Part shown: positions 1 through 64,000 of the stretch, one piece after another | How positions within the stretch are numbered: position 1 is the stretch's first letter | Layout of the letters: each line of letters starts with the position of its first letter | Source of the DNA: Schmidtea polychroa | Lineage: Eukaryota | Direction of reading: 5' to 3' | Assembly: GCA_044892525.1 (NCBI GenBank) | Contig: CM097885.1 | Coordinates: forward strand, 35,528,001-35,592,000 | Length of the DNA: 64,000 nt | The notes under the pieces: generated by a model | What the model was told of the DNA's origin: nothing | The model's input: only the letters and a program-made list of their open reading frames with translations | The model's database searches: none | Program-made: the position numbers and the translations under genes

Positions 1-3000
1 ATGGAAAAAGATAACTTGGTACAAGTTTTCATTACAAATAAGATGACAAATAAATTAATTACCGAAATAAACGGTATGGGTACAGTTAAAATACAATTCA
101 CCGTTTTAATCCAATTTGAGAAAGATGGCGAATTAAAGGATAATTTTTTCTCCAATAACGCCGAAGTTTTTTCATATAATTTTCTAGTAAAGGGTATCAC
201 TAAGTTAAATGAGAAAATAGAAAAATTCACATATTTGGGTAGCGGATGGCGAGTGGTTAAAATCAAAGAGATAGATTTTATAATAAATAAATATAAATGT
301 ATAAATAGATTAGCTGGACATAGTTATATCCCCACCCCAGCGGCTTTAAATTCTAAAAAAGCAATAGTAAACGTCAAAAACACTGACGATATGTGCTTTA
401 TATATAGTATTTTAGCCCTTTTAAAACGTAATGTAGTACATATAAATAGAAATAGAGTTAGTTCCTATGAAAATTATCTTGACGAGTTAAATTTTGACCC
501 TATAAGTGATTGTCCCATGAAATTATGTGATATCCCTAAATTTGAAAGGAAAAATAATGATTTAAATTTATCAATAAATGTTTTAATTTATAAAAAGAAC
601 CCAGCTAAGCCTTCTGAAAACGATGATAGTAACTATATTCCACATCATCCTCAATTAGATATTATTCACCGATCTAAGGTTATAGGTGGTGAACCCATAT
701 ACTTACTTTTATTGGAAGACGGTGATAATTTCCATTATACCGCAGTTTTTAACTTACAAAGACTAATGAATTGTCACTCTAGCAGTGAATGCAGCGTTAG
801 AATTAAAGTTAACTGGTGCCCCCATTGTCTTAATGGATTTAGACATAAAAATGCATTTGATATTCATGTCGCCTTATGCATAAAAAACCAGATAGGAACA
901 ACTCTATACACCCTACCTAAAGATAAAAATTTATTATTTAAAGATTACTCCAAGACAATCGCCCCGCCATTCGTGATATATGCCGATTTTGAGGCAATTT
1001 TACCTGAAGACATTATCCATCATCAAAAACACTTGCCAATAACAGCAGGCATGTTATTAATTAATAATTATAATAACACAAAATTTTATTATGAGTTTGT
1101 TGGGGATGATTGTGTGTTGTCTTTCTTGCGTAAGGTGGAGGAAATTGCGGTCAAAATTGTCCTGCCATATTACGAAATTAATGGGAAAAAGCCCATGCAA
1201 ACCTTGTCTTTCACTGAAGAGCGGGCTTTTCGAGAATCCAGAACCTGTTACCTTTGTAAGAAATTTATTAAAGATAGAGTTAGGGACCATTGACACTTCT
1301 CAGGCAGGTATCTTGGTGCTGCTTGTAGGAAATGTAATGTTTCTCGGCGAATTCAGAGCCAGTTACCGGTTGTGTTTCATAATTTGAGGGGGTATGATCT
1401 CCATCATATTTTGAAATATGGTTTGAATAATTTTCCTTCTTGGGAATTAAATATTATTCCGACTACTACCGAGAAATTCATCTCCCTCATCGCGTACATT
1501 AACAAATTGCCTGTTCGTTTTATTGACAGCATGCAGTTTGTTAATTCATCTCTAGCAAAAGCAGTTAAGACTCTTTCCGATCTGCCTTTAACTTCTTCTG
1601 TTTTTGATGGCGCAATTGTTCGAGCCAAAGGTATCTTTCCATATGACTTCGCTACATCGCTTGAGGTTCTGGAATCGACTCTTGAACTACCTCCGATCTG
1701 GGATTCTGTGTCTATTGATGAGTATGCATTAGCCCAAGTTATTTGGACTCAGCAAAATTGCAACAACATGTTAGACTATATGTTAACATACCTTAAACTT
1801 GATGTGTTTCTCCTCGCAGATTATTTTCAACAATTCCGTGCAAAGGCCATTGCTTACAATGGTCTGGAGCCTCTAAATTTCTATGGCATTCCCGGTATGT
1901 CATGGGCCTCAGCGCTTATGACATTAACGGAACCCATTGAACTTCTGCAGGACATGGAAATGTTTAATTTCTATGAGGGAGGGATACGAGGTGGGTTAAC
2001 ATTTGTTAACAAACATTATGTTGCTAGTTCTGAAGACACAGAACTATTGTATATTGACATAAATAACTTGTATGGATGGGCCTTAAGCCAAAATCTGCCT
2101 TATGCTGACTTTGAATGGGTGTATGATGATCTTGATTCTGTCTTGAATGAATGTATGAATGAGGATATTGAAAATCTTCCATATGGGTATACTCTGGAGG
2201 TTGATATTGATATCCCTCAGTGTGTGCATGATTTTTTGAATGATTTTCCGATTGCTCCGGAAAAAATGTGCCCACCGAACTCCAAAGTTGAGAAGTTGAT
2301 GCTCACGCATTGGCCGAAGAAGAACCATGTTCTTCATTGGCGACTTCTCAAGTTGTATATAGAGTTGGGGGCTATTATTAAAAATGTACATAGGGCAATT
2401 AAATTTAAGCATGCACCCATTTTTAAATCGTACATAGACAAAAACACTAATTTACGAGCCAATTCTACATGTGAATTATATAGGGATTTATACAAATTAT
2501 TTAACAATAGCTTGTATGGTAAATCGGTGGAGAATCTGAAAAAGCGGATGAATTTGAGGCTATGCAATTCAGCTGAAAAGATGATTGTATATGCTTCAAA
2601 ACCTACTTTCAGAAAATCTATCAAAATTGCTGATGATCTGATTGCTGCTCATCTGGATAAAGATTCAATATGTTTAGACAGGCCTAGCTATATTGGTCAA
2701 ACAGTGTTAGACCTGTCTAAACTAAGAATGTATCAACTACAATATGTGGAATTGGCCAAGTACAGGTCTGAATTTAATTGTAATATAAATATCGTTGCCG
2801 GTGACACTGACTCCTTTTTCTTAGAGATAAAGCACTGTAAGCTTGACACTCTTTTGCCGGCAATGATTCGTGCTAATCTTCTAGATACTAGCAATTATGA
2901 TCCTGCTCATCCTTTGTATTCAAAGAGTTTGGATTCTGTGATAGGGAAATTTAAGGACGAAAGTAAAGGTTTAGGGTATAAGGAATGGGTTTTCTTAAGA

Positions 3001-3402
3001 CCCAAGTGCTATAGTTTGTTAAGGGATAAAAATCATTTAAAAGCAAAGGGAGTTCAGCTTGGTAATACTGAGATAGGGCACCAGTCTTATTTAGACTGCT
3101 ACAACAACAGCGTAGTATTTTCGGTACCACAAATTAGAATAGCGACGCGTAACCACCAGCTTCTTACGTTTAAAAATACCAAGATCGCGTTGTCAAACAA
3201 CGATGACAAACGATTATGGATGGGGAAAAATTCCAGTCTCGCATATGGACATTATTTAGGAGTCGATGTTCCAGATGTTGATCAAGTAATTTCATAAATT
3301 CGTTCACTTTTTAGCGGAATGAGTCCAGATTTCAATGATGATGACAATGAAGCCAATGATGACAATGATATTGATATAGATGACGTATTGTTATCGAATT
3401 GA
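1..3402 (+). pseudogene. Protein-primed family B DNA polymerase (Polinton pPolB) with two in-frame stops; 5' end outside window
   Basis: ORFs 1-1293 and 1372-3297 share a frame. TGA 1291-1293 replaces Cys of RDHCHF seen in the A paralogue. Motifs YADFE, FHNLRGYD, YIDINNLYG, KLFNNSLYGK, GDTDS, RPKCY, DDKR. After TAA 3295-3297 the frame continues to an acidic tail DIDIDDVLLSN* (3402) matching the tail of pPolB C. Confidence 0.93.
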
Positions 3403-3467
3403 TCTGTGATTCAATATATCTTTTAATGTCTTAATTTATTATGAAAACTAATAATAATTTGTAAATC

Positions 3468-3675
<208 letters not shown>

Positions 3676-4206
3676 ATGACTTTGTATTTACATAACCCTT
3701 GTTAAATTATTTTATTGTTTAAATAAATGTATGTTTTATTGATTTGTTTAATAATACCCTTGCGACTTGTTGAGTGTGACCAGCACCTTTGTGAACAATA
3801 CTCATAGGGGTGACAGAATATCTTTTCGGATAAACTCAGAGTATATATAATAATAATCCCTGTGTTTCAAAGACCTTTATTTTCATATATTAATATCTCT
3901 TGTCTTGAACTCTCGAATTTCAAATTAACAAAAAATTGAACTTTACATTAAAAAATTTGACCTTGAAAAGCATTTAAAAAAATTTCCACTAGGAGGGGGG
4001 TATGTGATCCAGAGGGCCCCTGATCCAGATGGCCCCCATCCATCTACTAACGCTTAATTTACTTTTATTGACAACATAAGCGTGAGTGTTTTTTTCCAGA
4101 AATTTGTGAGGTTGAATAATTCTAATCCGGTAAGTTTTATTAGCATTACCCATTTTTCTTTAGTTTGACAATATTAAAACCGTTCAATTTGTAGATGAAG
4201 CCAAGT

Positions 4207-5213
4207 ATGAGCAAAAAACGGTCGATTGAAAGTGCAAATCGTTTGTTTCAAGAAAAATGGGAGATTAAATATTTTTTCATTTAAGAAAAAGGCAAAATAT
4301 TCTGCTTAATATGTCGACAGACTATTTCGGTGTGTAAGGAGTATAATATGAAAAGGCATTACGATACGATACAAAATGAAATGTACGAAACTTTCGTTGG
4401 AAAAATTGTTCTAATTAAAGGCATTTCTTCGAGAACAACAAAGCATTTTCACTAAATGAGTCGCAGAAAATGTGGCCGTCGTAAAAGTTAGTTATCGGTT
4501 ATCTCATGCAATTGCATAAAAACCAAAACCATTCATGAAAGGCGAATTCATTAGTGAATGTTTAATAATAGCAGCTGAAGAGTTATGCCCATATATGACA
4601 AATCCAGAAATATAGTTGCTACTAGAGTCACTGACATTGCTTCAAATTTTAGAGGTCAACTTCGTTCAGTTGCGTTAAATTTTGAGATGTTTTCACAGTT
4701 AACACAGTTAGCCGTTTTTATTCAAGGATGTAATGGGAATATGACAATAACTGAAGAGCTATTAGAAGTAATTCCAATCCATGGTACAACAACTGGTGAT
4801 TATATTTTCGATGTGCTTATGATTGCAATTAAGAAATATGATCTTCCAATGAATAACTTGGTATCTTTGGCAACGGATCGGGTTCTTCTTTGAAGGAGCT
4901 ACACGTGGCGTGGTTGGTAGACTAAAAGATTATGTTAAAACACAGAATAACAAATCGTTTCAACACTTGCATTGCATTATCCACCAAGTATTATGCACGC
5001 GGATTAAACCATCGGGAATTTACAACATTGCTGAAAGATGTGGAATCTGATTACGAAGATTTGCCATATCATACTGAAGTTCGTTGGGTTTTGAGTCATG
5101 AAATTTTAAAAAGTATTTTACAATTGTTAGACGAAATAGCACTGTATTTGGAAATTAAAGATTATTACGGTTATGAACTGAAAGAATTGAATTGGATACA
5201 AGATTTAGTTTTT
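4207..5213 (+). pseudogene. Degenerate hAT transposase (SPIN/Charlie/GTF2IRD2-like)
   Basis: Manual translation from ATG 4207 gives MSKKRSIESANRLFQEKWEIKYFF*..CLICRQ..KEYNMKRHY; ORF fragments give QLAVFI..EELL, TTGDYIF, ATD, RGLNHREF, DLPYHTEVRW, WIQDLVF. Several stops and frameshifts; C-terminus missing. Confidence 0.88.
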
Positions 5214-5779
5214 ACTAGATGAGAAGGGGTGCTTTATATCGAACAAAAAATAATGAATAATAAATAAAATATGATATAAAAGTTCTTATTATTAAATATT
5301 TTTTCATATAAAAAAATTTTGTTTTTTGTTTTCTTTATGGTAAATTTATATTTAAGAAACACTCCAAATTGGAATTTTTACTAAAACCAAGAAAACTAAT
5401 TATACGTGGCCTGCATAAGGATTTGGAATACAATTTTCGAAAATCTTGACTCGTATACCGAGTGTAACATGCCTGATCACTTTTGTTAACACGGCTTGAT
5501 AGAAAATTACACGTGTAGGAAATACAGGAATTTCCTAAATTTCCCAACTCAAAACTTTCCAAAATTATAAAAAGTCCCAAAATTAATTTTCACAAAATTT
5601 CCCAACTCAAAAATCTTTTAAACCTTACCTAAATTCTCTCAACTTTACAAGGTTTTTAAAATCAATTTCACCGCAAAACAGGTGAATATACATTTATTTA
5701 ATTCATAAGCGCACCCGCCAGCCGTATGACCAAAATCAAATCAAATAATCAAACAAGTCAGTAAATATTTCATTCAATC

Positions 5780-5930
5780 GATTTTGATTTTCTCGAAATG
5801 CTTCTTGTCCCATCATATCACTGTCATAGTCATCAAGTTCATCGTCACCTAATAATACCATAAATGCATGACTGGTATTTCCCCCACTTATAATCGCTTG
5901 TTATCATTGTTTGACAAGGCGATTTTTATA
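5780..5930 (-). pseudogene. Relic of the C-terminus of another pPolB
   Basis: Minus strand reads IKIALSNNDNKRL*VG..NTSHAF..LGDDELDDYDSD, matching KIALSNNDDKRLWMGKNSSLAYGHYLG of pPolB X. Confidence 0.8.
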
Positions 5931-6140
5931 TTTATATATATTTTTAGCACAGTAATTGTCATTATCACAATCTTGATTCTAATTTTCTCTATAATCAGTA
6001 TTCATCGACAATGTAAATGAAGTAACACCAAAATGTTTGAAAATTGAGTGTGAAGCAGTGTATGATCCATAATATTGAGTTTCAGATTGAAATGTTATCA
6101 GAATTATCTACTGTCCGAAGAGAAATAGATAACACACCAA

Positions 6141-7162
6141 ATGGAATGGAACAACACGATACCTCATGAAAATAACGAAGAAAAGCTCCTAGTATATACA
6201 AACACAGATAAACTCTATCATCCAAATCCTGATGCAGAATTAGATACGACACTTTCAAAGGTTTATCGCAAAATAGTTGAAAAAGAAAAAAGAAAATCAT
6301 ATCGCTCAAACCTATCGAAAAATGAACAAGTCGTGTTAAAATCCCTTAAAAGAAAACCATGCGTTTACTTATCAAATGAAAATAATGGAGACTTTTGCTT
6401 TATAGAGAAAAACCGTTACTATGAAGCTGCTTACGAACACCTCGGCAACATTGACACATACAAGAAAGTTAGCTGCATGTTACCAAACACCATCGAAATG
6501 AAGATCAACAAACGTATGGAAAGCCGTTGCTATGTAAATGGACCTCAATAACAGATGAACGAAAGACCACGTTACAAAAAATTCCGATATTCCCAACTTC
6601 TACCACCTAATAAAAACTCATATAGAGGGTCCTGCTATCAAAAGGTAAGAATTTTGAAAGAACCAATTCTACCTCAAAAGATCTAGGGAGATAAATAAAA
6701 AAAATAAAGAAATATATTTCTTTGAATATCCCATTAATCAGTGACATACTTGACTTTAAGATCCTGAAAGAACTTAAACGCACTGACCTTCCAAGTCATA
6801 TAGTATATAAATCTTGGAAATTGAGAAAAGCTCTGGCAAACAACACAAAAAAAGAAAAATATTGCGCAATGGAAAACTGCCAGACACCGAAAGTTATGTG
6901 CTTTCGAAAAAGCATTGTCAATTACATCAGGTGCAATGAATTCAAAGAAATAAACATTGGAAGTACGCTCAGAACCTTTCACCAAAGAGATAAAGAACAT
7001 CTAGATCCTGGTGGAAAATCCTCGGTATACAGACATCTCCAACAATGTCAACCAAGGAAAGAAAGAAAAAATATTTCAATGGAAATCCAAAAAAATGTCA
7101 GATTTAAAGAAGCAATTCTCCTCATAAACAGGCAACCAACAATCAACGCTAAAAATCAATGA
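6141..7162 (+). pseudogene. Penelope-like retroelement relic (pre-RT region plus GIY-YIG endonuclease; RT core absent)
   Basis: SNLSKNEQVVLKSLK..Y..HLGNIDTYKK resembles the segment preceding Penelope RTs. IVNYIRC..INIGSTLRTFHQRDKEH..SSVYRHL..EAILL is a degenerate GIY-YIG. Confidence 0.75.
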
Positions 7163-7815
7163 AATCATCAGTTTGATTTGTTGTTATTAAACTTAAGAAT
7201 AGCTTTAAAAAAATAAATTACAAATTTAAAAATAATTATTTAAAATAATATAGAAAAATAGATAAAATATACTTTTTAAAGATCATTAGGAATAAAAATC
7301 AAAATAGAAACATATTTTTAAAATATTTAAATTTCGTATCTAAATAGTTATTGGAAACTATATTTTATAAATATTTTAATATATTTTTTATTAAAAGAGC
7401 TTTCTTTGAGGTAATTATAAAAGCTTTTAAAATTAAAATTTTTTTTTGTTTTTCGTTTTGAATTTTAAAGGATATTTAATTAAAAAAATTATTTTTAAAT
7501 TCTTCAAAAAAAAGTTTATTATTTTTTTTATTATTTTATTATTTTTAACCAATGAGAATTAAAGTAAAGGAAATAAAAGAGAAGATCAAAAATCATTTTG
7601 AAAATATAAGAAACCAAATTCTAGGAAATTGACGAGGGCTGTCTTATAGTCGAAAATCTTTTCATTAAATACATTATTCGCTGCAAAAGGAATATTATTA
7701 TTATTATTGTTGTAAAAATAGAAGGAATTGAAATTTGAAAAATTGACATTTTCTTTTGTAGGAGGGGCGCTAGTATAAACATTGTTTCGGGTGCAGTTTT
7801 GTTTGTAAGTGTTAT

Positions 7816-8961
7816 AGTAGGTAGTTAGTAGCTTACGGGAACAATAGGGGGGGGGGTAAAAAATGTTGCAAAATTTTGATTGCATAACTTTTTCCTAGAC
7901 ATTTTTTGATTACATAATTGTTGCCATAATGCCCAATTTTTTCTGGGATTTTAAATACAAATTTTTTTTTTCAATAAACAAGCCAAGGATAAATATTATT
8001 TGGGTGGGTCTCCTTTGTCCTGAGAATTTCAATAGAAAAAGGTAGTCTTCAATAAAAAAGCATGGATTTTTCACACAATAGTGAGGGGGGTCTCGATGGT
8101 CCTGGGATTTTCAATACAAAAAGGCGGTCTCACTAAAAAAGCATGGTAATTTAAGGTCTCAGGATATTTTCAATACAAATAGGTGGTCTACACAAAAAAA
8201 AGCCAAGGATTTTTCGAATTAAATTAAGGTGGGTCTCCTTGGTCCTGAGAAAAAGGTGGTCTACACTAAAAAACGTGGTAAATTTTTAAATTAAAGTAAA
8301 TTATGGTTCTAAAAATTAAATTACAGTAAATTATGGCTCAAATTTTTGAATTACAGTAAATTATGGCCAAACTTTTTGAATTACAAAAAATTATGGTCCA
8401 AAAATTTCAATTAAAGTAAATTATGGTTCTAAAAAATTAAATTACAGTAAATTATGGGTCCAAATTTTTAAATTAAAGTAAATTTAGGTTCTAAAATATT
8501 AAATTAAAGTAAATAATTGTTCAAAATTTAAAATTAAAGTTAATTAAGGGCTCAACTAAGTAAATTAAGGTTCTAAATAATTAAATAATCAATGGTAAAA
8601 AAAAATTTAAATTAAAGTTAAATAAGTAAATTAAAGTAATAATTTTTAAATAAGTAAATTTAAGTAATGTAATAAGTAAATTAAAGTAAGATTTTTTAAT
8701 TTATTAACAAAAAAAATAGAAGGTGTTTGGGAATTGAAATTTTTTAATGAAAATTTTTATGAAATAATTTTTTAAGATAATTTTTAATGGATATTTTTAT
8801 GAAATATTTTTCAATGGTAATTTTTAATGAAAATTTTTATGAAATAAATTTTTTCATTAATTTTTAATAGAAATTTTAATGAAATATTTTTCAATGATAA
8901 TTTTTAATGGAAATTTTAATAGAATAATTTTTAAGATAATTTTTAATGAAAATTTTTATGA

Positions 8962-8965
<4 letters not shown>
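7816..8965 (+). repeat. Left terminal repeat region of C (GGTCCTGGGA/GGTCCTGAGA units, ~30-bp AAATTAAAGTAAATTATGG units, TTTTTAATGAAAATTTTTATG units)
   Basis: Same order of sub-arrays as the D arms; anchor ATAGAAGGTGTTTG near 8717. Confidence 0.85.
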
Positions 8966-8999
<34 letters not shown>

Positions 9000-9186
9000 T
9001 AATATTAATAATATATCAACCAAATACTATACAACACATAAAAAATTAACTAAACACATAAAAATAACTAGACACATAACAAAACATATAAACATTAACT
9101 AAACACATAAAAATGAACTAGACACATAACAAACATAAAAATTTACCAAATAACAAATGTAAAGATATAAAATTTATTCAATAAAA

Positions 9187-12100
9187 TTAGTCCTCATCGG
9201 ATAAAATAACGTCATCGATATCGATGTCATCTTCTCCAAAATCTTCATTTAATACTTCCTCATCTTCTCCATCATTTTCTCCAACATTTTCTGAAACATT
9301 TTCTGCAACAATTTCTCCAACATTTTCTCCAATATTTAATTCACTTAATCTTACATGCCCATATGCAAGACTAGTATTTTTCCCCACCCAAACCCTTTTG
9401 TCATCTTTGTTAGTTAGTGCTATTTTTGTGTTTTTAATTGTAAAAATTTGATGATTTTTGCTTGTTATTTTAGTCTGAGGAACCGAAAAAATCTGGTTAG
9501 TGTTATAACAATCCAGGTATGACTGATGTTTTATGTCACTACCTTTCAATGTTACACCTTTAGCCTTTTTTGTTTCCTCATCACCCAACAAGCTATAACA
9601 TTTAGGTCTAAGAAAAACCCATTCCTTATATTTAAGACCTTTATTCTCGTCTTTGAACTTTCCAATGACTGAATCAAGGTTCTTACTATATAAGGAATGA
9701 CAACTATTGTAATTGGAAGTATCCAATAAATTATCTCGAATCATTGCAGGTAAAAGAACCTCAAGTTTACAGTTAATGACTTCGAGGAAAAAGGAATCCG
9801 TATCACCTGCAACGATATTAATTTTACAATTAAACTCATTGCGAAATGATTCCAGATCCTTATATTGCAATTCATACATTCTAAGTTTAGATAGATCAAG
9901 TACAGATTGACCAATGTAACTTGGTCTATCTAAACATATAGAATCTGAATTCAATAATGCCGCGATTAAATTATTGTCTATTTTAATAGATTTTTTAAAA
10001 GTTGGCTTCGAAGAATATTTAACAAGTTTACCGGCAGTTGTACAAAGACGAAGATTCATTCTTCTCTTTAAATTTTCAACTGTTTTGCCGTATAAACTGT
10101 TATTTAGCAATTTATAATAATTTTTATCTAAGTTATTTATGCTTTTTGACCTTAATTCTGTATTTGTATCTATATATTTTTTAAAAATTGGAGATTGCTT
10201 AAATCTTACACCCCTATTTACACGTGTTACTTTAACACCAAGTTCCAAATATAATTTTAATAATCTCCAATGAATCACATAATTAGATTTTGGAAGATGA
10301 GTTAATAATAATTTTTCAACCTTAGACCCAGCAGGTTTCATTTTTTCAGCAGCTACAAGGAAATCATCCAACTTATCATGAAGCTCAGATGGAATTACAA
10401 GATCAACTTCAAGAGTGTATCCATAAGACAAAGATTCAAGATTTAAATTCCTACATTCATCCATTATTAAATCAAATCCATCAAGAACCCAACTAAATTC
10501 GCCACAAGGTAATGATTGACTTAAAGCCCAACCATAAAGATTATTAATATCTATATAAAGTAACTCGGTGTTCTCGTCGGTTTTTACGTAATGCTTATTC
10601 ACAAAAGTAAGACCGCCTCTTATTCCACCCTCATAAAAGCTAAACATTTCGTTTTCAGTTATGAGCTCAATTGGTTCATTTAAAGACATTAATGCAGAAG
10701 ACCAAGACATACCAGGAATTCCGAAATAATTCAATGGTTCCAATCTATTGTGAGCAATGGATTTCAACCGAAACTGATGAAAGAAATCAGCCAAAAGAAA
10801 ACAATCAAGTTTTAGGTAGATCATCATATAATCTAATAAAGTTACGCAATTAGTTTCTACCCAAATCTCCTGAGCTTTTTCATACTCAAGCTCAGTGACA
10901 CCCTCCCAGATTGGTGGTAATTCATAAGTAGTTTGGAGAATATCTAAAGAAGTGGCGAAATTATAAGGGAAGATTCCTTTTTCAGAAACTATAGTACCAG
11001 AAAAAGCAGAATTAGTAAAAGGCAAAGAATTCAAAGTTTTGACTGCTTTAGCTAAAGAATCATTGACAAATTGATAAGAATCAATGAATCTTAAGCTAAT
11101 TTTGCCTAAATGAGCAATCAAAGAAATAAATTTTTCAGTCGTTATTGGGATGCAACCTAAAGTCCAATTTTTAAATTTATTTAATCCGTATTTAAGTATA
11201 TGATGCATATCGTATCCCTTCAAGTTATGAAATACGATAGGCAAAATTTTATTTATTTTCCTATTTATGTTACAAGTGCTACAAGCTGCACCCAAGTATT
11301 TCCCCGTAAAATGATCGTGATCTCTAACAGGATCGACGATAGATTTCAAACAAAGATAGCAAACGGAAGCACTAAAAAATTGATGTTGTTCAATTTTCGT
11401 TAATTTAATCATAGGTTTCCTACCCATTTTATAATAAAAAGGAAGAACCTTATTTAATGCTATATCCTCTATAGCACTTAAAAAACTCTTGACGCAATCT
11501 AAACCTATGAACTGTTGATAAGATTTAGATTCATCAAAGTTATTTACAAGTAAAAGACCAGCAGATATTGGCATGTGTCGTTGGAAATGAAGATTATCAG
11601 AAGGTAAAATAGCCTCAAAATCGGCATAAACTACAAAAGGAGGAGTTACTGTTTTCGACCAGTCAGTAAACTGCAATAATTTATTTTGAGGGAAAGTGTA
11701 AAGAGTTGTTCCTAATTGATTACGTTTACATAATATTTCATGTTTTTCCAGTGCGTTTCTATTTTTAAAACCATTCAAACACCGATGGCACCATAATGAT
11801 TGTATGCTTGTAGGACAAGTAGTGTTGATACCACAATTCAATAACCTATTTAAATTACTTATAGCAACGTAATGGAAATTGTTTCCTTTATTTAATAGTA
11901 GTAAATTAATTACAGTTCCATTTAAAACTTTGGAACGATGTATAATGTCTAAATGTGGATGTTTTAAAACGTAATTATCTGTTAATTGTTTGCTATTGTC
12001 ATAAGAAAAAACGTTAATTATTAAGCCGGGATTTTTGGCCTCAAATTTTCTAATGTCTTTTAATTTCATGGGTAAATCTAACGGATTATATATTAAGTCG

Positions 12101-13594
12101 GATAAATTATAAGTGGATGTCCTATTTCTATATTGTCTAACAACCTCATCATATTTTAAAATAGCTAAAATGCTATATAAAAAACATGAATCATCGGTGT
12201 TTTTTATATTAATTAAACAATATTTATTTTTTAGATAAGTAGGTAGTTCAATGAAACTCCTACCACTTAATCTACTTAACCTACTTATTTTTGTTATAGT
12301 GAAGTGGATTTCTGTTATATTTTTTATAATCCAACTACTTCCTAACTCTGTAATATTAGTTATTTTCTCATTTAGTTCCCTAATACCTTCATCAAAAAAT
12401 GATGCAGTTAAAAGTTTTGCGTAATTGGAGATATTATTAACCTTTATTTCCCCGTCTTTTTCAAATTCGATTGTTATTCCGAATTGAATTTTGACGGAGC
12501 CTAATTCGTTAATAATATCTCGTAATTTTATAATTAATTGTTCAGGAAATATTATTTCCTTTATATTTAAGTCGCTAGTATTTAAACTTAATATTTGTTG
12601 GGTACCCCTTAGATCTTTTTGTATTATGGGAACATTACCCCCTATTTGTATTATATTTAATCCATCCCAAGAATCAAAGGAATTGAATAATCCGACCTGG
12701 GATTCAACAAAAGGCAATCCGACCTGGGATTCAACAAAAGGCAATTTGACCTGGGATTCAACAAAAGACAATCCGTCCTGGGATTCAACAACCAATCCAT
12801 CATTGGATTCAACAAAAGGCAATCCAGCCTGGGATTCAACCTCTAATCCGACCTGGGATTCAAAAGAAGAAGTATCTAATTTAATTTTTTTATTTGTATT
12901 ATTTTTTTCTATAGTTGAGGGTCTTTTAAAAACACTATCTTTTTTAAAATTAAACCTATCTAAATGATGTTTATGTTTATTATAAAAAACGCTATATGTT
13001 ACAGGGTCACTAGTCTTACATACGGGACATATAAAATATGTTTTATTATAATATTTTTTCGTGTAATAATTCTCCATTATAGAATGGCAATTATTATCAT
13101 GTTCTTTCGATGAACAATAATTTGGATAAAGTATACCTATAAAATAAAAATTTAATAAAAAAAAATATATAATTTAAATGAAATATTTTAATAAATGTTT
13201 ACGCATAAATTTACAAATTTTATTTACTAAAAAATAAAAATTTACTAAATTAAAAATATTAACATTTAATTAAATAAAAAATTATATTAAATTTCCTTTA
13301 AATTATATAAAAAAGTAATCAATACTTACATTGTAAATTTTCATTTCGATTTATTGACACATTGACAAAATTTTTCTCTTTATTCGTATTACCTAAATTA
13401 TTAATTAATTAAATCAATAAATAAAAAATTATGTTTACTTTTTCTTTTCAAATTTCCTTTAATCTTCGATTTTAAATTGTCTTCATTAATATTATCTAAA
13501 TTAATTAATAAATTAATTAATAAATAAATTAAAATTTACCAAATTCCTGAATTTTTCCTCGAACATTCATAACGTTTTCTATTAAAGAATTCAT
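9187..13594 (-). CDS. Intact pPolB, spliced: exons 13594-13540, 13495-13439, 13392-13330, 13136-9187
   Basis: Uninterrupted 1296-aa ORF with exonuclease and polymerase motifs (YADFE, FHNLKGYD, YIDINNLYG, KLLNNSLYGK, GDTDS), an endonuclease VII-like DHDH..C..CN insert and an INIKNTDDSCF OTU-like motif. Three GT-AG phase-1 introns (44, 46, 193 bp) join three upstream exons in frame. Confidence 0.92.
12668..12862 (-). repeat. Coding ~27-bp tandem repeat (VESQVGLPF) in the pPolB N-terminal region
   Basis: Repeated CCTGGGATTCAACAAAAGGCAAT units. Confidence 0.9.
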
Positions 13595-14849
13595 TTTTAA
13601 AGGTTAACTATTTGTTAAATGTGACTAATAATTGATTATTGTTTATAGATTATTATTGTTTATAGGAACAAATTCTAACCAATCAAAATCAAGGAAGGGT
13701 AGGGAAAAATATATTACGTTGCGGTATTTTAAAATTAAAATTTATTTTAAAAACACATTTTGATGTTAAAGTCGAGTTATGTAACAAAGACATAATAAAC
13801 TTATTATTTACTACAAATATTTCACCTATCAAATACCTAACTAGAGATGATATATATTGATTGTTCATAAAAGCAAACTTAATCATAAATTTCTGTATAT
13901 TATTTTGTAAATTATTTCAGTAAATTAAATTTTGTATATTATTTCTGTAAATTATCAAGTAAATTTAAAGTTCTTGATAAGGTTAACTGGTTTCTTAGCT
14001 TATGTTTTTTTTAAAAAGTTCATCAATGTGTAAATATTCTTAGAAAATTATTGAAAAAAAAATATTTAGTCAAATGCATTACAAAGTCATCTAAAATTAA
14101 ACCAATTACTTAATTATTAACATAACAGTCATTAAAAAAAAATTAATTTTTATTTAAAATTTAACAAATTATCAAGAAATTCAATTAAAATCATCATTAA
14201 AACTTTAAATTTTTTAATAAATCAACATGAAATTCTTAGAAATATGAAAAAAAAAATATTATTACAAAGTTATATCCTATCACATGATTATTAACCTGAC
14301 TGTCATTAAAAATAATTTTTATTTAAAAAAAAAACCAATCAATTAAAATGCATCCAATTATCAAGAAATTAATTAAATTTATCTTAGAACTAACTTAAAA
14401 TTTTTAAATATTCATTCAATCCACATGAAATTCACGAAAATGATAAAAATTCACAAAAACCATCAACTCTAAAAAAAATAATTACTAATGAATACCTTAA
14501 ACACCAAAATTTATCTAAATAATCTTTCAAATTAATTCATTAAAATTGAAGACAACACGCTCTATTTTGTTATTACATTCAATTAAAATTAAATAAATCA
14601 AGATAAGAACTTTGATAAAAAATATTATTCTAAAATGGTAAAAATTAACACTGTAGTGTCAAATTAAAAGGTAATTATTCTTTAAATCTAATTAACTTAG
14701 TCATAATTTTCTTTAATTTAACCCTTTATTTACTTAATTTAGTCCTTGTTTACCGAATATAGAAGTTTAAAATATAGACCATTGATTACTTTAATTTAAA
14801 AATGTATCCTTAATTTACATAATTTCAATCTAAAATTATTTCAAAAAAT

Positions 14850-15850
14850 TTTTTCTAAAATTGTCATTGAAAAATATTTCATAAAAGTTTTCATTTAAAA
14901 TTTTCATTGAAAAATATTTCATAAAAATTTTCATTAAAAATTTTCATTGAAAAATATTTCATAAAAATTTTCATTAAAAATTATCTTAAAAATTATTCCA
15001 TAAAAATTTCATTAAAAAATTTCAATTCTCAAACACCTTCTATTATTTTGTTAATAAATTTAAAATCTTACTTTAATTTGCTTATTACATTACTTATTTA
15101 AAAATTATTACTTTAATTTACTTATTTAAAATATTTGACCATTGATTACTTAATTTAAAAATTTTTTTAACTTAATTTACTTTAATTCAAATTTGGACCT
15201 TAATTTACTTTAATTGAAAATTTTAGACCATAATTTACTTAATTGAAATTTTAGACCTTAATTTGCTTATTTATCTTTAATTTACTTAAGTTTAAAAATA
15301 TATACCATAATTTACTTAATTGAAATTTTAGACTTTATTTTAGAACTTAATTGAAAATTTTAGACCTTAATTTCATGTAAAATTTTAGACCATAATTTAC
15401 TTATTTGAAAATTTTAGACCTTAAATTGCTTAATTGAAAATTTTAGACCTTAATTTGCTTATTTATCTTTAATTTACTTAAGTTTAAAAATATATACCAT
15501 AATTTACTTTAATTTAAAATTTTAGACCATAATTTCATGTAAAATTTTAGACCATAATTTACTTATTTGAAAATTTTAGACCTTAATTTACTTAATTGGA
15601 AATTTTAGACCTTAATTTGCTTATTTATCTTTAATTTACTTAAGTTTAAAAATATATACCATAATTTACTTTAATTTAAAATTTTAGACCATAATTTACT
15701 TAATTGAAAATTTTAGACTTTATTTTAGAACTTAATTGAAAATTTTAGACCTTAATTTGCTTAATTGAAAATTTTAGACCATAATTTACTTAATTGAAAA
15801 TTTTAGACCATAATTTTAATGTAAAATTGTCATTGAAAAAATTTTCATTT
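14850..15850 (-). repeat. Inverted, diverged copy of the C/D subterminal arrays (probable right TIR of C, truncated by E)
   Basis: CAAACACCTTCTAT near 15030 is the reverse complement of the 8717 anchor; TTTTAGACCATAATTTACTT units; TTTCTCAGG at ~15848 mirrors CCTGAGAAA. Confidence 0.75.
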
Positions 15851-16102
15851 CTCAGGCGCCGTTTATAGTAGGTAGATAGTGGCCCGCTGCAAATGCAAGC
15901 CTTTTTTTATGCTGCATCTTTTTTTTGCTGCAACATTTGATTGCGCAATTGTTGCAACTTGTTTTTTTTGTATTGAAAATTCTAGGAAAAAAAAATACAA
16001 TTGCGTAATAATACAAAAAAAATACAACAAAAAAACTAGTTCAAACAATTGCGTAATCAAAAGTTGCAGCAAAAAAAAAGTTGCAGCAGAACCCCTCCCC
16101 CA

Positions 16103-17904
16103 CAAATATATTAATTGAATTTATTTAAAATTATTTCATAAAATTCATAAATTTAATAAAAAAAAGAAATATTTGTGGGGAATAATTAATCAAAATCGGG
16201 GGAATATAAGTGATAATAATTAGTGGAAAATAGAGAATTGGGGGGATATAAGTGAGGAGGATATATAATGAAACTAGTTTATTACATAACAACCCGCGAC
16301 TAGTTTATTACATAACAAGCCGCGTCTAGTTTATTACATAACAAGCCGCGTCTAGTTTATTACATAACAAGCCATGACTAGTTTATTAGATAACAAGATG
16401 TGAATGGTATTTTATTGAGAATCATTGATTAGGTCTTTTTTATAATTTTTGAATAAGTACTTTAATACCTTAATAATTTAAATGTTTTGATTTACACTAA
16501 ATAATTTCTAAATCAATTACCCTTTTCAATCAAAATAAGATCAATTATATACCTTTTTATAAAATTCAGTTAAAATTAAATACTTTCCACTAAATTTAAA
16601 ATATATAAATTTTATAAGTTTTTCAAATTTTCAAATAATATAAATAAGAAATTAATCTATTACCAGTTACATACTTTTAAACTTATTGACGGAATTATGT
16701 AATAGAAATAAAAAGTAACTTAGGTTATTTTTTTTTTCAAAATTATGACTAAGTCCTTTAATATTGTAATAATAGCTATTTATTAACCCTTTCCAGCCCA
16801 GTGATTCCAAATGGAATCATTAGTTAAAAACTCAGTTTTTTCTCTCTACTACCAAAACGGTTGGCAGTAACTAGTGAGAACTATAGTAAGATATGTTTTT
16901 AACAGTTTTCTAAAGGGGCAACAAAAAAAATGAAGTAAAATATTTTTATGATAAAATAAGTAGTTTTGGTACCTACTTACTGCATATATTTTTTTTTGTT
17001 TTGAAAAAAATTGGGCTGGAAAGGGTTAATAAAATTATTAATTTACGTTAAATATTTCAAAAACAATTATCATATTATTAATTATATTACCCTTTTTAAT
17101 CAAAATAAGATCACTATTGAAATAGATGATTTTTATAAATTACAATCAAAATTAAATACTTTTACACTAAATTTAAAAATATAAATTTTATAAGTAAATG
17201 TAAATAAGAAATTACTGTATTAGCAGTTATAGACTTTTAAAACTTATTGATTAGATATTAAAAGTTACTTTTTTTTTCAAAAAGTCCTTTAATATTGTAT
17301 TCTATTCATTATTAAATTTACTATTTTACACTAAATATTTAGAAAACAATCATCATAATATTAAATATGATACTTCAATCAAAATAAGTTAATACTCAAA
17401 TATTTGTCTTAAAAATTAAATCAAAATTAAATATTTCACTAAATTTTAAGTAAATATTTTTAAATTCTCAAATAAATGTTAACAAGATATTAATTTATTA
17501 ATCATTATAGACTTTTTAAACTTATTATTGGAATAAAAAACAATTTAATGATATTCAAAATATATACAATTTTAAAATATAATTAAAATTAAATTACATA
17601 CTAGGTAAAATGTTGGTAAAATACCATTCACAGCTTGTTATATAATAGTCATGGCTTGTTATGTAATAAACTAGACGCGGCTTGTTATGTAATAAACTAG
17701 TCGCGGGTTGTTATGTAATAAACTAGTTTAAATTATATATCCTCCTCACTTATATCCCCCCCCCCCGATTCTCTATTTTCCACTAATTATTATCACTTAT
17801 ATTCCCCCGATTTTGATTAATTATTCCCCACAAATATTTCTTTTTTTTTATTAAATTTATGAATTTTATGAAATAATTTTAAATAAATTCAATTAATATA
17901 TTTG
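16103..17904. repeat. Inverted repeat (~300-bp arms 16103-16414 and 17618-17904) around a spacer of degenerate direct repeats
   Basis: Arms read as reverse complements and contain 26-bp ACTAGTTTATTACATAACAAGCCGCG units; homologous to the centre of D. Confidence 0.88.
16787..17025. mobile_element. piggyBac-type MITE (239 bp)
   Basis: 14-bp TIRs CCCTTTCCAGCCCA / TGGGCTGGAAAGGG flanked by TTAA on both sides; the homologous site in D (55827-55830) has a single TTAA. Confidence 0.92.
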
Positions 17905-20254
17905 CATTCTTATCAACTTTCTTCTTATCTATGCCCATTCAATGATCCATTAATGAATTATTCTACCAATTATTTTCACCCATTTGAATCGAGTAATGAA
18001 TAATTTCCTCACTTTAATGAAGATTCTTACCACCTTCATTGTTAATTTTATCAAAGTTTAAAGAATATTTCTCTTTACATTGCTTACCACTTTAGAATTT
18101 TTATCGAAATTTATGATAATTTGACTAATTCAATGAAGAATGAGTTAATTAATATATACTCTGAGTTTATCCGACAAAATATTCTGTCCCCCTATGGGTA
18201 TTGCTCACAAGGGTACTACTCACATTCAACATGTCGCAAGGGTACTGATCATTTAATGCTTTTATTTGAATGATTATTTAGGCAAATTTGATGTTTAAGG
18301 TATTGATAATTTTTAGAGTTGATGGTTTTAGTAAATATTCAAGTAAATTTCTATCATTTTTATGAATTTTTATAGTTTTTATGAATTTCTATCATTTTTA
18401 TGGATTTCCATTATTTTCATGAATTTCCGTAATTTTTGTGAATATCTGTAATTTAATGCTAATTCTAAGGTAAATTTAATTAATTTCTTGATAATTGAAT
18501 GTATTTTTATTGACTTGTTTTTTAATTTTAAATAAAAATTTATTTTTAATGAGGTTAATAATTAAAGTTTGTACAATAATCAAGTGGTAGGATAAATTTT
18601 GATGAGTATATTGAATAATTTTCTAAGAATTTCATGTTGACTGATTAAAAGTTTTAATGGTGATAAATTTAATTGATAAATTTAATTAATTTCTTGATAA
18701 TTAGTTGTATTTTATTGAATAGTTTTTAAATAAAAATTAATTTCATTGACAATTAGGTTAATAATTAAGTGATAGAATAAATTTTTGATGATAACTTTGT
18801 AATATATTTGAATAAATAATTTTTTCAATAATTTTCTAAGAATATTTACACATTGATGATCTTTAGAAACATAAGCTAAGAAACCAGTTAACTTTATCAG
18901 GGACTTTAAATTTACGTGATAATTATTGTAGGATATAAAGAAATTTAGTTTGCTGTTATTGCTTGAAAATGATTGGCTGAATCGATGAAGAATTATGATC
19001 AATCAATATATATCATCTCCAGTATTTGATGGTAAATATTTGTAGAAAATATTGATTTTTGATCTTTTAGTGAACTCTTACTACATAGCTACTAAATTAT
19101 TTCAATGGAAGAATATTTGGTGTCTATAACAATTAAGTCATATTTTTGAAGTTCTTTAAAGATTTTAAGAGGATTGATATATATTAAAGGGCTCAAGTGG
19201 GTAGAATTGAAGGATATATTCGGTTAGATGTTTAAAGGGGTAGAAATATTTGGTGAGAGATCGGTTAAGATGGGATATTGTTGGTTAAATTTAATGAGGG
19301 ATGGGTTAAGATGGGAATATATGATCTTTTGAGGGGATATAGTCGGTTAGATTTAATGAGAGATCAGATAAGGTGGGAATATATCATTGTAAGGGAGATA
19401 TAGTCGATTGAATTTAATGAAGGATGGGTTAAGATGGGAATATAGTCGGTTAAATTTAATGAGACATGGGTTAAGATGGGAATATATGATTTTTTTAATG
19501 GTGATGTTGGTAAAATATCATTGTTTTAAGGGAAATGTCAATTAGTCAGTTATGTATCAATAATAATTATATCGTTTTATTAGGTTGTGATTAATTCATT
19601 GTATATTAATTTAGATTTATGTTTTAGAACAATGTTCTATTAAGTAAGGATAATGATCGATTTACTTGGTTTTGACGATGAAAACTTTACAGATAAATGG
19701 GATTGATATCAACTTTAAATTATTTTTATCTTTATTTAGACGGACAACGACAAAAGTTGAGAAATATGGACTTAAAACATTGACTAAATAAAATTGATCT
19801 TTATTGGAAGAAATCTTGATTTTAATTAGTAATTAAATCGGTTGAATATTGGTAAAAATGATCATTTGAAGAAATATAATTTATTGAATGGATAAATTTA
19901 ATCTTTCAATGGGACCTAGTCAGTTATATTGTAGTAATATTTATTTAAAATATCGAGTACAGTGATTAACAAAAAATTAATTATAACCAGTTTTATCATT
20001 AGATTTTATAAATTATTTAGGGTTAATGATTTTACATGTTTTATAGGGAAATATTCGTGATAATAGGAATTAAAGTTAGAATTATAGTCATTTGAAGGGG
20101 ATTTTAAGGAATCTTATTAGTCTGAGGGGAATATATGATCCTTTACGGGTACTTATCATAGTAGATGGATTGGGCACCGCTGGCACAGGGCACCGCTAGC
20201 ACAGTACCCCCCCCCCTCCCCCGTCGGTAAGATTTTCAAAAAGTACATTTTTTT

Positions 20255-21225
20255 TCAAGGTCAAATTTAAACAAAGACATATGACTCATCAAGGTCATTG
20301 AAACAAAAACCATGAGTCATCCTATGACTCATCAAATTTCTCAAGGTCATTTAAACAAAGACCATGACTCATCCTATGACTTATCAAGGTCATTTTCAAG
20401 GTCATATGACTCATAATATGACCCATCAAGGACAAAAATTTTTTTCAAGATCATTTAAACAAAGACCATGACTCATCAAGGTCATTTTCAAGGTCGTATG
20501 ACTCATACTGTGACTCATCAAGGTCACTTTCAAGGTCATATGACTCATCCGATGAGTCATAAAATTTTCAAGGTCATTTAAACAAAGACCACGACTCACT
20601 CAAGGTCATTTTCAAGGTCATATGACTCATTCAAGGTCATTTTCAAGGTCATATTACTCATTCAAGGACATTTTCAAGGTCATATGACTCATCCAAGGTC
20701 ATTTCAAGGTCATATGACTCATTCAAGGACATTTCATGGTCATATGACTCATTCAAGGACATTTTCAAGGTCGTATGACTCATACTGTGACTCATCAAGG
20801 TCACTTTCAAGGTCATATGACTCATCCGATGAGTCATAAAATTTTCAAGGTCATTTAAACAAAGACCACGACTCACTCAAGGTCATTTTCAAGGTCATAT
20901 GACTCATTCAAGGTCATTTTCAAGGTCATATTACTCATTCAAGGACATTTTCAAGGTCATATGACTCATTCAAGGTCATTTCAAGGTCATATGACTCATA
21001 CTATGACTCATCAAAAAATTTCCAAGGTCATATGACTCATACTATGACTCATCAAAAATTTTCAAGGTCATTTTCAAGGTCATCTGAGTCATCCTATGAC
21101 TCATCAAGGTCATATTATTATTTTTTAAAATATTATTATTTTTATTATTATTTTCAAGGTCGCATGACTCATCCAAGGTCATTCTCAAGGTCATGTGAGT
21201 CATCGCGATGAGTCATCAAGGTCAT
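20255..21225. promoter_or_regulatory. Subterminal tandem array of TCAAGGTCA and TGACTCA/TGAGTCA motifs (putative enhancer)
   Basis: More than two dozen copies of each motif; they match the NR5A/ERR monomer site and the AP-1 site. Function is inferred. Confidence 0.6.
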
Positions 21226-21404
21226 ATTATTATTTTTTAAAATATTATTATTTTTATTATTATTTTTAAAAAATATTATTATTTTTAATTCTTTTCAAAG
21301 TTCCCGTCAACAAAAATTAATAATCGATAGCTCATTTTAAAGCTCAATCCAAGGCCTTTCGAATGAGCCATATAACTTGTTATTAAGATTATTATTTCTA
21401 AAGA

Positions 21405-21624
<220 letters not shown>

Positions 21625-21786
21625 CTATATACACCGAGTCTATATACTCCGAGTCTATCCGACAAAATATTTTGTCCCCCTATGGGTAATGCTCACAAGG
21701 GTACTGGTCACGCTCAACAAATCAACAAATCAACAAAACATACATTTATTTAAACAATAAAATAATGTAAAATTAACAAAGGTAAA

Positions 21787-22278
21787 CTAAATATATATAG
21801 TATGATATTCATTAATCAGTGTTGAACAGGCTTGACACTTGCGAACATTCTTCTCGTGACACTTAGAACAAACAATTACATGACCACATGGTAAATACAA
21901 AACCGAAACTCGATTTTCTTTACAAATTGAACAAGTTAAATACCTTTTCTTAACATCGTTCAGTTTTTTCGTTAGCTTATTTTCAATCAAATCGGTTTTT
22001 GCTATCGAATCATAAATCAATCTACTATATCTAGGTTTCAACCTTAAATACATACAACTCCAAAAGTATTCATTCAGTGAATCATTGTTTACTGATATTT
22101 TTTCTAAGTACATTAAATAACAAGATAACTTTAAAATGGATTTCTCATAATTAAATAAATCAAACAAATATTCAATAGAGGAATGTTTGAAAATCTTTAA
22201 AATATTTATGAGTTGCTTATCACTGTAAGTATCATGATTATTTATAAAATCTTCAACTGTGTTGTTAAAAAATTTCAA
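21787..22278 (-). CDS. C-terminal C3HC4 RING finger protein (IAP/MDM2-type RING); 5' part spliced or decayed
   Basis: CSICKENRVSVLYLPCGHVIVCSKC..CQACSTLI..IYI* at the extreme C-terminus. No ATG at the ORF start; candidate 49-bp GT-AG intron at 22384-22336 and an in-frame TAA upstream. Confidence 0.75.
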   Translation of the reverse strand: MKFFNNTVEDFINNHDTYSDKQLINILKIFKHSSIEYLFDLFNYEKSILKLSCYLMYLEKISVNNDSLNEYFWSCMYLRLKPRYSRLIYDSIAKTDLIENKLTKKLNDVKKRYLTCSICKENRVSVLYLPCGHVIVCSKCHEKNVRKCQACSTLINEYHTIYI

Positions 22279-22575
22279 TGAAATTTCAGAATAGGTTGGA
22301 CATAATTTTTACTTATTTCTAGTAGGACTTCCTTGCTATAAATGGTATATATAAAAAAAAATATTGACAAAATAATAAAGTTACCAAATGTGTTACACAT
22401 TCATCAGTTTTATTTATAGAAATCATTAGTAATAAATTTCTTAATAACTAAATTACTTTTGTTCTTACATTTATAAAATTGTGATAGCCAATTAAAATAT
22501 AGTTTTCAAAATGTAGAAATTGTAACCATCAAATGTATAATAAGCAGGACTAGTAACCTTGCAAGCTGTTTAAAG

Positions 22576-22577
<2 letters not shown>

Positions 22578-22651
<74 letters not shown>

Positions 22652-22664
22652 ATTATTATTATTA

Positions 22665-22721
<57 letters not shown>

Positions 22722-22740
22722 GTATGCAAGCTGTTTAAAG

Positions 22741-22785
<45 letters not shown>
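22578..22785. repeat. (ATT)n microsatellite blocks with a duplicated TGCAAGCTGTTTAAAG spacer
   Basis: Direct reading. Confidence 0.93.
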
Positions 22786-22786
<1 letters not shown>

Positions 22787-23125
22787 GTGATTGATATAGC
22801 TGCATGCTCACTGCAGACTATATAAAAAAAAATACTGATATAGCTGCATGCTCACTGCAGACTATATAAAAATTATAATAAAACAACAAATACTTAAAAA
22901 AATTAAAAAAAAAAAATCTGATTACAAATTTTATTCAATATGTATATATAAATACAAGTTTTATACAATATACAAGTTATAATACAGGTTTTTGTACAAG
23001 TTTTTTTTTTAAATAAAAGTTTCTATACAATTTTTATACAATTTTTATAAATCACGAAATCACTATATAAATACAAGTTTTTATAAATCAAAATATAAAG
23101 TTTTTTTCTTTTCAATTTGTTCTAT

Positions 23126-25934
23126 TTAAATTTGATCTTCGTCCCATTCGCTGTCGTCAAAACTGGGACTTGGAGCTGGACCGAATTCCTCATCATATTC
23201 GCTTAATTCGTCAACTCCTAGATAGTGCCCAAATGCGTAACTTATGTTTTTTCCTAGCCACGCGCGCTTATCATCATTATTACTTAGGGCAATTTTCGAA
23301 TTTTTAAAAGTAAAAAGTTGGTGATTTCTAGTACCTATTCTAGTCTGCGGTACAGAAATCACCTTATTTGAATGAAAGCAATTTAGATATGTTTCATGAT
23401 TTATTGATGTCCCTGGTAATTTAACCCCCTTCGCTTTTACCGTTTCCTTACTACCTAAAAGACTATAACATTTAGGACGTAAGAAAACCCATTCAGAATA
23501 ACCTAATCCCTTGCTCTCATCTTTAAACTTCCCGATGACCGAGTCAAGGTTCCTATTATACAAGGGGTGTGTTGGATCGTAATTTGACGTATCCAATAAA
23601 TTATCAGAGATCATCTGAGGTAATAGAGTTGTTAATTTTAAATTTTTTATTTCTAGAAAAAAGCTGTCGGTATCACCGGCAATAATATTTATAATACATT
23701 TATATTGACGTCTGTACTTCTCCAAATCAATATATTGGAGCTGATACATCCGCAGTTTAGACAGATCTAGTACTGTTTGACCGATGTAGCTAGGTCTGTC
23801 TAAACAAATTGAATCTTTTTCCAAATGTGCCGCAATCAGATCGTTATCGATTCTTATAGACTTTCTGAAAGTCGGCTTTGAGGAGTATACTATCATCTTT
23901 TCGGATGAATTACACAACCTCAAATTCATTCGTTTTTTCAGATTTTCAACGGATTTACCGTACAGACTGTTATTATACAATTTAAACAAGTCCCTATATA
24001 TCTCGCTAGTAGACTGAGATCGTAAAGTGGTGTTGGTGTCTATGTAGGATTTAAAGATAGGTCCTTGTTTAAACTTTATACATCTATGAATATTTACAAC
24101 AACCGCACCTAATTCTATATACAATTTGAGAAGCCTCCAATGAAGAACATAGTTCCTCTTTGGCCAATGCGTAAGCATAAGCTTCTCAACTTTTGAATTA
24201 GGCGGGCACAACTTTTCCGGCGCAAGCGGAAAATCATTCAAAAAGTCATGCACACATTCCGGAATATCGATATCGACCTCCATAGTATACCCATATGGAA
24301 GGTTATCAATATCCGTGTTCATACATTCAAGTAAAACATCATTCAAGTTATTATTCACCCAAGAAAAATCACCATACGGAAGATTTTGGCTAAGAGCCCA
24401 ACCATATAAATTATTTATATCAATGTACAATAATTCTGTATCATCTGAAGTAGCCGTGTAATGTTTGTTAACAAATGTTAACCCACCCCGGATACCTCCC
24501 TCATAGAAATTATACATTTCCATGTCCTGCAAAAGTTTTATGGGTTCCGTTAATGTCATAAGCGCTGAGGCCCATGACATACCGGGAATCCCGTAGAAAT
24601 TAAGAGGATCCAGACCATTGTAAGCAATTGCCTTACCGCGGAATTGCTGAAAATAGTCTGCGAGGAGGTATACGTCCAATTTTAGGTAGATTAACATATA
24701 ATCTAACAAATTATTACAGTTATGCTGACTCCAAATTAGTTGAGCCTCAGCGTACTGATCTTCCGTAACATCAGAGCAAATAGGAGGTAATTCTAAAGTC
24801 GATTCAAGAACATCCAAAGAAGTAGCGAAATTATATGGAAAGATACCTTTAGAGTGAATCATCGACCCTTGAAAGACAGACGAAGTTAACGGAAAAGTAG
24901 TTAAGGTTTTCACAGCTTTGGCTAAAGAACAATTAACAAATTGCATGCTGTCAATAAAACGAACAGGCAATTTGTTAATATATGCAATTAAAGATATAAA
25001 TTTTTCTGTAGAGGTAGGTATAATATTAAGTTCCCAAAGGGGAAAATCACTGAGACCATGTTTTAAAATATGGTGGAGGTCATAGCCTCGTAAATTATGA
25101 AAGACAACAGGTAACAACTTATTAATCCTGCGAGAGACATTGCATTTCCTACATGCCGCTCCGACATATCTACCTGTAAAATGGCAATGATCTCTCACAG
25201 GATTAATAATAGCTTTTTTACACAAATAACAAATAGTGGTAGATCGAAAGGCACGCTCCTGAGCAAAAGACAAAGTAGACATACCTTTATGACCTTCAAG
25301 TTCATAATATGGCAGGACAATTGTGACAGCAATTTCCTCCACTTTCCTCAAAAAATCCAAAATACAATTAGGTCCAAAAAAATAATAATAAAATTTAGTG
25401 TTTGTATAATTATTAATTAATAAAAGACCTGCTGATATGGGTAAATGTATTTGATGATATGTTTCATGTTCTGGTAAAACCGATTCAAAATCAGCATAAA
25501 TTACGAAGGGAGGTGTAACGGTTTTTGCGTAATCTGTGAATAATAAATCCTTATTTTTAGGAAGTGTATACAAGGTTGTGCCAGTCTGATTTTTACAGCA
25601 TAGAGCAACATGCTGATCGAAAGCATTCTTATATCTAAAGCCATTTAAACAATGTGGGCACCAGTTACACCTTATTTGAACATTTACATTTTCATTTAAA
25701 TGACAATTCATTAATTTGTCCAAGTCTGTCACTGCCGTATAATGATATTTATCTTTATTACTCAAAAGTAATAAATAAATCGGCCTACCATCTATAACCT
25801 TGGAGCGATGTATGATATTAAGATGAGGGTGGTGAGCTACATAATCCTGAGAAATATCACAATCAGAACTGGCTGGATTATACGAAAGAACGTTTATGCT
25901 TAATTTTAAATCACGATTTTTCCTTTCAAATTTG
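23126..25934 (-). pseudogene. pPolB of element A, 3' part (separated from its 5' part by insertion B)
   Basis: Full exonuclease and polymerase motifs. Removing B and one TSD gives CPMRLCNIPK-FERKNRDL, matching CPMKLCDIPKFERKNNDL of X. Confidence 0.94.
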
Positions 25935-26267
25935 AGTAGTGAGGAATCTATGCACCCCAGCACCCCCACCCTAAAAAAAAACAGCGCTATTGACCCATAT
26001 TTTCCACATTTATATGCTTTTTTACCCCATATTCTTCACTTTTTTTAACTTTTAAACTTTGTCCCCTATTGCCATTAACCCTTAATTTCTTCCCTTAAAA
26101 GTAAAAAAGTTCGGAATAGATGTATTTATAGATTAGTAATTCCGAGAAAAGGTAACGGGGTGCATAGATTCCTCACTACTTGGTCTTAAGGATTTAATGT
26201 TATAAGGATTTAATGTTATAAAAATATCAGATTACCTAATTCATAATGATCTAGGTCGCCTGATCAC
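25935..26267 (+). repeat. Left TIR of B, with an internal inverted copy of the terminal 24 bp at 26157-26180
   Basis: Near-perfect reverse complement of 40834-41165. Confidence 0.96.
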
Positions 26268-26313
26268 CTTAAGGTTTTGAAAGTTTTAAAAATAAAAAAT
26301 ATTATGAAATAGT

Positions 26314-26702
26314 AAAACTGCTCTGAGAGGACAGTGGTTTTTTTTTTTTTTTTTTCACTGTCCTCTCAACAGTTTTTTTTTTGATCCGGATCATTTTTTT
26401 TTATTCAACCTCTTTCGTTTATCAAATCTCTTCCAATATACAAGCTGGCCAGACTCATACATCAGAATCAATTCGATAATAGCAGCACACCTTATTATTC
26501 GCTTCTCGCTCGAATACGATTTCATCGGCGTTTTAAGTGTGCTGCTCGAAAGTACAAATGAATTCGAAAGCGAATCCGAAAGAGGTCCGAAAACAACTGA
26601 GAAATAAATGTGCACATTACCGGAATCGATCCGGGGGTGTTCGAAAGACAGGTGGCGATAATTACCGGTTCGCCACCATCACCCGTTTCAATATTTTTTT
26701 TT
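26314..26702. ncRNA. Putative structured RNA/ssDNA region
   Basis: 13-bp stem 26324-26336/26356-26368, 10-bp stem 26481-26490/26537-26546, 8-bp stem 26651-26658/26670-26677; five CGAAA motifs; T-run at the end. Confidence 0.4.
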
Positions 26703-26849
26703 CATATTTATGTTTAAAAAATAATTAATTAATAAAAAAATAAAATAAAATAAAATAAATAAAATAAAATATACAAGTACTTTATAAATATAAGATACCC
26801 ACACTATTATTTTCAAATTTTTAATATTATTTTATGTTGAAAAAAAACT

Positions 26850-26923
26850 AACCTCAGATGTGATTTGAACCACTATCCATTTGAACCACTGTGCCAGTCT
26901 ATTCCCACTGCGCCATCAAGGTT
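26850..26923 (-). ncRNA. tRNA-like putative Pol III gene 3
   Basis: A box TGGCGCAGTGG, duplicated B box GGTTCAAAT, followed by a T8 run; overlaps the end of ORF 26873-27169. Confidence 0.5.
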
Positions 26924-27169
26924 TGAATTTTTGTCATTTTTTAGACTATAAATAATCGATTCAAGTTCTTTAACTCTTTCCTGTAATTGTTTCATTTTCT
27001 TTAATCTTATATCAGCAACATCTACAGCCTTCATATAAAAATGTCGATACTTTTCATTATCTACCATCAACTCTTTGATGTATTCTAATGGTTCTTCTTC
27101 TCTTCTTTTCATTCTCTTATGTTTAACTTCATTCAATTCATTTCTCATTCTTTCTTTTAACTCATCCAT
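26873..27169 (-). CDS. Hypothetical small coiled-coil protein of B
   Basis: 98-aa ATG ORF with an AAAAATG context like other B genes; charged, helical composition. Confidence 0.55.
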   Translation of the reverse strand: MDELKERMRNELNEVKHKRMKRREEEPLEYIKELMVDNEKYRHFYMKAVDVADIRLKKMKQLQERVKELESIIYSLKNDKNSNLDGAVGIDWHSGSNG

Positions 27170-27337
27170 TTTTATAAATATTTTTTTATTGGATATATTA
27201 ATTTTTGGTAGCTTAAGTTAAAACGTTTTTGATCTTAAATTTCCAAGAGTTGCCGTTGACCAATCTCATTAAAAATTTGTACAAGTACTAAATCGAGTAT
27301 GCTGATCAATATTTCGTTAAAAAAAATTGAAAAAAAA

Positions 27338-27410
27338 TGACCGAAATGGGATTTGAACCCATTGGTATTGGCAATGCAGTCGAGTGCTATTACCACTAAG
27401 CTATTAGAGC
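27338..27410 (-). ncRNA. tRNA-like putative Pol III gene 2 (GCA at the anticodon position, anticodon stem unpaired)
   Basis: 73 nt; A box TAGCTTAGTGG; D stem GCT/AGC; perfect T arm ATGGG-TTCAAAT-CCCAT; T-run immediately downstream. Confidence 0.62.
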
Positions 27411-27579
27411 TATACTCAATATAAAATAAGTTGTTAATGTGTGACTATTTATTGATGAAATTGATAATTAATTATTCATTTTCTCGACAACTACCACTCA
27501 GATCCATCTGAAAATTTAAATATATACTAAAATAAGTACGCTGAATCAGATTCCGTTGAAAAAAAATATCGATAAAAAT

Positions 27580-27653
27580 TGACCAAAATCGAAAATTGAA
27601 CCCGGTACTCCCGGTGATAAAATTGAAGCCTATTCCCACTCAGCTATAATGGC
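27580..27653 (-). ncRNA. tRNA-like putative Pol III gene 1
   Basis: 74 nt; A box TAGCTGAGTGG; B-box-like GGGTTCAAT; same GGTCA 3' end as gene 2; T5 downstream. Confidence 0.5.
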
Positions 27654-27709
27654 TTACATAATATATTTAATTATTCCTATTTTATGTGTGTAAATTTTAA
27701 TATATAAAA

Positions 27710-29002
27710 ATGAATAACATAAATCTTAAAATTCAAGAAAAAAATAAATTAAATATTGATTATAATAAAGAATTTACTCATGAAATTAAAAAAAATGATA
27801 TTTTAAAAATCTCCCCTACGTCAGGATCGATTGCAAACTTAAATCGTAGGGGTGATATAGTTTTTCAATCTCTTCAAACATCAAACCCTATAGATATTTG
27901 TAATGCCAAATTATATTATAAAATCGAATTAGAAATTGAAGCAAACAAAGATATAACCCTAGAAAATAATTTCTTTCCAAATTTATTCTCCAACATGAGA
28001 TTAAAACTAGGATCATCAGAAATTGAAACTGTTTTGCATCCGGGAGTATATTCTACAATGTTAAATTTTATTTTGACTGGTTGTGATTATAAAAACGAAT
28101 ATGGTGAATTAACAGGTTGGATTCCTGATGTTAATAAAGGGGATTTAGATAAAGATGGTTTAGATGTAAACCATGGTTACCATAAAAGAGCTGAACTTTA
28201 TAAATCTAAAAAATTTGAAGGTTATTTTGAATTAAAACACTTGTTTGGATTCCTTCAAAACTATAATCGTATACTTCATAATGTTTTTATAGAATTCATC
28301 TGTAATAGAGTAGAAGGTGATAAAAGATTGTTCTATGGAGCTGTAGATACAAAAGCTAAATTAAAATTATCAACACTTGAATTACATATACCTGAATGGA
28401 CATTAAACCCACATTCTGAGATTAAACTCCTTGAAAGATTAAATTCCAACAAGTCTATAAATGTAAATTATTTAAATAGAATCTGTAGTGAATTTAGTAT
28501 GACAGAGGGTTCAACATATTCTATAAAGGTAGCAAATTTAGCATACCGACCAAGATATATCTTGATTGGATTCAAAGAAGTAGATTCATCTTTCCAAAAA
28601 AATAACAACTTGTTTATTCAAAAGATTGGAGTTGATAATTTAAAAACAATCCAAATTCAATTAAATAGTTCTTATTATCCAATAAATAGAATGGAATTTA
28701 ATATTGAAAATAATGAAAACATATTCCCATATCTAAATTATATTGAAACATGTTATGATTTCAAAGTTGAACCGCAATTAAGTTTAGAAGATTTCAAAAA
28801 TTTATATTCTATATTTTGTATAAATGTTTCAGACCAAGATGATCGCCTAGCCATAAATAATGTTGATGTTACACTTCATGTAACAAAGGATTCTAATTTT
28901 AAAGCTAAAGTATATACATTAATATTAGAAGAAAAGAAAATAGAAATGAAATTATATGGTGGAAAGATTTCAATAATCGAAAATGTTAGGGGAGATTCTT
29001 GA
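27710..29002 (+). CDS. Double jelly-roll major capsid protein of B
   Basis: 430 aa; NLNRRGDIVF, NNFFPNLFS..L, PRYILIGF, LNSSYYP, IFCINVS motifs typical of Polinton MCPs; gene context. Confidence 0.85.
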   Translation: MNNINLKIQEKNKLNIDYNKEFTHEIKKNDILKISPTSGSIANLNRRGDIVFQSLQTSNPIDICNAKLYYKIELEIEANKDITLENNFFPNLFSNMRLKLGSSEIETVLHPGVYSTMLNFILTGCDYKNEYGELTGWIPDVNKGDLDKDGLDVNHGYHKRAELYKSKKFEGYFELKHLFGFLQNYNRILHNVFIEFICNRVEGDKRLFYGAVDTKAKLKLSTLELHIPEWTLNPHSEIKLLERLNSNKSINVNYLNRICSEFSMTEGSTYSIKVANLAYRPRYILIGFKEVDSSFQKNNNLFIQKIGVDNLKTIQIQLNSSYYPINRMEFNIENNENIFPYLNYIETCYDFKVEPQLSLEDFKNLYSIFCINVSDQDDRLAINNVDVTLHVTKDSNFKAKVYTLILEEKKIEMKLYGGKISIIENVRGDS

Positions 29003-29031
29003 TATAATCCCTGATATTTTAACATTTTAAA

Positions 29032-30441
29032 ATGTCTCTAAATAAATATTGGAGATGTGAAAGTTGTAATTGTCAAGTTACAAGACATCATAAAGCAAGT
29101 CATTTAAAAACTAAAAAACATACAGGAGGTGATCTAATTCCACGAGCTGGAGGCGATTTGCAATCTTCAAAAACAACATCTTCAATATTAAAACCTTTTA
29201 CTACAGAAAAATATCCAGGTGAAAGACATTTATTTAAACACAACTATACTGGACCAGGAACACGTCTAGATATTAGATTAGATGAAAATAATAATCCCAA
29301 ACAAGGAGAAGAACCAATAAATAGAATTGATCAAGCAGCTTTAAAACATGACATTGCATACAATTCAACAAATCTTAGAGATAGACATGTTGCAGATGTG
29401 AATTTAATACATGATTTAAATAGTATCCAAAATCCATCAACCCAAGAAAAGGTTCAAAGAGCTCTAGTTAAATTAGCAATGAAAGGTAAGATTTTCATAG
29501 GCTTAGGACACAGTCCGATCACCATGGGTGCAAGACTTCCTAGAATAGCAAAAGATGTTGCTTATAAAAAGATTATCGAACAATCAGACATTGAAAGATC
29601 CCTCGAGAGTACAGCCAAGACTAGTTTACAAACCCCAACAGAATCAGAAATAAAATATGCAAAGGAATTACACCATGAATTTAGAAAAAATAAAAAATAT
29701 TTAAAAGTTCAAGTACATGAAAAAGATCAAACATGGTCTGCAGATTTAGTCTTTATGCCCAAATCATCAGACCCTGAAAAATATAAAATAATTTTAACTG
29801 TAATAGATTTATATACAAGATTTGCTTTTGCAAGGTGTTTAGAAAATAAAACAGGATATTCTATTACAGAAGCATTTGAAAATATATTTGAAGAAAATCA
29901 AAGAATCCCAAAATATTTATGGTGTGATAAAGGAACAGAATTTTATAACAAAGTTTTTACAAAGTTTTTAAATGAAAATGATATTAAATTATATTCAACA
30001 GAAAACGAAGGAAAAGCAGTCGTAGTTGAAAGATTAAATAGAACATTAAAAAATAAAATGTGGAAATATTTTACTGCTATTGGAAAACAAAAATGGAACA
30101 ATGAATTGTTACAAAAGATTGTAAATGAATATAATAATGATGTACATAGTTCTATAAAATTAACACCTTTAAATGCTTCCATGAAGCCTGAAACCATTAA
30201 AGTGGTAAATATTGAAAATGATGTTATTGAAAAACCAAAGTTTAAAATTGGTGACCGAGTAAGAATATTTAAATATAAAAATTAATTTGAAAAAGGATTC
30301 ACAGCAAAATGGACAAATGAAATTTTTATTATAAATAAAATAAATTATACAACTCCAATAACATATAGCATCTTTGATTTAAATAATGAAAAAATATTAG
30401 GTAGATTTTATAATAATGAACTACAGAAAACTGATTTTTAA
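29032..30441 (+). CDS. Zinc finger + parvovirus-type PLA2 (PLA2X) + rve integrase fusion, with a premature TAA at 30283-30285
   Basis: CESC..H..H; HNYTGPGT..D.AALKHDIAY; WSADL, IDLYTR, CDKGTEF, VERLNRTLK. The frame continues after the stop as FEKGFTAKWTNEIF..GRFYNNELQKTDF*. Confidence 0.92.
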
Positions 30442-30452
30442 GTCGACAAGCC

Positions 30453-31244
30453 CTAAAACAAACTTTTCCATATTTCAGCTTCTTCTCTATCCAAATAAAT
30501 ATAATTATATTTTTCTTTCCAATGATTATCAACAAACATATCAAACATATTCTTATCAGGTTCAACATTTGAAAATAAATCATTATAAATCATATTCTTA
30601 TCACGGCGATCTAATTTAAAAAATATAAAACAATTGGAATTATTTCTTATTGAATTTTTATCTAAAGCATAATATGTTTGAGATATATAAATAACATTAC
30701 AATTATTATGTCGACCTCGTGTAAAGTAACTCTTTTGAATCTCTTGATTTTTCATGTTGACAACATCATCAAATATAACTAGATTCTTTTTATCTTTAGG
30801 AAGTAAATCACAATGTAAAACATCTTCAGGTTTATTAGAGAATAAAACTTGAATTGCCTCCTGCCCTTCTTCACAAATATAATCATTTTTATTACTAATA
30901 TCTGATTCTAAAATCTTTTCCTTATACCAATCAACCATATCACAAGGTTGAAAAACTTCTTCAGGACACCTATGTTGATTTTTAAAAATATCAATTATTG
31001 CTTTTTTAGTTAATTTATTTTCAAATCCACATTTCAAAAGTTGTAATTCTGGTTGATTTATGGTTGTAGAATAAAAGATTAAATTATTATAATCTAAAAA
31101 ATCATCTTCAAGTAACATTCTCAAAACAAGTACATTCTTTCCACATCCAGAAGAACCAACAATTAATAATCTAAAATTATCAGGAAATACTTTATTATTG
31201 AATTTACTCTTATGTCTATTTAAAATTGGTTTCCAAGTATCCAT
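30453..31244 (-). CDS. A32/FtsK-like DNA packaging ATPase
   Basis: Walker A GSSGCGKN (variant), Walker B LVIFDD, FTRGRH..ISQ, IRNNSN. Confidence 0.93.
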   Translation of the reverse strand: MDTWKPILNRHKSKFNNKVFPDNFRLLIVGSSGCGKNVLVLRMLLEDDFLDYNNLIFYSTTINQPELQLLKCGFENKLTKKAIIDIFKNQHRCPEEVFQPCDMVDWYKEKILESDISNKNDYICEEGQEAIQVLFSNKPEDVLHCDLLPKDKKNLVIFDDVVNMKNQEIQKSYFTRGRHNNCNVIYISQTYYALDKNSIRNNSNCFIFFKLDRRDKNMIYNDLFSNVEPDKNMFDMFVDNHWKEKYNYIYLDREEAEIWKSLF

Positions 31245-31260
31245 TTTTATTTATTATAAA

Positions 31261-31839
31261 ATGACAACTGAAGAATCTTTGCAAGAATTAATAAATTCAA
31301 ATAAAAATAAATCAGTAGTAATTGATGGTAAAAAATATTTTATTGGAAAACATGTAAAAGAACAAGTTAGAGCGAAGCTCCACGAAGCTAAAGAAGGTGG
31401 CATTCTTCCATTAGCTGCTTTAATACCTGCAATCATTGCTGGTTTATCAGGTGCTGCTGGAATAGCTGGAGGAATTGCAACTACAGTTCAAAAAGCTAAA
31501 GAATCTCAAAAGACAGACCTAGAAAAAGAAAAACTACAAACTGAAATCGATTCAATGAAGAAGGTAGGGCAAGCTAAAGGGGGAGTGTCCGTTGGAAAGG
31601 GTCTCTATCTTAATCCATATGAGGGGAGTCGGCAAAAGTCTCAGGGCAAAGGTCTCTATCTTGATCCTTATAAAGGTAGAGGTTTAAATGATTTTTTAAA
31701 AAATCAAATTTCTACATCTGAATCTTTATCTTCAAAAGATAAAGAAGATTTAAAAAAAATATGTAAATCTTTAAAGAATGGATGCCTTTGTAAAACTAAA
31801 AATGGTAAAGGATTATACTTGAAGCCCTTCGAACTATGA
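31261..31839 (+). CDS. Putative virion core / membrane-active precursor with adenain-type cleavage repeats
   Basis: ATG 31261; EGG-ILPLAALIPAIIAGLSGAAGIAGG hydrophobic segment; three GKGLYLxP repeats. Confidence 0.7.
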   Translation: MTTEESLQELINSNKNKSVVIDGKKYFIGKHVKEQVRAKLHEAKEGGILPLAALIPAIIAGLSGAAGIAGGIATTVQKAKESQKTDLEKEKLQTEIDSMKKVGQAKGGVSVGKGLYLNPYEGSRQKSQGKGLYLDPYKGRGLNDFLKNQISTSESLSSKDKEDLKKICKSLKNGCLCKTKNGKGLYLKPFEL

Positions 31840-31861
31840 TACCATTTTTGATACCATTAAA

Positions 31862-32755
31862 ATGGTATATGAAGAAAGATTAGCACTTTTAAAAAAATTA
31901 CAATCAGAACAAGATAAATATAATAAAAAAGATACAACTCAACATGCTGAATCTATAATATTAAATGAGGTAATAACACAACAACAGGGGCCAACAATTA
32001 AAGCTATAAAAGAGTTGGAAGATTTCAATGAGCAAGCAAAATTTAAAGAGTTAGAAGATAAAAAACAAAAAATAAAAGAACTAGAGTGGCAGGATAAAGA
32101 AAAAGAATCCAGTGAAAACCATCCTGAAAGTCATTCTGAAAGAAATCAAAGAAAACGCAGAAGAATTTCTAATGTGGAAGAAGAAGAAATGTTTTTAAAA
32201 ACAAAACCTCTTAAAGTTGATCCTAAAATTAGAGATGATTTACCTCCTTCAATTAGACCCACATTTAATACTAATACTGAAGGATATCAAATAATAACAA
32301 TTAATAAACAAAACTTTACTTTATATTCAAATTCAGAAAATAAATCACGTATTCATTCACAAAATGTTTATAATAATGAATATTTAGACTTTGAATTTAC
32401 AGATGATTTTTATAGATTACTTTGTGGATATTCTTCAGATGATGTTGAAGAAATTAAAAAATATTTAAATTTAATAAAATTAATAAGAGCTAGTTCTAAA
32501 GCAAAATATATTCAAGATTTAAAGAATTATTTAAATAAAAATGAAAAGGGTTATGTTGTTACAGAGGGAGAGGGATTAATTAGTGAAGGTGGTAAACCAA
32601 ATCCCATCAATCTTTTTATTGAATTAAGAAAACTATTAGCTGCAAGGAAAGCAGGACATAATAATTTAGATTCTGATATTTTAAAGATTTCTAAAGATTT
32701 GTTAAAACAAGGAATAATTTCAAAAGATAAATTTAATAAGTATACGAAGTTATAA
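31862..32755 (+). CDS. Conserved Polinton protein of unknown function (putative virion protein)
   Basis: C-terminal GEGL..LRKLLAARKAGHNN..I..I...L...GII motif recalled from Polinton proteins. Confidence 0.65.
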   Translation: MVYEERLALLKKLQSEQDKYNKKDTTQHAESIILNEVITQQQGPTIKAIKELEDFNEQAKFKELEDKKQKIKELEWQDKEKESSENHPESHSERNQRKRRRISNVEEEEMFLKTKPLKVDPKIRDDLPPSIRPTFNTNTEGYQIITINKQNFTLYSNSENKSRIHSQNVYNNEYLDFEFTDDFYRLLCGYSSDDVEEIKKYLNLIKLIRASSKAKYIQDLKNYLNKNEKGYVVTEGEGLISEGGKPNPINLFIELRKLLAARKAGHNNLDSDILKISKDLLKQGIISKDKFNKYTKL

Positions 32756-32777
32756 ATACGAAGTTTTAAAATACAAA

Positions 32778-33203
32778 ATGACTCCTTCAATATTAGATTT
32801 TTTAAAAACATTTGGAATAAATGCAAAAACAAATTTTGATTTAAAAGATTATGCAAATTATTTAAATTTAAAAATTAAAATATTAATGAATGATGAATTA
32901 TCAAGTCTGGAGAGTCCCCTGAATATAATAATCAATTATCAAAATTCAAATGAAAAAGGATCTCATTGGGTTTGTATATATAAGAAATCTATCTACTTTG
33001 ATTCTTTTGGGATTAAACCTACTAAAGAAGTTGAAGATTATCTCTTGAGGGGTTCTCCGATTGATTCCCCAAATGGTTATACTTTTAACTCTTTACAAGT
33101 TCAACCTTTGAATACTAAAATATGTGGTATTTTAAGTTTATATGTTTTGTATAGATTGAATAAGGGAGAGAGAAAGGGCATACGCAGGATTTTGAATCTA
33201 TAA
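32778..33203 (+). CDS. Adenain-like cysteine maturation protease
   Basis: GSHWVC, YFDSFG, Q..NTKICG give the His-Asp-Gln-Cys catalytic pattern. Confidence 0.92.
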   Translation: MTPSILDFLKTFGINAKTNFDLKDYANYLNLKIKILMNDELSSLESPLNIIINYQNSNEKGSHWVCIYKKSIYFDSFGIKPTKEVEDYLLRGSPIDSPNGYTFNSLQVQPLNTKICGILSLYVLYRLNKGERKGIRRILNL

Positions 33204-33289
33204 TTCAAGAAATTTATAATGATCTAGAATCTCTACTATAAGGATTTTTACTATAAGGATTTTTACTATATGAATTTACTACTAAAGAA

Positions 33290-34054
33290 ATGGAGCTTCA
33301 CAACCCTCCGGAAGATAATTTAAAAAAAATGGTAAACATAATGTCAGATAAATATTCAAGAACTTTATCTATAAATTCAAAAGAATCAGACTTTACTGTA
33401 AACTTTCAAGATTCAATTAAATTAGATCAAAATTTAAATTATGAATTGGGGCTATTATGGTTTTGTGCTTATAATACTATTTTTAATATAACTAAAGATA
33501 ATAATAAATTTACTATTTAAACTCGTGATGGGCATAAACCAGAAATTATAACAATAGAACCTGGGGCATATGAGATAAAAGATTTAAATGATATACTTTC
33601 TAAAAAAACAAATGAAGGTATTAAAATTAAAATGGATATACCAACTTCAAAATGTGTAATGACTTTGAAGAATATAAAAATTAGTTTTTTAGATAATTGT
33701 TTCTTTCACACAGTTTTAGGATTTAAACCTATGGATATAACAATAAAAGAAGATAAAATAATAACATCAGAACATATTATAAAAATAATAAATACAAACA
33801 CAATAAATATTCATTGCGATTGTATAACAGGTTCTTATAATAATGGTAAACAAACAAATGTTTTATATTCCTTTCCCTCAAACACAGTTCCTATGGGATA
33901 TAAAATAGTTGAAAGAATGAATCCTCCAAATTATTTACCTTTATGTAGAAAATATATAATGGATATTAATTTTAAAATTCTTAATCAAGAAGGAGAATTG
34001 ATTGATTTTAATGGAGAAGAGATTTCAATGTATTTACATTTGAAACAGGTTTGA
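33290..34054 (+). pseudogene. Minor capsid (penton-like) protein of B with an in-frame TAA at 33518-33520
   Basis: Both ORFs share a frame; YELGL..YNTIFNIT..NNKF, PGAYEIKDLN, INIHCDCITGSYNNG, PMGYKIVE, IDFNGEEI. Confidence 0.88.
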
Positions 34055-34078
34055 AGATTCATTTTAAATTATTAATAA

Positions 34079-35089
34079 ATGAGTTCTTATATTCCATGTA
34101 ATAGAGGTGGTGGAACAATAAAAACAGGGTTTAATACAGAAGAAATATTAACTTTAACAGAAAATAAATATATTAATGAAAGAGGTGATTCAATGAAGGG
34201 TGATTTAATTTTAAATGGACACAAGATAAAAGAATTATCTTTTCCAACTGATGAAGCTGATGCAGTTAATAAGAAATATGTAGATGGTGTTAAAAAATAT
34301 ACTGATTTAACAACAACAAGAATTGAAAGTTCATTAACAACAAAAATTGATTCAATGGAATCAAAGCTTAATAATATCGAACAACGATTTAATGATAAAT
34401 TTGACAAGTTACAAAGTCTGTTAACTGAACAAGTTGTAAAGTTAAATACTGCTATATTAAATTCTAAAGATAAACAAATTATGAATACTAAATTTAATGC
34501 AATATATAATATAATAAATGAGATGATTACATCATTTAATAAAAGAATTTCAAATTTAGAGTCTCATGGAACACACATTAACACCACACATAGTATTAGA
34601 AAAAGAGCTGCTGAATTAGAACAGAATAAAACATTATTACCCCATACATTTAAACATTTTATAGAACCAAGTTTAATAACAACAAACAGTAAAGAATGGG
34701 GTGTTTTTATGGTTGTAAAAATTATTGATCCTTATTTCTTTTTGTTTGATGATGATAATGAAAGAATGAAATGGTTTGTGAAATGTGATTATAATAGTAA
34801 GCTTGAAAAGGGTGATGTTATAATGACTAGTTATGATTTACCACACGGAGATTGGTATGTTAATACTCATTCACATGGACTACATAAAGTTAAAAGTAAG
34901 AATATTCATTTTTCTAGTTCACTTGTACAATATATAGATTTAATATTTTATGAAAAAAAGGTTGATGTTGATGAAGTTCGTAAAGCATTGAGAGAATTGT
35001 ATAAAGATATCCTCTCAACAAGAGTTTCTTTTGATATCCGAGTATTGGTACCAGATGGTGCTCAGAAGAATAAAGTCTTATTTTTTTAA
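34079..35089 (+). CDS. Putative fibre/spike protein
   Basis: GDSMKGDLILNGHKIKELSFPTDEADAVNKKYVD fibre-type repeat, then coiled coil and a globular C-terminus; follows the penton gene. Confidence 0.6.
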   Translation: MSSYIPCNRGGGTIKTGFNTEEILTLTENKYINERGDSMKGDLILNGHKIKELSFPTDEADAVNKKYVDGVKKYTDLTTTRIESSLTTKIDSMESKLNNIEQRFNDKFDKLQSLLTEQVVKLNTAILNSKDKQIMNTKFNAIYNIINEMITSFNKRISNLESHGTHINTTHSIRKRAAELEQNKTLLPHTFKHFIEPSLITTNSKEWGVFMVVKIIDPYFFLFDDDNERMKWFVKCDYNSKLEKGDVIMTSYDLPHGDWYVNTHSHGLHKVKSKNIHFSSSLVQYIDLIFYEKKVDVDEVRKALRELYKDILSTRVSFDIRVLVPDGAQKNKVLFF

Positions 35090-35097
35090 TTATTAAA

Positions 35098-35688
35098 ATG
35101 GAAGAAGTAAGAGAAGAAAAAATTTACCCAGAATTGAGATCATCAGGATATTATTCTTCTAAGGCCTCGGCTCCCACAGAACTTGAAATTATGAGAGTAA
35201 AAGAATTTAAATCAGAAACCTTACATTTACAAGATTTATTAAAGCATTATAAAAAAATTAAAAATAGATGGAATAAAGGGAATACAGTTTTAAAAGTTAT
35301 AGGTTATTCTTTAGGATTTGCATCTGCAATATTAACAGTTATTTTACCCATAACTTTACCAGTTGTTACTCTTGCACCTGTAATACTTGGAAGTATTTCT
35401 GTGGCTGATGGTTTCTTAACTGAAATAGTTTCATTATCTTATACTTCTAAAAAGAAAAGTTTATATAGAGAAGTTTGTTTATCAATAGAATTAGGAATCT
35501 CTAAATTATTTTTATTTCAATTAAAAGCTTTGGAAGATGGAATCCTGACAGACGAAGAAATAATGAAATCAAATCAAATAATACAAGATATAAAGAATGA
35601 GGTTATAAGATTAAAAATGGAGGGCATGGTGGCTAATGTTATAAGTAATAAAAAAACATCTCGAGAAAAATGGTTAAAGAATTCTTAA
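35098..35688 (+). CDS. Membrane-hairpin protein (resembles the adintovirus GasderminX family)
   Basis: Basic helix, ~40-aa hydrophobic hairpin, KKK, KALEDGILTDEE. Confidence 0.6.
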   Translation: MEEVREEKIYPELRSSGYYSSKASAPTELEIMRVKEFKSETLHLQDLLKHYKKIKNRWNKGNTVLKVIGYSLGFASAILTVILPITLPVVTLAPVILGSISVADGFLTEIVSLSYTSKKKSLYREVCLSIELGISKLFLFQLKALEDGILTDEEIMKSNQIIQDIKNEVIRLKMEGMVANVISNKKTSREKWLKNS

Positions 35689-35788
35689 TTATAAAATGGG
35701 TGTATTTTTAAAAAAGTAGATCAGGTTGCTATAGTTGCTTAAATTAATTGTCGACATTTTATTATTAAAAAATTAAATATCGTTGGTT

Positions 35789-36343
35789 TCAGTTATGGTT
35801 GAAAGCCAACCTATGAATCATTAATTTATGATCTTTAAATTCTTTATCACTTAGACCTTTTATATATTCAGGATCAGTATTAAAATATTTAAGTTCTAAA
35901 CATATAGGATTAAAAACTTGAGAATATAAAGGTTTCTCGATTTCTCTCTCGGGATAAATAATTTCAACATTATAAATATCAAGATCAGTAATCTTTGTAT
36001 CATATAACTTATTCAACTTTTCTAGATTTTTTATTATAGGGATTAAATTATTTCCAATAGGTAGAGTTGTCTTTAAATCACTTAGTATGAATCTCTTATC
36101 ATCATAATTTGATAATGATATTTTTTGAGATTCTATCAAGTGAATATCATGGTTTTCACTTTTAAGTTGATGTATTTCATCAATTTTATCTTTATGATTT
36201 GGATTCAATGTATCTATATAATCTTGATGAGAAAGATTCTTTGCAACCACTCTCTGTATTCCTTTACATCTGTTATCCTTTAAATTAGTAATATTTTTTA
36301 TAATTTCAAAAATGTTATTTTCTTGATTTTTAGTTTCCATCAT
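35789..36343 (-). CDS. Stand-alone paralogue of the pPolB C-terminal (thumb + tail) region
   Basis: KGIQ..HQDY..LKSE.H.I.L..NYDDKRFILSDLKTTLPIGN.LIPIIKNL..LKYFNTDPEYI shared with the adjacent pPolB; has its own ATG. Confidence 0.8.
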   Translation of the reverse strand: MMETKNQENNIFEIIKNITNLKDNRCKGIQRVVAKNLSHQDYIDTLNPNHKDKIDEIHQLKSENHDIHLIESQKISLSNYDDKRFILSDLKTTLPIGNNLIPIIKNLEKLNKLYDTKITDLDIYNVEIIYPEREIEKPLYSQVFNPICLELKYFNTDPEYIKGLSDKEFKDHKLMIHRLAFNHN

Positions 36344-36367
36344 TTTATAGTGTTAAAATTCTAATTC

Positions 36368-39300
36368 TTAGACCAGTCGTAATTGATTTATAATTATTTC
36401 TGCAGTAATGCTTTTTAACATTAATTTATGTGATTTAGAGTCTTCTGGTGTTAGTCCTTGGATATATTCAGGATCAGTATTAAAATATTTAAGTTCTATA
36501 GGTTTTATATTTTGAACTTGATTATATAAAGGTTTAGGAATTAATATTTCAGGATATTGGATTTCTACTTTAGCAAGTTGAAGGTCTGTAATCTCTAGGT
36601 TATAAATTTCATTTATTTTATCAAGATTTTTTATTATAGGGATTAAATCATTTCCAATAGGTAATGTTGTCTTCAAGTCAGAAAGTATAAATCTTTTATC
36701 ATCATAATTTGTTATAGCAATCTTGTTACACTCTTCAAGATATATATTATGTTTCTCTGATTTAAGATGATGGGTTTTAGCAATTTTATTTTTATAATTT
36801 ATATTTAATGAATCTTTATACTCTTGATGTGTGAAGGTTTTTGACACTGATTTTTGAATTCCTTTACTTTTATTTTCTTTATAGCTTTTCGGGTTTTCAG
36901 GGAATGAAGGATATTCAAATGTGTGATCTATTTCAACAGATCCTTCTCCCTCCCCTATTATAAATTTTATTGTATGCTCTTTCATAATTGGTTTGTCTTT
37001 CATTTCAAGAGAATATTGTTTAGGTCTAATAAACACTCCTCCACTTATTGGAGTATTTGGTTTTTCATCTTTAAAAGTAAATAATTCTCCAGAGTTGTTT
37101 ATTAATTTATTTAAGGTTTCGTTTTCACTTATTTCCTTTTTTAAATCTTTACTATGACCTTTTAAAAACATACTATCAGTGTCCATAGCATGCATGGATA
37201 TTCGATCTCCAAAATGGGGTACTAGAACATCATAGTAGGTCTCATACATTTGAAGCTTTGAAAGTTCTAAAATTGAAAAATCTATAAAGATTGGTTTATT
37301 ATAAGTTTTTACAGAGTTTTTAATCTCTATAGCTATAAGGTTACTAGAGAATATCTCTGCATTTTTAAATGTAGGCTTTCCAATTATTCGATTATATTTA
37401 TTAAGATCTTTTGTTGTATTGGTTAAGAGCTCTACACGAGTATATTTATCAATATTCTCCATTGTCTTTCCAAAGACTGCATTGTTTAAAAGTTTATAAA
37501 TCATATCAAGAAAAGCATTTCCAGCTCTCTTTGCTGCATTTCTTTTTAAGATATTTCCCTCGATGAATTTTTTCATAAAAGGAGCTTGTCGAAATTTAAT
37601 TATAGAATGTACTTTTTTTAAAACCATTCCATATGAGAGATAAAACTGGAGGAGTCTATAATGACAAAGATAATCAGTTTTATCTGTTTGATCACATAAA
37701 AGTTTTATACATGGTGTTCTATTCTGAGCAATCTGCCAATCTGATAGTTCTTCAGGAGAGATCTTTCTTCTTACAGGAGCAAATGGAAAATATCTAGTTC
37801 TGGATTTTATTTCATTGGGATATTCAAGATCACATTCTACAACATATCCAAATTGAGAATCTTTTGGTGTTTTTAGAATTTCTTGTATTAATTCCTCAGT
37901 GGGTTCTGTCCAGGTGAACTTGCCAATTGAAAGGTATTGAGTCATTACTCCCGCATATAAAGCTGTTGCATCTATATACATTATTTCAGAAGGATTAGAA
38001 AGACCTTCCATTATTTCCTTACGATCTTCTGGGTTTGTTATTTCTACATATAGAGCATCAGGATCTTTGAAAAATTTAGGATAAAGAGTTGTAAAATTAT
38101 TAGCATTTATTTCTCTATTCCCTTGTACTGAAGAAATACCTCCTCTAATATTATGTTTATATACATTAAACATATCAAGCTCAACTAATAATTCAATAGT
38201 TTTATTTCTTACTGCTACATCTTCATCAGTCCATATGGTATATAATAATATATCCCAAGCTAGAGAGGGAGCGGTTATATAATTATAAGGTTTTAATTCA
38301 AAAGCTTTTGAAAATGTCTCGAAGCAATCAGCTAAGATATAAACATCCAAGGAAAGATACATGTCAGTATATTCTCCAAGGTTTCTACAGTTGAATAGAT
38401 TCCACATTTTAACTGCACGGGAATATTCCTGATCAGAAATCCCTGATTGTGTTAAAACAGAAAAGAAATCTTCTTGGGGTGGGAGTAATTCATTATATTT
38501 TTCAAAGGAGTCTATATAATCATATGAATAGATTCCTTTTGCTAGACAGGTATTATATTCCTCTAATGGAATATTGTTTTTTAATAACACATGTTCTTTT
38601 GTATATTTAAAATCCTCAGGGTTCATAGTTTTAGCAATCCCATCCAAAGACATCCCTAAGAAATTTAACGAGTCCAAAAACTTAAAGCATCCATATTGAA
38701 TGCTTTTATATTTTTCTTTTGTAAGTCCAATAACCTTGAAAGAGATTTTAGCATTTGCGGCCAGATGCTTAATGAATAGGTGAATATCATAGCCAAAAAG
38801 ATTGTGAAATATAAATGGTATGTGTGTTGGTTTTTTACAATTGAGATTACATTTTTATGGGCTGCTCCTCTGTAATTATTTTCTCTTTTAAAATGATCAT
38901 GGTCTGCAACCTTTGGCTCCTCATCCTCCTCCTCCTGAATATCAAACTCTTGTTTACACATCCAGCAGTGTGTTGCATTTTTATATTCTTCCTCTTGTTC
39001 TTCTGAAAAATTCATAGGAAAGTTGGATTTTAATATTATATATAATTCATGTTCTAGATTATTTAAAGTTTTAACAAAATGATCTAGAGTCTCTTTGTCA
39101 GAAGTTCCTCTAAATGAATATTCTCTAGATTCTACAAGTTCTGGATAATTACTTTTAAAAAACATTTTATAAGCAGAGGGTAATTGTTTTGTTAGTTTTA
39201 CAGTATTAGTTTTTGTTCGTCTTAGTTTTACATTTATAGCTTCAAAATCACAATAAACCACTCCCAATGCTTCTAATAGATTGGAATAGTTTTTAAACCT

Positions 39301-40760
39301 CATATTAGCATTTTTCTTGTGTGGCATTTTTATTAAAGCAGGTTGATTCTTACAACAGAGTCTCTCATGTTTAATAGCAGCAAGTTTTGAACTTGAATGA
39401 TATAAACATCTTTTACAACATATGCCTCCACGAATGAGTGTGTTTCCTTTCATAAAACTTTGAAAATTCTTTATTAAGATATAATGAAGTTTTTTATCTA
39501 ACATAGTGCCTCCGGACGCAGTGCTTTCTGCTTCTGGTTCTAATGAAATGCCTTCTTCTGCTTCTCTCCTCGGGTGAACGCTTTGAACCTCTTCACCATA
39601 TTCTTCTCCATCAAAGTCTTCATCTGGTTTACCTTCTTCTAATATTAAAAGATCTACTTCTCTCTTTTCATCTGAGATTTCCATGTTAGAAATGTAAATA
39701 GGAATAATGTGTTTATAATTTTTATTTTTTCTAGTTTTTGTAATTTTGGTTGGAATGAATTGATAAATATTAATTTTAAGATTATTTAATTTTTCAAATG
39801 CTGGAACATCTTCAATTTTCATTGGGTGGGAAAAATCTTTTGGATAAATTAATTCAGATTCATATTCTTCATATTTTTGAACTCTCTGTGGGTTAGTTGC
39901 TTGAGGATGTAAGTGTGCAAGTATTGACCATTGAAAACATTTATTATCTTTATTCTGTACATTTATAACATGGTTGGAGGTGAATGGTGTGTGAATAAAA
40001 GATTTAGGATTTGGTGGTGCGCCTCTCCAGTATTCAATCTCTATATTTTGAAAAGAGTGGAATCTTAAATTAGATTCTCCTAGTTCTTGTTCCACCTGTT
40101 CTTGTTTTTCTTCCAATTCTTTAGCTATATCATTAACAAGTTTATTTCCTGCTTTTGTAGAAAATAAATATTTATATGAGGTTTCAATTTTTACATCTAG
40201 AGGCATTGCGATTGAATCATCTCCTCTCCAGTATTTTGCATTTCCTGTAAATTTAACTTTTATAACATTAAATCTTGATCTACCAAATTTTTTTATAGCA
40301 TCATCCATTGATGATATTATTTTTTTTTATTTTCTCTTATATATTGCATGATTGATCTGGGTCCTCGTTTTACTTCTACAATTACATCGGTGTGATTGAA
40401 GTTGTCCCAATTAAACTCTAGTTTTTCAGCTTTTTCAGTCATTGAGTTTGAATCAGAATCTTTTGCTTCAAGACCACAATCTTCTATGTGTCTTAAGTAA
40501 AAAGATTTTATCTTCATCTTTTTTCCACATGCTGAACATTCGAATATTTCTCTGTTTTTAGGAACTCCAATACAATTTTTAAAATGCTTCTTATAACCTG
40601 AAAATAAATATCTATCCTTACATTTAGAACAGATTTTGGAATTAGTGTCATCTAGTGTGTTAGCTTTTATTAAATGGTCTTTTGATTTTTTATGAGATGT
40701 TAAAGCAGTTTTATTTTTAAAATTTTTTTCACAAATTTCACAATTGAAAATAGCTTCCAT
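36368..40760 (-). pseudogene. pPolB of B with N-terminal C2H2 zinc fingers, split by two single-base frameshifts in A-runs
   Basis: Adding one A at 40320-40328 joins RENKKK to IISSMDDAIKK. Adding one A at 38852-38856 restores RGAAHKKCNLNC..FHNLFGYD. Motifs YCDFE, YIDATALY, KLLNNAVFGKT, MDTDS, RPKQY. Confidence 0.9.
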
Positions 40761-40833
40761 TTTTAAAAGAATTTTTTGGTTGGATACGATGTTTTGGTTT
40801 TGATATTAATTTTTATTTTCTTTAAATCTAAAA

Positions 40834-41165
40834 GTGATCAGGCGACCTAGATCATTATGAATTAGGTAATCTGATATTCTTATAACATTAAATCCTTATA
40901 ACATTAAATCCTTAAGACCAAGTAGTGAGGAATCTATGCACCCCGTTACCTTTTCTCGGAATTACTAATCTATAAATACATCTATTCCGAACTTTTTTAC
41001 TTTTAAGGGAAGAAATTAAGGGTTAATGGCAATAGGGGACAAAGTTTAAAAGTTAAAAAAAGTGAAGAATATGGGGTAAAAAAGCATATAAATGTGGAAA
41101 ATATGGGTCAATAGCGCTGTTTTTTTTAGGGTGGGGGTGCTGGGGTGCATAGATTCCTCACTACT
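40834..41165 (-). repeat. Right TIR of B, with an internal terminus copy at 40921-40944
   Basis: Reverse complement of 25935-26267. Confidence 0.96.
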
Positions 41166-41171
41166 AATTTG

Positions 41172-42578
41172 GGAATGTTACATAGCCTCATCGGGCAATA
41201 GAGGTAAAAATTCTATATATTTGGCGGCTCTTTGGTGATTACGACCTATTTCTTCTCTTTTTAAAAGTGCAAGAATGCTATATAAGAAACACTTATGGTC
41301 GTTGTTTTTTACATTAATTATTGCATGTTTTAATTTTAATGCTGATGGGGTTTTTATATAGCTATGTCCGGATAATCTACTAACGGGTGCGTATTTCGTT
41401 AAAATAAAATCTATCTCTAAAATATTCATTACGCGCCACCCGCTTCCTAAATAGGTGAATTGCTCAATCTTTTCATTTAATTTGCTCACCCCCTCGTTTA
41501 TAAAGTTTGATGTAAAAACTTGAGCATTGTTTGAAAAATAATTATCCCGGATCTCCTCATCTTTTTCAAATTTAATTAAAATTGTAAATTGAATTTTTAC
41601 ATTGCCCATCTTTTCTATTTCCTCTATTAATCTTTCTTCAATTTTTGATGTTAGGGCTATTTTTACTAAGTTTTGATTTCTAATATCAAATTTTAAGGTT
41701 TTTCGCGATCCGTTCAAATCGGATTCTACCATAGGTTCAAACAAAGAGCCGCCTATTTGACATATGTTGAAAGACGTTGAAGCTACACATTCATCATTGA
41801 TGACTATCACTTCTTGTTGTGTAATGGGTGCGTGTTGTGTAATGGGTGCGTGTTGTGTGAAAGATGTTGAAGCTGATGACTATCACTTCAGGTCGCGATA
41901 ATTTATTCGGAATAAAATTGTTAATTAAACCAGCAGGTCTTTTAATAGAATCTTTTTTAATAATATTTATAGAATCTTTTTTAATAATATTTATAGTATC
42001 TTTTTTAATAGTATCTTTTTTAATAGTATCTGTTTTTTCTTTTATAATATTTTTTTTAATATTTTTTAAATCTTTTTTAATATCTTTTTTAATATCATCT
42101 TTTTTAATAATATTTTTTTGATTTTTTTGTAAATTTTTTTTATTTATTTTTTTATTTATTTTTTTAAATAAAACATTTTTTGAAATCGAAAATTGCCCTA
42201 AGTGACTATGATGTTTATTAAAAAATTCCCTATATTTTATTTTTTCGCTAGTCACGCATTTGGGACATATAAAAAAGTTGACTGAATTAAATGTTTTCCT
42301 ATAATATTTTTTCATTGTTCGGTGACACTGTTCGTTATGCCCAATTGAGGATTGACAATAATTTGGGTATAGTCTACCTGTTAAATAATAAAATTAAAGT
42401 TTTATTCTATATAGAAAACTATTTATTACATCTATAAGAAGTTATCATCATTTGTTATATAATTCAAATGAACTATATAACAAATGATGATAAATCCTTA
42501 TAGAAAATAGGTTAATATATTTGAGAGAATATGTTAAATATTAGAGTGACTATAGTATATACGTCAGATTATTATTTA

Positions 42579-42659
<81 letters not shown>

Positions 42660-42708
42660 AAAGAGAAGTAGCTGCATGCTCACTGCAAACTACTGTATAC
42701 GGGGTTTG

Positions 42709-42770
<62 letters not shown>

Positions 42771-42859
42771 AAAGAGAAGTAGATGCATGCTCACTGCAGA
42801 CTACTATGTAGCTGCATGCTTACTGCAAACTACTGTATACGGGGTTTGATTATTATTTA

Positions 42860-42892
<33 letters not shown>

Positions 42893-42952
42893 AAAGAGAA
42901 GTAGCTGCATGCTCACTGCAAACTACTGTATACAGGGTTTGATTATTATTTA

Positions 42953-43039
<87 letters not shown>

Positions 43040-43128
43040 ATAGAGAAGTAGCTGCATGCTCACTGCAGACTACTATGTAGCTGCATGCTTACTGCAAACT
43101 ACTGTATACGGGGTTTGATTATTATTTA

Positions 43129-43195
<67 letters not shown>

Positions 43196-44273
43196 TTAAC
43201 TACTGTAGATGCACATTGCAAACTACAAGAATTATTTTATAACTATAGTTTCGTAATCACTTTTTTAAATATTTTTATATTAATTTCATTATTTTCAGAA
43301 ACGTAGTATTTACTTCATAAATTCCTAATTTTCATCATAAATCATTTTCATCAAAAATATATAATTTTCGTCATATTTATTTTCAACATAATTTTCATCA
43401 TATAATCATAAATTTATAATTTTCGTCATATTTATTTTCAACATAATTTTCATCATATAATCATAAATTCATAATTTTCGTCATATTTTCATCATTTTCT
43501 TCATAAATCATTTTCTTCATAAATCATTTTCTTCATAAATCATTTTCTTCATAAATCATTTTCTTCATAAATCATTTTCTTCATAAATTCATCATAAGTT
43601 AATTATAAAAGTTTTTAAGAAAATAATGAAATTAATATGAAAATATTTAAAAAAGTGCTTATAAAATTTAAAAGAAATATAAAAATATATAAAAATAAAT
43701 AACTCTTACATTGCGATTCCATATCGGAATCAGAGTCCTCCTCAATAGAAACGACATTCATTTCATCGACCTCCTCAATAGAAACGACATTCATTTCATC
43801 GACCTCCTCAATAGAAGTGAAGGTATTATCTGCAATTGTTTCCTTGTCAACATAAGTGACGGCATTATCTTCAATTGAGTCCTCCTCTGCATCAATGTCG
43901 ACATTAAACGCTGAAAAAAATTTTTTTTTTAAATAAAATACTAAAGTAAAATAAATTTACTTTTTTCTTTGAAACCCTTGTTTTGCCCAACATCATTAAC
44001 TGGGGCATCATTTTGTTCAATAAAAACGACATCATCGTCGTCATCGCTAATAATAATAATAGGATCTAAAATATATAAAATTAATTTTAATAAAAATTAA
44101 AATGATAAATTTACCGAAGATATTTTCCACATTTAAAATTGTTTCATCTTCGGTAACTTCATACCAGTCGAATGGTTCTAAAAGAATAAAATAAAATATA
44201 ATAAAATAAAATAAAATAAATTACCAGTCGTCGTCAACAGATTTCGTAGAATTCTATTATTAGTGTTCTCCAT
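41172..44273 (-). pseudogene. pPolB of element A, spliced 5' part: exons 44273-44225, 44177-44115, 44065-43961, 43910-43710, 42377 onward
   Basis: Four GT-AG phase-1 introns (47, 49, 50, 1332 bp) give an open frame into QCRLYPNYC..H...CH..MKKYY, homologous to pPolB C. Frameshifts near 41800-41880 and ~41200. Confidence 0.85.
42575..43600. repeat. (ATT)n blocks alternating with GCTGCATGCTCACTGCA units, then 16-bp TCATAAATCATTTTCT repeats, within the large pPolB intron
   Basis: Direct reading; the GCTGCATGCTCACTGCAG unit also occurs twice at ~22798-22862. Confidence 0.9.
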
Positions 44274-45014
44274 TAAAATAGATTTTTGAAATTTTGAAAT
44301 AATTGTGACAAATTTTAGATTTGTCAATGTTTATAAAGAGAATGAATATTTTCCTGTCCCAGCCAATCAGAATATAGACACACACACATATACACCTAAT
44401 ATTTTACTCTCTCAACCAATCACACGCATGCATGTATGTAATGTAAATCATTCAAATTACATGTGACTGCCTTTGTTAGTCATGTCTTTGTTAACTTGCA
44501 CTGTGCATGCTTCAGGCAAAGGCAGTCTTTATGTTACAAATAATAATATTTATTTGAATAATAATAAAATTAATTAAAAATAATAATATTTTTCACAATA
44601 ATAATAATATTAATAATAATAATAACGTATATTACCAAATAGTATCACTACACCTAATAGTATCATTAATACTATATTTAGTGATACTATTTAAATAATA
44701 TCACCATATTAAAACATTGTATATGGAGTGTATATGGAGTGGAGTTCTGTAAGGCGTGGATTTCTTCAAACACCGAATCCCGATTAAATAACAAGTCTAT
44801 ACTTGATGAAAATGATTATTATGAGGACGTTGAGTATTTGGATGATGATGATGAATAAATTTTTGATAATTATCTAAACTTATTTTTTATTAAAATGACC
44901 AAAGCACTGAATAATATCACTATACTAACTCTAATATCTAATATATTTTTTTTGGTGATATTATTTTTATAGTATCACTGATACTATTCGGTGATATCCG
45001 TTAATAATAATAAT

Positions 45015-45066
<52 letters not shown>

Positions 45067-45165
45067 TTAATAATAAAAATAATATTAATAATAATATTAA
45101 TAATAACACAACAACAGAGGAAAGGATACATTTATTAAACATCAAATTTATTAAACATTTTTTCT

Positions 45166-45550
45166 TTAAACATCAAATTTTTTGTACAATAACCAAGCTA
45201 AACAATGTTGACCGCATGTTTGGGTCAAGGGATTTTGAAACATAGTTTTATTATACACAATAGGTTTCCCCATTGTTTGTAGTTTTGATATCAAGAAAGC
45301 CGGGTAATAAAAACCCATAGGATCGAACACGAATATATTACCAGGTTTCATATATATAGCTATCCAATGTTCTCCACCGAGATGAGACGATTGAGTATTG
45401 ACGATTATTGCTTGATTATTGCTCAAATATGGAATTTTATCTAGAGGAAAAACTCCAACAAATTCATTTCCCAATATCTGTTTTCCGATTTTATTGACCT
45501 GAACAGAACTACTTAAATAAATCCAGAGTATAAAAAACAACTTACTCCAT
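45166..45550 (-). CDS. Adenain-like protease of A, with a probable 37-bp intron (45545-45509)
   Basis: FVGVFPLD, IVNT..GEHWIA, FDPMG, Q..CGQHC. Splicing GTAAGT..TAG yields MDSVQVNKIG. Confidence 0.88.
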
Positions 45551-45577
45551 GATAACTTTTTGTGTTTCAATATACAT

Positions 45578-46801
45578 TTATACCAACACAGTTCTATTTG
45601 CAGTAATTTGAACTTCATTTTCAAATACTCCATATATTATAACATGTACTGGTTCAGTAATAGCTTTTGCAAACTTTATATCCAGTCGTAAATTTCCATT
45701 TTGAGGTAATTGACTTTGATTTAAATCAAAATCAGGGGCTAAAACAAATGTAAAAAATGGGTATTTGCTTTTAAAATCTTCTAGAGTTATTCCGCAATTC
45801 AAATTTTTATCTAAATAACCCAGATTTCTAACAATACTCTGCATATATGTCGCACAGAAATTGTCATTCTAGAAATCTTGAATATATGTTTCTCTATAAT
45901 CAGTATTTTTCGACAAAGTCAATGAAGTAACATTAAAGTTTTTGAAAATTGAGCTGGACGCAGTATATGATCCATTATATTGTGCTTCACTTTGAAATGT
46001 TATCAGAATAAAATTAGGCATTCTTCTGTCACCAAATATTTGTTCTTTATAGAATGATGAAGCACCTTTAGCAATAGCAAATTGTACAATTTCCTTTGTT
46101 TTTAATGGATAAATTGCATGTTTTGAATTAAGACCCAATTGATGACCTGCTAATACTGAGGGGTCTACTCGTACTCTTCTCACCAATAATTTTGCATCAA
46201 CTAATTGACATATTGGTGCACCTGTAGCACTAGTAAGAGTTAGTGCAGAATCGGATCTTTTCAATCGAATGTGGACATTAACTCCTGGAAGCAAATATTT
46301 CGGTTGATCCATAAAATCGAGTTGTAACGATGAACACATGGTGAATGTTTTTGAGCCTTTAATCCACTTTTTTCTTTCATCGTCGGTTGCAGCATATCCC
46401 ATTGGAGTAAGACATGTATTTTTAGTATCGGAATTGTAATTTAAAATAGTTTCTATCAAAGCCTTGTGAATGAATGTATTATTACCACCTTCAATCTTGA
46501 TATTATTAAATCCCAACACAGCATCTTTAAAAAGAGTATGAAACATGAAATTGTTCGGTATTGCATCAGCAGCATCACCCAAAGCTTTTTTATATTTATC
46601 TATAACCTTGATCTGAACAGTCAATAAAGTATCGTTCAAATCTAAATATTCAGTTTGCGAACCATTAATATAAAACTCTATATCATTTCTACTATCAGTA
46701 ATTGAATTCATTGGAAAAACTTCCTCAAACGCCCCAAATTCTATTACAGCCTGGGGCGACGGTCTATCAAATATACATAATTCAGATTTACCACAAATCA
46801 T
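45578..46801 (-). pseudogene. Double jelly-roll major capsid protein of A with an in-frame TAG at 45871-45869
   Basis: CGKSELCIF, IEFYING..YLDLNDT, QPKYLLPGV..L.R, GNLRLDIKFA; both ORFs share a frame (QDF*NDNFCATYMQS). Confidence 0.92.
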
Positions 46802-47166
46802 TTTGCAAATATAGTTCCATGGCCTTTCATTCGTTTGTTTATACGTGATATTCCATGTCTTTTACGTTTTGGAGCATGAGCTGGAGCTGGAGGTTTTTCT
46901 TTTTGAAACATACCTGCAACCCCGGGAAAAACTTTCCCTAATTCTGCTAAAGCATTTGATTTTAGAGATGGTAATATTTTCTGTTCATTCATAATAACAT
47001 CTTTAGCAGTTTTCATACCAAAACTACCAATACGTTTAAGAATAGGAAGTGCAAATCTACCAATTGTTCTCAACCATTCTGATCCGTACTGTTTACCAAT
47101 AAAATATGGTAATTCACCGCCAGATTGGCTACCACTATACATACTTATAATATCCGAATTAGCCAT
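46798..47166 (-). CDS. Basic core protein precursor (pVII-like) of A
   Basis: QSGGELPYFIG.QYG..WLRTIGRFALPILK and a basic C-terminus; overlaps its neighbours by a few bases between the minor and major capsid genes. Confidence 0.8.
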   Translation of the reverse strand: MANSDIISMYSGSQSGGELPYFIGKQYGSEWLRTIGRFALPILKRIGSFGMKTAKDVIMNEQKILPSLKSNALAELGKVFPGVAGMFQKEKPPAPAHAPKRKRHGISRINKRMKGHGTIFAK

Positions 47167-48149
47167 CTACTTTACGAAAATGTAATGTTAAATGAGTTTT
47201 TGAATCTTTTGGAAATGCGATTAATTTACCAGAATCATCACGTATATTTATTTCTATATTGTTTATACATGAGGTTGACACAGGTAAATACATGGGATTA
47301 TCGATATTTATATTGACTACTTCATCATGTTCATATTTTTCAATCCAAACAGATTTCAGGAGTGGGACCAAAGAATCGCCAACAATAACAGGATCAACAA
47401 TATTACTATAGATGAACATTTGTTGGTGAAGTTTAATTATTTTCGGAGCTAGGGTACCTTGATCATCTTGAGCATATGTTGCTTTTGATAATCCTAATGT
47501 TTTTATTAGATTTGCATCAAAAGTAATTTCAGTAAATTCGGGATTCAAACTGAATTTGAATCTGTCTGATATTTCCAATGATTTAAATAAACCACTTTGT
47601 TTTAAATATGTCTGTAATTCATCCAATTTCGAAATGTATAAATTATCTTTGAACTCAAATGTACCAGACGTTATACCCGGATATGAAACTGTAAATAAAA
47701 TTGGTTCAAATCGCTGTACAGTTTTGGAATATCCCGGTCGTAGCACAGTGAATTTATCGGAAAGAACTTTATGACTTTGGGTTTTTAATTCCAATCGTTT
47801 TGCCATTTCCAAACTATCAAATTTTACAGTAAAAGGATAATTTTTACATTCAACTACTATATATGGATGGTTAATATACATTTTCACAGCTGGATCAGTT
47901 GAATTAGACAACCGAACTTCATCATCTGCATTATCAATGATCATAGACAATAATCTATCCTGCCACTCATTCTTTTTGTATCCAATTTTAGCCTTACTAT
48001 AAAATGGAAAGGCTTGGTATACAAATGTAAAATCCAACAGAGCAACTTCCCAGCTATTATCCAAATATATCGGATTTTGAAGATTGACCCTGAATTTGCT
48101 GGCTTTATTATCTGGATATATAAGTGGACAGCTATTGCTAGGTAAAATA
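47159..48149 (-). pseudogene. Minor capsid protein of A, disrupted by D; first codons lie at 63826-63813
   Basis: Removing D and one TSD gives MNFYIILPSNSCPLIYPDNKASKFRVNL..WEVAL; C-terminal MFIYSNIV..VGDSLVPLL, IEINIRDDSG, LTLHFRK. Confidence 0.93.
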
Positions 48150-49619
48150 AGTAGGTAGATAGTAGCCCACTGGAACAATTACCCCCCCCCGGGGGGGGGG
48201 GGGGGGTAAAATTGTTCCAACTTTTTATTACGCAATTGTTCCAACTCACATTTTTTGCTTTCAGGGATTTTTGGTCCAAATTATTTTTTTATCACACTAT
48301 AGTGAGGGGGTCTCGATGGTCCTGGGATTTTCAATACAAAAAATTTTTTTCAATACAAAAAGCTGGTCTACACTAAAAAAGCCAAGGAATTTTCAGACTA
48401 TAGTGAGGAGGTCTCGATGGTCCTGGGATTTTCAATACAAAAAATTTTTTTCTATACAAAAACGATGGTCCTGGGATTTTCAATACAAAAAAAAAATTTC
48501 TATACAAAAATCCGACTACCACTAAAAAGCATGGAATTTTCACGCTATAGTGAAGGGGTCTCGATGGTCCTGGGATTTTCAATACAAAAATCCTACTACC
48601 AATAAAAAAGCCAAGGATTTTTCAGACTATAGTGAGGTGAGTCTCCTTGGTCCTGAGAAATAGGTGGTCTACACTAAAAAAGCATGGTAATTTAAGGTCT
48701 CGGGATATTTTCAATACAAAAAGCTGGTCTACACTAAAAAAGCCAAGGATTTTTCAGACTATAGTGAGGTGAGTCTCCTTGGTCCTGAGAAATAGGTGGT
48801 CTACACTAAAAACGTGGTAAATTTTTCAATTAAAGTAAATAATGGTCCTAAAAATTAAATTAAAGTAAATTATGGTCCTAAAAATTAAATTATAGTAAAT
48901 TATGGCTCAAATTTTTAAATTACAGTAAATTATGGTCCTAAAAAATTAAATTACAGTAAATTATGGTCAAAAATTTTAAATTAAAAAAAACAATGGTTCA
49001 AATTTTTCAAATACAGTAAATTATGGGTCTAAAAATTAAATTACAGTAAATAATGGTTCTAAAAATTAAATTAAAGTAAATTATGGTTCTAAAATATTAA
49101 ATTACAGTAAATTATGGTCCAGATTTTTCAATTAAAGTAAATAATGGTCCAAATTTTTAAATTAAAGTAAATTTAAGTTCTTAAAAATTAAATTACAGTA
49201 AATAATGGTCCAAATTTTTAAATTAAGTAATCAATGGTAAAAAATTTTAAATAAGTAAATTAAAGTAATAATTTTTAAATTAAGTAATCAATGGTAAAAA
49301 ATTTTAAATAAGTAAATTAAAGTAAGATTTTAAAATTTAATTACAAAATAATAGAAGGTGTTTGAGAATTGAAATTTTTTAATGAAAATTTTTATGAAAT
49401 AATTTTTAAGTAATTTTTAATAGAAATTTTAATGAAATATTTTTCAATGGTAATTTTTAATGGAAATTTTTATGGAATAATTTTTTAAGTAATTTTTAAT
49501 GTAAATTTTTATGAAATATTTTTCAATGATAATTTTAGATGGAAATTTTTAAGATAATTTTTAATGAAAATTTTTATGACATATTTATCAAAGACAAATT
49601 TTAATAATAATTCAACAAC

Positions 49620-51170
49620 AAACCAACAACTTAGTACCAACAACCAGTAACTTACGAACATATATTAACAACCAGATACCTACAACTAGTTACTAACAAC
49701 TAGTTACATGATACTAAGTAAATACAACCACCTAACAAGTACTAACAACCAAAAACAAGCAACCAACCAGGTACCAGTTACCAACTACTAAGTACCTACA
49801 ACCAACTAGTTACCTGATACCAAGTACTTACAACTAAATACTAACAACCAGTTACCTGATACCTAGTACTTAAAACTAGTTACTAACAACCAAAAACAAG
49901 CAACCAACTAGCTACCAAGTACTAACAATCAAAAACAACTAGCTAACAACTAGATACCAAGTACCTACAACCACCTACCTATTAACTAGCTACCAAGTAC
50001 TAACAACTAACAACAACCAGGTACTAGATACCAAGTACTAACAACCTACAACAACTAGGTACTAAGCATTATCAACCAAGTACCTAAAACCACCTAACAA
50101 GTACATACAACCAACATCAACCAGGTACCTACAACTAGATACTAACAAACAGTTACGAAGTACCTACAACCACCTACCCATTAACTAGCTACAACCAGCT
50201 AACAACTAACAACCAGATACCTACTACTTACAACCAACAACTAAGTACTAACAACCACCTAACAAGTACATACAACCAACATCAACCAAGTACCTAAAAC
50301 CACCTAACAAGTACATACAACCAACATCAACCAGGTACCTACAACTAGATACTAACAAACAGTTACGAAGTACCTACAACCATCTACCCATTAACCACCT
50401 AACAAGTACCTACAACCAACTACTAAGTACTAACAACCAAAAACAACCAACTAGGTACTAGATACCAAGTACTTACAACAAACATCAACCAAGTACTTAC
50501 TACCAACTACCAAGTACTTACAACTAGTTACTAACAACTAGTTACCTGCTACCAAGTACTTACAATTAGTTACTAACAACCAGTTACCTGATACCAAGTA
50601 CCTACAACCAACTACTAAGCATTAATTACCTACAACTAGTTACTAACAACTAGATACCAAGTACTTACAACCAACATCAACCAGGTACCAGTTACCAACT
50701 ACTAAGTACCTACAACCAACTAGTTACCTGATACCAAGTACTTACAACCAACATCAACCAGGTACTAAGCATCATCAACTAACTACTAAGTACCTACAAC
50801 CTACAACTAGATACTAAAAACCAGTTACCTGCTACCAAGTACTTACAACTAGTTACTAACAACCAACCAACTAGGTACTAGATACCAAGTACTAACAACC
50901 AACAACAACCAGGTACTAAGCATTATTAACCAACTAGAGTACCTACTAAGTACCTACAACCAACTAACAACCACCTACCAAGTACTAACAACCAGTTACC
51001 AACTACTAAGCATTAATTACATACAACTAGTTACTAACAACTAGATACCAAGTACATATAACCAACATCAACCAGGTACTAAGCATTATCAACCAAGTAC
51101 TAACAACCAAGTAACTTACCTAGTACTAAGCACTGTCAACTAGATACCAAACACTTACAACCAGATGACC
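49620..51170 (+). repeat. Strand-skewed C/A-rich scrambled minisatellite (ACTAACAACC, ACCAAGTAC, CTAGTTAC words), mirrored at ~60790-62340
   Basis: Direct reading. Confidence 0.9.
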
Positions 51171-51455
51171 ACATGAAATTATTGGTTAAATATGAAAATA
51201 AGGATTATATTTAGTTGTTTAGTAAATTATGGTGTAAAATTAAGAAATAAAGAATAATTAGGTAAATTAAGGATAAGTAAATTAAAGTTAAAAATTTTAA
51301 ATTAAAGAAAACAATGGTTCAAAATTTAAATTAAAGCTAAAGTAAGATTTTTAAATTTATTATCAAAAGATTGAATAACCACCAACTTTTTTGAGAAATG
51401 TAATTTATAATGAAAATTTAAATGGAAATTTAAATGGAATAATAATAATAATAAT

Positions 51456-51526
<71 letters not shown>

Positions 51527-54454
51527 TACTAATAATTCAACAGTTACCAACAATCGGTTACTGATTATTTTTTAACTAGGTGCTAACAAATACTTACACC
51601 ATGATACCACGTACTAACTAACTCTCAAACAACCAGATACTTACAACTAACTACTAAATATTCTTTATTGTATTTTATGAAATGCTTTTTAAATTAATTT
51701 TTTATCTATCTTCAAAAATATATTTAATTACAATCATTAGAAAAACCTTTTCAAATTTAACAAAAATGTTGATTTTCATCAAAAAACCACAACTCATCAC
51801 CACGTGGAATTCAAAATAATTTTAATTACAATGAAAGACTAATGAATTCTAATTTACAAAACATTCTTCTTTTAATTGATAACTTATTATTGCAAAGTAA
51901 AAATCGCATTCAATAAATACTTATTGTTGATCAGTTTTATTATATATACTCTGAGTTTATCCGACAGGATGTTTTGACCCCCTAAGGGTACAGGTCGTAA
52001 GGGTACTAGTCGTAAGGGTACTGGTCGTAAGGGTACTGGTCGTAAAGGTACTAGTCGTAAAGGTACTAGTCGTAGGGGTATTGATCACTCTCAATCCCCA
52101 CCTACTCATTAATTAGCTTCCATATACTAACCACTAGCTTTCAAACAACTAAATACTAAACACTTACAACCATGTACTAACAACCACCATCAAAACCCAT
52201 CGAGAAATTAACAAATATCAACCTACAACTAGATACTTACAACCAGATACCTGCTACCAAGTACCAAGTACTAACAACCAACTACTTACAACCAACAACT
52301 ATGTACTAACAAATTGATCTTTAAAAAGAAAAATACTCATCACTTGAAAAATTAGATGAAAAATTAATTGAACTCAAGGCACTTTTAAGATATTTGAACT
52401 CAAGGCATCAATAACTTGGTAAAAATTGATTAAATTATTGTAAAAATTTAAATTATTCAAAATATACTAAATTAAAAAAATATAATTAATGGACAAGAAA
52501 GAACTTTAAATTCTAGTCATTGATCATTCAAGTTAATATGAATCAACTAAGATAATAAATTAATAAGAATTTTGAAATAAGATCTAGTAGATAATTGATT
52601 TAGATTGAATAAATTAATTGAAATAAAATTAAATTTAATTATTTTTTTAAAAGTAATACATGTACTCAAATTGATTGACTGATTTCTCAATATATTCAAA
52701 AAATCAGTATAAATTCATTACAATTATCAAAGTCAGCAATCTACAATAAAAATAATTATCATTAAATTCCAAAAGAGACTAGATAACTAATGATAACATC
52801 TAACAAACCAGTAAATTCATTTAAATAATTGGTATATTCAAGCGAATTCTCTAATAAAATCATCTAAAAAGAATCATTTTCCCTGAAATATATCAATATT
52901 TAAAGATTGGTATTTTAATGATAAGTACTTGTTAAAGATCATATATTCACCTCGAACTAACAAGATTCCTTAAAATTCCTCAAATGACTATATTTCTACC
53001 CTTAATTCGTATTATTACAAATATTTCACTAAAATCATCTAAAAAGCATCAAATTTCCCTGAAATAACTATATCTTTAAAGATTAGTATTTTATCGATAA
53101 ATATCCTTAAAAGGTTATATATTTACCTCTGACTAATAAGATTGCTTTAATTCCTATTATCACGAATATTTCCTTATAAAACATGTAAAATCATTAACCC
53201 TAAAGAATTTATAAAATCTAATGACAAAACCGGTTATAATAAAATTTTTGTTAATCACTGTAAATTTTTGTAAATCACTGTACTCGAAATTTAAAATAAA
53301 TATAACTGACTAGGTCCCATTGAAAGATTAAATTTATCCATTCAATAAAATATATTTCTTCAAATGATCATTTTACCGATATTCAACCGATTTAATTACT
53401 AATTAAAATCAAGATTTCTTCCAATAAAGATCAATTTTATTTAGTCGATGTTTTAAGTCCATATTTCTCAACTTTTGTCGTTGTCCGTCTAAATAAAGAT
53501 AAAAATAATTTAAAGCTGATATCAATCCCAATTATCTGTAAAGTTTTCATCGTCAAAACCAAGTAAATCGATCATTATCCCTACTTAATAAAACATTGTT
53601 CTAAAATAATTTACTGTGCATTAATCACAACCTAATAAAACGATATAATTATTATTGATTCATAACTGACTAATGTATTGCAATTTCTCACATTAAATCT
53701 AACCGACTATATCCCCTTAAAAGATCATATTTTCCCCATCTTAACCGACCTCTCATTAAATCTAACCAACAATATCCCATCTTAACCGATCTCTCATTAA
53801 ATCTAACCGACTATATCCCTTTAAAAATCGTATATTCCCATCTTAACCCATCCCTCATTAAATTTAATAACCGACAATATCCCATCTTATCCGATCTCTC
53901 AGCAAATATTTCTACCCTTTTAAACATCTAACCGAATATATCCTTCAATTCTACCCACTTGAATCCTCCTTTAATTCAATTCAGTCTTAAAATCTTTAAA
54001 GAACTTCAAAAATATGACTTAATTGTTATAGACACCAAATATTCTTCCATTGAAATAATTTAGTAGCTATGTAGTAAGAGTTCACTAAAAGATCAAAAAT
54101 CAATATTTTCTACAAATATTTACCATCAAATACTGGAGATGATATATATTGATTGATCATAATTCTTCATCGATTCAACCAATTATTTTCAAGCAATAAC
54201 AGCAAACTAAATTTCTGTATATCCTACAATAATTATCAAGTAAATTTAAAGTCATTGATAAATATTCTTAGAAAATTATTGAAAAAAAATTATCTAGTCA
54301 AATATATTACAAAGTTATCATCAAAAATTTATTCTATCACTTAATTATTAACCTAATTGTCAATGAAATTAATTTTTATTTAAAAACTATTCAATAAAAT
54401 ACAACTAATTATCAAGAAATTAATTAAATTTATCATAGAACTAACTTTAAACAT

Positions 54455-54740
54455 GAAATTCACAAAAAACGATAAAAATTCACAAGAATGATAGAAATTC
54501 ACAAAAAACGATAAAAATTCACAAGAATGATAGAAATTCACAAGAATGATAAAAATTCACAAGAATGATAGAAATTCACAAGAATGATAAAAATCCACAA
54601 GAATAATAGAAATTCACAAGAATGATAGAAATTCATAAAAATGATAGAAATTCACAAAAAAGATAGACAATTACAAAAATAATGGAAATTCACAAAAATG
54701 ATAGAAATTCATAAAAATGATAGAAATCCGCGAAAATGAT
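54455..54740 (+). repeat. ~21-bp tandem repeat AATTCACAAGAATGATAGAA, mirrored at ~57220-57505
   Basis: Direct reading. Confidence 0.9.
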
Positions 54741-56429
54741 AGCAATTTACTTGAATATTTACTAAAACCATCAACTCTAAAAATTATCAATGAGTGCCTT
54801 AAAGAACAAATTTGTCTAAATAATCATTCAAATAAAAGCATTAAATACCTTTACGACTAATACTATTACGACATGTTGAATGTGAGTAGTACCCTTGTGA
54901 GCAATACCCATAGGGGGACAGAATATTTTGTCGGATAAACTCCGAGTATATATTAATTAACTCATTCTTCATTGAATCAGTAAAATTATCATAAATTTCG
55001 ATAAAAATTCTAAAGTGGTAAGCAATGAAAAGACAATTATTCTTTAAACTTTGATAAAATTAACAATGGTGGTAAGAATCTTCATTAAAGTGAGGAAATT
55101 ACTCGATGATAAATTCAAATGGGTGAAAATAATTGGTAGAATAATTCATTAATGGATCATTGAATGGGCATAGATAAGATGAAGGTTGATAAGAATGGAT
55201 GTATTGCAACTATTTTCTAAAAATTAACACTTTAATTAAAAAAAAACTTTTAAAACAAATATTTGTGGGGATGTTTTAAGTGAATAATTAATCAAAATCG
55301 GCGGAATATAAATAGAAAATCGGGGTGGGGGTTATAGGCGAATAATTAATGGAAATTCGAGGGGATATAAGTGAATAATTAATGGAGAATCGGGGGAATA
55401 TAGGAGATTAAATAGTGGGATAATGAGAATCGGTGGAATATAAGTGAGAAGGATATGTAATTTAAACTATTTTATTACGTAACAAGCCGCGACTAATTTA
55501 TTACATAACAAGCTGTGGATGGTATTTTATTGAGAATTATTGATTAGGTCTTTTTTTTTTTAATTTTTGAATAGGTACTTTAATACCTTAATAATTTAAA
55601 TGTTTTGATTTACACTAAATAATTTCTAAATCAATTACCCTTTTCAATCAAAATAAGTTAATATTCAAATATAAGTCTTAGAAAATATAAATTTTATAAG
55701 TAAAGCTTTTTTAAATAAATGTAAATAAGAAATTAATTTATTACCAGTTATATACTTTAAAACTTTTTTATGGAATAAGACAAAAATTTTGTTGTATGAG
55801 TCCTTTAATATTGTAATAATTATTTATTAATAAATTTATTATTCTACACTAAATATTTCAAAAACAATTATCATATTATTAATTATATTACTCCTTTCAA
55901 TAAAAATAAGATAAATATTCAAATAAATATCTTATAAAATACAATTAAAATTAAATTCTTTACACTAAATTTAAAAATATAAGTTTCATAAGAAAATGTG
56001 AATAAGAAATTGATTTATTAACAGTTATAGACTTTTTAAACTTAATGATGGAATTAGGTAATAGAAAGTAATTTTTCTTTTTAAAAAGTCCTTTAATATT
56101 GTATTCTATTCATTATTAAATTTACTATTTTACACTAAAATATTTTAATTTAGAAAAAAAAATCATCATAATATTGAATATAATACTTCAATCAAAATAA
56201 GTTAATACTCAAATATATGTCTTATAAAATACAATCAAAATTAAATATTTCACTAAATTTTAAGTAAAGTTTTTTAAATTTTCAGATAAATGTTAACAAG
56301 ATATTAATTTATTAATCATTATAGACTTTTTATACTTATTATTGGTATTAAACAATAGAATGATATTGAAAATATATACAATTTAAAAAATACAATTAAA
56401 ATTAAAATTATATACCATGTATAATGTTG

Positions 56430-59400
56430 ATAAAATATCATTCACAGCTTGTTATGTAATAAATTAGTCGCGGCTTGTTACGTAATAAAATAGTTTAAAA
56501 ACATATCCTTCTCACTTATATTCCACCGATTCTCATTATCCCACTATTTAATCTCCTATATTCCCCCGATTCTCCATTAATTATTCACTTATATCCCCTC
56601 GAATTTCCATTAATTATTCGCCTATAACCCCCACCCCGATTTTCTATTTATATTCCGCCGATTTTGATTAATTATTCACTTAAAACATCCCCACAAATAT
56701 TTGTTTTAAAAGTTTTTTTTTTAATTAAAGTGTTAATTTTTAGAAAATAGTTGCAATACATCCATTCTTATCAACCTTCATCTTATCTATGCCCATTCAA
56801 TGATCCATTAATGAATTATTCTACCAATTATTTTCACCCATTTGAATTTATCATCGAGTAATTTCCTCACTTTAATGAAGATTCTTACCACCATTGTTAA
56901 TTTTATCAAAGTTTAAAGAATAATTGTCTTTTCATTGCTTACCACTTTAGAATTTTTATCGAAATTTATGATAATTTTACTGATTCAATGAAGAATGAGT
57001 TAATTAATATATACTCGGAGTTTATCCGACAAAATATTCTGTCCCCCTATGGGTATTGCTCACAAGGGTACTACTCACATTCAACATGTCGTAATAGTAT
57101 TAGTCGTAAAGGTATTTAATGCTTTTATTTGAATGATTATTTAGACAAATTTGTTCTTTAAGGCACTCATTGATAATTTTTAGAGTTGATGGTTTTAGTA
57201 AATATTCAAGTAAATTGCTATCATTTTCGCGGATTTCTATCATTTTTATGAATTTCTATCATTTTTGTGAATTTCCATTATTTTTGTAATTGTCTATCTT
57301 TTTTGTGAATTTCTATCATTTTTATGAATTTCTATCATTCTTGTGAATTTCTATTATTCTTGTGGATTTTTATCATTCTTGTGAATTTCTATCATTCTTG
57401 TGAATTTTTATCATTCTTGTGAATTTCTATCATTCTTGTGAATTTTTATCGTTTTTTGTGAATTTCTATCATTCTTGTGAATTTTTATCGTTTTTTGTGA
57501 ATTTCATGTTTAAAGTTAGTTCTATGATAAATTTAATTAATTTCTTGATAATTAGTTGTATTTTATTGAATAGTTTTTAAATAAAAATTAATTTCATTGA
57601 CAATTAGGTTAATAATTAAGTGATAGAATAAATTTTTGATGATAACTTTGTAATATATTTGACTAGATAATTTTTTTTCAATAATTTTCTAAGAATATTT
57701 ATCAATGACTTTAAATTTACTTGATAATTATTGTAGGATATACAGAAATTTAGTTTGCTGTTATTGCTTGAAAATAATTGGTTGAATCGATGAAGAATTA
57801 TGATCAATCAATATATATCATCTCCAGTATTTGATGGTAAATATTTGTAGAAAATATTGATTTTTGATCTTTTAGTGAACTCTTACTACATAGCTACTAA
57901 ATTATTTCAATGGAAGAATATTTGGTGTCTATAACAATTAAGTCATATTTTTGAAGTTCTTTAAAGATTTTAAGACTGAATTGAATTAAAGGAGGATTCA
58001 AGTGGGTAGAATTGAAGGATATATTCGGTTAGATGTTTAAAAGGGTAGAAATATTTGCTGAGAGATCGGATAAGATGGGATATTGTCGGTTATTAAATTT
58101 AATGAGGGATGGGTTAAGATGGGAATATACGATTTTTAAAGGGATATAGTCGGTTAGATTTAATGAGAGATCGGTTAAGATGGGATATTGTTGGTTAGAT
58201 TTAATGAGAGGTCGGTTAAGATGGGGAAAATATGATCTTTTAAGGGGATATAGTCGGTTAGATTTAATGTGAGAAATTGCAATACATTAGTCAGTTATGA
58301 ATCAATAATAATTATATCGTTTTATTAGGTTGTGATTAATGCACAGTAAATTATTTTAGAACAATGTTTTATTAAGTAGGGATAATGATCGATTTACTTG
58401 GTTTTGACGATGAAAACTTTACAGATAATTGGGATTGATATCAGCTTTAAATTATTTTTATCTTTATTTAGACGGACAACGACAAAAGTTGAGAAATATG
58501 GACTTAAAACATCGACTAAATAAAATTGATCTTTATTGGAAGAAATCTTGATTTTAATTAGTAATTAAATCGGTTGAATATCGGTAAAATGATCATTTGA
58601 AGAAATATATTTTATTGAATGGATAAATTTAATCTTTCAATGGGACCTAGTCAGTTATATTTATTTTAAATTTCGAGTACAGTGATTTACAAAAATTTAC
58701 AGTGATTAACAAAAATTTTATTATAACCGGTTTTGTCATTAGATTTTATAAATTCTTTAGGGTTAATGATTTTACATGTTTTATAAGGAAATATTCGTGA
58801 TAATAGGAATTAAAGCAATCTTATTAGTCAGAGGTAAATATATAACCTTTTAAGGATATTTATCGATAAAATACTAATCTTTAAAGATATAGTTATTTCA
58901 GGGAAATTTGATGCTTTTTAGATGATTTTAGTGAAATATTTGTAATAATACGAATTAAGGGTAGAAATATAGTCATTTGAGGAATTTTAAGGAATCTTGT
59001 TAGTTCGAGGTGAATATATGATCTTTAACAAGTACTTATCATTAAAATACCAATCTTTAAATATTGATATATTTCAGGGAAAATGATTCTTTTTAGATGA
59101 TTTTATTAGAGAATTCGCTTGAATATACCAATTATTTAAATGAATTTACTGGTTTGTTAGATGTTATCATTAGTTATCTAGTCTCTTTTGGAATTTAATG
59201 ATAATTATTTTTATTGTAGATTGCTGACTTTGATAATTGTAATGAATTTATACTGATTTTTTGAATATATTGAGAAATCAGTCAATCAATTTGAGTACAT
59301 GTATTACTTTTAAAAAAATAATTAAATTTAATTTTATTTAAATTAATTTATTCAATCTAAATCAATTATCTACTAGATCTTATTTCAAAATTCTTATTAA

Positions 59401-60433
59401 TTTATTATCTTAGTTGATTCATATTAACTTGAATGATCAATGACTAGAATTTAAAGTTCTTTCTTGTCCATTAATTATATTTTTTTAATTTAGTATATTT
59501 TGAATAATTTAAATTTTTACAATAATTTAATCAATTTTTACCAAGTTATTGATGCCTTGAGTTCAAATATCTTAAAAGTGCCTTGAGTTCAATTAATTTT
59601 TCATCTAATTTTTCAAGTGATGAGTATTTTTCTTTTTAAAGATCAATTTGTTAGTACATAGTTGTTGGTTGTAAGTAGTTGGTTGTTAGTACTTGGTACT
59701 TGGTAGCAGGTATCTGGTTGTAAGTATCTAGTTGTAGGTTGATATTTGTTAATTTCTCGATGGGTTTTGATGGTGGTTGTTAGTACATGGTTGTAAGTGT
59801 TTAGTATTTAGTTGTTTGAAAGCTAGTGGTTAGTATATGGAAGCTAATTAATGAGTAGGTGGGGATTGAGAGTGATCAATACCCCTACGACTAGTACCTT
59901 TACGACTAGTACCTTTACGACCAGTACCCTTACGACCAGTACCCTTACGACTAGTACCCTTACGACCTGTACCCTTAGGGGGTCAAAACATCCTGTCGGA
60001 TAAACTCAGAGTATATATAATAAAACTGATCAACAATAAGTATTTATTGAATGCGATTTTTACTTTGCAATAATAAGTTATCAATTAAAAGAAGAATGTT
60101 TTGTAAATTAGAATTCATTAGTCTTTCATTGTAATTAAAATTATTTTGAATTCCACGTGGTGATGAGTTGTGGTTTTTTGATGAAAATCAACATTTTTGT
60201 TAAATTTGAAAAGGTTTTTCTAATGATTGTAATTAAATATATTTTTGAAGATAGATAAAAAATTAATTTAAAAAGCATTTCATAAAATACAATAAAGAAT
60301 ATTTAGTAGTTAGTTGTAAGTATCTGGTTGTTTGAGAGTTAGTTAGTACGTGGTATCATGGTGTAAGTATTTGTTAGCACCTAGTTAAAAAATAATCAGT
60401 AACCGATTGTTGGTAACTGTTGAATTATTAGTA

Positions 60434-60504
<71 letters not shown>

Positions 60505-63500
60505 ATTATTATTATTATTATTCCATTTAAATTTCCATTTAAATTTTCATTATAAATTACATTTCTCAAAAAAGTTGGTGGTTATTCAATCTTTTGATAA
60601 TAAATTTAAAAATCTTACTTTAGCTTTAATTTAAATTTTGAACCATTGTTTTCTTTAATTTAAAATTTTTAACTTTAATTTACTTATCCTTAATTTACCT
60701 AATTATTCTTTATTTCTTAATTTTACACCATAATTTACTAAACAACTAAATATAATCCTTATTTTCATATTTAACCAATAATTTCATGTGGTCATCTGGT
60801 TGTAAGTGTTTGGTATCTAGTTGACAGTGCTTAGTACTAGGTAAGTTACTTGGTTGTTAGTACTTGGTTGATAATGCTTAGTACCTGGTTGATGTTGGTT
60901 ATATGTACTTGGTATCTAGTTGTTAGTAACTAGTTGTATGTAATTAATGCTTAGTAGTTGGTAACTGGTTGTTAGTACTTGGTAGGTGGTTGTTAGTTGG
61001 TTGTAGGTACTTAGTAGGTACTCTAGTTGGTTAATAATGCTTAGTACCTGGTTGTTGTTGGTTGTTAGTACTTGGTATCTAGTACCTAGTTGGTTGGTTG
61101 TTAGTAACTAGTTGTAAGTATTTGGTAGCAGGTAACTGGTTTTTAGTATCTAGTTGTAGGTTGTAGGTACTTAGTAGTTAGTTGATGATGCTTAGTACCT
61201 GGTTGATGTTGGTTGTAAGTACTTGGTATCAGGTAACTAGTTGGTTGTAGGTACTTAGTAGTTGGTAACTGGTACCTGGTTGATGTTGGTTGTAAGTACT
61301 TGGTATCTAGTTGTTAGTAACTAGTTGTAGGTAATTAATGCTTAGTAGTTGGTTGTAGGTACTTGGTATCAGGTAACTGGTTGTTAGTAACTAATTGTAA
61401 GTACTTGGTAGCAGGTAACTAGTTGTTAGTAACTAGTTGTAAGTACTTGGTAGTTGGTAGTAAGTACTTGGTTGATGTTTGTTGTAAGTACTTGGTATCT
61501 AGTACCTAGTTGGTTGTTTTTGGTTGTTAGTACTTAGTAGTTGGTTGTAGGTACTTGTTAGGTGGTTAATGGGTAGATGGTTGTAGGTACTTCGTAACTG
61601 TTTGTTAGTATCTAGTTGTAGGTACCTGGTTGATGTTGGTTGTATGTACTTGTTAGGTGGTTTTAGGTACTTGGTTGATGTTGGTTGTATGTACTTGTTA
61701 GGTGGTTGTTAGTACTTAGTTGTTGGTTGTAAGTAGTAGGTATCTGGTTGTTAGTTGTTAGCTGGTTGTAGCTAGTTAATGGGTAGGTGGTTGTAGGTAC
61801 TTCGTAACTGTTTGTTAGTATCTAGTTGTAGGTACCTGGTTGATGTTGGTTGTATGTACTTGTTAGGTGGTTTTAGGTACTTGGTTGATAATGCTTAGTA
61901 CCTAGTTGTTGTAGGTTGTTAGTACTTGGTATCTAGTACCTGGTTGTTGTTAGTTGTTAGTACTTGGTAGCTAGTTAATAGGTAGGTGGTTGTAGGTACT
62001 TGGTATCTAGTTGTTAGCTAGTTGTTTTTGATTGTTAGTACTTGGTAGCTAGTTGGTTGCTTGTTTTTGGTTGTTAGTAACTAGTTTTAAGTACTAGGTA
62101 TCAGGTAACTGGTTGTTAGTATTTAGTTGTAAGTACTTGGTATCAGGTAACTAGTTGGTTGTAGGTACTTAGTAGTTGGTAACTGGTACCTGGTTGGTTG
62201 CTTGTTTTTGGTTGTTAGTACTTGTTAGGTGGTTGTATTTACTTAGTATCATGTAACTAGTTGTTAGTAACTAGTTGTAGGTATCTGGTTGTTAATATAT
62301 GTTCGTAAGTTACTGGTTGTTGGTACTAAGTTGTTGGTTTGTTGTTGAATTATTATTAAAATTTGTCTTTGATAAATATGTCATAAAAATTTTCATTAAA
62401 AATTATCTTAAAAATTTCCATCTAAAATTATCATTGAAAAATATTTCATAAAAATTTACATTAAAAATTACTTAAAAAATTATTCCATAAAAATTTCCAT
62501 TAAAAATTACCATTGAAAAATATTTCATTAAAATTTCTATTAAAAATTACTTAAAAATTATTTCATAAAAATTTTCATTAAAAAATTTCAATTCTCAAAC
62601 ACCTTCTATTATTTTGTAATTAAATTTTAAAATCTTACTTTAATTTACTTATTTAAAATTTTTTACCATTGATTACTTAATTTAAAAATTATTACTTTAA
62701 TTTACTTATTTAAAATTTTTTACCATTGATTACTTAATTTAAAAATTTGGACCATTATTTACTGTAATTTAATTTTTAAGAACTTAAATTTACTTTAATT
62801 TAAAAATTTGGACCATTATTTACTTTAATTGAAAAATCTGGACCATAATTTACTGTAATTTAATATTTTAGAACCATAATTTACTTTAATTTAATTTTTA
62901 GAACCATTATTTACTGTAATTTAATTTTTAGACCCATAATTTACTGTATTTGAAAAATTTGAACCATTGTTTTTTTTAATTTAAAATTTTTGACCATAAT
63001 TTACTGTAATTTAATTTTTTAGGACCATAATTTACTGTAATTTAAAAATTTGAGCCATAATTTACTATAATTTAATTTTTAGGACCATAATTTACTTTAA
63101 TTTAATTTTTAGGACCATTATTTACTTTAATTGAAAAATTTACCACGTTTTTAGTGTAGACCACCTATTTCTCAGGACCAAGGAGACTCACCTCACTATA
63201 GTCTGAAAAATCCTTGGCTTTTTTAGTGTAGACCAGCTTTTTGTATTGAAAATATCCCGAGACCTTAAATTACCATGCTTTTTTAGTGTAGACCACCTAT
63301 TTCTCAGGACCAAGGAGACTCACCTCACTATAGTCTGAAAAATCCTTGGCTTTTTTATTGGTAGTAGGATTTTTGTATTGAAAATCCCAGGACCATCGAG
63401 ACCCTTTCACTATAGCGTGAAAATTCCATGCTTTTTAGTGGTAGTCGGATTTTTGTATAGAAATTTTTTTTTTGTATTGAAAATCCCAGGACCATTGTTT

Positions 63501-63806
63501 TTGTATAGAAAAAATTTTTTTGTATTGAAAATCCCAGGACCATCGAGACCTCCTCACTATAGTCTGAAAATTCCTTGGCTTTTTTAGTGTAGACCAGCTT
63601 TTTGTATTGAAAAAAATTTTTTGTATTGAAAATCCCAGGACCATCGAGACCCCCTCACTATAGTGTGATAAAAAAATAATTTGGACCAAAAATCCCTGAA
63701 AGCAAAAAATGTGAGTTGGAACAATTGCGTAATAAAAAGTTGGAACAATTTTACCCCCCCCCCCCTGGGGGGGGTAATTGTTCCAGTGGGCTACTATCTA
63801 CCTACT
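56430..63806 (-). repeat. Right arm (~7.4 kb) of D
   Basis: Reverse complement of 48150-55530. Confidence 0.96.
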
Positions 63807-63822
63807 AAAATAATATAAAAAT

Positions 63823-63999
63823 TCATTTTACTAGGTCTTTTGACGATATCCATGACGGGTTTTGATAACCGTGCCATTTGATATAGTATTGTTTATCCTT
63901 ACCGACCTTTTTAGTTTTCAATATTTTTTGAATTCTAAATACTTTTGGGGGAGGAATGACTTGTAATTCCTGCTCATAAAATTTCCCCTGTACAATATT
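63823..63999 (-). CDS. C-terminus of the Polinton integrase of A, with chromodomain (rest outside window)
   Basis: Manual translation NIVQGKFYEQELQVIPPPKVFRIQKILKTKKVGKDKQYYIKWHGYQNPSWISSKDLVK*; its TGA overlaps the minor capsid ATG (ATGA). Confidence 0.88.
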   Translation of the reverse strand, partial: NIVQGKFYEQELQVIPPPKVFRIQKILKTKKVGKDKQYYIKWHGYQNPSWISSKDLVK

Positions 64000-64000
64000 A

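Follow-up and report, generated by a model that had tools for sequence, protein, structure and literature searches.

Polintons are defined by the possession of a polymerase and an integrase; gene loss from them is the proposed origin of linear plasmids (PMC11161782). Polintons or Mavericks (adintovirus-like) share an AGTAG terminus and subterminal arrays with the element described here, element C, whose neighbours carry 6-bp target-site duplications (TSDs); the Polinton polymerase (pPolB) has a TP-vOTU-EXO-PALM layout, and C shares the putative OTU-type Cys/His, exonuclease and palm motifs (PMC11161782, PMC4028283). Unlike Polintons, C shows neither an integrase nor a capsid, ATPase or protease gene in its visible 8 kb, its arms are ~92% alike and not near-identical, and its leader is predicted to be spliced. 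The capsid-less Polintons are described in PMC4028283 as being without the capsid module, the integrase not being missing.

Ca_PLV1 and AHEV_PLV1 resemble C in being PolB-type elements with no detectable integrase, and one of the two was found integrated, for which the authors propose integration in trans; unlike C with its one gene, they encode divergent capsid proteins and other genes (PMC11296320). The cytoplasmic and mitochondrial linear plasmids (pGKL1, kalilo) and the transpovirons are linear replicons of polinton-like ancestry that have no capsid and have a polymerase fused to a terminal protein, and a hairpin-forming deletion derivative of kalilo parallels element D, a neighbour of C (PMC11161782 and work cited therein). 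Remnants of the pPolB1 end of Polinton-1_CB in C. elegans carry a polymerase beside a TIR but lack any integrase over the surrounding 20 kb (10 loci) and are regarded in PMC11414722 as partial, whereas C has an unbroken gene and an inverted array block on its far side. The segments of Drosophila Vesanto virus and of bidnaviruses are short units bounded by inverted repeats, some with a PolB homologue, and resemble C in depending on other units with common terminal sequences; unlike C, they are putative ssDNA segmented viruses and are not integrated (PMC8363768). The polymerase of these viruses is distant from that of C (14% in a predicted-fold comparison). Replication of linear plasmids and transpovirons takes place outside the nucleus or together with giant viruses, and they have additional genes. 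C differs from the linear plasmids in having predicted spliceosomal introns and in being chromosomal, known here as an integrated copy alone. No description of a polymerase-only Polinton family was found in the papers searched, and the gene contents listed in the supplements of PMC4028283 and PMC13215967 could include such elements.

Layout of element C and its surroundings

The window, a stretch of 64,000 nucleotides from Schmidtea polychroa, contains a nest of Polinton-related elements in which C has the following parts.

7810..7815, plus strand: candidate TSD, the 6 bp TGTTAT directly left of the terminus of C, with no second copy in the window
7816..8279, plus strand: left terminus AGTAGGTAG and subterminal repeats, common to gene-less element D
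8280..8546, plus strand: left-arm 30-mer tandem array (repeat analysis)
8640..8745, plus strand: spacer separating the left-arm arrays, non-repetitive core 8680-8735
8735..9013, plus strand: left-arm 40-mer array (13-mer sub-unit), then (AAT)17 (repeat analysis)
9187..13136, minus strand: polymerase main exon (motifs, Pfam, fold model)
13330..13392, minus strand: predicted leader exon 3, 63 nt, AG..GT, phase 1
13439..13495, minus strand: predicted leader exon 2, 57 nt, AG..GT, phase 1
13540..13570, minus strand: predicted leader exon 1, ATG, 31 nt, then GT
13641..13683, minus strand: candidate promoter words, ATTGG and two TATAAAC (putative function)
13797..14544, plus strand: non-coding inner segment, homologous to D and, inverted, to E
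14690..15850, minus strand: inverted array block, homologous to the left-arm arrays

The neighbouring elements to which C was compared are these.

15867..20159, plus strand: element E, gene-less, with a AGTAGGTAG end and a D-like centre and right arm
20160..64000, plus strand: element A, a full Polinton with end AGTAGATGG that runs past the window
25935..41165, plus strand: element B, an unrelated full Polinton inside the A polymerase gene, TSD AATTTG
48150..63806, plus strand: element D, a 15.7-kb gene-less foldback with 7382-bp arms 99.8% identical, TSD AAAATA

E interrupts C and A interrupts E. The genes of A comprise a RING gene, a split polymerase, a protease, the major and minor capsid genes and an integrase at 63829-63999. 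The nest is young, as indicated by the TIRs of B, which have 2 differences in their first 330 bp, and by the D arms. Further Polinton debris in the nest includes a capsid fragment near 5985-6104.

C begins with the Polinton-type terminus AGTAGGTAG at 7816, immediately preceded by TGTTAT. The AGTAGGTAG word occurs five times in the window against an expectation of 0.23, and four of the five occurrences are element ends (7816, 15867, 48150 and 63806). A reading made earlier from the sequence only had placed the true right end beyond the window, and the present analysis agrees: no right terminus of C was found in the window, where the sole exact plus-strand CTACCTACT belongs to D, and the outer 430 bp of any C right end falls beyond it.

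The polymerase gene of C

The same reading had described a single uninterrupted pPolB gene between the left arrays and their inverted copy and had considered it the only intact polymerase in the window. Both descriptions were borne out. The polymerase frame is free of stops over 9187-13173 on the minus strand (1328 codons) and the next longest stop-free frame in C has 75 codons, while the polymerase of the element at the left edge of the window, X, whose start precedes the window, has an in-frame stop at 1291-1293, that of A is split by B with frame changes between the pieces, and that of B changes frame between 38860 and 38851. The complete gene is composed of the main exon and three predicted leader exons of GT-AG type and phase 1, giving 4101 nt in total with no stops; the leader exons would be spliced. 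The promoter words ATTGG and TATAAAC were also found upstream of the polymerase of A.

All 10 catalytic positions are present in the C polymerase, each of them conserved in 89-95 of the 95 aligned rows. The Pfam scan missed the polymerase family with the full-length protein and recovered PF03175 with the trimmed core (E 2e-29). The fold was taken from an alignment-based model with a pLDDT of 91.5, the single-sequence model reaching only 30. The best solved-structure match to this model was the phi29 polymerase (E 2e-19), and a sequence search of the solved structures gave no matches; the nearest predicted viral folds were densovirus-labelled and adintovirus polymerases. The fold search covered the whole chain, and the polymerase core dominated its matches. 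A Cys and a His, which we take to be OTU-type from their motif patterns, are conserved and are preceded in the model by a confident alpha/beta domain. C thus encodes a family B DNA polymerase of the protein-primed type, and its product probably contains, as in Polinton polymerases, terminal-protein, vOTU, exonuclease and palm domains.

The identity of the C polymerase was 60.6% to A and 67.6% to X. In a FastTree phylogeny (667 columns, 45 rows, the N-terminal piece of X left out) C was sister to A and X with a support of 0.999, on a branch no longer than theirs; this position and branch length suggest that the polymerase lineage is long-lived. Of 196 columns that are invariant elsewhere, 4 are changed in the protein, and its activity is therefore not assured; two of the four departures are unshared with A or X.

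An open frame survives 0.5% change in 34% of cases, so its persistence in a young nest needs no special cause. This bears on the very improbable explanation that the host has retained the polymerase at this site by selection, as a helper or domesticated locus, which would account for a frame still open although the arms around it are old and diverged. The sole unbroken polymerase is that of C, the oldest layer in the nest, while several lesions are present in A, the younger element if nesting order reflects age; against this, chance survival is sufficient in so young a nest, and the two private departures at invariant columns resemble decay.

Gene content and relatives of C

The remainder of C was searched for other genes. 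Twelve marker proteins used as queries gave no match at E<=1 to remnants of an integrase, capsid, ATPase or protease in 7816-15866, and neither an rve (retrovirus-like) integrase gene nor a capsid module (major and minor capsid, ATPase, protease) was found within these limits. The non-coding parts of C gave no match with the real genes of the window or of the related loci L002 and L004 (61 frames), and an Rfam search of 7700-20200 returned no families. A bacterial promoter scan gave hits at chance level, the bacterial model not being applicable here. The sequence-only reading had proposed that C integrates in trans and had held that distal integrase or capsid genes would speak against it. None lies in 7816-15866, the part readable in the window, and with a polymerase as the only gene in 8 kb the element would have been inserted in trans, provided that C ends soon after 15866.

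If C does not end there, it could be the left portion of a bigger Polinton that is self-sufficient, with the array block internal and the integrase, capsid and ATPase genes beyond the nest of E, A, B and D. The right end lying outside the window, the renewed 40-mer array from 15823 on, which indicates that the block is something other than just the final kilobase, and the closest relatives with context, which are full Polintons (A, L002 and L004), are all consistent with this. We consider it unlikely, however, since the polymerase gene has genes of the capsid module within about 1-3 kb in A and L004 and directly after it in L002, whereas the 2.3 kb upstream of the first exon of C contain no frame longer than 75 codons, and the block is oriented and ordered like the outer right arm of D.

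An alignment search of viral contigs gave 30 distant relatives, and a single-sequence locus search of viral contigs gave no relatives among 9 candidates. A capsid, integrase, ATPase or protease marker is carried by 28 of the 34 related loci, a count that leaves out L005 and L006 (1.1-1.4 kb) and L007-L016. None of the other six is a TIR-bounded polymerase-only element, in a collection that is biased towards capsid- and integrase-type genes and in which L001 and L003 are too short to judge. The 6.5-kb TIR-bounded contig L046 was ruled out as a polymerase-only element as it has other genes, and ten terminus-pattern matches in viral contigs were attributed to chance, none being similar to the window.

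Relation of C to the foldbacks D and E

Comparison with D and E revealed a relationship that the sequence-only reading had not included, as it had not included the three upstream exons: C is collinear with both elements, and its polymerase is located at the position of the filler of D. C and D share 26 of the first 31 nt of the terminus and are 88.7% identical over 8006-8280, and the inner segment of C is 73-79% identical to D 54096-54845 and, inverted, 74% identical to E 18395-19059. The terminus, subterminal repeats, both arrays and inner segment follow the same order in C as in D, with a distance from terminus to inner segment of 5981 in C and 5946 in D, so that the left 6.7 kb of C is collinear with an arm of D and E, and the polymerase occupies the place of ~4.5 kb of non-coding repeat filler in D. 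The inverted block also has the orientation and order of the outer part of the D right arm. E is ~81% identical to D in the centre and right arm, most of its left arm being absent. C is without the 90-bp motif common to X, A, D and E and, with a gene and unequal arms, is not a near-perfect gene-less palindrome of the kind represented by D. The filler of D was ruled out as a decayed polymerase, as it gave no tblastn match.

Our preferred reading, to which we assign a probability of roughly 0.45, is that C belongs to the foldback family of D and E as an inherited member that has a polymerase only and is integrated by a helper. Its polymerase would prime at AGTAGGTAG ends, so that C would copy itself from its own ends, and the same polymerase lineage could also replicate D and E. 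Integration of C, and any packaging, would be provided in trans by the integrase of another Polinton; D, which is gene-less and has a 6-bp TSD, indicates that integration in trans works for AGTAGGTAG-type ends. Weighing against this reading are the capsid, integrase and similar genes of A and of most related loci, the relation of the two arms of C, which are not each other's closest relatives, the break in their mirror, the departures at invariant columns, the chance survival of open frames in a young nest and the known polymerase remnants of C. elegans (PMC11414722).

The two arms of C

The array block at 14690-15850 consists of 30-mer remnants, a 40-mer array at 14832-15024, a spacer, a 29-mer array at 15090-15816 and a 40-mer restart at 15823. 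The 29-mer array carries higher-order repeats of 162/192 bp, the 162-bp repeats being 97% identical. The 56-nt non-repetitive spacer core matches between the left arm and the inverted block at 91%, with a score of 79, where 300 shuffles averaged 25 and reached at most 40. Overall the left arm and the inverted block have an identity of about 92%, with 24 of 284 positions differing (8.5%) and 10 gaps, compared to 99.8% for the D arms, consistent with the visible divergence of the repeat regions that had been described previously. In 316 ungapped columns 23 were common to left arm and D, 19 to right block and D, and 12 to left arm and right block, and the 8-mer profile cosine was 0.41 between left and right of C against 0.80 between the left arm and D. 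The mirror of the arrays breaks at 15817, and the 40-mer array begins anew at 15823 after the 29/30-mer array, where a true mirror would show the unique subterminal sequence of the D type; just 9 nt (TTTCTCAGG) agree.

The homology of the inverted copy to the left arrays, as noted previously, is real, yet the block does not appear to be the TIR mate of the left arm, since it is no closer to that arm than to D and the mirror stops at 15817. The suggested length of ~8.5 kb (8051 + 428) is not supported, as it presumes a mirror absent from the sequence. Simulated neutral change of 2% left an open frame together with invariant columns as clean as these in only 2 of 1500 cases, and the arms differ by 4%-8.5%; the arm divergence is therefore older than, and too deep to post-date, the insertion of C. 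The unequal arms fit an inherited asymmetric layout and may come from a parent whose symmetry was lost long ago.

Such arms might also be found in a one-off remnant or chimera, in which deletion or recombination through the common inner segment attached a young element's left end and polymerase to arrays from another family member, either older or of a different kind, the structure never having moved as a unit. The star-like relation between the left arm, the right block and D, the separate homogenisation of the right array seen in its 162-bp repeats, the mirror break, the loss of arm sequence shown by E within the foldback family, the dense nest with its other Polinton debris and the comparable polymerase remnants in C. 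elegans (PMC11414722) all point this way. We regard such a remnant or chimera as less likely than our preferred reading, because the two C arms are the closest pair in the non-repetitive spacer (4 of 93 positions differ, 95.7% identity, compared to 84.9% and 87.9% to D), because the gene, its predicted leader exons and candidate promoter words included, is whole as far as an inner segment placed as in D and E, and because no second terminus or TSD was found between 9000 and 15866.

Implications and sampled words of C in sequencing runs

If C is an inherited member of the foldback family, a polymerase-only yet inserting family would represent an intermediate between Polintons and linear plasmids, and a likely replicase would be named for the abundant gene-less foldbacks of the genome. 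Such a family would be overlooked by surveys that need a polymerase and an integrase within 20 kb (PMC11414722), and by those that ask for multiple hallmark genes as well as near-perfect TIRs separated by a loop of >=15 kb (PMC11131425). A bolder and rather unlikely extension is a three-tier multipartite Polinton system, in which full elements would supply the integrase and capsid, C-like units the replicase for AGTAGGTAG ends, and D and E would ride on both; C would then be a linear-plasmid-like segment that resides in the nucleus and bears introns, and a living Polinton-to-plasmid intermediate. Should C be a one-off remnant, it would count as commonplace debris of a Polinton nest.

An assembly artefact, with repeats of different copies joined, is scarcely credible. 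AT-rich arrays flank C on both sides and the junctions were assessed from the assembly alone; against this, the exact TSDs and near-perfect long repeats of B and D were resolved in the window, and for 9150-14800 the best sequencing run contains 0.82 of the words, a share exceeding the 0.70 of that interval that is polymerase exon. None of the listed runs containing sampled words of this interval was an RNA run. At least half of the sampled words were contained in 10 of the 24 listed runs, the best of which may be the source sample, and this sharing of words indicates that the DNA of C is not peculiar to one assembly.

Organization of the Polinton nest

The window sequence was AT-rich and eukaryotic, and contained a nest of Polinton-type elements that was mapped from the element ends and target duplications.

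Elements of the nest, in window positions
X, Polinton with a polymerase gene: right limit 4048; AGTAGATGG end
C, Polinton-ended stretch with one polymerase gene: begins 7816; first bases AGTAGGTAG
E, gene-less relative of D (~81%) without most of the left arm: begins 15867; first bases AGTAGGTAG
A, full Polinton: from 20160, continuing past the window edge; AGTAGATGG end
B, full Polinton inserted in the polymerase gene of A: 25935-41165; TSD AATTTG; AGTAGTGAG end
D, gene-less foldback within the minor capsid gene of A, near its start: 48150-63806; TSD AAAATA; first bases AGTAGGTAG

D is a 15.7 kb foldback whose arms of 7382 bp are 99.8% identical and which contains no genes, while A encodes a protease, capsids and an integrase at 63829-63999.

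The polymerase gene of C

The single long frame of C was found on the minus strand at 9187-13173 and gave a match to the protein-primed family B polymerases (PF03175 at 2e-29). The longest other stop-free frame was 75 codons, and 12 queries for integrase, capsid, ATPase and protease, taken from A, B and the related contig L002, gave no match in C at E ≤ 1, consistent with the sequence-only reading of one uninterrupted polymerase gene between the arrays. That this is the only unbroken polymerase in the window was also borne out: the gene of X has a stop, that of A has frame changes and the B insertion, and that of B has a frame change. Upstream of the C gene there are ATTGG and TATAAAC words, as there are upstream of the A gene.

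Predicted leader exons of the C polymerase gene (GT-AG sites, phase 1, no stop)
13570-13540, minus strand, leader exon
13495-13439, minus strand, leader exon
13392-13330, minus strand, leader exon

Together with the main exon these give 4101 nt; both the splicing and the expression of the gene are predicted from sequence.

The structure predicted from a 95-row alignment had a pLDDT of 91.5. Its best match among solved structures was phi29 polymerase (E 2e-19), and the best among predicted viral folds were densovirus-labelled and adintovirus polymerases. The OTU-type Cys and His and the residues of Exo I-III and Pol A-C, assigned by motif patterns, are conserved in 89-95 of the 95 rows and are all present in C. 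The N-terminal linker contains an in-frame 27/24-bp tandem repeat (12689-12863), and the repeats at this position in A are different.

The C polymerase is 60.6% identical to that of A and 67.6% identical to the C-terminal piece of that of X. It was placed as sister to A and X with a support of 0.999, on a branch no longer than theirs, indicating a lineage that has long been under selection. At columns invariant in 22 homologues C deviates at 4 of 196, two of these being private, and A at 3 of 181 (leave-one-out range 0-11). These departures fit a decay of less than about 1% at this locus, and because of them the unbroken polymerase should not be equated with an active one. That C is a locus kept by the host is very improbable.

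The arms and right block of C

The left arrays of C recur in inverted orientation at about 14690-15850. The 56-nt non-repetitive core of the spacer gave a score of 79 between the two blocks (≤40 in 300 shuffles), so that the homology is real, but the block does not look like the usual TIR mate that had been proposed. Comparison of the spacer and 40-mer array of the left arm with the right block gave 260 matches, 24 mismatches and 10 gaps, with 89 of 93 positions identical in the spacer alone; by comparison, the arms of D have 4 mismatches in 1996 and the TIR of B shows 2 differences over its initial 330 bp. Over 316 ungapped columns the left arm and D stood against the right block in 23, the right block and D against the left arm in 19, and both C arms against D in 12. 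For the 30-mer array the left arm is much closer to D (8-mer cosine 0.80) than to the right block (0.41); in the spacer alone the two arms of C are the closest pair.

In the right block a 29-mer array is followed by a restart of the 40-mer array at 15823, in place of unique subterminal sequence, and only 9 nt before E agree with the sequence expected. The size of 8.5 kb given to C depended on an assumed mirror image, which this restart breaks. Neither C nor E was found to have a right terminus within the window, and the earlier caution that the repeat regions are diverged and the right end lies outside it holds. A larger element, of which C would be the left portion and which would carry further genes distally, is improbable.

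In simulations with 2% neutral change per arm the C frame stayed open in 1.45%, and with the invariant columns also kept in 2 of 1500, so the divergence of the arms cannot have accumulated at this site. The unequal arms were either inherited or result from the joining of two elements. The second of these would suit a one-off remnant or chimera, a reading somewhat less likely than the one preferred below; if C does not represent a family it is ordinary debris.

Relation of C to the gene-less foldbacks

The left arm of D repeats the layout of C, with the same succession of terminus, subterminal repeats (88.7%), two arrays and an inner segment (73-79%), which in C is 13797-14544. The distance from terminus to inner segment is 5981 bp in C (7816-13797, with the polymerase) and 5946 bp in D (48150-54096, without it), a near-equality that could be accidental or the result of a constraint on length. 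No polymerase trace was detected at the corresponding position of D, which holds non-coding repeats. The right block of C is oriented as the outer part of the right arm of D. Because of this orientation and the shared order and spacing, C has the appearance of an arm of the D family into which a polymerase is built, followed directly by outer-arm arrays.

Our preferred reading, at a probability of about 0.45, is that C is a member of a polymerase-only lineage within the AGTAGGTAG family. C resembles a Polinton in its replication end and differs from one in having no integrase or capsid module in the visible part. By analogy with Polinton polymerases (PMC11161782), the product would start DNA synthesis at the element ends from a terminal-protein domain of its own. 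C would have been inserted in trans by an integrase from another source, since its visible part has none and gene-less D, with its exact TSD, must have been; this element of the sequence-only interpretation is supported, the 8.5-kb size and the usual TIR mate are not. As C shares the ends of D and E, and A, X and B do not, we infer that the most obvious candidate for replicating both is the lineage of its polymerase. A three-tier system, in which full elements supply integrase and capsid, C-like units supply replicase and gene-less D and E ride on both, is unlikely as a whole.

Published work offers partial precedents: capsid-less Polintons (PMC4028283), integrated polinton-like viruses without integrase (PMC11296320), remnants of a polymerase plus TIR (PMC11414722), linear plasmids of polinton origin (PMC11161782) and, in Vesanto virus, TIR-bearing segments that encode PolB (PMC8363768). 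No description of a polymerase-only Polinton family was found in the literature searched, which was largely open-access (including PMC13215967, PMC6431247, PMC11131425 and 10.1101/2023.08.22.554363).

Related loci and sequencing runs

The best protein matches to the C polymerase were 50-60% identical, and L002 and L004, the relatives for which genomic context is available, proved to be full Polintons. Markers of the capsid module or integrase were present in 28 of 34 related loci; of the remaining six, two barely exceed the gene length, three have 8-11 long frames and contig L046 has other genes. No polymerase-only element was thus found among the 34, in a viral collection that favours capsid-bearing contigs. 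L046 (1-6543), which we take to be bidnavirus-like, is a complete TIR-bounded 6.5-kb contig that also encodes a polymerase. L041 (1-9821), at 9.8 kb and likewise bounded by TIRs, has markers for polymerase, ATPase, protease and minor capsid and gave no match to the integrase and major capsid queries. In L002 the capsid module is downstream of the polymerase and points towards it, and in A and L004 it is upstream and has the same direction; a short frame of L002 (11330-11806) presumably resembles a TBP-like gene.

Of the 24 sequencing runs listed, 10 contained 50% or more of the words sampled from 9150-14800 (best 0.82), which speaks for presence, not for structure or copy number. Misassembly is scarcely credible.

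Additional features of the nest

To the left of C (within 5985-7162) there is a capsid fragment 82% identical to that of A, then two frames that we assume to be reverse-transcriptase/GIY-YIG retroelement pieces, for which Pfam gave no support; 4200-5200 is presumably a decayed DNA transposase. Between its left end and polymerase, A has a gene for a RING-finger protein (PF13920, E 1e-9) at 21787-22308, minus strand. In B (29023-30435 and 35789-36352) a phospholipase A2-like domain is fused to the integrase, with an in-frame stop, and the polymerase gene is followed by a second copy of its 3' end, 73% identical. The terminal 25-mer of B recurs inside its own TIR at 26180 and 40921. D has a degenerate second array-block copy at about 51200-51540. 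E is asymmetric, comprising the terminus and a 160-bp hairpin (15919-16078), then the centre and right arm of D; at its insertion point (15861-15867) the minus-strand bases are the TATAAAC promoter word.

A 90-bp motif, absent from C, is common to X, A, D and E (86-99%) and spans two terminus types.

Copies of the 90-bp motif
3768-3848
18145-18234
21641-21705
54871-54960
57000-57089

The motif, whose conservation far exceeds that of the sequence around it, is possibly a cis-acting signal; its position in X and A is between the 3' end of the polymerase and the terminus.

Follow-up and report, generated by a model that had tools for sequence, protein, structure and literature searches.

The 64,000-nt stretch of Schmidtea polychroa DNA analyzed here as a whole (hereafter, the window) contains the transposable elements A, B, and C, with B nested inside A. 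Element C carries a polymerase (pPolB) gene on the minus strand. The main landmarks are as follows:

7816..15866, traceable extent of element C, with a AGTAGGTAG terminus at 7816
25935..41165, element B, a nested, complete-looking Polinton with AGTAGT termini and a 6-bp target duplication
41178..42377, minus strand, Cys/His and TP part of the A pPolB gene, broken by a frame change and a stop
23126..25934, minus strand, 3′ part of the A pPolB gene, interrupted by nested element B

The arms of C (about 8000-9000 and 14770-15830) are inverted, repeat-built, and about 70% alike; the right arm is cut at 15867, and no right end was found. The only ORFs of at least 100 aa between 7900 and 20900 are pol and a frame antisense to it; no integrase, ATPase, protease, or capsid gene accompanies the pol of C. 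The initial designation of C as a Polinton thus holds for its pPolB, which is of the Polinton type, but not for the element, which has only pol between its arms: C is a polymerase-only remnant rather than a full Polinton. Without the other Polinton genes it may be silent, and it is possible that, with its intact gene, it acts as a helper for non-coding derivatives.

Element A carries Polinton genes besides pol, and a RING-finger ORF (21787-22308; PF13920, E 1e-9) lies downstream of its polymerase. Element B encodes a capsid protein (PF21738), an ATPase (PF04665), and a fusion of integrase with a PLA2-like domain (PF08398 plus PF00665), and its divergent pol, with N-terminal C2H2 fingers, is split by frame changes. 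No introns were seen in the pol or core genes of B, our within-host control, and introns are therefore no general outcome of residence in this host. A 15.7-kb element (48150-63806) with the same AGTAGGTAG termini as C and a 6-bp target duplication is inserted in the start of a minor-capsid-like ORF of A; its 7.07-kb arms are perfectly inverted, it has almost no coding content, and it represents either a giant non-autonomous derivative or, in part, an assembly fold-back. Decayed fragments at 4200-5200 and 6129-7162, judged by eye, are presumably of hAT-like transposase and retroelement-like origin, and a Pfam profile scan of two ORFs among them returned no match. The window includes no host gene.

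Polymerase gene and Cys/His domain of element C

The fourth and last of the predicted C pPolB exons encodes, in this order, a Cys/His domain, a repeat linker, a TP-like domain, a vOTU, exonuclease and polymerase motifs, and an acidic tail:

9187..13136, minus strand, exon 4, 1316 codons to the stop at 9187, open throughout
12960..13136, minus strand, Cys/His domain, C-x4-6-C-x4-5-H-x2-5-C, then C-x2-C-x14-17-H-x2-H
12286..12609, minus strand, TP-like (little-finger/PAD-like) domain, model match 4ir1_F
11845..12246, minus strand, vOTU-like protease domain, Cys in the 12195 motif and His in the 11877 motif, OTU fold matches

The exonuclease and polymerase motifs of family B were all located in exon 4. 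Exon 4 is 61-62% identical to two other polymerases in the window, and the 3′ part of the A gene is 62% identical to C. A window paralogue at 1294-3297, for which 69% identity to C was also measured, matches PF03175 (E 2e-27), and C itself returned no PF03175 match in Pfam. This third pol paralogue (1-3297) has an in-frame stop near 1291 and its 5′ end outside the window. The exonuclease region of both C and A (about 11270-11370 in C) contains a weak endonuclease VII-like Cys/His stretch (PF02945, E 0.003, below cut-off).

Folding of the residues encoded from 12627 to 11824 together with 21 relatives yielded a TP-vOTU model with a pLDDT of 88.9. Its TP half (residues 8-114) matched 4ir1_F, the little-finger domain of Pol IV (Z 8.3, rmsd 2.4, 90 aligned), which belongs to the same PDB entry as that used in PMC11161782. 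The vOTU half (residues 128-261) matched OTU chains (Z 6-7, 95-106 aligned), and the best viral fold match was a Drosophila-associated adintovirus protein (E 8e-18). The gene of C is a Polinton/adintovirus-type pPolB. Polinton pPolBs are described as containing a TP and vOTU pair in a TP-vOTU-EXO-PALM layout (PMC11161782), and C likewise has catalytic motifs and, by predicted fold, TP-like and vOTU domains, as do the Polinton/Maverick (adintovirus) PolBs of that study (Alpha type of PMC8502044). It differs from them in its predicted four exons and in the extra N-terminal Cys/His domain, for which there is no Pfam family.

The pattern of this domain suggests two metal (zinc) sites. A Pfam search with it returned no family (best E 0.026-0.07, below cut-off), a single-sequence model of its 74 residues was weak (pLDDT 60) and had no PDB match, an Atlas search gave a best score of 0.75, and none of three candidates for longer proteins carrying the domain proved to be one. 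Homologues of the C block were found as 10 domains in 9 other loci, all from metagenomes; weak tblastn rows for L061 and L006 were dropped as non-homologous. In all ten domains, an ATG lies 2-7 codons ahead of the first Cys, which itself stands 4-6 residues before the second, and the first Cys is also present in P0029. One metagenome locus has a separate ORF with the Cys/His domain (L004:61-735); immediately downstream lies a pol gene bearing a further copy of the domain. P0009 contains two part-copies in tandem.

Predicted introns in the pPolB leader

Upstream of exon 4, three introns are predicted on the minus strand, each GT-AG, all phase 1, and very AT-rich:

13540..13594, minus strand, predicted exon 1, 55 nt, ATG at 13594
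13496..13539, minus strand, predicted intron 1, 44 nt, phase 1, GTAAAT...TTTAG, GC 4.5%
13439..13495, minus strand, predicted exon 2, 57 nt, basic stretch at its end
13393..13438, minus strand, predicted intron 2, 46 nt, phase 1, GTAAAC...TTTAG, GC 8.7%
13330..13392, minus strand, predicted exon 3, 63 nt
13137..13329, minus strand, predicted intron 3, 193 nt, phase 1, GTAAGT...TATAG, GC 8.3%

The original prediction of three phase-1 GT-AG intervals with internal exons of 57 and 63 bp was confirmed in its coordinates, phases, and stop-free exons. Donors (GTAAAT, GTAAAC, GTAAGT) and T-rich acceptors (TTTAG/TATAG) fit the context of the U2-type consensus. Exons 1-3 contain no stops and have a GC content of 17-27%; the GC difference between introns (16/271) and exons (39/175) is significant by Fisher test (p 5e-7), an optimistic value given that the boundaries were picked by eye. 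Removal of all three introns keeps the frame open, with frame conservation seen for intron 3 only, and retention of intron 1 would introduce a stop after 21 codons. Splicing would yield a protein of 1374 residues. The unspliced ORF (13173-9187) opens after a stop at 13173 and has its first ATG at 13077. ORF-based annotation would accordingly truncate the protein, as had been proposed, by 78 residues and half of the predicted metal-binding domain, but it keeps the TP, vOTU, and catalytic domains. Within intron 3, additional GTAA donors and TAG acceptors would permit an in-frame phase-1 cassette of 24 or 42 nt (13226 or 13244 to 13203).

The mini-exons of C are a low-complexity linker, not a fold. 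Basic and acidic stretches of the leader could be candidate localization or SUMO-binding motifs. Leader exons of A (window 44115-43710) and of a metagenome relative (L016:2000-2068) contain hydrophobic-plus-acidic words, which we take to resemble SUMO-interacting motifs.

A chain of the same kind precedes the polymerase of A:

43710..44273, minus strand, leader of the A pPolB gene, ATG at 44273, four exons (49, 63, 105, and 201 nt) and three introns (47, 49, and 50 nt)
42378..43709, minus strand, last intron of the A gene, 1332 nt long, phase 1, rich in (AAT)n

All four A introns are GT-AG and phase 1, with a GC content of 6-18%, and the exons are open and acidic (GC 33-40%). The last junction, at 43709 and 42378, is that of C (CAAT/GTAAG ... 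AG/GTA, slashes marking the splice sites), in agreement with the proposed identity of this junction in the two elements, but the A intron is 1332 nt long. The leader exons differ between C and A, the best of 12 cross pairs reaching p 0.026, which leaves exons 1-3 of C without a homologue; they are predicted from composition, frame, and promoter position only.

Intron 3 of C interrupts the codon for the first conserved Cys of the Cys/His domain. Both C and A obtain their C-x6-C solely across the last splice junction, the unspliced frame holding a Gly at this position in C and a stop in A. That the junction builds this Cys, as initially claimed, is borne out by its presence in 10 of the 10 homologous domains from the 9 other loci. 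The second Cys, the His, and the third Cys are invariant in all 11 aligned domains and all lie upstream of the internal Met at 13077, the first in the ORF; residues upstream of this Met are therefore translated, and the conservation implies a protein constraint there for which the splice is needed.

In DNA this rich in AT, GT..AG pairs turn up frequently. We applied a chain-finding rule that was drawn up once the C introns had been seen and is hence generous as a test; it recovered three introns in the real C DNA and at most one in each of 2000 dinucleotide shuffles. When it was applied to 139 acceptor-like control sites in AT-rich parts of the window, four returned at least two introns, all of them within the C leader. 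Among 24 rows of a sequencing-run search, 20 contain part of the stretch, and none is listed as RNA.

Motif matches upstream of the predicted ATG are compatible with a promoter:

13641..13664, minus strand, two TATAAAC boxes, 53 and 70 nt upstream of the predicted ATG at 13594
-89 relative to the predicted C ATG, minus strand, ATTGG (CCAAT-type) motif match

A single TATAAAC box precedes the predicted ATG of A, at -62. The window contains fewer copies of this word than chance predicts (18 observed vs 33 expected), and 3 of its 18 occurrences are those before the C and A ATGs. TATA-like boxes were found at most 110 nt upstream of 11 of 12 starts in relatives, and one such word also lies 94 nt upstream of the internal ATG 13077 of C.

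We consider it highly probable that the C pPolB leader is spliced, with three phase-1 introns, a Cys supplied by the junction, and a 1374-residue protein. Judged from sequence features, intron 3 appears very well supported and introns 1 and 2 a little less so. An improbable variant is one in which only the last intron is real or upstream splicing differs (another start, or use of the intron 3 cassette) and exons 1-3 are partly wrong: homology fixes just the last junction, and the spare GTAA and TAG sites in intron 3 allow the open 24- or 42-nt cassette, but one rule applied across the window gives no long chain other than this three-intron one, the TATAAAC boxes lie directly ahead of 13594, and use of the cassette would shift the Cys spacing off the C-x4-6-C of all 10 relatives. 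Less likely still, and in our view very unlikely, is that there is no splicing, the protein beginning at ATG 13077 and the upstream GT-AG pattern reflecting AT-rich chance or a decayed leader. The Met at 13077 is indeed conserved in 10 of the 11 aligned domains, and a database gene call (P0001) begins at the equivalent internal Met. However, three invariant residues (C, H, and C) precede this Met, none of the 2000 shuffles reached two or more introns, and A has an independent four-intron chain with the same end junction.

Predicted introns and module order in metagenome relatives

To the predicted splicing of C and A we add a comparison with related loci. A metagenome profile search confirmed 330 of 514 candidates, and 80 loci were kept; single-protein locus searches gave no matches in metagenomes or viral contigs, nor did an alignment-query search of viral contigs. 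The chain rule for relatives was set after some loci had been seen, and it recovered the chains previously picked by eye. Applied to 64 anchored loci, it gave chains of 3-5 introns (42-53 nt) for five, a single interval for two, and nothing for the other 57; the single-intron chains in L037 and L071 were treated as chance and left uncounted. Overall, the introns of relatives measure 40-53 nt and fall in the same N-terminal region, with one leader intron in L006 and two in L008, and other relatives are intronless. The length of the first exon fits the frame in all five loci that include the ATG. In each of the four loci inspected here, the conserved TP-vOTU boundary is interrupted at the same site, near the proposed cleavage place, by a 43-nt phase-1 GT-AG interval:

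L006:735-777, TP-vOTU boundary intron, 43 nt
L007:153-195, TP-vOTU boundary intron, 43 nt
L008:718-760, TP-vOTU boundary intron, 43 nt
L013:291-333, TP-vOTU boundary intron, 43 nt

With the near-copies L012 and L007 left out, phase 1 accounts for 24 of 28 introns; these events are not independent. The four exceptions all stem from L016, where four of five introns are phase 0. At the Cys position that holds the donor in C and A, this locus has TGTAAGT as coding sequence, which hints that a latent donor in ancestral coding sequence may have been put to use as the C/A intron.

Module order varies among these genes. A Zn-TP order without intron is seen in L002, L003, L004, L005, L009, and probably L010; Zn-linker-TP in L016, L017, and L020; linker-TP in L006 and L008; and linker-Zn-TP in C and A. 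A quick, midpoint-rooted tree intersperses rows with introns among rows without them and unites C, A, and the third window paralogue in one group (SH-aLRT 99). L011 contains a duplicated exon (53/66 nt identical), exons 3 and 4 of A show a weak likeness (p 0.002, one of 21 pairs), and within C no exon duplication was detected (exon pairs p 0.5-0.64; introns 1 vs 2 p 0.05).

The intron feature of C and A is lineage-wide, not special to these two elements. It is most improbable that the introns are recent post-integration insertions (introner-type transposons or copy-specific decay) not inherited in active elements, even though A is a broken copy, C a remnant, and introners in dinoflagellate polinton-like elements are reported as mostly post-integration gains (10.1101/2025.03.18.643946): 7 of 7 introns lack terminal repeats (6-8 matches of 15), the five short introns of the window show no family likeness (p 0.04-0.05 at best, in 2 of 10 pairs), C and A share the last junction with polymerases 62% identical, and one intron site is common to divergent relatives. 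An introner-derived origin was accordingly not supported for the introns of the window, which show no repeated family and no terminal repeats.

Proposed mechanism and relation to known elements

Host Pol II would, in the nucleus, start transcription of C pol near the TATAAAC boxes upstream of 13594, and the host spliceosome would remove the three GT-AG phase-1 introns, the last junction supplying the first Cys of the Cys/His domain. The vOTU may then cut behind TP, as hypothesized in PMC11161782, so that leader, Cys/His domain, and TP would stay attached to the DNA-end primer. We read the introns themselves as a gene structure passed down within one Polinton lineage, presumably gained in a fast-changing, insertion-tolerant N-terminal region, and their phase-1 bias probably arose from duplication and reshuffling of symmetric exons, because exons of this kind leave the reading frame unchanged. 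We saw no sign of a regulatory switch. More tentatively, and as less likely than not, we entertain that one lineage turned its pPolB N-terminus into an exon-shuffling cassette with phase-1 introns at module borders: two-zinc, acidic or basic linker, and TP modules would have been duplicated or reordered between co-resident families, an ancestral Cys-Lys codon pair would have contained the latent donor that became the C/A intron, replication would depend on host splicing, and polymerase-only, C-type elements could serve as helpers for non-coding derivatives with the same termini.

Small upstream exons have a precedent in adenovirus, where the E2B mRNAs for the polymerase and the pre-terminal protein have their start codon in one; there, a distant shared exon adds few residues and is part of alternative splicing. 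C pol is a related protein-primed polymerase, likewise with a predicted start codon in a small upstream exon, whereas here several host-type introns of 42-53 nt are predicted, one of them in a conserved codon, with no sign of a shared leader.

That Polinton core genes are usually annotated as intronless, as the original prediction stated, agrees with the papers covered: intact vertebrate Mavericks have no introns, intron-like gaps being scored as decay (PMC8097293), and in nematode Mavericks the core genes are intronless and cargo genes (wasp, krma) contain introns (10.1101/2022.07.12.499685). As the nematode elements show, Mavericks are able to take up and disseminate genes that are spliced; the cargo there is host-derived (10.1101/2022.07.12.499685), whereas the gene predicted to be split here is a core replication gene. 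Dinoflagellate polinton-like elements bear introners, which are repeated, transposon-derived, and mostly gained after integration (10.1101/2025.03.18.643946); these elements share with C, by its predicted structure, the presence of spliceosomal introns. Each C-type intron, however, is unique and AT-rich; nearly all are in phase 1, they lie solely in the N-terminal part of pPolB, and divergent elements have them in common.

We found no report of a spliced Polinton pPolB in the literature covered; Repbase, subscription journals, and supplements, which may annotate such exons, lie beyond that scope. Passages from PMC12220804, PMC8363768, 10.1101/2023.08.22.554363, and 10.1101/2024.03.25.586562 contain none. 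For a spliced Polinton pPolB, the dinoflagellate introners are a partial precedent.

If this lineage splices its polymerase, surveys would miscall live elements as fossils, since intact Mavericks are recognized by their intronless ORFs (PMC8097293). Surveys would also clip the pPolB N-terminus, which by prediction remains attached to the DNA ends, and the elements would be tied to nuclear transcription. Because sister elements with and without introns coexist, the lineage would further offer a compact case for intron gain in viruses.

Follow-up and report, generated by a model that had tools for sequence, protein, structure and literature searches.

The locus and its features

The window, by which we mean the whole 64-kb stretch of DNA analysed here, holds nested mobile elements, and just inside the left end of one of them, element A, lies a dense array of two short words, TCAAGGTCA (N sites) and ATGA(C/G)TCAT (A sites). 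Element A is a Polinton/Maverick, as identified by its protein-primed family B polymerase, double-jelly-roll (DJR) capsid and maturation protease. The features of the locus are as follows.

3847..4048, − strand: homologous end of the sister element X, with a single TCAAGGTCA (3958–3966) and without an AP-1 word
20154..20159, + strand: left flank TATCAT, a probable 6-bp target-site duplication of A, judged from the empty-site continuation in run X5; its partner copy is expected past position 64000
20160..20254, + strand: left end of Polinton A, with an AGTAGA start, two 16-bp repeats (20172–20204) and a C-run; homologous to the X end
20255..21224, + strand: the array, with 43 TCAAGGTCA-type sites, 35 ATGA(C/G)TCAT-type sites and 5 AACAAAG words
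20468..20999, + strand: recent tandem duplication within the array (277-bp unit, 1.9 copies, 98%)
21285..21400, + strand: post-array block with CGATAGCTCAT at 21325, before which run X1 contigs have loose ends (n = 30)
21405..21622, no strand: (TAT)n microsatellite
21787..22113, − strand: RING-finger gene of A (PF13920, 39.3 bits, cut-off 27), ending toward the array
23126..41732, − strand: protein-primed DNA polymerase gene of A, split by the nested Polinton P
25935..41165: Polinton P, inside the polymerase gene of A (target-site duplication AATTTG)
45166..45633, − strand: adenovirus-type protease of A (PF00770, 26.8 bits, cut-off 21.3)
45578..46801, − strand: DJR major capsid gene of A, broken, its frame ending near 45869 (310 aa; most relatives ~405–425 aa)
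63807..64000, − strand: A resumed after the nested element B, with a chromodomain-like tail, read by eye and presumably as in Polinton integrases; the element runs on past 64000 to its far end

The A polymerase has thousands of relatives, many with PF03175, and is 71–80% identical to the polymerase of X; its named relatives come from diverse animals (~35% identity). The A polymerase ORF itself matches PF02945 only, below the cut-off, and the second ORF of the X polymerase matches PF03175. The A capsid (score 0.97) falls in DJR clusters, with a recognition value of 2279, slightly below the 2300 mark. The copy of A in the window is broken, its polymerase being split by P, its capsid frame short and element B inserted into it.

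Element A resembles known Polintons and Mavericks in its AG-start end, polymerase, capsid and protease, and 6-bp target duplications were seen for the nested P and B. Its AGTAGA start resembles the (AGT)2 motif reported at Maverick ends (PMC8097293), and the terminal inverted repeats (TIRs) of Polintons are reported to be 100–1500 bp long (PMC10748475), which gives enough room for the array. The portions of PMC10748475, PMC8097293 and PMC6431247 that we draw on describe short end motifs only, whereas A carries a kilobase of transcription-factor words, and no such array in Polinton ends was found in open-licence papers, a body of literature with Repbase Reports probably outside it.

Nested Polinton-type AGTAG ends stand at 7816 (element C), 15867 (D), 20160 (A), 25935 (P) and 48150 (B), and the nesting is of the Russian-doll kind, with A inside a B/D-type copy and both P and element B inside A. 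Element B is a 15.7-kb foldback (48150–63806, target-site duplication AAAATA) whose arms are 99.8% alike over 7.4 kb and which lacks any ORF of at least 100 aa. The integrase ORF of P (29032–30285) also has a phospholipase A2-like domain, and at 42660–43200, upstream of the A polymerase, GTAGCTGCATGC-containing blocks alternate with (ATT)n tracts.

The array starts 95 nt inside the end of A (20160) and spans 95–1065 nt from it, and the subterminal position proposed in an earlier note on this DNA is borne out: sequence to the left of 20160 matches an arm of element B as far as the junction, and contigs from sequencing runs X1 and X5 mark the same end. The loose ends of 31 X1 contigs differ from one another ahead of 20160 (agreement 0.44), and in run X5, four contigs continue past 20159 as the empty site (element B sequence) does; 20160 is therefore a true, many-times-inserted end. 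All visible genes of A point toward it, and this copy of the array thus sits downstream of them.

Composition and layout of the array

The 970-bp array holds 30 of the 31 exact TCAAGGTCA copies of the window, all on the + strand, the remaining copy lying outside it on the − strand at 3958–3966; in 100 shuffles, the mean for the window was 0.50 and the largest count 3. All 25 exact ATGA(C/G)TCAT words of the window are inside the array (shuffle mean 0.54, largest 3), as are 29 of its 31 TGA(C/G)TCA words. When near matches were included, with one mismatch allowed for N sites and two for A sites, the array comprised 43 N sites, all in a single orientation, and 35 A sites, together accounting for 694 of its 970 bases.

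Neighbouring sites form 77 pairs, 48 of them mixed, 18 N-N and 11 A-A, and their periods are largely fixed: 12 bp in 10/11 A-A and 13/18 N-N pairs, 10 bp in 18/24 N-A pairs and 8–9 bp in 19/24 A-N pairs. The earlier note had described more than two dozen copies of each motif, alternating with variable spacers; the copy numbers hold for exact sites of both kinds, the alternation is not strict, and the spacers fall instead into few length classes. Site variants include TCAAGGACA and TCAAGGTCG, the former being the commonest N variant (5 copies) and one that we take to fall outside the strict receptor-site consensus. The word AACAAAG, presumably of Sox/TCF type, occurs five times, in the long (14-nt) spacers.

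The array was also considered as a structured RNA, a reading that was rejected as two Rfam matches were far under the gathering score and block-shuffled arrays fold equally well; the single-strand folding score (z = −9.7) is accounted for by the palindromic words.

The array in sequencing runs and in a second organism

Contigs aligned to 19900–21400 at 85% likeness numbered 24175 in run X1, 7730 in X5, 446 in X11 and 7118 in X18, where depth does not equal copy number and a gap at 21124–21276 is uninformative since the contig alignment skips repeats. Run X11, tentatively taken to be RNA, was left out as a measure of expression, its contigs covering the flank as well as the array. Many length variants are evident from contig joints over the array, including one X5 contig that skips exactly 277 bases at 20468–20999; an apparent skip of the whole array in one X1 contig (20268 to 21299) was rejected, its short side of 21 letters being too weak. 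The array is thus a non-random, family-wide feature that is present in many copies and variable in length.

Run X18 stems from a second organism, organism B. Here array bins were covered, with zero depth at 19900–20154 and 21277–21400 and little at the end of A. At the loose ends of these contigs, both motifs are intact around a 4-nt spacer that is found in 0/24 N-A junctions of the array in the window. In organism B, either the element end would have drifted with the words kept, or the words would belong to another repeat.

Sequence constraint and the case for a neutral repeat

A check put forward with the earlier note was whether substitutions avoid the motif cores across units. Nucleotide diversity (π) was 0.063 in the N core and 0.106 in the A core, in the latter mainly at outer and central positions, and the 3-nt spacers exceeded the cores (0.37 for A-A, 0.145 for N-N); values were similar with the duplicated 277-bp block dropped. 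The outcome is nevertheless divided, as π in the 14-nt spacer (0.057–0.071) is as low as in the cores, but this spacer holds AACAAAG and is thus not a clean neutral control.

Distinct variant types that keep the known consensus made up 6/13 against 10/54 expected, with a pooled nominal p of 0.02 for units that are not independent; taken per motif, p was 0.10 and 0.13, and 0.20 for the N motif with a transition weight. Among the 40 of 108 contig differences listed, 33 fell within the array: 14 revert to the main motif, a class confounded because short contigs map to several units and apparent reversions are thereby favoured, 10 affect spacers, 6 fall on tolerated positions and 3 belong to none of these classes. 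Within these listed array differences, all 6 changes away from the main motif that were seen in many contigs are at tolerated positions, the remaining 3 changes occur in 1–2 contigs per run, and spacers account for 10 of the 19 non-reversions while making up 27% of the bases (nominal p 0.017). The central G forms of the A motif all occur in A-A doublets (6/6, Fisher p 0.064); a micro-inversion without selection can be the source of such a central C/G swap.

These data bear on the possibility that the array is a neutral minisatellite, in which a quasi-palindromic unit was expanded by slippage or template switching and matches host motifs by luck. Tandem arrays of some kind are found at all Polinton-type ends in the window, the 277-bp duplication and the many length variants fit such a process, as does the low variability of the 14-nt spacer, and the N-T-A junction contains a palindrome, GTCATATGAC, so that one word could be the source of both motifs. 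Against it, 72% of the array bases belong to two distinct 9-bp words, each a perfect consensus, spacer sequence changes while spacer length stays fixed, and organism B retains the words with another spacer. We consider a neutral origin unlikely, though it is the strongest of the alternatives.

The sister element X and the other ends

The left end of A aligns to the X end with a score of 71, compared to 32 for the best of 1000 shuffles and 19–25 for the ends of C, D, B and P. The first N site lies 96 nt from the end in A and 83 nt in X, in equal orientation, confirming the earlier observation that X carries one copy at the equivalent position. No TCAAGGTCA site was found at the ends of B, C, D or P in the 64-kb window.

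Two further observations concern words in these elements. The word TATATACTC(C/T)GAGT followed by TATCCGA is conserved at 3847 (−), 18153, 21641, 51943 and 60017 (−). It recurs in X, D, A and B, both where genes are present and where they are absent, and is a candidate for a cis signal common to these elements. In the B/D family, 26-bp repeats (16281–16368, 17658–17719, 55474–55509 and 56451–56486) contain RTTAYGTAAY, presumably a PAR-bZIP/NFIL3-type word. They hold 11 of the window's 14 distinct sites, among them a TTACGTAA variant in element B; there are 16 matches against a shuffle mean of 3.5 and a largest value of 14. The B/D family may be a second one with its own host-factor array.

The homologous position of the first site is of interest for a possible role as an origin-auxiliary element, in which host factors bound near the end would aid protein-primed replication of the excised element. 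In adenovirus, NFI and Oct-1 aid replication from auxiliary sites within ~50 nt of the end, and the homologous regions (hrs) of baculoviruses also have an origin role. The distances and equal orientation in A and X are compatible with such a function, and the hrs are described as multifunctional (PMC13513840). Most of the array, however, lies 100–1065 nt from the end, compared to ~50 nt for the adenovirus sites; X carries a single site, and none is present at the ends of B, C, D or P. As A and X have one N site in common, with AP-1 words and expansion confined to A, a tuning element fits better than an essential origin, and an origin-auxiliary role appears rather improbable.

The stretch from the second site to ~21620 could be a captured module derived from another repeat family, either a passenger or later co-opted. 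Around 100 nt separate the N site from a shared downstream word in X, compared to ~1370 nt in A. The loose ends before 21325 indicate that the post-array block (21285–21400) is probably common to another repeat family, the N-T-A junction recurs in the unrelated contig L005 together with a CGATAGC(C/T)CAT word, and in organism B the motifs are present while the end of A is hardly matched. On the other hand, a search for inverted ends flanking the array found none (45/500 and 268/500 shuffles score as well), the first array unit is ordinary and its site is homologous to that of X; we regard capture as quite unlikely. An independent MITE or foldback was rejected, as the array is without inverted ends of its own and the 25 longest of 38 inverted pairs are all internal to the array or to the AT-rich tail.

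Finally, the words might serve an element-encoded protein, e.g. in packaging or integration, like the subterminal repeats of cut-and-paste transposons, which the strictly one-way, subterminal N sites and the location of further A genes past 64000, outside the window, would allow, but no bZIP- or receptor-type domain was found among the 26 ORFs scanned (small and spliced frames being read by eye) and both words are exact host consensus sites, so that this proposal is very doubtful.

Searches for similar arrays

With the A capsid protein, and likewise with an alignment of 39 relatives, no related locus with ends was confirmed in viral contigs, and the N-T-A junction gave four matches in viral contigs, all single and with no array. 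No similar arrays were present among the pattern-scan matches (50, and at least 124 with full flanks for 80), and 0/180 loci had at least three of both motifs within 1 kb, N-rich loci being (GGTCAA)n-type runs. The motif pattern had no matches in prokaryote genomes and two in metagenomes, contigs L005 and L006, neither of which is an array of A's kind. L005 has, within positions 200–600, three copies of TCAAGGTCA along with a CRE, the N-T-A junction of the array and a CGATAGCCCAT word resembling the one at 21325 in A. The AT-rich L006 carries triplets of ATGA(C/G)TCAT with a 14-bp period at 1288–1333 and 1876–1910, one beside TCAAGGTCA. Repeats of animals may often combine receptor and bZIP words.

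Candidate factors and known systems

The motif identities given in the earlier note agree with published data: TCAAGGTCA is the Esrrb motif, which Nr5a2 binds with similar affinity (bioRxiv 10.1101/2022.05.17.492379), and TGACTCA is the TRE/AP-1 motif (PMC13513840). A flatworm receptor also binds the former, as Schistosoma mansoni FTZ-F1 bound 7/7 YCAAGGTCA oligos in vitro, compared to 4/30 others and 0/2 CCAAGGCCA oligos among those tabulated (PMC8673669, supplementary file 4). In the array, 33/43 N sites read YCAAGGTCA and 0/43 YCAAGGCCA, and the CCAAGGCCA variant is absent; the common variant TCAAGGACA is absent from the FTZ-F1 oligo table. ERR has been reported missing in Schmidtea mediterranea (PMC8363021), which leaves NR5A/NR5B as receptors if the host is a planarian. 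On the AP-1 side, planarian jun-1 is reported to peak at wounds at 45–60 min (bioRxiv 10.1101/2022.04.05.487111).

Judged by its sequence, the array shares a trait of viral enhancers, namely an abundance of consensus sites for host factors within viral DNA that is non-coding. The baculovirus hrs are likewise rich in bZIP words (CRE/TRE), and their enhancer strength is described as following motif number (PMC13513840). They consist of ~72-bp repeats around a 30-bp EcoRI palindrome and work with the viral IE1, whereas the array has units of 8–26 bp built on 9-bp words, occupies one end, is denser and has one-way receptor sites added. No CRE was found in the 64-kb window, and classification of the array as a baculovirus hr was rejected as it lacks ~72-bp repeats around a 30-bp palindrome. 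The major immediate-early enhancer of HCMV also combines reiterated short repeats with AP-1 and AGGTCA-type sites, AP-1 being needed for reactivation (PMC7690695); this enhancer comprises two AP-1 sites plus three RAR/RXR elements beside a defined promoter, in contrast to the dozens of NR5A-type monomer sites of the array, which lie downstream of the visible genes. A mobile element that spreads TCAAGG(T/C)CA, a site bound by a pioneer receptor, is known from the Nr5a2/Esrrb sites of SINE B1/Alu in mouse embryos (bioRxiv 10.1101/2022.05.17.492379), where each retroposon carries one motif and binding was demonstrated by CUT&Tag, while A presents an array of putative binding sites in a DNA element.

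A proposed slippage-amplified enhancer as the best explanation

On balance, these features and the parallels with known systems lead us to favour, with some reservation, the view that the array is an enhancer, amplified by slippage, on which NR5A (FTZ-F1-type) and AP-1 factors of the host would act in the manner of baculovirus hr or HCMV enhancers. The earlier note had suggested an enhancer or an origin-auxiliary element; its enhancer half is supported in part by the enrichment of tolerated variants, the retention of the motifs in organism B and the viral precedents, and is weakened by the mixed result of the core test and by the sister element X having a single N site and no AP-1 word; its origin half is weaker still.

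The amplification and the family-wide presence are observed: the type of end that has one TCAAGGTCA in the sister family bears in family A a site block interleaved with 9-bp AP-1 words, and this block grows and shrinks by slippage or unequal exchange. Factor binding and an effect on transcription we infer along the following lines. An NR5A-type receptor (FTZ-F1/HR39) would bind the one-way N sites as a monomer and Jun/Fos-type bZIP dimers the AP-1 words, perhaps with a Sox/TCF factor on the AACAAAG spacers. Once bound, these factors would make the chromatin accessible and increase the element's transcription, either in particular cells or upon stress or wounding. If the array is part of a terminal inverted repeat, its mirror copy would be upstream of the gene block.

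A broader and more speculative scheme, which we think improbable, is that the Polinton families of this animal each amplify their own host-factor code near the ends, NR5A and AP-1 (with Sox/TCF) in A and PAR-bZIP in B/D, with A wired to injury and developmental signals. If such a per-family code were true, wounding or regeneration would trigger expression of A, and its many copies would scatter ready-made enhancers responsive to injury across the host genome. For vertebrate Mavericks, particles are reported not to have been observed. For Polinton activation, the array names two candidate host factors and a stimulus, and if the host is a planarian, in which jun-1 rises at wounds, it would tie Polintons to injury signalling.

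Follow-up and report, generated by a model that had tools for sequence, protein, structure and literature searches.

An outward row of tRNA-type promoter units, with a candidate structured RNA gene, at the ends of an abundant Polinton family of Schmidtea polychroa

Results

The element and its surroundings

The window analysed here is a stretch of 64,000 nt from Schmidtea polychroa (contig CM097885.1, positions 35,528,001 to 35,592,000, forward strand), to which all coordinates below refer. It contains a Polinton/Maverick element, here called B, which carries the characters by which such elements are recognised, namely a protein-primed PolB (DNA_pol_B_2), an rve integrase with a PLA2-like domain, a DJR capsid protein (PF21738) and a packaging ATPase (A32), together with terminal inverted repeats and a 6-bp target duplication (25929-25934 and 41166-41171). 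The polymerase is split among several ORF pieces in the window copy. The features of the element and of its left end are as follows.

25935..41165, plus strand: Polinton/Maverick element B, 15.2 kb, with terminal repeats and Pfam domains
25935..26309, plus strand: left terminal inverted repeat of the window copy, ~375 nt (right arm 40799-41165)
26294..26683, minus strand: u4, predicted Pol III gene of ~385 nt, outward-pointing, with A and B boxes, fold z -8.3 and a T6 run at 26299-26294
26308..26376, minus strand: 3' hairpin of u4, its loop rich in A, immediately ahead of the T6 stop; z -8.2, both arms exact in 69/128 loci
26421..26479, minus strand: long imperfect hairpin of u4 (10 bp, 2x2 loop, 15 bp), pre-miRNA-sized, with a strand-specific fold
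26623..26632, minus strand: u4 B box, GGATCGA type; 70/76 variants have one of two forms, which differ at the free position 60
26665..26675, minus strand: u4 A box, the same in 72/76 distinct natural variants
26849..26923, minus strand: u3, tRNA-like unit native to the element; A box 26915-26905, B box 26871-26862, T8 26847-26840
26873..27169, minus strand: small coiled-coil ORF, optional, 98 aa in the window copy and 73-98 aa among copies
27205..27698, minus strand: 494-nt block with u1 and u2, homologous to the rDNA spacer (92-95% best-match identity, 5/5 spacers), ending at the empty-site junction
27338..27410, minus strand: u2, degenerate tRNA whose 5' half resembles host tRNA-Cys(GCA); A box 27403-27393, B box 27359-27350, T8 27337-27330
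27581..27653, minus strand: u1, more degenerate than the other units; A box 27646-27636, B box 27602-27593 without C61, T5 27578-27574, T8 27566-27559
27710..29002, plus strand: major capsid protein gene (PF21738, E 6e-26), directed inward and divergent from the Pol III units

A 140-aa piece of the capsid protein has 2,624 candidate matches in the 781-Mb host genome, and all 150 candidates that were scored are 100% identical; the 900-bp region with the units matches at 96-100% in 40 of 40 scored genome places. The B family is very abundant and young in this genome.

Element B is inserted into the polymerase gene of another Polinton. Nested pieces of this second family, with a different PolB and different capsid-side genes, occupy 1-13077, 23126-25711 and 41178-47944 of the window, where they are without any A/B-box unit, and a 108-aa RING-finger ORF (IAP-type C3HC4, 21787-22113) adjoins the outer polymerase. 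Within the window copy of B, the integrase ORF (29032-30285) is fused to an N-terminal PLA2-like domain (PF08398). The PolB/ZnF half (36368-40800) is 68-81% identical to copies whose right end bears the Pol III module; the window copy, with this divergent half and its own module-free right end, may be a recombinant between subfamilies. Further downstream, a 7,070-nt inverted repeat (48186-63774; 100% identical arms, 1,449-nt spacer, many satellite-like repeats) may be a terminal repeat of great length or else stem from the assembly.

Four A/B-box units beside the capsid gene

The first-pass annotation had described three minus-strand tRNA-like units, each with an A box, a B box and a T-run, and all three are present at those places (u1 at 27653-27581, u2 at 27410-27338, u3 at 26923-26849). 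A generic pattern of A box, 25-50 nt, B box and T4, devised after the units had been seen, has exactly three matches in the 64 kb, namely u1, u2 and u3. Dinucleotide shuffling of the 15.2-kb element in chunks, repeated 1000 times, gave one match in 7 cases and two in none, an expectation of 0.007 matches per element-length shuffle, and 6 of 5000 shuffles of the 900-bp region had one match; the units lie far beyond chance. A relaxed A/B-box scan of the window detects a fourth, previously overlooked unit, u4 (A box at 26675), 170 nt beyond the flagged region. All four are directed outward, divergently from the capsid gene, with ~45 nt between A and B box. The B box claimed for each of the flagged units is borne out for u2 and u3, which like u4 have C61, but not in full for u1, which lacks it. 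The downstream T-runs (T8 after u2 and after u3, T5 and then T8 after u1, T6 after u4) are comparable to the T6-T7 in which host tRNA-Lys and tRNA-Arg genes end. One A-box position, recorded alongside u1, differs in the window copy from all 29 other copies compared.

As the first-pass annotation held, u1-u3 are not functional tRNAs. Paired positions in the standard register (acceptor, D, anticodon and T stem) amount to 5/7, 3/4, 2/5 and 4/5 in u1, 5/7, 3/4, 2/5 and 5/5 in u2, and 6/7, 1/4, 2/5 and 2/5 in u3, against 7/7, 3-4/4, 5/5 and 5/5 in three host tRNA types taken as a control; the anticodon stem is thus broken in each unit, and ARAGORN calls no tRNA among them. Of the three, u2 alone is matched by the Rfam tRNA model, above its gathering score (32.4 bits against 29). 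The proposal that these three units are analogues of adenovirus VA RNA fares worse: in each of them the T-run stands right behind the tRNA-like body with no hairpin after it, and u1 and u3 fold no better than shuffles, so they would be poor analogues of VA RNAs or of the herpesviral tRNA-like genes known as TMERs.

Distribution among Polinton ends

Among 30 loci picked by their capsid gene, 29 have u4 and one or two u3-type units less than 1.5 kb from that gene; u1 and u2 occur in only 5 of the 30, and the small ORF is optional. The first 30 u3 matches by position are all in Polinton ends (15 beside the capsid gene, 14 beside the ZnF/PolB genes and one truncated), and u1 with u2 accompanies 8 of the 15 capsid-side ends and none of the 14 polymerase-side ends. 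Likewise, 30 of 30 exact u2 matches on contig C1 are in Polinton modules, and 20 of 20 u4 matches lacking a partner of the u3 pattern, chosen from the first 100, are still in Polinton ends. In these samples, ordered by position and all from the start of C1, no free-standing copy with an insertion site of its own was seen for u3 (0/30), exact u2 (0/30) or u4 (0/20). Since every sampled match is part of a Polinton, a host SINE, the reading that would have undone the earlier proposal, fails in these samples. The terminal repeat of the four two-ended copies compared measures 908-1038 nt and includes u4 and u3 in each case; the window copy has the module at its left end only.

Related capsids were also sought beyond the family. 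Two relatives, P0002 and P0003, are 73-74% identical, and P0002 matches the present genome at only 73-75%. Viral contigs yielded no relative by capsid alignment, u4 motif or ATPase, and metagenome contigs gave no match to a single capsid query; with a capsid alignment as query, 38 metagenomic loci were found. None of the 38, most of them with short flanks, has an A+B unit. ARAGORN at a low threshold made 11 weak calls in 8 of these loci, none of which Rfam confirmed in the 18 loci scanned (3 of the 8 included). A structured stretch in one locus (L091) was rejected as an RNA candidate, being coding and folding no better than shuffles. In another locus, from a metagenomic Polinton whose capsid is 50% identical, a long strand-biased hairpin is followed by T7 (L092:3785-3900, minus strand; z -7.2 against -4.8); it overlaps only a 65-aa ORF, and no A/B boxes were found there.

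The u1+u2 block and the rDNA spacer

The u2 pattern has 3,015 genome matches, more than Polinton left ends account for. We compared 11 stretches spanning five rDNA intergenic spacers (rDNA placed via 5.8S; rRNA genes placed by Rfam in three of the five regions), and the block 27205-27698 recurs in all five between the end of 28S and the start of 18S. There, ~3 kb beyond 28S and on the strand opposite to the rRNA genes, it belongs to an array of tRNA-like units in which u0 and u1 are followed by u2 in two or three copies, repeated with a period of 243 nt. The additional unit, u0, matches the genome at 701 places, the first 100 of which are mostly at rDNA spacing, and has no match in the Polinton loci examined; ~700 rDNA units account for the non-Polinton u2 copies. 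Neither u3 nor u4 has a match in the five spacers.

Spacer homology is carried by 107 of 170 Polinton loci, some of which overlap. On one side it stops at the same spacer position in 97 loci; on the other, 104 loci have it stop at one of three adjacent positions. The junction of block-less Polinton copies falls at these very ends and has 6 nt of microhomology to one end of the spacer piece. Contigs from public sequencing runs bridge such junctions at 27199-27693 (runs X1/X2), 26943-27703 (X7) and ~27200-27695 (X3). The coincidence of homology ends and empty site points to a probable transfer from spacer to element. Because the block is absent from about half of the left ends and fills a clean empty site, u1 and u2 are likely a passenger captured from the host rDNA spacer, and not a SINE. 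The variable-site rate in Polinton copies (10/74 in u1, 8/73 in u2) equals that of the flanks and the capsid gene, so no extra constraint on either unit is seen.

The likeness of u2 to tRNA-Cys is limited to the 5' half through the GCA anticodon, and over its whole length it is 46/73 identical to tRNA-Cys and 47/73 to tRNA-Lys, so that no single parent tRNA stands out. The host genome has about 1,000 matches to the intact tRNA-Cys motif, and host tRNA genes form long single-type tandem arrays (G000:C1:269250644 onward, C4:76658343 onward, and on C140, C333 and C474), with periods of 281 nt for tRNA-Cys, 424 nt for tRNA-Lys and 278 nt for tRNA-Arg. In the spacers themselves, arrays of 4-5 degenerate tRNA-like Pol III units lie at L189:8280-9470 (G000:C115:22280-23470) and likewise in L191, L193, L196 and L198. 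The spacer array, present in about 700 units, may be a spacer boundary element; a narrow literature search found no published description of it.

u3 conserves its boxes

The u3 pattern has 2,128 exact genome matches, and each element end carries one or two copies. In 85 distinct variants, drawn from 164 hits in one genome, a common variant is found in 1 of 21 box columns, at the permitted purine (R) position, against 23 of 53 other columns (Fisher 0.0009, a value that overstates the case because the copies are kin and not independent). Variation centres on acceptor and T-stem positions, in mosaic combinations. Judged by this variation, u3 is a unit that retains its promoter and not its fold, and it is likely a TFIIIC/Pol III landing site. 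The box conservation anticipated across copies of B is therefore found in u3, where the boxes are fixed, but not in u1 and u2, which vary like their flanks. Similarly, the alternative idea of TFIIIC-bound sites beside the capsid promoter would be fitted best by u3. The single element-encoded cassette of three units does not survive the comparison, with u1 and u2 common to the rDNA spacer and absent from 7 of 15 capsid-side ends. The earlier observation was thus real and partly misread: two of its units are probably a spacer capture, and one is a conserved promoter unit.

A second B-box core inside u3 (26889-26880 in the window) is nearly invariant and too near the A box for normal use, and some u3 copies have three B-box cores. 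The last codons of the 98-aa ORF (27169-26873) overlap u3 in the window copy; this small coiled-coil ORF matches no Pfam family, and its Atlas matches are all unnamed.

u4, a candidate structured RNA gene

The head of u4, with 3,022 genome matches at one mismatch or fewer, is not a cloverleaf (3/7, 1/4, 1/5 and 4/5 pairs), and RNase Z release is not expected because it does not fold as a tRNA. The predicted fold of u4 is stronger than that of shuffles (z -4.65 over 301 nt, z -8.3 over 389 nt) and depends on the strand. For the body (26400-26600), the minus strand reaches -68.8 kcal/mol and has 14 G-U pairs, the plus strand -43.4 kcal/mol and one G-U pair; for the hairpin at 26421-26479, the minus strand reaches -24.2 kcal/mol (z -5.0) and the plus strand -2.3 kcal/mol (z +1.2). 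The 3' hairpin (26308-26376) folds equally on both strands (-29.8 against -28.7 kcal/mol). There is no stem between the 5' and 3' ends, the 5' end pairing locally in the predicted fold.

The natural variation available comprises 76 distinct u4 variants, all from one genome. Across five helices, common variants keep the pair in 10 of 12 cases, mostly by G-U to A-U or G-C changes, against 10 of 24 for rare variants, and in the 26421-26479 hairpin all six common variants (two in the 3' arm, four in the 5' arm) keep it. Common substitutions are not rarer at paired positions (21/178) than at unpaired ones (9/109; p 0.43), and the sole pair changed on both sides is 26538/26489. Internal deletions occur in three of six variants that were folded, with a weaker fold (z -2.4 to -3.0), and some copies have deletions in the middle helix. 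On the strength of its strand-specific fold and pair-keeping variants, u4 looks to be selected as a minus-strand RNA.

An A-tract lies at 26402-26394, and the first run of at least five T comes 70-120 nt past it in 126 of 128 loci. The internal T4 of u4 need not stop Pol III, because host tRNA genes end in T6-T7 and the host tRNA-Lys gene itself has an internal T4. Searches of Rfam returned no family at its threshold for u4, miRNA families included, and the adenovirus VA RNA model has no match to the units at E up to 5 or 10. A likeness between the u4 head and 7SL/Alu was considered and rejected, no SRP family matching at E up to 10.

Contigs from sequencing runs

Contigs from public runs also cover the units, and are not counted as evidence here: from contig depth one can neither rank different parts of a region nor infer start, end, strand or level. 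With this proviso, summed depth in X1/X2 (one study, RNA by our guess) is mostly 1,000-25,000 over u4, 150-1,500 over u3 and 0-21 over u1 and u2, and contigs of these two runs (3 and 8, respectively) end at the A-tract at 26394 with 10-13 extra T, tails that exceed the longest genomic tract seen (16, among 128 loci) and carry no evidential weight either. Equally uncounted are X3 (type unknown), with roughly even depth and a dip at the AT-rich spacer, and X5 (type unknown), in which all four units are ~tenfold deeper than the ORFs, an excess that could reflect open chromatin, GC bias or rDNA copies. X10 has no contigs over the region.

Discussion

Collectively, the boxes and their layout, the distribution among copies, the homology to the spacer and the strand-specific u4 fold describe Polinton ends that carry an outward row of tRNA-type (type 2) promoter units, apparently of two origins. 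We propose, with about even confidence, that u3 and u4 are native to the element, that the u4 RNA is a decoy or substrate of silencing proteins and u3 a landing site, and that u1 and u2 are likely passengers. TFIIIC would bind the internal A and B boxes of u4, and host Pol III would read it from ~26683 to the T6 run at 26299, yielding an RNA of ~385 nt predicted to form long G-U-rich hairpins. Like VA RNA, these could occupy Dicer/Drosha-type or other dsRNA-binding proteins, as a decoy or as a substrate, and silencing of an element with thousands of copies would be damped. Meanwhile u3, as a TFIIIC/Pol III landing site, would keep the end open between the terminus and the inward capsid or polymerase promoter, and the captured u1+u2 block may add further landing sites while being dispensable. 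The best reading of u4 itself is, on its predicted fold and promoter, a Pol III structured RNA akin to VA RNAs and TMERs in its working and a member of neither family. A generalisation, that animal Polintons make an abundant VA-like RNA from a Pol III gene in the terminal repeat and so blunt silencing, which would help the present family to attain its thousands of copies, with rDNA-spacer promoters recruited to keep the ends open, is offered only tentatively.

Several other explanations have to be weighed. A rather unlikely one is that the units act in cis alone, TFIIIC and Pol III on u1-u4 forming a chromatin barrier or nucleosome-free zone for promoters and replication ends, with any RNA a by-product. 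Fission yeast tDNA barriers are described as requiring both TFIIIC and Pol III (PMC2040200), u3 is conserved in its boxes alone, the short units are interchangeable at one to three per end and, at both kinds of end, diverge from the adjacent start of the capsid gene or of ZnF/polymerase, and a second box-bearing set was acquired and spread to about half of the left ends. Left unexplained, however, are 300 nt of minus-strand-specific G-U-rich structure in u4 and its pair-keeping variants. It is unlikely that u4 is a primary microRNA transcript of the TMER or foamy virus kind, from which the 59-nt hairpin at 26479-26421 would be cut into a microRNA against host mRNAs. A tRNA-like head followed by hairpins, a pre-miRNA-sized hairpin folding on one strand only and the fewer common variants of its 3' arm would suit such a gene, and Pol III pri-miRNAs are reported from foamy virus LTRs (PMC3993851); yet the head is not folded as a tRNA, the hairpin is embedded in a multi-branch fold, and there is neither an invariant 22-nt arm nor a miRNA family at threshold.

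That all of the units are neutral host scraps in a young, fast-spreading family, the u4 fold stemming from a host RNA or a replication DNA hairpin, seems improbable. The u1+u2 block is such a scrap, copies are 96-100% identical and the 3' hairpin folds alike on both strands; against this, u3 and u4 have no counterpart in the rDNA spacer, free-standing copies number 0 in 50 position-chosen loci, the boxes are fixed amid variable columns, and a DNA palindrome would not give 14 against 1 G-U pairs by strand. That the units are inserted copies of a tRNA-derived SINE of the host, u4 being a complete one that closes with an A-tail, is very improbable: the tRNA-like head of u4 and the A-tract at 26402-26394 are reminiscent of one, but all matches sampled at the start of C1 are in Polinton ends (u3 30/30, exact u2 30/30, u4 20/20), and the rDNA units explain the u2 copies elsewhere. 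Almost certainly wrong is the notion that the short units are working tRNAs aiding translation of an AT-rich element, as proposed for Polinton-like viruses, in which tRNA genes do occur (PMC12220804). The Rfam score of u2, its GCA anticodon and its perfect T arm speak for it, but each of the three has an anticodon stem at 2/5 and a broken acceptor stem, ARAGORN makes no call, and the host already has its roughly thousand intact tRNA-Cys motif matches.

With a Pol III RNA that is structured and apparently under selection, the strategy of VA RNAs, EBERs and TMERs would be known from an endogenous virus-like transposon as well, and there would be a testable handle on how an element present at ~3,000 ends per genome escapes silencing. 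Capture of the spacer array, for its part, would be a clean and datable case of host-to-element transfer. In our search of the open-access literature, no paper turned up that describes Pol III non-coding RNA genes in animal Polintons. Adenoviruses and other eukaryotic dsDNA viruses are regarded as descendants or sisters of Polintons; adenovirus, the carrier of VA RNA, is of the same broad viral lineage, and its VA RNA is about 160 nt long.

Adenovirus VA RNA, described as having boxes A and B and serving as a Dicer decoy, shares with u4 (in VA RNA I/II, RF00102) the internal box A/box B promoter, the T-run terminator and long imperfect stems (PMC7589676). u4 differs in its greater length (about 385 nt), its lack of a terminal stem and of an Rfam match, and its position in a terminal repeat. 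Its only GGGU/ACCC pair (GGGU at 26684, ACCC at 26638) encloses the 5' A-box hairpin and not a central domain, so that the VA arrangement of terminal stem, central GGGU/ACCC domain and apical stem is not found in it. Long dsRNA-like stems are predicted for u4 alone among the units, u1-u3 having no VA-like fold.

The TMERs of MHV68, a cluster of non-chargeable tRNA-like Pol III genes reported at the left genome end (PMC4337559), resemble the Polinton module in this clustering at an end, and u4 in having a tRNA-like head followed by predicted hairpins (PMC4337559, PMC8223928). In contrast, the u4 head is no cloverleaf, u1-u3 end behind the body without a miRNA hairpin, the host is not a mammal, and two of the units are common to host rDNA. 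Closer in setting are the pri-miRNA genes of foamy virus LTRs and bovine leukaemia virus, hairpin genes with A and B boxes that likewise lie within the terminal repeats of integrating elements (PMC3993851); these are short single or dumbbell hairpins, whereas u4 is longer, multi-branched and part of a dsDNA Polinton.

TFIIIC-bound chromatin barriers (tDNA and ETC sites), described as B-box-bearing units at the edge of a domain (PMC2040200), are known from host chromosomes, and it is in layout that the Polinton units would fit them. Finally, Polinton-like viruses, virophages and MELD viruses likewise carry tRNA-derived sequence in a Polinton-type genome (PMC12220804, PMC8502044), and the main text of the latter source contains no occurrence of 'VA RNA' or 'polymerase III'. 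The tRNA genes of Polinton-like viruses are reported as intact tRNAs (PMC12220804), and those of the three groups, apparently intact, are read as codon compensation, whereas the units of the module described here are degenerate, with the promoter kept and the fold lost. To this the module adds a candidate for a long structured RNA.

Follow-up and report, generated by a model that had tools for sequence, protein, structure and literature searches.

Polinton/Maverick elements of the adintovirus type encode a pPolB with the domain order TP-vOTU-Exo-Pol. An N-terminal OTU of pPolB has been described (PMC8502044), and the TP fold has been reported to be related to Y-family polymerases (10.1101/2024.03.18.585575). 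For intact Mavericks of vertebrates and nematodes, the core genes are reported to be intronless (PMC8097293; 10.1101/2022.07.12.499685). Splicing is described for the adenovirus E2B mRNAs that encode pTP and the polymerase (PMC11304566, PMC2397415), and introners have been found in Maverick-Polinton-like elements of dinoflagellates (PMC11957031), all according to the accessible excerpts of these papers. The literature searched, with Repbase reports and supplements outside its scope, held no report of a spliced Polinton pPolB leader or of SUMO-interacting motifs (SIMs) in one, and the excerpts of PMC12220804, 10.1101/2023.08.22.554363 and 10.1101/2024.01.15.575659 contain nothing on spliced pPolB.

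Here we describe an inherited, spliced N-terminal leader on a Polinton pPolB, which grows by exon duplication. In the reading that we consider probable, four short coding exons, spliced in sister copies, likely join the main exon and add an acidic leader of ~140 residues. Its duplicated core likely binds host SUMO, and a cleavage before the terminal protein (TP) is predicted to remove the leader along with a zinc domain.

Element A and the exons of its pPolB leader

The window (the whole 64,000-nt stretch of DNA that was analysed) is a nest of Polinton/Maverick elements in an AT-rich host genome of 781 Mb, here called G000. Element A, on the minus strand, carries genes for capsid, protease and pPolB, and sister copies go on with integrase and ATPase. 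The gene set typical of Polinton/Maverick elements was found, namely pPolB, retroviral-like integrase, packaging ATPase, adenain-like protease and capsid genes. The protease has a Pfam match at 45169-45636, and capsid, integrase and polymerase matches were obtained around element A and in sister copies, with Walker-motif ATPase and integrase frames at locus L097; the capsid frames of element A, which have no Pfam capsid match, were named from their position and resemblance. The window copy of A's pPolB is broken, because the reading frame of its main exon shifts near 41870 and element B is inserted into this exon at 25935-41165; the preliminary description of this stretch had omitted this breakage.

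That description had proposed four phase-1 introns of 47, 49, 50 and 1332 nt and symmetric, in-frame exons of 63, 105 and 201 nt. Both proposals proved exact. All four introns are GT-AG and 82-94% AT, and the three exons lie behind a first exon of 49 nt, so that on the minus strand the leader exons run 44273-44225, 44177-44115, 44065-43961 and 43910-43710, with the main exon from 42377. The sequence PIIIISDDDDDVVFIE and the VVSIEEVDE repeat, which had been singled out, are both present in the element A leader. The features are listed below, where X1 and X2 are two runs of one study that are only guessed to be RNA and that both also contain unspliced contigs, and C is a further element of the window.

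44416..44420, plus strand: distal CCAAT box, 143 nt upstream of the ATG and in inverted orientation to the gene, conserved in family copies
44363..44367, plus strand: proximal CCAAT box, 90 nt upstream of the ATG, candidate promoter element
44225..44273, minus strand: leader exon 1, 49 nt, with the ATG and a conserved NR-V/I-LR-x-LLT (pN 0.14 vs pS 0.62)
44178..44224, minus strand: intron 1, 47 nt, GT-AG, phase 1; an X2 contig from a sister subfamily has the exact joint
44115..44177, minus strand: leader exon 2, 63 nt, PFDWYEVTEDETILNVENIF, the most constrained leader exon; 63 nt in 54 parsed copies, dN/dS 0.08
44066..44114, minus strand: intron 2, 49 nt, phase 1; X1 contig joint from the end of exon 2
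43961..44065, minus strand: leader exon 3, 105 nt; in other copies this module and its intron occur as tandem duplicates
44063-44016, minus strand: SIMa-type and SIMr-type cores in leader exon 3, by consensus match
43911..43960, minus strand: intron 3, 50 nt, phase 1; X2 joints of sister subfamilies; donor form with 260 matches and joined form with 0 in G000
43710..43910, minus strand: leader exon 4, 201 nt, acidic, SDSDMESQ at its end; internal repeats differ among subfamilies
42378..43709, minus strand: intron 4, 1332 nt, filled with satellite and (TAA)n; splits the codon of the zinc domain's first Cys
42200..42377, minus strand: start of the main exon, small Cys/His-rich domain, likely zinc-binding
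41794..42199, minus strand: low-complexity K/I/D linker with the window copy's frame change near 41870; low pLDDT in the equivalent C stretch
41748..41759, minus strand: QIGG, predicted protease site just before the terminal-protein domain
41166..41747, minus strand: terminal-protein domain and vOTU start, interrupted by element B
25935..41165, no strand assigned: element B, second Polinton, with AGTAG termini seen, inside A's main exon
23126..25934, minus strand: rest of A's pPolB (remaining vOTU, exonuclease, polymerase), collinear with C residues 363-1260
13330..13594, minus strand: element C leader, exons 13594-13540, 13495-13439 and 13392-13330; main exon from 13136

The long last intron measures 946-2074 nt across 42 copies. 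Pfam searches with leader exon 4 and the zinc domain gave no match, and an Atlas search with leader exon 3 gave no usable match. Upstream of the gene, a CCAATC element ~85-90 bp from the ATG had been proposed for both A and C. A CCAAT does lie at 90 nt in A and at 85 nt in C, but the sister A subfamilies examined differ, with CCAATG about 105-119 nt upstream. A CCAAT-type host promoter may drive a nuclear transcript of the gene.

Other features of these elements were also observed. The pPolB of element B (36368-40805) has a C2H2-like frame at its start, lacks evident leader exons and is spread over three frames here. Where the minor capsid gene of A starts, there is a 15.6-kb palindrome (48161-63797) with identical arms of 7070 nt and an AGTAG terminus. 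Element A's integrase, too, is interrupted by an intron (GT-AG, phase 1). It consists of an (ATT)n run of 42-111 nt directly after the catalytic-core QTDL motif, with a pattern match at six of the seven loci scanned (L097:3932-4033, minus strand; L092, L100, L102, L105 and L106).

Splice joints and conservation of the leader

In the putative-RNA contigs of X1 and X2, the reference is left exactly at predicted donors and the contigs continue with family exon starts. The joint across intron 1 is in an X2 contig (reference 7677-7730) and that across intron 2 in an X1 contig (reference 7433-7620), and the intron between module and last leader exon is represented by an X2 joint (7275-7341) plus five contigs with loose ends at 7341. 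For the module-to-module introns there is an X2 contig with a loose end at 7482 and a further joint whose letters are identical to an exon end plus exon start of locus L121. One more loose end lies at 43977. All the joints seen belong to sister subfamilies, the window copy's own joint not being among them. In G000, the searched joined forms have no match and the donor form has 260; an exact-pattern search there for X2's variant junction letters returned neither form, one pattern being mismatched to the L121-type exon. No leader splice joints were listed for runs X3 and X6. Run X7 had no contig on the A leader, a blank that carries no evidential weight. A further candidate joint, at 43738-43796, was rejected as a splice junction, since it reflects repeat-number variation that is present in X3 too. 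The short introns of the preliminary description are therefore matched by precise joints in sister copies, from putative-RNA contigs of one study, and in these copies GT-AG borders, frame-keeping exons and RNA-like joints are found together. For the last intron, one X2 contig diverges four bases into the donor with 24 letters remaining. This fits splicing because 11 of 51 main exons start with GTAAA (donors have G at +5 in 46/46 fully parsed copies), and the contig gives the last splice indirect support.

The family set was assembled from a DNA search in which 40 of 1461 candidates were scored and 39 places other than the window were taken, and from a further 20 places picked among the first 100 listed of the 260 donor-pattern matches. 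Of the resulting 60 loci, window included, 56 were parsed and 46 of these fully, using family exon-start motifs and not exon length; the copies are related, and the counts below are not independent events. In the 56 parsed copies, 207 of 212 internal exons (24 of 29 distinct lengths) have a length divisible by three, compared with 71 of 213 short introns and 15 of 42 long ones, which argues that the exon-length pattern is not due to chance. The splice sites, too, are conserved across the family.

Pairwise counts between eight subfamily representatives gave pS 0.65, pN 0.11 and dN/dS 0.08 for exon 2, whose synonymous divergence is near saturation, 0.13 for dN/dS of the zinc domain, and 1.37 for that of the module tail, which shows no purifying selection. 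Exons 1 and 2 are under purifying selection. The most constrained leader residues are an LxxLL pattern kept by exon 1 (44225-44273; LRNLL, LRGLL, LRSLL, LRTLL) and an FDW kept by exon 2 (44115-44177). Among the 51 copies with a located main exon, eight combine a clean leader with an open frame of 1300 or more codons, and in 25 the main frame is closed within 120 codons, mostly in an A-rich run behind the zinc domain. These closures fall at main-exon residues 60-120 of the A family, and a slippage hotspot or homopolymer assembly error are candidate causes. Taken together, the leader exons are supported as genuine coding exons of the pPolB precursor.

The beginning of the main exon shows what the leader was added to. 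With the first 59 residues of A's main exon as query, 15 homologues were obtained, and six of them start Met-x1-2-Cys in one frame (P0097, P0098, P0099, P0106, P0107 and P0109), while P0016 starts MLVQCPLYP; overall, the intronless homologues start Met-x1-3-Cys, with the Cys at residue 3-5. The last intron splits the codon of the homologous Cys in both A and C. Because of these two facts the leader is best regarded as a lineage-specific addition, and splicing would furnish the small folded Cys/His domain with its start as well as its first ligand. The last splice would thus provide what intronless relatives carry directly, a start codon and a first zinc ligand. Alternatively, the leader exons could be a separate small gene, and pPolB could begin with a Met inside the main exon. 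In line with this, there is no direct view of the last joint, 44/51 copies have an in-frame Met at main-exon residue 21, and some homologues are called from that Met. This possibility is nevertheless very remote, since in 46/46 fully parsed copies the last leader exon runs without a stop into a GTAAG donor, CAG serves as acceptor in 41 of the 42 copies where one was located, and the junction creates the very Cys found at residue 3-5 of the intronless homologues. We are therefore highly confident that the spliced leader belongs to pPolB.

Duplicated modules, SIM-like cores and predicted cleavage

The leader is modular at the DNA level, as the preliminary description had supposed, and this is practically certain: exon-plus-intron units are tandemly duplicated between copies. 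Leaders have 3-9 exons, the units follow one another at a spacing of 141 nt in up to six copies, module number varies from 1 to 6 among near-identical copies, and some exons are chimeras of a module head and an exon-2 tail. We suggest that the leader grew through duplication and unequal recombination of one exon-intron unit, which would explain why all introns are in phase 1. The exons had also been called skippable, in the sense that symmetric exons would be alternatively skipped and the number of SIMs tuned per transcript. The common phase of all introns would keep the frame in such transcripts, and one X1 joint, as mapped, links exon 2 with the reference's second module. However, this joint can equally be an ordinary junction of exon 2 with the first module, because modules share their start, and uniform phase follows from tandem duplication of exon-intron units and does not call for regulated skipping. 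No other skipping joint was listed, and no unambiguous one was found in the putative-RNA contigs, which drop rare forms. Regulated exon skipping is thus quite improbable.

Element C offers a comparison within the window. The final splice junction CAAT|GTAAG..AG|GTA is common to elements A and C, as proposed. The upstream exons had been said to show no clear similarity; this is right for the leader peptides, which are dissimilar, but not for the splice sites, since the three donors of C match A's donors 2-4 in order (TTTG/TTCG|, GAAAAA|, CAAT|). The C leader is basic and Asn-rich without any SIM match, and family C is far more numerous than A. A C-type leader at L103 shows the same kind of duplication as the A modules.

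Leaders and main exons are also found in other pairings. A-type leaders precede another main-exon subtype (SFFPRYC) at L025, L027, L029, L030, L031 and L119, and at L103:4185-5300 a C-type leader lies upstream of an A-like main exon. Such swapped pairings suggest recombination within the last intron. In addition, the pPolB genes of family C mostly lie back to back in inverted pairs, at a distance of 3-8 kb (150 of 5281 candidates scored; window 9187-13594; G000 examples, C1:118997034 and C1:119003941), and the single pair examined has no other Polinton genes between its arms.

A common donor scaffold with different peptides in A and C would be expected if the main use of the leader were to give the gene a start codon near the promoter and a first zinc ligand, while slippage and unequal recombination let its length and repeats drift neutrally and the leader was discarded on cleavage. 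The variation from 1 to 6 modules among near-identical copies and the unconstrained module tail point the same way. On the other hand, exon 2 keeps its 63 nt and its peptide at near-saturated synonymous divergence, and the SIM core changes conservatively (pN 0.15 vs pS 0.56; 60 conservative vs 7 radical pairwise changes). We consider neutral drift of this kind improbable.

This brings us to the SIM-like cores of the preferred reading. The SIMa, SIMb and SIMr consensus, as given in the accessible part of PMC3395311, was scored on 41 frame-clean leaders. A SIMr-type core (D-D/E-D-V/I/L-V/I-F-I/L) is present in all 41, with 1-6 cores per leader and two or more in 29; SIMa was found in 18/41, and SIMb in none of nine leaders printed. 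The proposal of SIM-like motifs thus holds in so far as a SIM-consensus core is conserved, in 41/41 clean leaders, and is amplified, but the motifs that had been stressed are not universal, VVSIEE occurring in 5/41 and the PIII-S type head in 28/41. A single SIMr core is found in 12-21% of composition shuffles (P 0.12-0.21), and the P-values for several cores are inflated by duplication. Exon 2, the most constrained part of the leader, is not SIM-like.

These observations have to be weighed against another possibility, in which the leader is a generic acidic tail for another partner, for instance activation-domain-like, or docking to histones or RPA-type proteins via the FDW and LxxLL-like motifs of exons 1-2, and the SIM match is a by-product of acidic, aliphatic composition. 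In its favour, exons 1-2 and not the SIMs are most constrained, one SIMr core is common in shuffles, C has no SIMs, and the homologues are not enriched in them: SIM-like matches in the 25 closest external homologues number 4 against 4.4 expected, although a few carry striking motifs. What speaks against it is that the duplicated unit centres on an acidic-hydrophobic core whose pattern is kept through many synonymous and conservative changes, and that 29 of 41 clean leaders have at least two cores, as in the multivalent SUMO readers described in the available part of PMC3901395. A generic tail therefore seems unlikely, although less so than neutral drift. SUMO binding by the duplicated leader core, which is read from sequence, is plausible at somewhat less than even chances. 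If it holds, the leader may act as a disordered tail through which the precursor docks at nuclear sites rich in SUMO.

SIMs were also considered as a trait of the whole clade, on the basis of P0006, P0009, P0012 and P0109, but the enrichment count (4 vs 4.4) did not bear this out. More SIM-like stretches (PEVIVISKDE, QEVIVINDE, KEVIEISDDDD) were seen in the main exon just before QIGG, in the window (41748-41880) and in other copies. A search of G000 for host SUMO recovered none, the 12 loci read being ubiquitin-like. G000 contains 828 ubiquitin-like candidates, many of them within long open frames of repeats; loci L136-L145 are ubiquitin-like, and L136 is a tandem array of divergent ubiquitin-like units.

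The place of the leader in the precursor was judged from a structure model of C residues 1-520, built with a 54-row alignment that includes A copies. The model has a folded part (1-70), a disordered stretch (72-160), QIGG at 163, an alpha/beta domain of four strands and two helices (170-290), and then a domain with invariant Cys317 and His421. Its best structural matches are adintovirus and MELD virus proteins (E 1e-20 to 1e-6), and the alpha/beta domain has weak Y-family polymerase matches (E 0.02-0.1). The model thus places TP-like and vOTU-like domains N-terminal to the polymerase, in the TP-vOTU order given in the available part of 10.1101/2024.03.18.585575. A PDB fold search with the zinc domain gave only weak C2H2 matches (E above 1), and a homologue search with C residues 1-330 found nothing.

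QIGG or QFGG is present in four local proteins aligned, and an xxGG ahead of the TP is found in 10 of 19 external homologues against 4.9 expected, at least 40 upstream residues being required and six of 25 dropped as too short. Adenain-type enzymes cut after GG, and SUMO itself ends in QTGG; the adenovirus site pattern is (M/I/L)xGG, from which QIGG departs at P4. Small basic proteins of these elements carry similar GG sites. The element's own Ulp1/adenain-type protease may cut at QIGG, and we give slightly better than even chances to a cleavage that would remove leader, zinc domain and linker there. The preliminary description had placed the extension on the terminal protein-polymerase precursor. 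The leader does not adjoin the terminal protein directly but lies upstream of the zinc domain and of the likely cleavage site, and is therefore probably cut off ahead of the terminal protein. In a more far-reaching version, the leader would be a SUMO-reading array with one motif per host-type exon and a valency of 1-6 set by exon duplication; it would be released with the zinc domain at QxGG by the element's SUMO-protease-like enzyme, and would steer replication to SUMO-marked chromatin or blunt SUMO-dependent silencing. We regard this version as speculative and rather unlikely as a whole. If SUMO binding is true, it would provide a testable link between Polinton replication and SUMO-based host silencing.

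Comparison with known systems

Element A has the same gene set as Polinton/Maverick elements of the adintovirus type, including TP-like and vOTU-like domains in the model. In the Polinton pPolB described in the accessible parts of 10.1101/2024.03.18.585575 and PMC8502044, nothing upstream of the TP resembles the leader and zinc domain. In contrast to the intronless Mavericks, introns are found here in pPolB, with its 3-9 leader exons, and in the integrase. As Polinton core genes are annotated as single open frames, such N-termini would have been missed. The 1-6 modules, chimeric exons and a SIM-free sister family form a natural series in which one can follow how exon duplication builds a new protein segment in a virus-like element.

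Like multi-SIM RNF4, as described in the excerpts of PMC3901395 and PMC3395311, the leader has several short hydrophobic cores with acidic flanks, N-terminal to a Cys/His-rich domain. Unlike RNF4, it comes without a RING domain or ligase evidence, and its putative SIMs are arranged one motif per exon. Like the dinoflagellate elements, these elements contain spliceosomal introns within a Polinton-like element. However, the dinoflagellate introns are transposon-made and mostly post-integration, whereas those described here are shared by inheritance among subfamilies and lie between exons that have no counterpart in relatives.

The pPolB precursor appears to require the host spliceosome even for its first zinc ligand, and this need would tie its expression to the nucleus, in parallel with the splicing of adenovirus E2B. 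In the adenovirus, too, the precursor N-terminus is trimmed by a viral protease, a likeness to the leader cleavage proposed here. Both are protein-priming replication genes in which splicing of an upstream exon to the main exon brings in the start codon, although, in the accessible HAdV-37 pTP table, the adenovirus coding exon is 9 nt long, against a repeat-expanding leader of 140-300 residues here. Adenoviruses also do not integrate, and they make pTP and polymerase as separate proteins, unlike the Polinton pPolB.

Follow-up and report, generated by a model that had tools for sequence, protein, structure and literature searches.

The window, a stretch of 64,000 nucleotides from Schmidtea polychroa, contains an element of 15.7 kb (D, positions 48150..63806) that interrupts a gene of a host element, A. 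The features of the locus, in which the boundaries of the arms and of the target-site duplications (TSDs) come from self-BLAST, are as follows.

47159..48149, minus strand: main portion of the A gene that D interrupts (probable minor capsid gene), about 329 codons, left of D; 49% to the helper's equivalent
48144..48149, no strand: left TSD copy, AAAATA, 6 bp
48150..55530, plus strand: left arm of D, 7,381 bp
48150..49611, plus strand: helper-type terminal repeat, minisatellite-rich; 81-82% to the coding Polinton terminal inverted repeat (TIR) over 1.46 kb, 99.6% over the first 560 bp
48171..48219, plus strand: sub-terminal stem around a C-run/G-run, with an 8-bp outer stem and compensatory changes across end types
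49620..51170, plus strand: A/C-rich minisatellite, not in the helper, in which the terminal 16-mer recurs many times, degenerate and inverted (richness judged by a permutation test)
51171..55530, plus strand: inner AT-rich non-coding core, colinear in 15 of 15 other gene-less copies compared; no match in the helper interior
51942-51966: partial inverted copy of the 65-90-bp motif
54865..54959, plus strand: 65-90-bp motif, also present (86-94%) in terminal regions of A-type Polintons
55531..56429, no strand: spacer, 899 bp, homologous (80-99.9%) in 20 of 20 copies chosen, in either orientation
56430..63806, minus strand: right arm, reverse complement of the left
63807..63812, no strand: right TSD copy, AAAATA
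63807..63826, minus strand: start codon and first few codons of the interrupted gene, right of D, directly behind the integrase-chromodomain gene of A

Self-BLAST returned one inverted alignment, pairing 48150-55530 with 63806-56430 over 7,382 columns at 99.797% identity. The arms differ at 15 columns, five of which sit in the terminal C/G run, and the palindrome makes up 94% of D. The sequence AGTAGGTAGATAGTAG is read at both ends, and the TIRs carry a short repeated end motif, the termini being AGTAG(G)TAG, with AAAATA on either side. These results bore out the earlier note, which had described two near-identical arms of about 7.4 kb around a spacer of about 0.9 kb, AGTAG termini, and an exact 6-bp TSD. 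Its suggestion that the length is reached with minisatellite filler held in part: tandem repeats account for 46% of D, whereas the figure for the inner arm is only 29% and the spacer has none, so that filler explains the length only in part.

D was also said to split the minor capsid gene of A. The split itself was confirmed, as contigs of three of four runs continue straight from the left-flank into the right-flank sequence of D, showing that the host element also occurs in copies without the interruption. The identity of the gene is probable, since the label was derived from gene order and Preplasmiviricota-like atlas clusters, and a Pfam search of the gene matched no family named minor capsid. 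At the left junction of D itself, no bridging contig was found among the 32 of 2,225 contig pieces listed; contigs stop at the repeated end, and this result counts neither way.

Coding content and a coding family with the same ends

The longest ATG-started open reading frame (ORF) in D is 69 amino acids, and tblastn with 59 ORFs of the Polintons of this genome gave a short shared non-coding motif as the sole match, in agreement with the claim of no coding capacity. These searches matched no protein-primed polymerase B or retroviral-type integrase in D, and found no capsid, ATPase, or protease genes. A scan for tRNA genes in D found none, and the left arm and spacer had no Rfam match near the gathering score; two sub-threshold miRNA matches were taken as chance, and no 7SL head was seen in these parts of D. 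D is not an autonomous Polinton/Maverick, as the required replication, integration, and capsid genes are absent. The same 59 ORFs found no coding remnant in 16 gene-less copies (D and 15 relatives), except for an insert in one copy. This insert is an unrelated retroelement.

A coding Polinton family of 16.4-18.0 kb with D-type ends is present in the same genome, with genes for an integrase (rve), an A32-like ATPase, a protease-like protein, a DJR-like capsid, and a pPolB-like polymerase. The first 560 bp of D are 99.6% identical to a coding Polinton, and the same 24-bp end is carried by 38 elements without genes and by 12 that are coding or derived from coding ones (51 paired ends, of which 40 were classed by a 6-kb centre probe only). 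Four end types were each found in both classes. In a tree of 29 left ends, with 6 gappy ends left out, coding and gene-less ends intermixed (8 changes, against a shuffled mean of 8.7), and a gene-less clade of ends was rejected (AU p=0.00035). One copy, S2, has no both-arm differences from D over 3.7 kb of inner arm and carries a different end type, 98.9% identical to a coding copy other than the match of D. Sister copies with cores less than 1% different change type at both ends together.

Collectively, the ends matching a coding Polinton, the independent TSD-flanked insertions, and the lack of genes supported the classification of D as a non-autonomous Polinton derivative. Of the copies for which both ends were located, 19 of the 21 gene-less ones have a 6-bp TSD, and 12 of the 12 coding ones have a TSD. 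With the shared-end coding family, these counts upheld the earlier description of D as a non-autonomous foldback element with a Polinton signature. Because the ends are shared, we infer that D would be mobilised in trans by helper proteins, and the coding family of 16.4-18.0 kb is, by its ends, the likely helper. The integrase frame of this family contains three stops within a short intron-like stretch in three of three copies, making it only a candidate source of integrase. Complete element B (15.2 kb), against which the length of D had been set, was rejected as helper and as size yardstick, as its ends and TSD context differ from those of D.

Copy number, arms, and lengths in the gene-less family

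Two 22-mers from the inner arm of D occur 2,663 and 2,194 times in the genome, compared to 216 occurrences of a 22-mer from the helper capsid gene, and D is one of hundreds of gene-less copies. The best 40 matches to D are 98-100% identical, which suggested that these copies are young. Dozens of copies share the arm-spacer-arm plan, their arms being from 79 to 99.9% identical; many copies have arms only 77-95% alike.

Differences from D that are present in both arms or in one arm were counted in 11 comparable copies. In eight of them, the both-arm/one-arm counts were 329/0, 209/1, 202/16, 157/2, 63/0, 24/4, 2/0, and 0/0, a pattern indicating that the arms evolve in concert. The other three have very unequal arms (228/103, 15/276, and 81/196) and look like mosaics of other lineages; arm correction is therefore not obligatory. 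One copy has an extra terminal trinucleotide ahead of its TSD, as slide-back priming would give. In two of the 21 gene-less copies the TSD is replaced by mirrored flanks, 432 bp long in S2 and 2,852 bp long in S4, suggesting that arm copying can overrun the element end, through chromosomal events or assembly error. Another copy of 28.8 kb has three arms and an outer TSD.

Among elements selected by their ends, 32 of 36 gene-less copies measure 14.9-18.0 kb, and 19 coding copies measure 16.4-18.0 kb. The gene-less lengths peak just under the helper length with few longer copies, although a class of 10-13 kb is also present, and paired ends include copies of 22.6 and 25.3 kb (raw end-to-end lengths). 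In an end-independent sample, the first 100 of the 2,194 marker matches, 33 pairs comprised 12 shorter, 15 full-size, and 6 longer copies, and 34 matches stayed unpaired. The breakpoints of short forms differ from form to form. Outer and inner lengths showed a suggestive compensation (rho -0.49, p=0.053, n=16 copies that are related and not independent). Despite the peak just under helper length, with 12 of 33 marker pairs short, selection for packaging is no more than plausible.

Origin of the element

These observations (common ends, 6-bp TSDs, high copy number, concerted arms, and exchange of end types with the helper) are best explained if D is a non-autonomous satellite of the resident Polinton/Maverick family, moved and copied via its helper, and we consider this probable. 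The narrower claim that D is a snap-back defective genome did not survive. Within the 7.4-kb arm, the outer 1.46 kb or so is the sole part matching the helper; the inner 5.9 kb and the spacer had no match, so the helper genome did not simply snap back to give D. A core taken from the helper interior was also rejected, the matches being weak, AT-rich, and seen only at word size 7.

The following mechanism may be proposed. D would retain the helper terminal repeat alone (origin and integrase site) at both ends, the remainder being a self-complementary non-coding core. Once D is copied off-chromosome by the protein-primed polymerase of the helper, its displaced single strand could fold back over nearly the whole length. 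Folding would immediately regenerate a double-stranded origin, giving D an advantage in replication, and would allow either arm to be corrected from its partner. If genomes replicating together annealed, or if templates were switched between them, mosaic arms and new end types might arise, which would then spread to both element ends, and the candidate helper integrase would insert the replicated product.

A less likely alternative, to which we give perhaps a minor share of belief, is that D is a very large but ordinary non-autonomous Polinton derivative, moved by the integrase and polymerase of the helper, with gene conversion between the arms, or template switching at forks, keeping them matched within the chromosome, and a size that reflects ancestry and not packaging. 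The mirrored flanks of S2 and S4, the three-armed copy with its outer TSD, the common 10-13-kb forms, and the two raw lengths above 22 kb would all fit such events. However, the many copies with arms only 77-95% alike imply that in-place conversion is not efficient, sister copies change both end types together, and lengths cluster below 18 kb though minisatellites vary freely. It is very improbable that the palindrome is an assembly artefact of fold-back chimeric long reads or repeat collapse. Such an origin could account for arms 99.8% alike, for mirrored flanks in two other copies, and for the unbridged junction, but not readily for flanks of D that are unlike each other, TSD-bearing, and adjoining in uninterrupted copies, for the 15 differing columns, for one plan at such varied arm identity in dozens of copies, or for 22-mer marker matches that are strand-balanced and pair inward. 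Least credible of all is that D descends by decay from an autonomous Polinton, or is a foldback transposon of the classical type with its own transposase and Polinton-resembling ends. The unmatched core and the short motif common to a second Polinton family might suggest this, but against it stand the 16 copies in which tblastn with the 59 ORFs found no coding remnants bar the unrelated insert, the youth of the best 40 copies, and the 99.6% identity of the ends to coding Polintons.

Returning to the satellite reading, its least certain part is that the 15-18-kb size mirrors passage through the helper capsid, for which we put the chances at a little under even. More tentative still is the full version, in which an endogenous polintovirus would have D as a true satellite. 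D would then be a hairpin without genes but of genome size, which the helper would replicate, package, and integrate; it would be held at capsid size, out-replicate the helper via a ready-made origin and an array of decoy origins, and match the helper by end swaps. If so, D would be an indirect sign of particle formation by animal Polintons, and a kind of natural satellite for which this group of viruses has no described example. The replication mode of Polintons and virion formation in animals have so far been inferred, not observed. A gene-less family free of coding constraint, yet with helper ends, helper-like length, and matched arms, offers a natural reporter whose copies may record fold-back correction and end exchange. 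It predicts an abundance of linear DNA, 15-18 kb long and able to snap back, which may also occur in particles, and hundreds of very long palindromes would have consequences for genome stability and assembly.

Comparison with known systems

D resembles Polintons/Mavericks in its AGT-repeat-like ends, 6-bp TSD, and length near 17 kb, and in having ends common to a coding family in the same genome, but differs in having no genes, inverted repeats of 7.4 kb, and a palindrome over 94% of its length. Intact vertebrate Polintons measure 16,862 +/- 1,678 bp with inverted repeats of 46-1,447 bp (PMC8097293), and inverted repeats of Polintons in general measure 100-1,500 bp (10.1101/2023.08.22.554363); the exact (AGT)2 end motif that the former gives for vertebrate elements is not in D.

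Like non-autonomous Polinton derivatives and MITE-like elements, D keeps the ends, has no genes, and outnumbers its helper. Such elements, reportedly treated by Kapitonov and Jurka in 2006, with Repbase, are said to have kept their ends, lost their genes, moved in trans, and outnumbered the helper. In contrast, D is no deletion derivative and not miniature: it has the size of its helper, its core bears no relation to the helper interior, its arms evolve in concert, and its ends are exchanged continually. Foldback transposons (FB, Galileo) have long inverted arms, internal tandem repeats, variable length, and rearranged copies, all of which D shares, but they use a P- or Mutator-like transposase and have TSDs of lengths other than that of D. 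Assignment of D to this type was rejected, as it has Polinton ends with a 6-bp TSD and no transposase ORF.

The SYREC study reportedly found a palindrome of genome length, packaged in virions, in which both sides carry the same viral end. Adenovirus 12 SYREC is a symmetric, helper-dependent recombinant of viral and non-viral DNA (PMC2396429); it is a laboratory isolate, whereas D belongs to a natural, integrating germline family of hundreds of copies. In the panhandle model of protein-primed replication (adenovirus, PRD1), the displaced strand folds through pairing of its inverted repeats, which restores homology of the ends, direct evidence being lacking according to PMC11886824. The displaced strand of D is proposed to fold likewise, but almost all of the molecule would form its handle, and the record is read from integrated copies. 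A search of the literature outside Repbase and subscription journals found no description of a genome-sized, gene-less, palindromic Polinton.

A gene-less palindrome in a nest of Polintons

The element under study, D, and the Polinton-type features around it are as follows.

15867-20159, continuing beyond the window (L040:6395 onward): older D-type element, into which Polinton A landed
20160 to ~6.4 kb past the window end: Polinton A, TSD TATCAT
25935-41165: Polinton B, TSD AATTTG, inserted in the polymerase gene of A
48150-55530: left arm of D
49620-51170: minisatellite directly inside the TIR of D
Between both arms: spacer of D, 899 bp
63806-56430: right arm of D, inverted

Self-comparison of the window yielded one inverted alignment joining the arms of D, with 99.797% identity over 7,382 columns; five of the 15 differing columns lie in the terminal C/G run. 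D starts with AGTAGGTAGATAGTAG at either end, with AAAATA outside each. Its longest ATG ORF has 69 aa, and a search with 59 ORFs from Polintons of the S. polychroa genome found no coding remnants in D and 15 relatives, the exceptions being a retroelement that had inserted into a single copy and a short non-coding motif held in common. These results bear out the palindrome, spacer, end motif, AAAATA TSD and absence of coding capacity described in an earlier note. No tRNA was found in D, and Rfam returned no credible family for its left arm and spacer. D is real, and most probably a gene-less, palindromic and helper-sized satellite of a Polinton.

The proposal that minisatellite filler brings D to its length holds in part: tandem repeats make up 46% of D, at a density of 84% in the outer 1.46 kb and 91% in the adjoining 1.55 kb, but 29% in the inner arm and none in the spacer. 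The minisatellite contains 14 matches to the inverted terminal 16-mer at ≤4 mismatches, a level reached in 2 of 5,000 permutations of the 16-mer. Of 220 14-mers sampled from the minisatellite, none was present in four coding or coding-derived copies. One may speculate that it provides decoy origins or binding sites.

Four Polinton-type insertions are nested here, with B and D in A and A in the older D-type element. D interrupts a gene placed between the integrase and capsid genes of A, leaving the start codon and first codons to its right and ~329 codons to its left. The interruption claimed earlier stands; "minor capsid" is a putative label drawn from gene order and from atlas clusters dominated by Preplasmiviricota. 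Contigs from three of four runs carry the left flank of D into right-flank sequence, which shows that A-type copies without the interruption exist; no contig among those listed bridged D's own junction, and the same element end was preceded by many different flanks in the same contig sets. In B, the integrase ORF (29032-30285) has an N-terminal fusion with a phospholipase A2-like domain (PF08398). A polymerase-only element with D/helper-type terminal repeats occupies 7816-15866; its segment 13797-14544 is 73-79% identical to D's inner arm, and by sequence it is a possible helper/satellite chimera. A second polymerase-only copy (L019-L020) measures 9.6 kb and has a TSD.

The D family and its probable, same-ended helper

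The 781-Mb genome contains 155 exact matches to the terminal 24-mer of D, among which are 51 inward-facing pairs, each <60 kb. Of these pairs, 11 were inspected in full and 40 through a 6-kb probe of the centre; 38 proved gene-less and D-like, 11 coding, 1 polymerase-only and 1 other. The coding helper family (19 copies) measures 16.4-18.0 kb (median 17.3), has TIRs that reach about 1.6 kb, and encodes an rve integrase, an A32-like ATPase, a protease-like gene and a capsid gene, with a DJR-like domain in 24-30% of members of the nearest atlas clusters; its 1,415-aa ORF is 69% identical to a Pfam pPolB in the window. Non-autonomous dependence of D on this family is well supported. Polinton B was rejected as helper, as it has other ends.

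The earlier suggestion of a snap-back helper genome fails, since D matches the helper in the outer 1.46 kb only. The inner 5.9 kb and spacer gave weak AT-rich matches at most, and therefore D is not a folded-back helper end portion.

Several features of the helper were observed in passing. First, one copy (L005:2263-2736, minus strand) carries a TATA-binding-protein-like ORF (PF00352, E=3e-16), with a look-alike at the same position in host element A (L040 region). Second, the integrase frame (L005 ~4500-4550) contains three stops within a short AT-rich stretch, identical in 3 of 3 coding copies compared, which looks like a candidate spliceosomal intron; vertebrate Mavericks are reported to be intronless (PMC8097293). 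Third, a capsid-gene 22-mer occurs in inward pairs 1.5-4 kb apart at four genome sites (G000:C1:67846051/67850118, 79932665/79935686 and 216076200/216077694; C2:2390398/2393261), suggesting that the coding element itself may have fold-back forms.

Two 22-mers of D's inner arm have 2,663 and 2,194 strand-balanced genome matches, compared to 216 for the helper capsid 22-mer, and 66 of the first 100 matches listed for one inner-arm marker form 33 inward pairs. Scaling up from a single chromosome stretch gives approximately 700 two-armed D-type copies, about 300 of them full-size, plus fragments. For an 801-bp segment of the arm, identity is 98-100% in the 40 best matches, indicating a young family that is active or recently active. 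Among gene-less copies for which both ends were located, 19 of 21 are flanked by a 6-bp TSD (one mismatched, one beyond an extra trinucleotide, one outermost on a three-armed copy), as are 12 of 12 coding copies; five gene-less and two coding copies lacked one end in the stretch fetched. The three-armed copy (L021-L023) is 28.8 kb long, with its TSD at the outermost ends and one terminus mid-element. A further D-type copy (L003-L004) contains a ~4.6-kb insertion; this has 1.6-kb inverted repeats and two ORFs, of 768 and 376 aa, that resemble reverse transcriptase. Two copies of equal length and the same centre alignment (G000:C14:610149-625371 and C4:80593807-80609029) are probably a single locus assembled twice.

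Arm correction and exchange of ends

Differences from D were counted as both-arm/one-arm in 11 comparable copies, four further copies being dropped for lack of an anchor on one arm. Eight gave 329/0, 209/1, 202/16, 157/2, 63/0, 24/4, 2/0 and 0/0. The remaining three (228/103, 15/276, 81/196) are read as mosaics, because segment by segment their arms agree at 97-100% identity with arms found in other copies. Had the palindrome arisen once and then been copied as a unit, it would have accumulated one-arm changes only, so repeated arm correction is required. The best mechanism is correction while the element replicates off the chromosome. The panhandle of a protein-primed replicon, a model proposed for such replicons (PMC11886824), would supply it. 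Against replicative panhandle correction count two copies with mirrored flanks and no TSD (432 bp, L024-L025 with L121-L122; 2,852 bp, L028-L029 with L123-L124), which point to chromosomal copying beyond the element end or to assembly error.

Ends are exchanged between D-type and coding copies. D shares its first 560 bp with three coding copies at 99.6% identity. Over 3.7 kb of inner arm, the gene-less copy S2 shows zero both-arm differences from D; its end type differs from D's on both sides and matches that of another coding copy at 98.9% identity. Four end types are common to both classes. A tree built from 29 left ends, six gappy ones having been set aside, shows 8 switches of the coding/gene-less label versus 8.7 after shuffling, and the AU test rejects a clade of gene-less ends (p=0.00035). 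The end types are distinguished by compensatory changes in an 8-bp stem that encloses the C/G run: 90% of cells are paired, two-sided changes occur in four of eight pairs, and 0 of 500 shuffles paired as highly, with slid controls far lower, in a test inflated by relatedness.

Length, packaging and known Polintons

A length peak near helper size, on which the earlier packaging idea hinged, is present among end-selected gene-less copies: 32 of 36 fall at 14.9-18.0 kb (median 16.6), in a set without one likely duplicate and one insert-bearing copy. The marker-selected set (33 pairs from the first 100 matches listed) comprises 15 full-size, 12 shorter and 6 longer forms. Five short forms fetched are asymmetric or centre-deleted with differing breakpoints, and all three with both ends found have a TSD. 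Copies with longer outer parts tend to have shorter inner parts (rho -0.49, p=0.053). Intact vertebrate Mavericks vary by ~10% around 17 kb, linked by the authors to capsid constraint (PMC8097293). Whether capsid-size selection acts on D-type elements is, on these data, evenly balanced.

Non-autonomous Polintons as such are already known. A gene-less, palindromic, helper-sized Polinton was not found described in the literature searched, nor in passages of PMC6431247, PMC3014272, 10.1101/2024.01.15.575659, PMC8097293, 10.64898/2025.12.11.693146, PMC2396429, 10.1101/2023.08.22.554363 and PMC11886824; in anole, no non-autonomous Polintons were seen, according to PMC3014272. Relative to the known non-autonomous Polintons, what is new in D is its helper-sized, gene-less and palindromic build.
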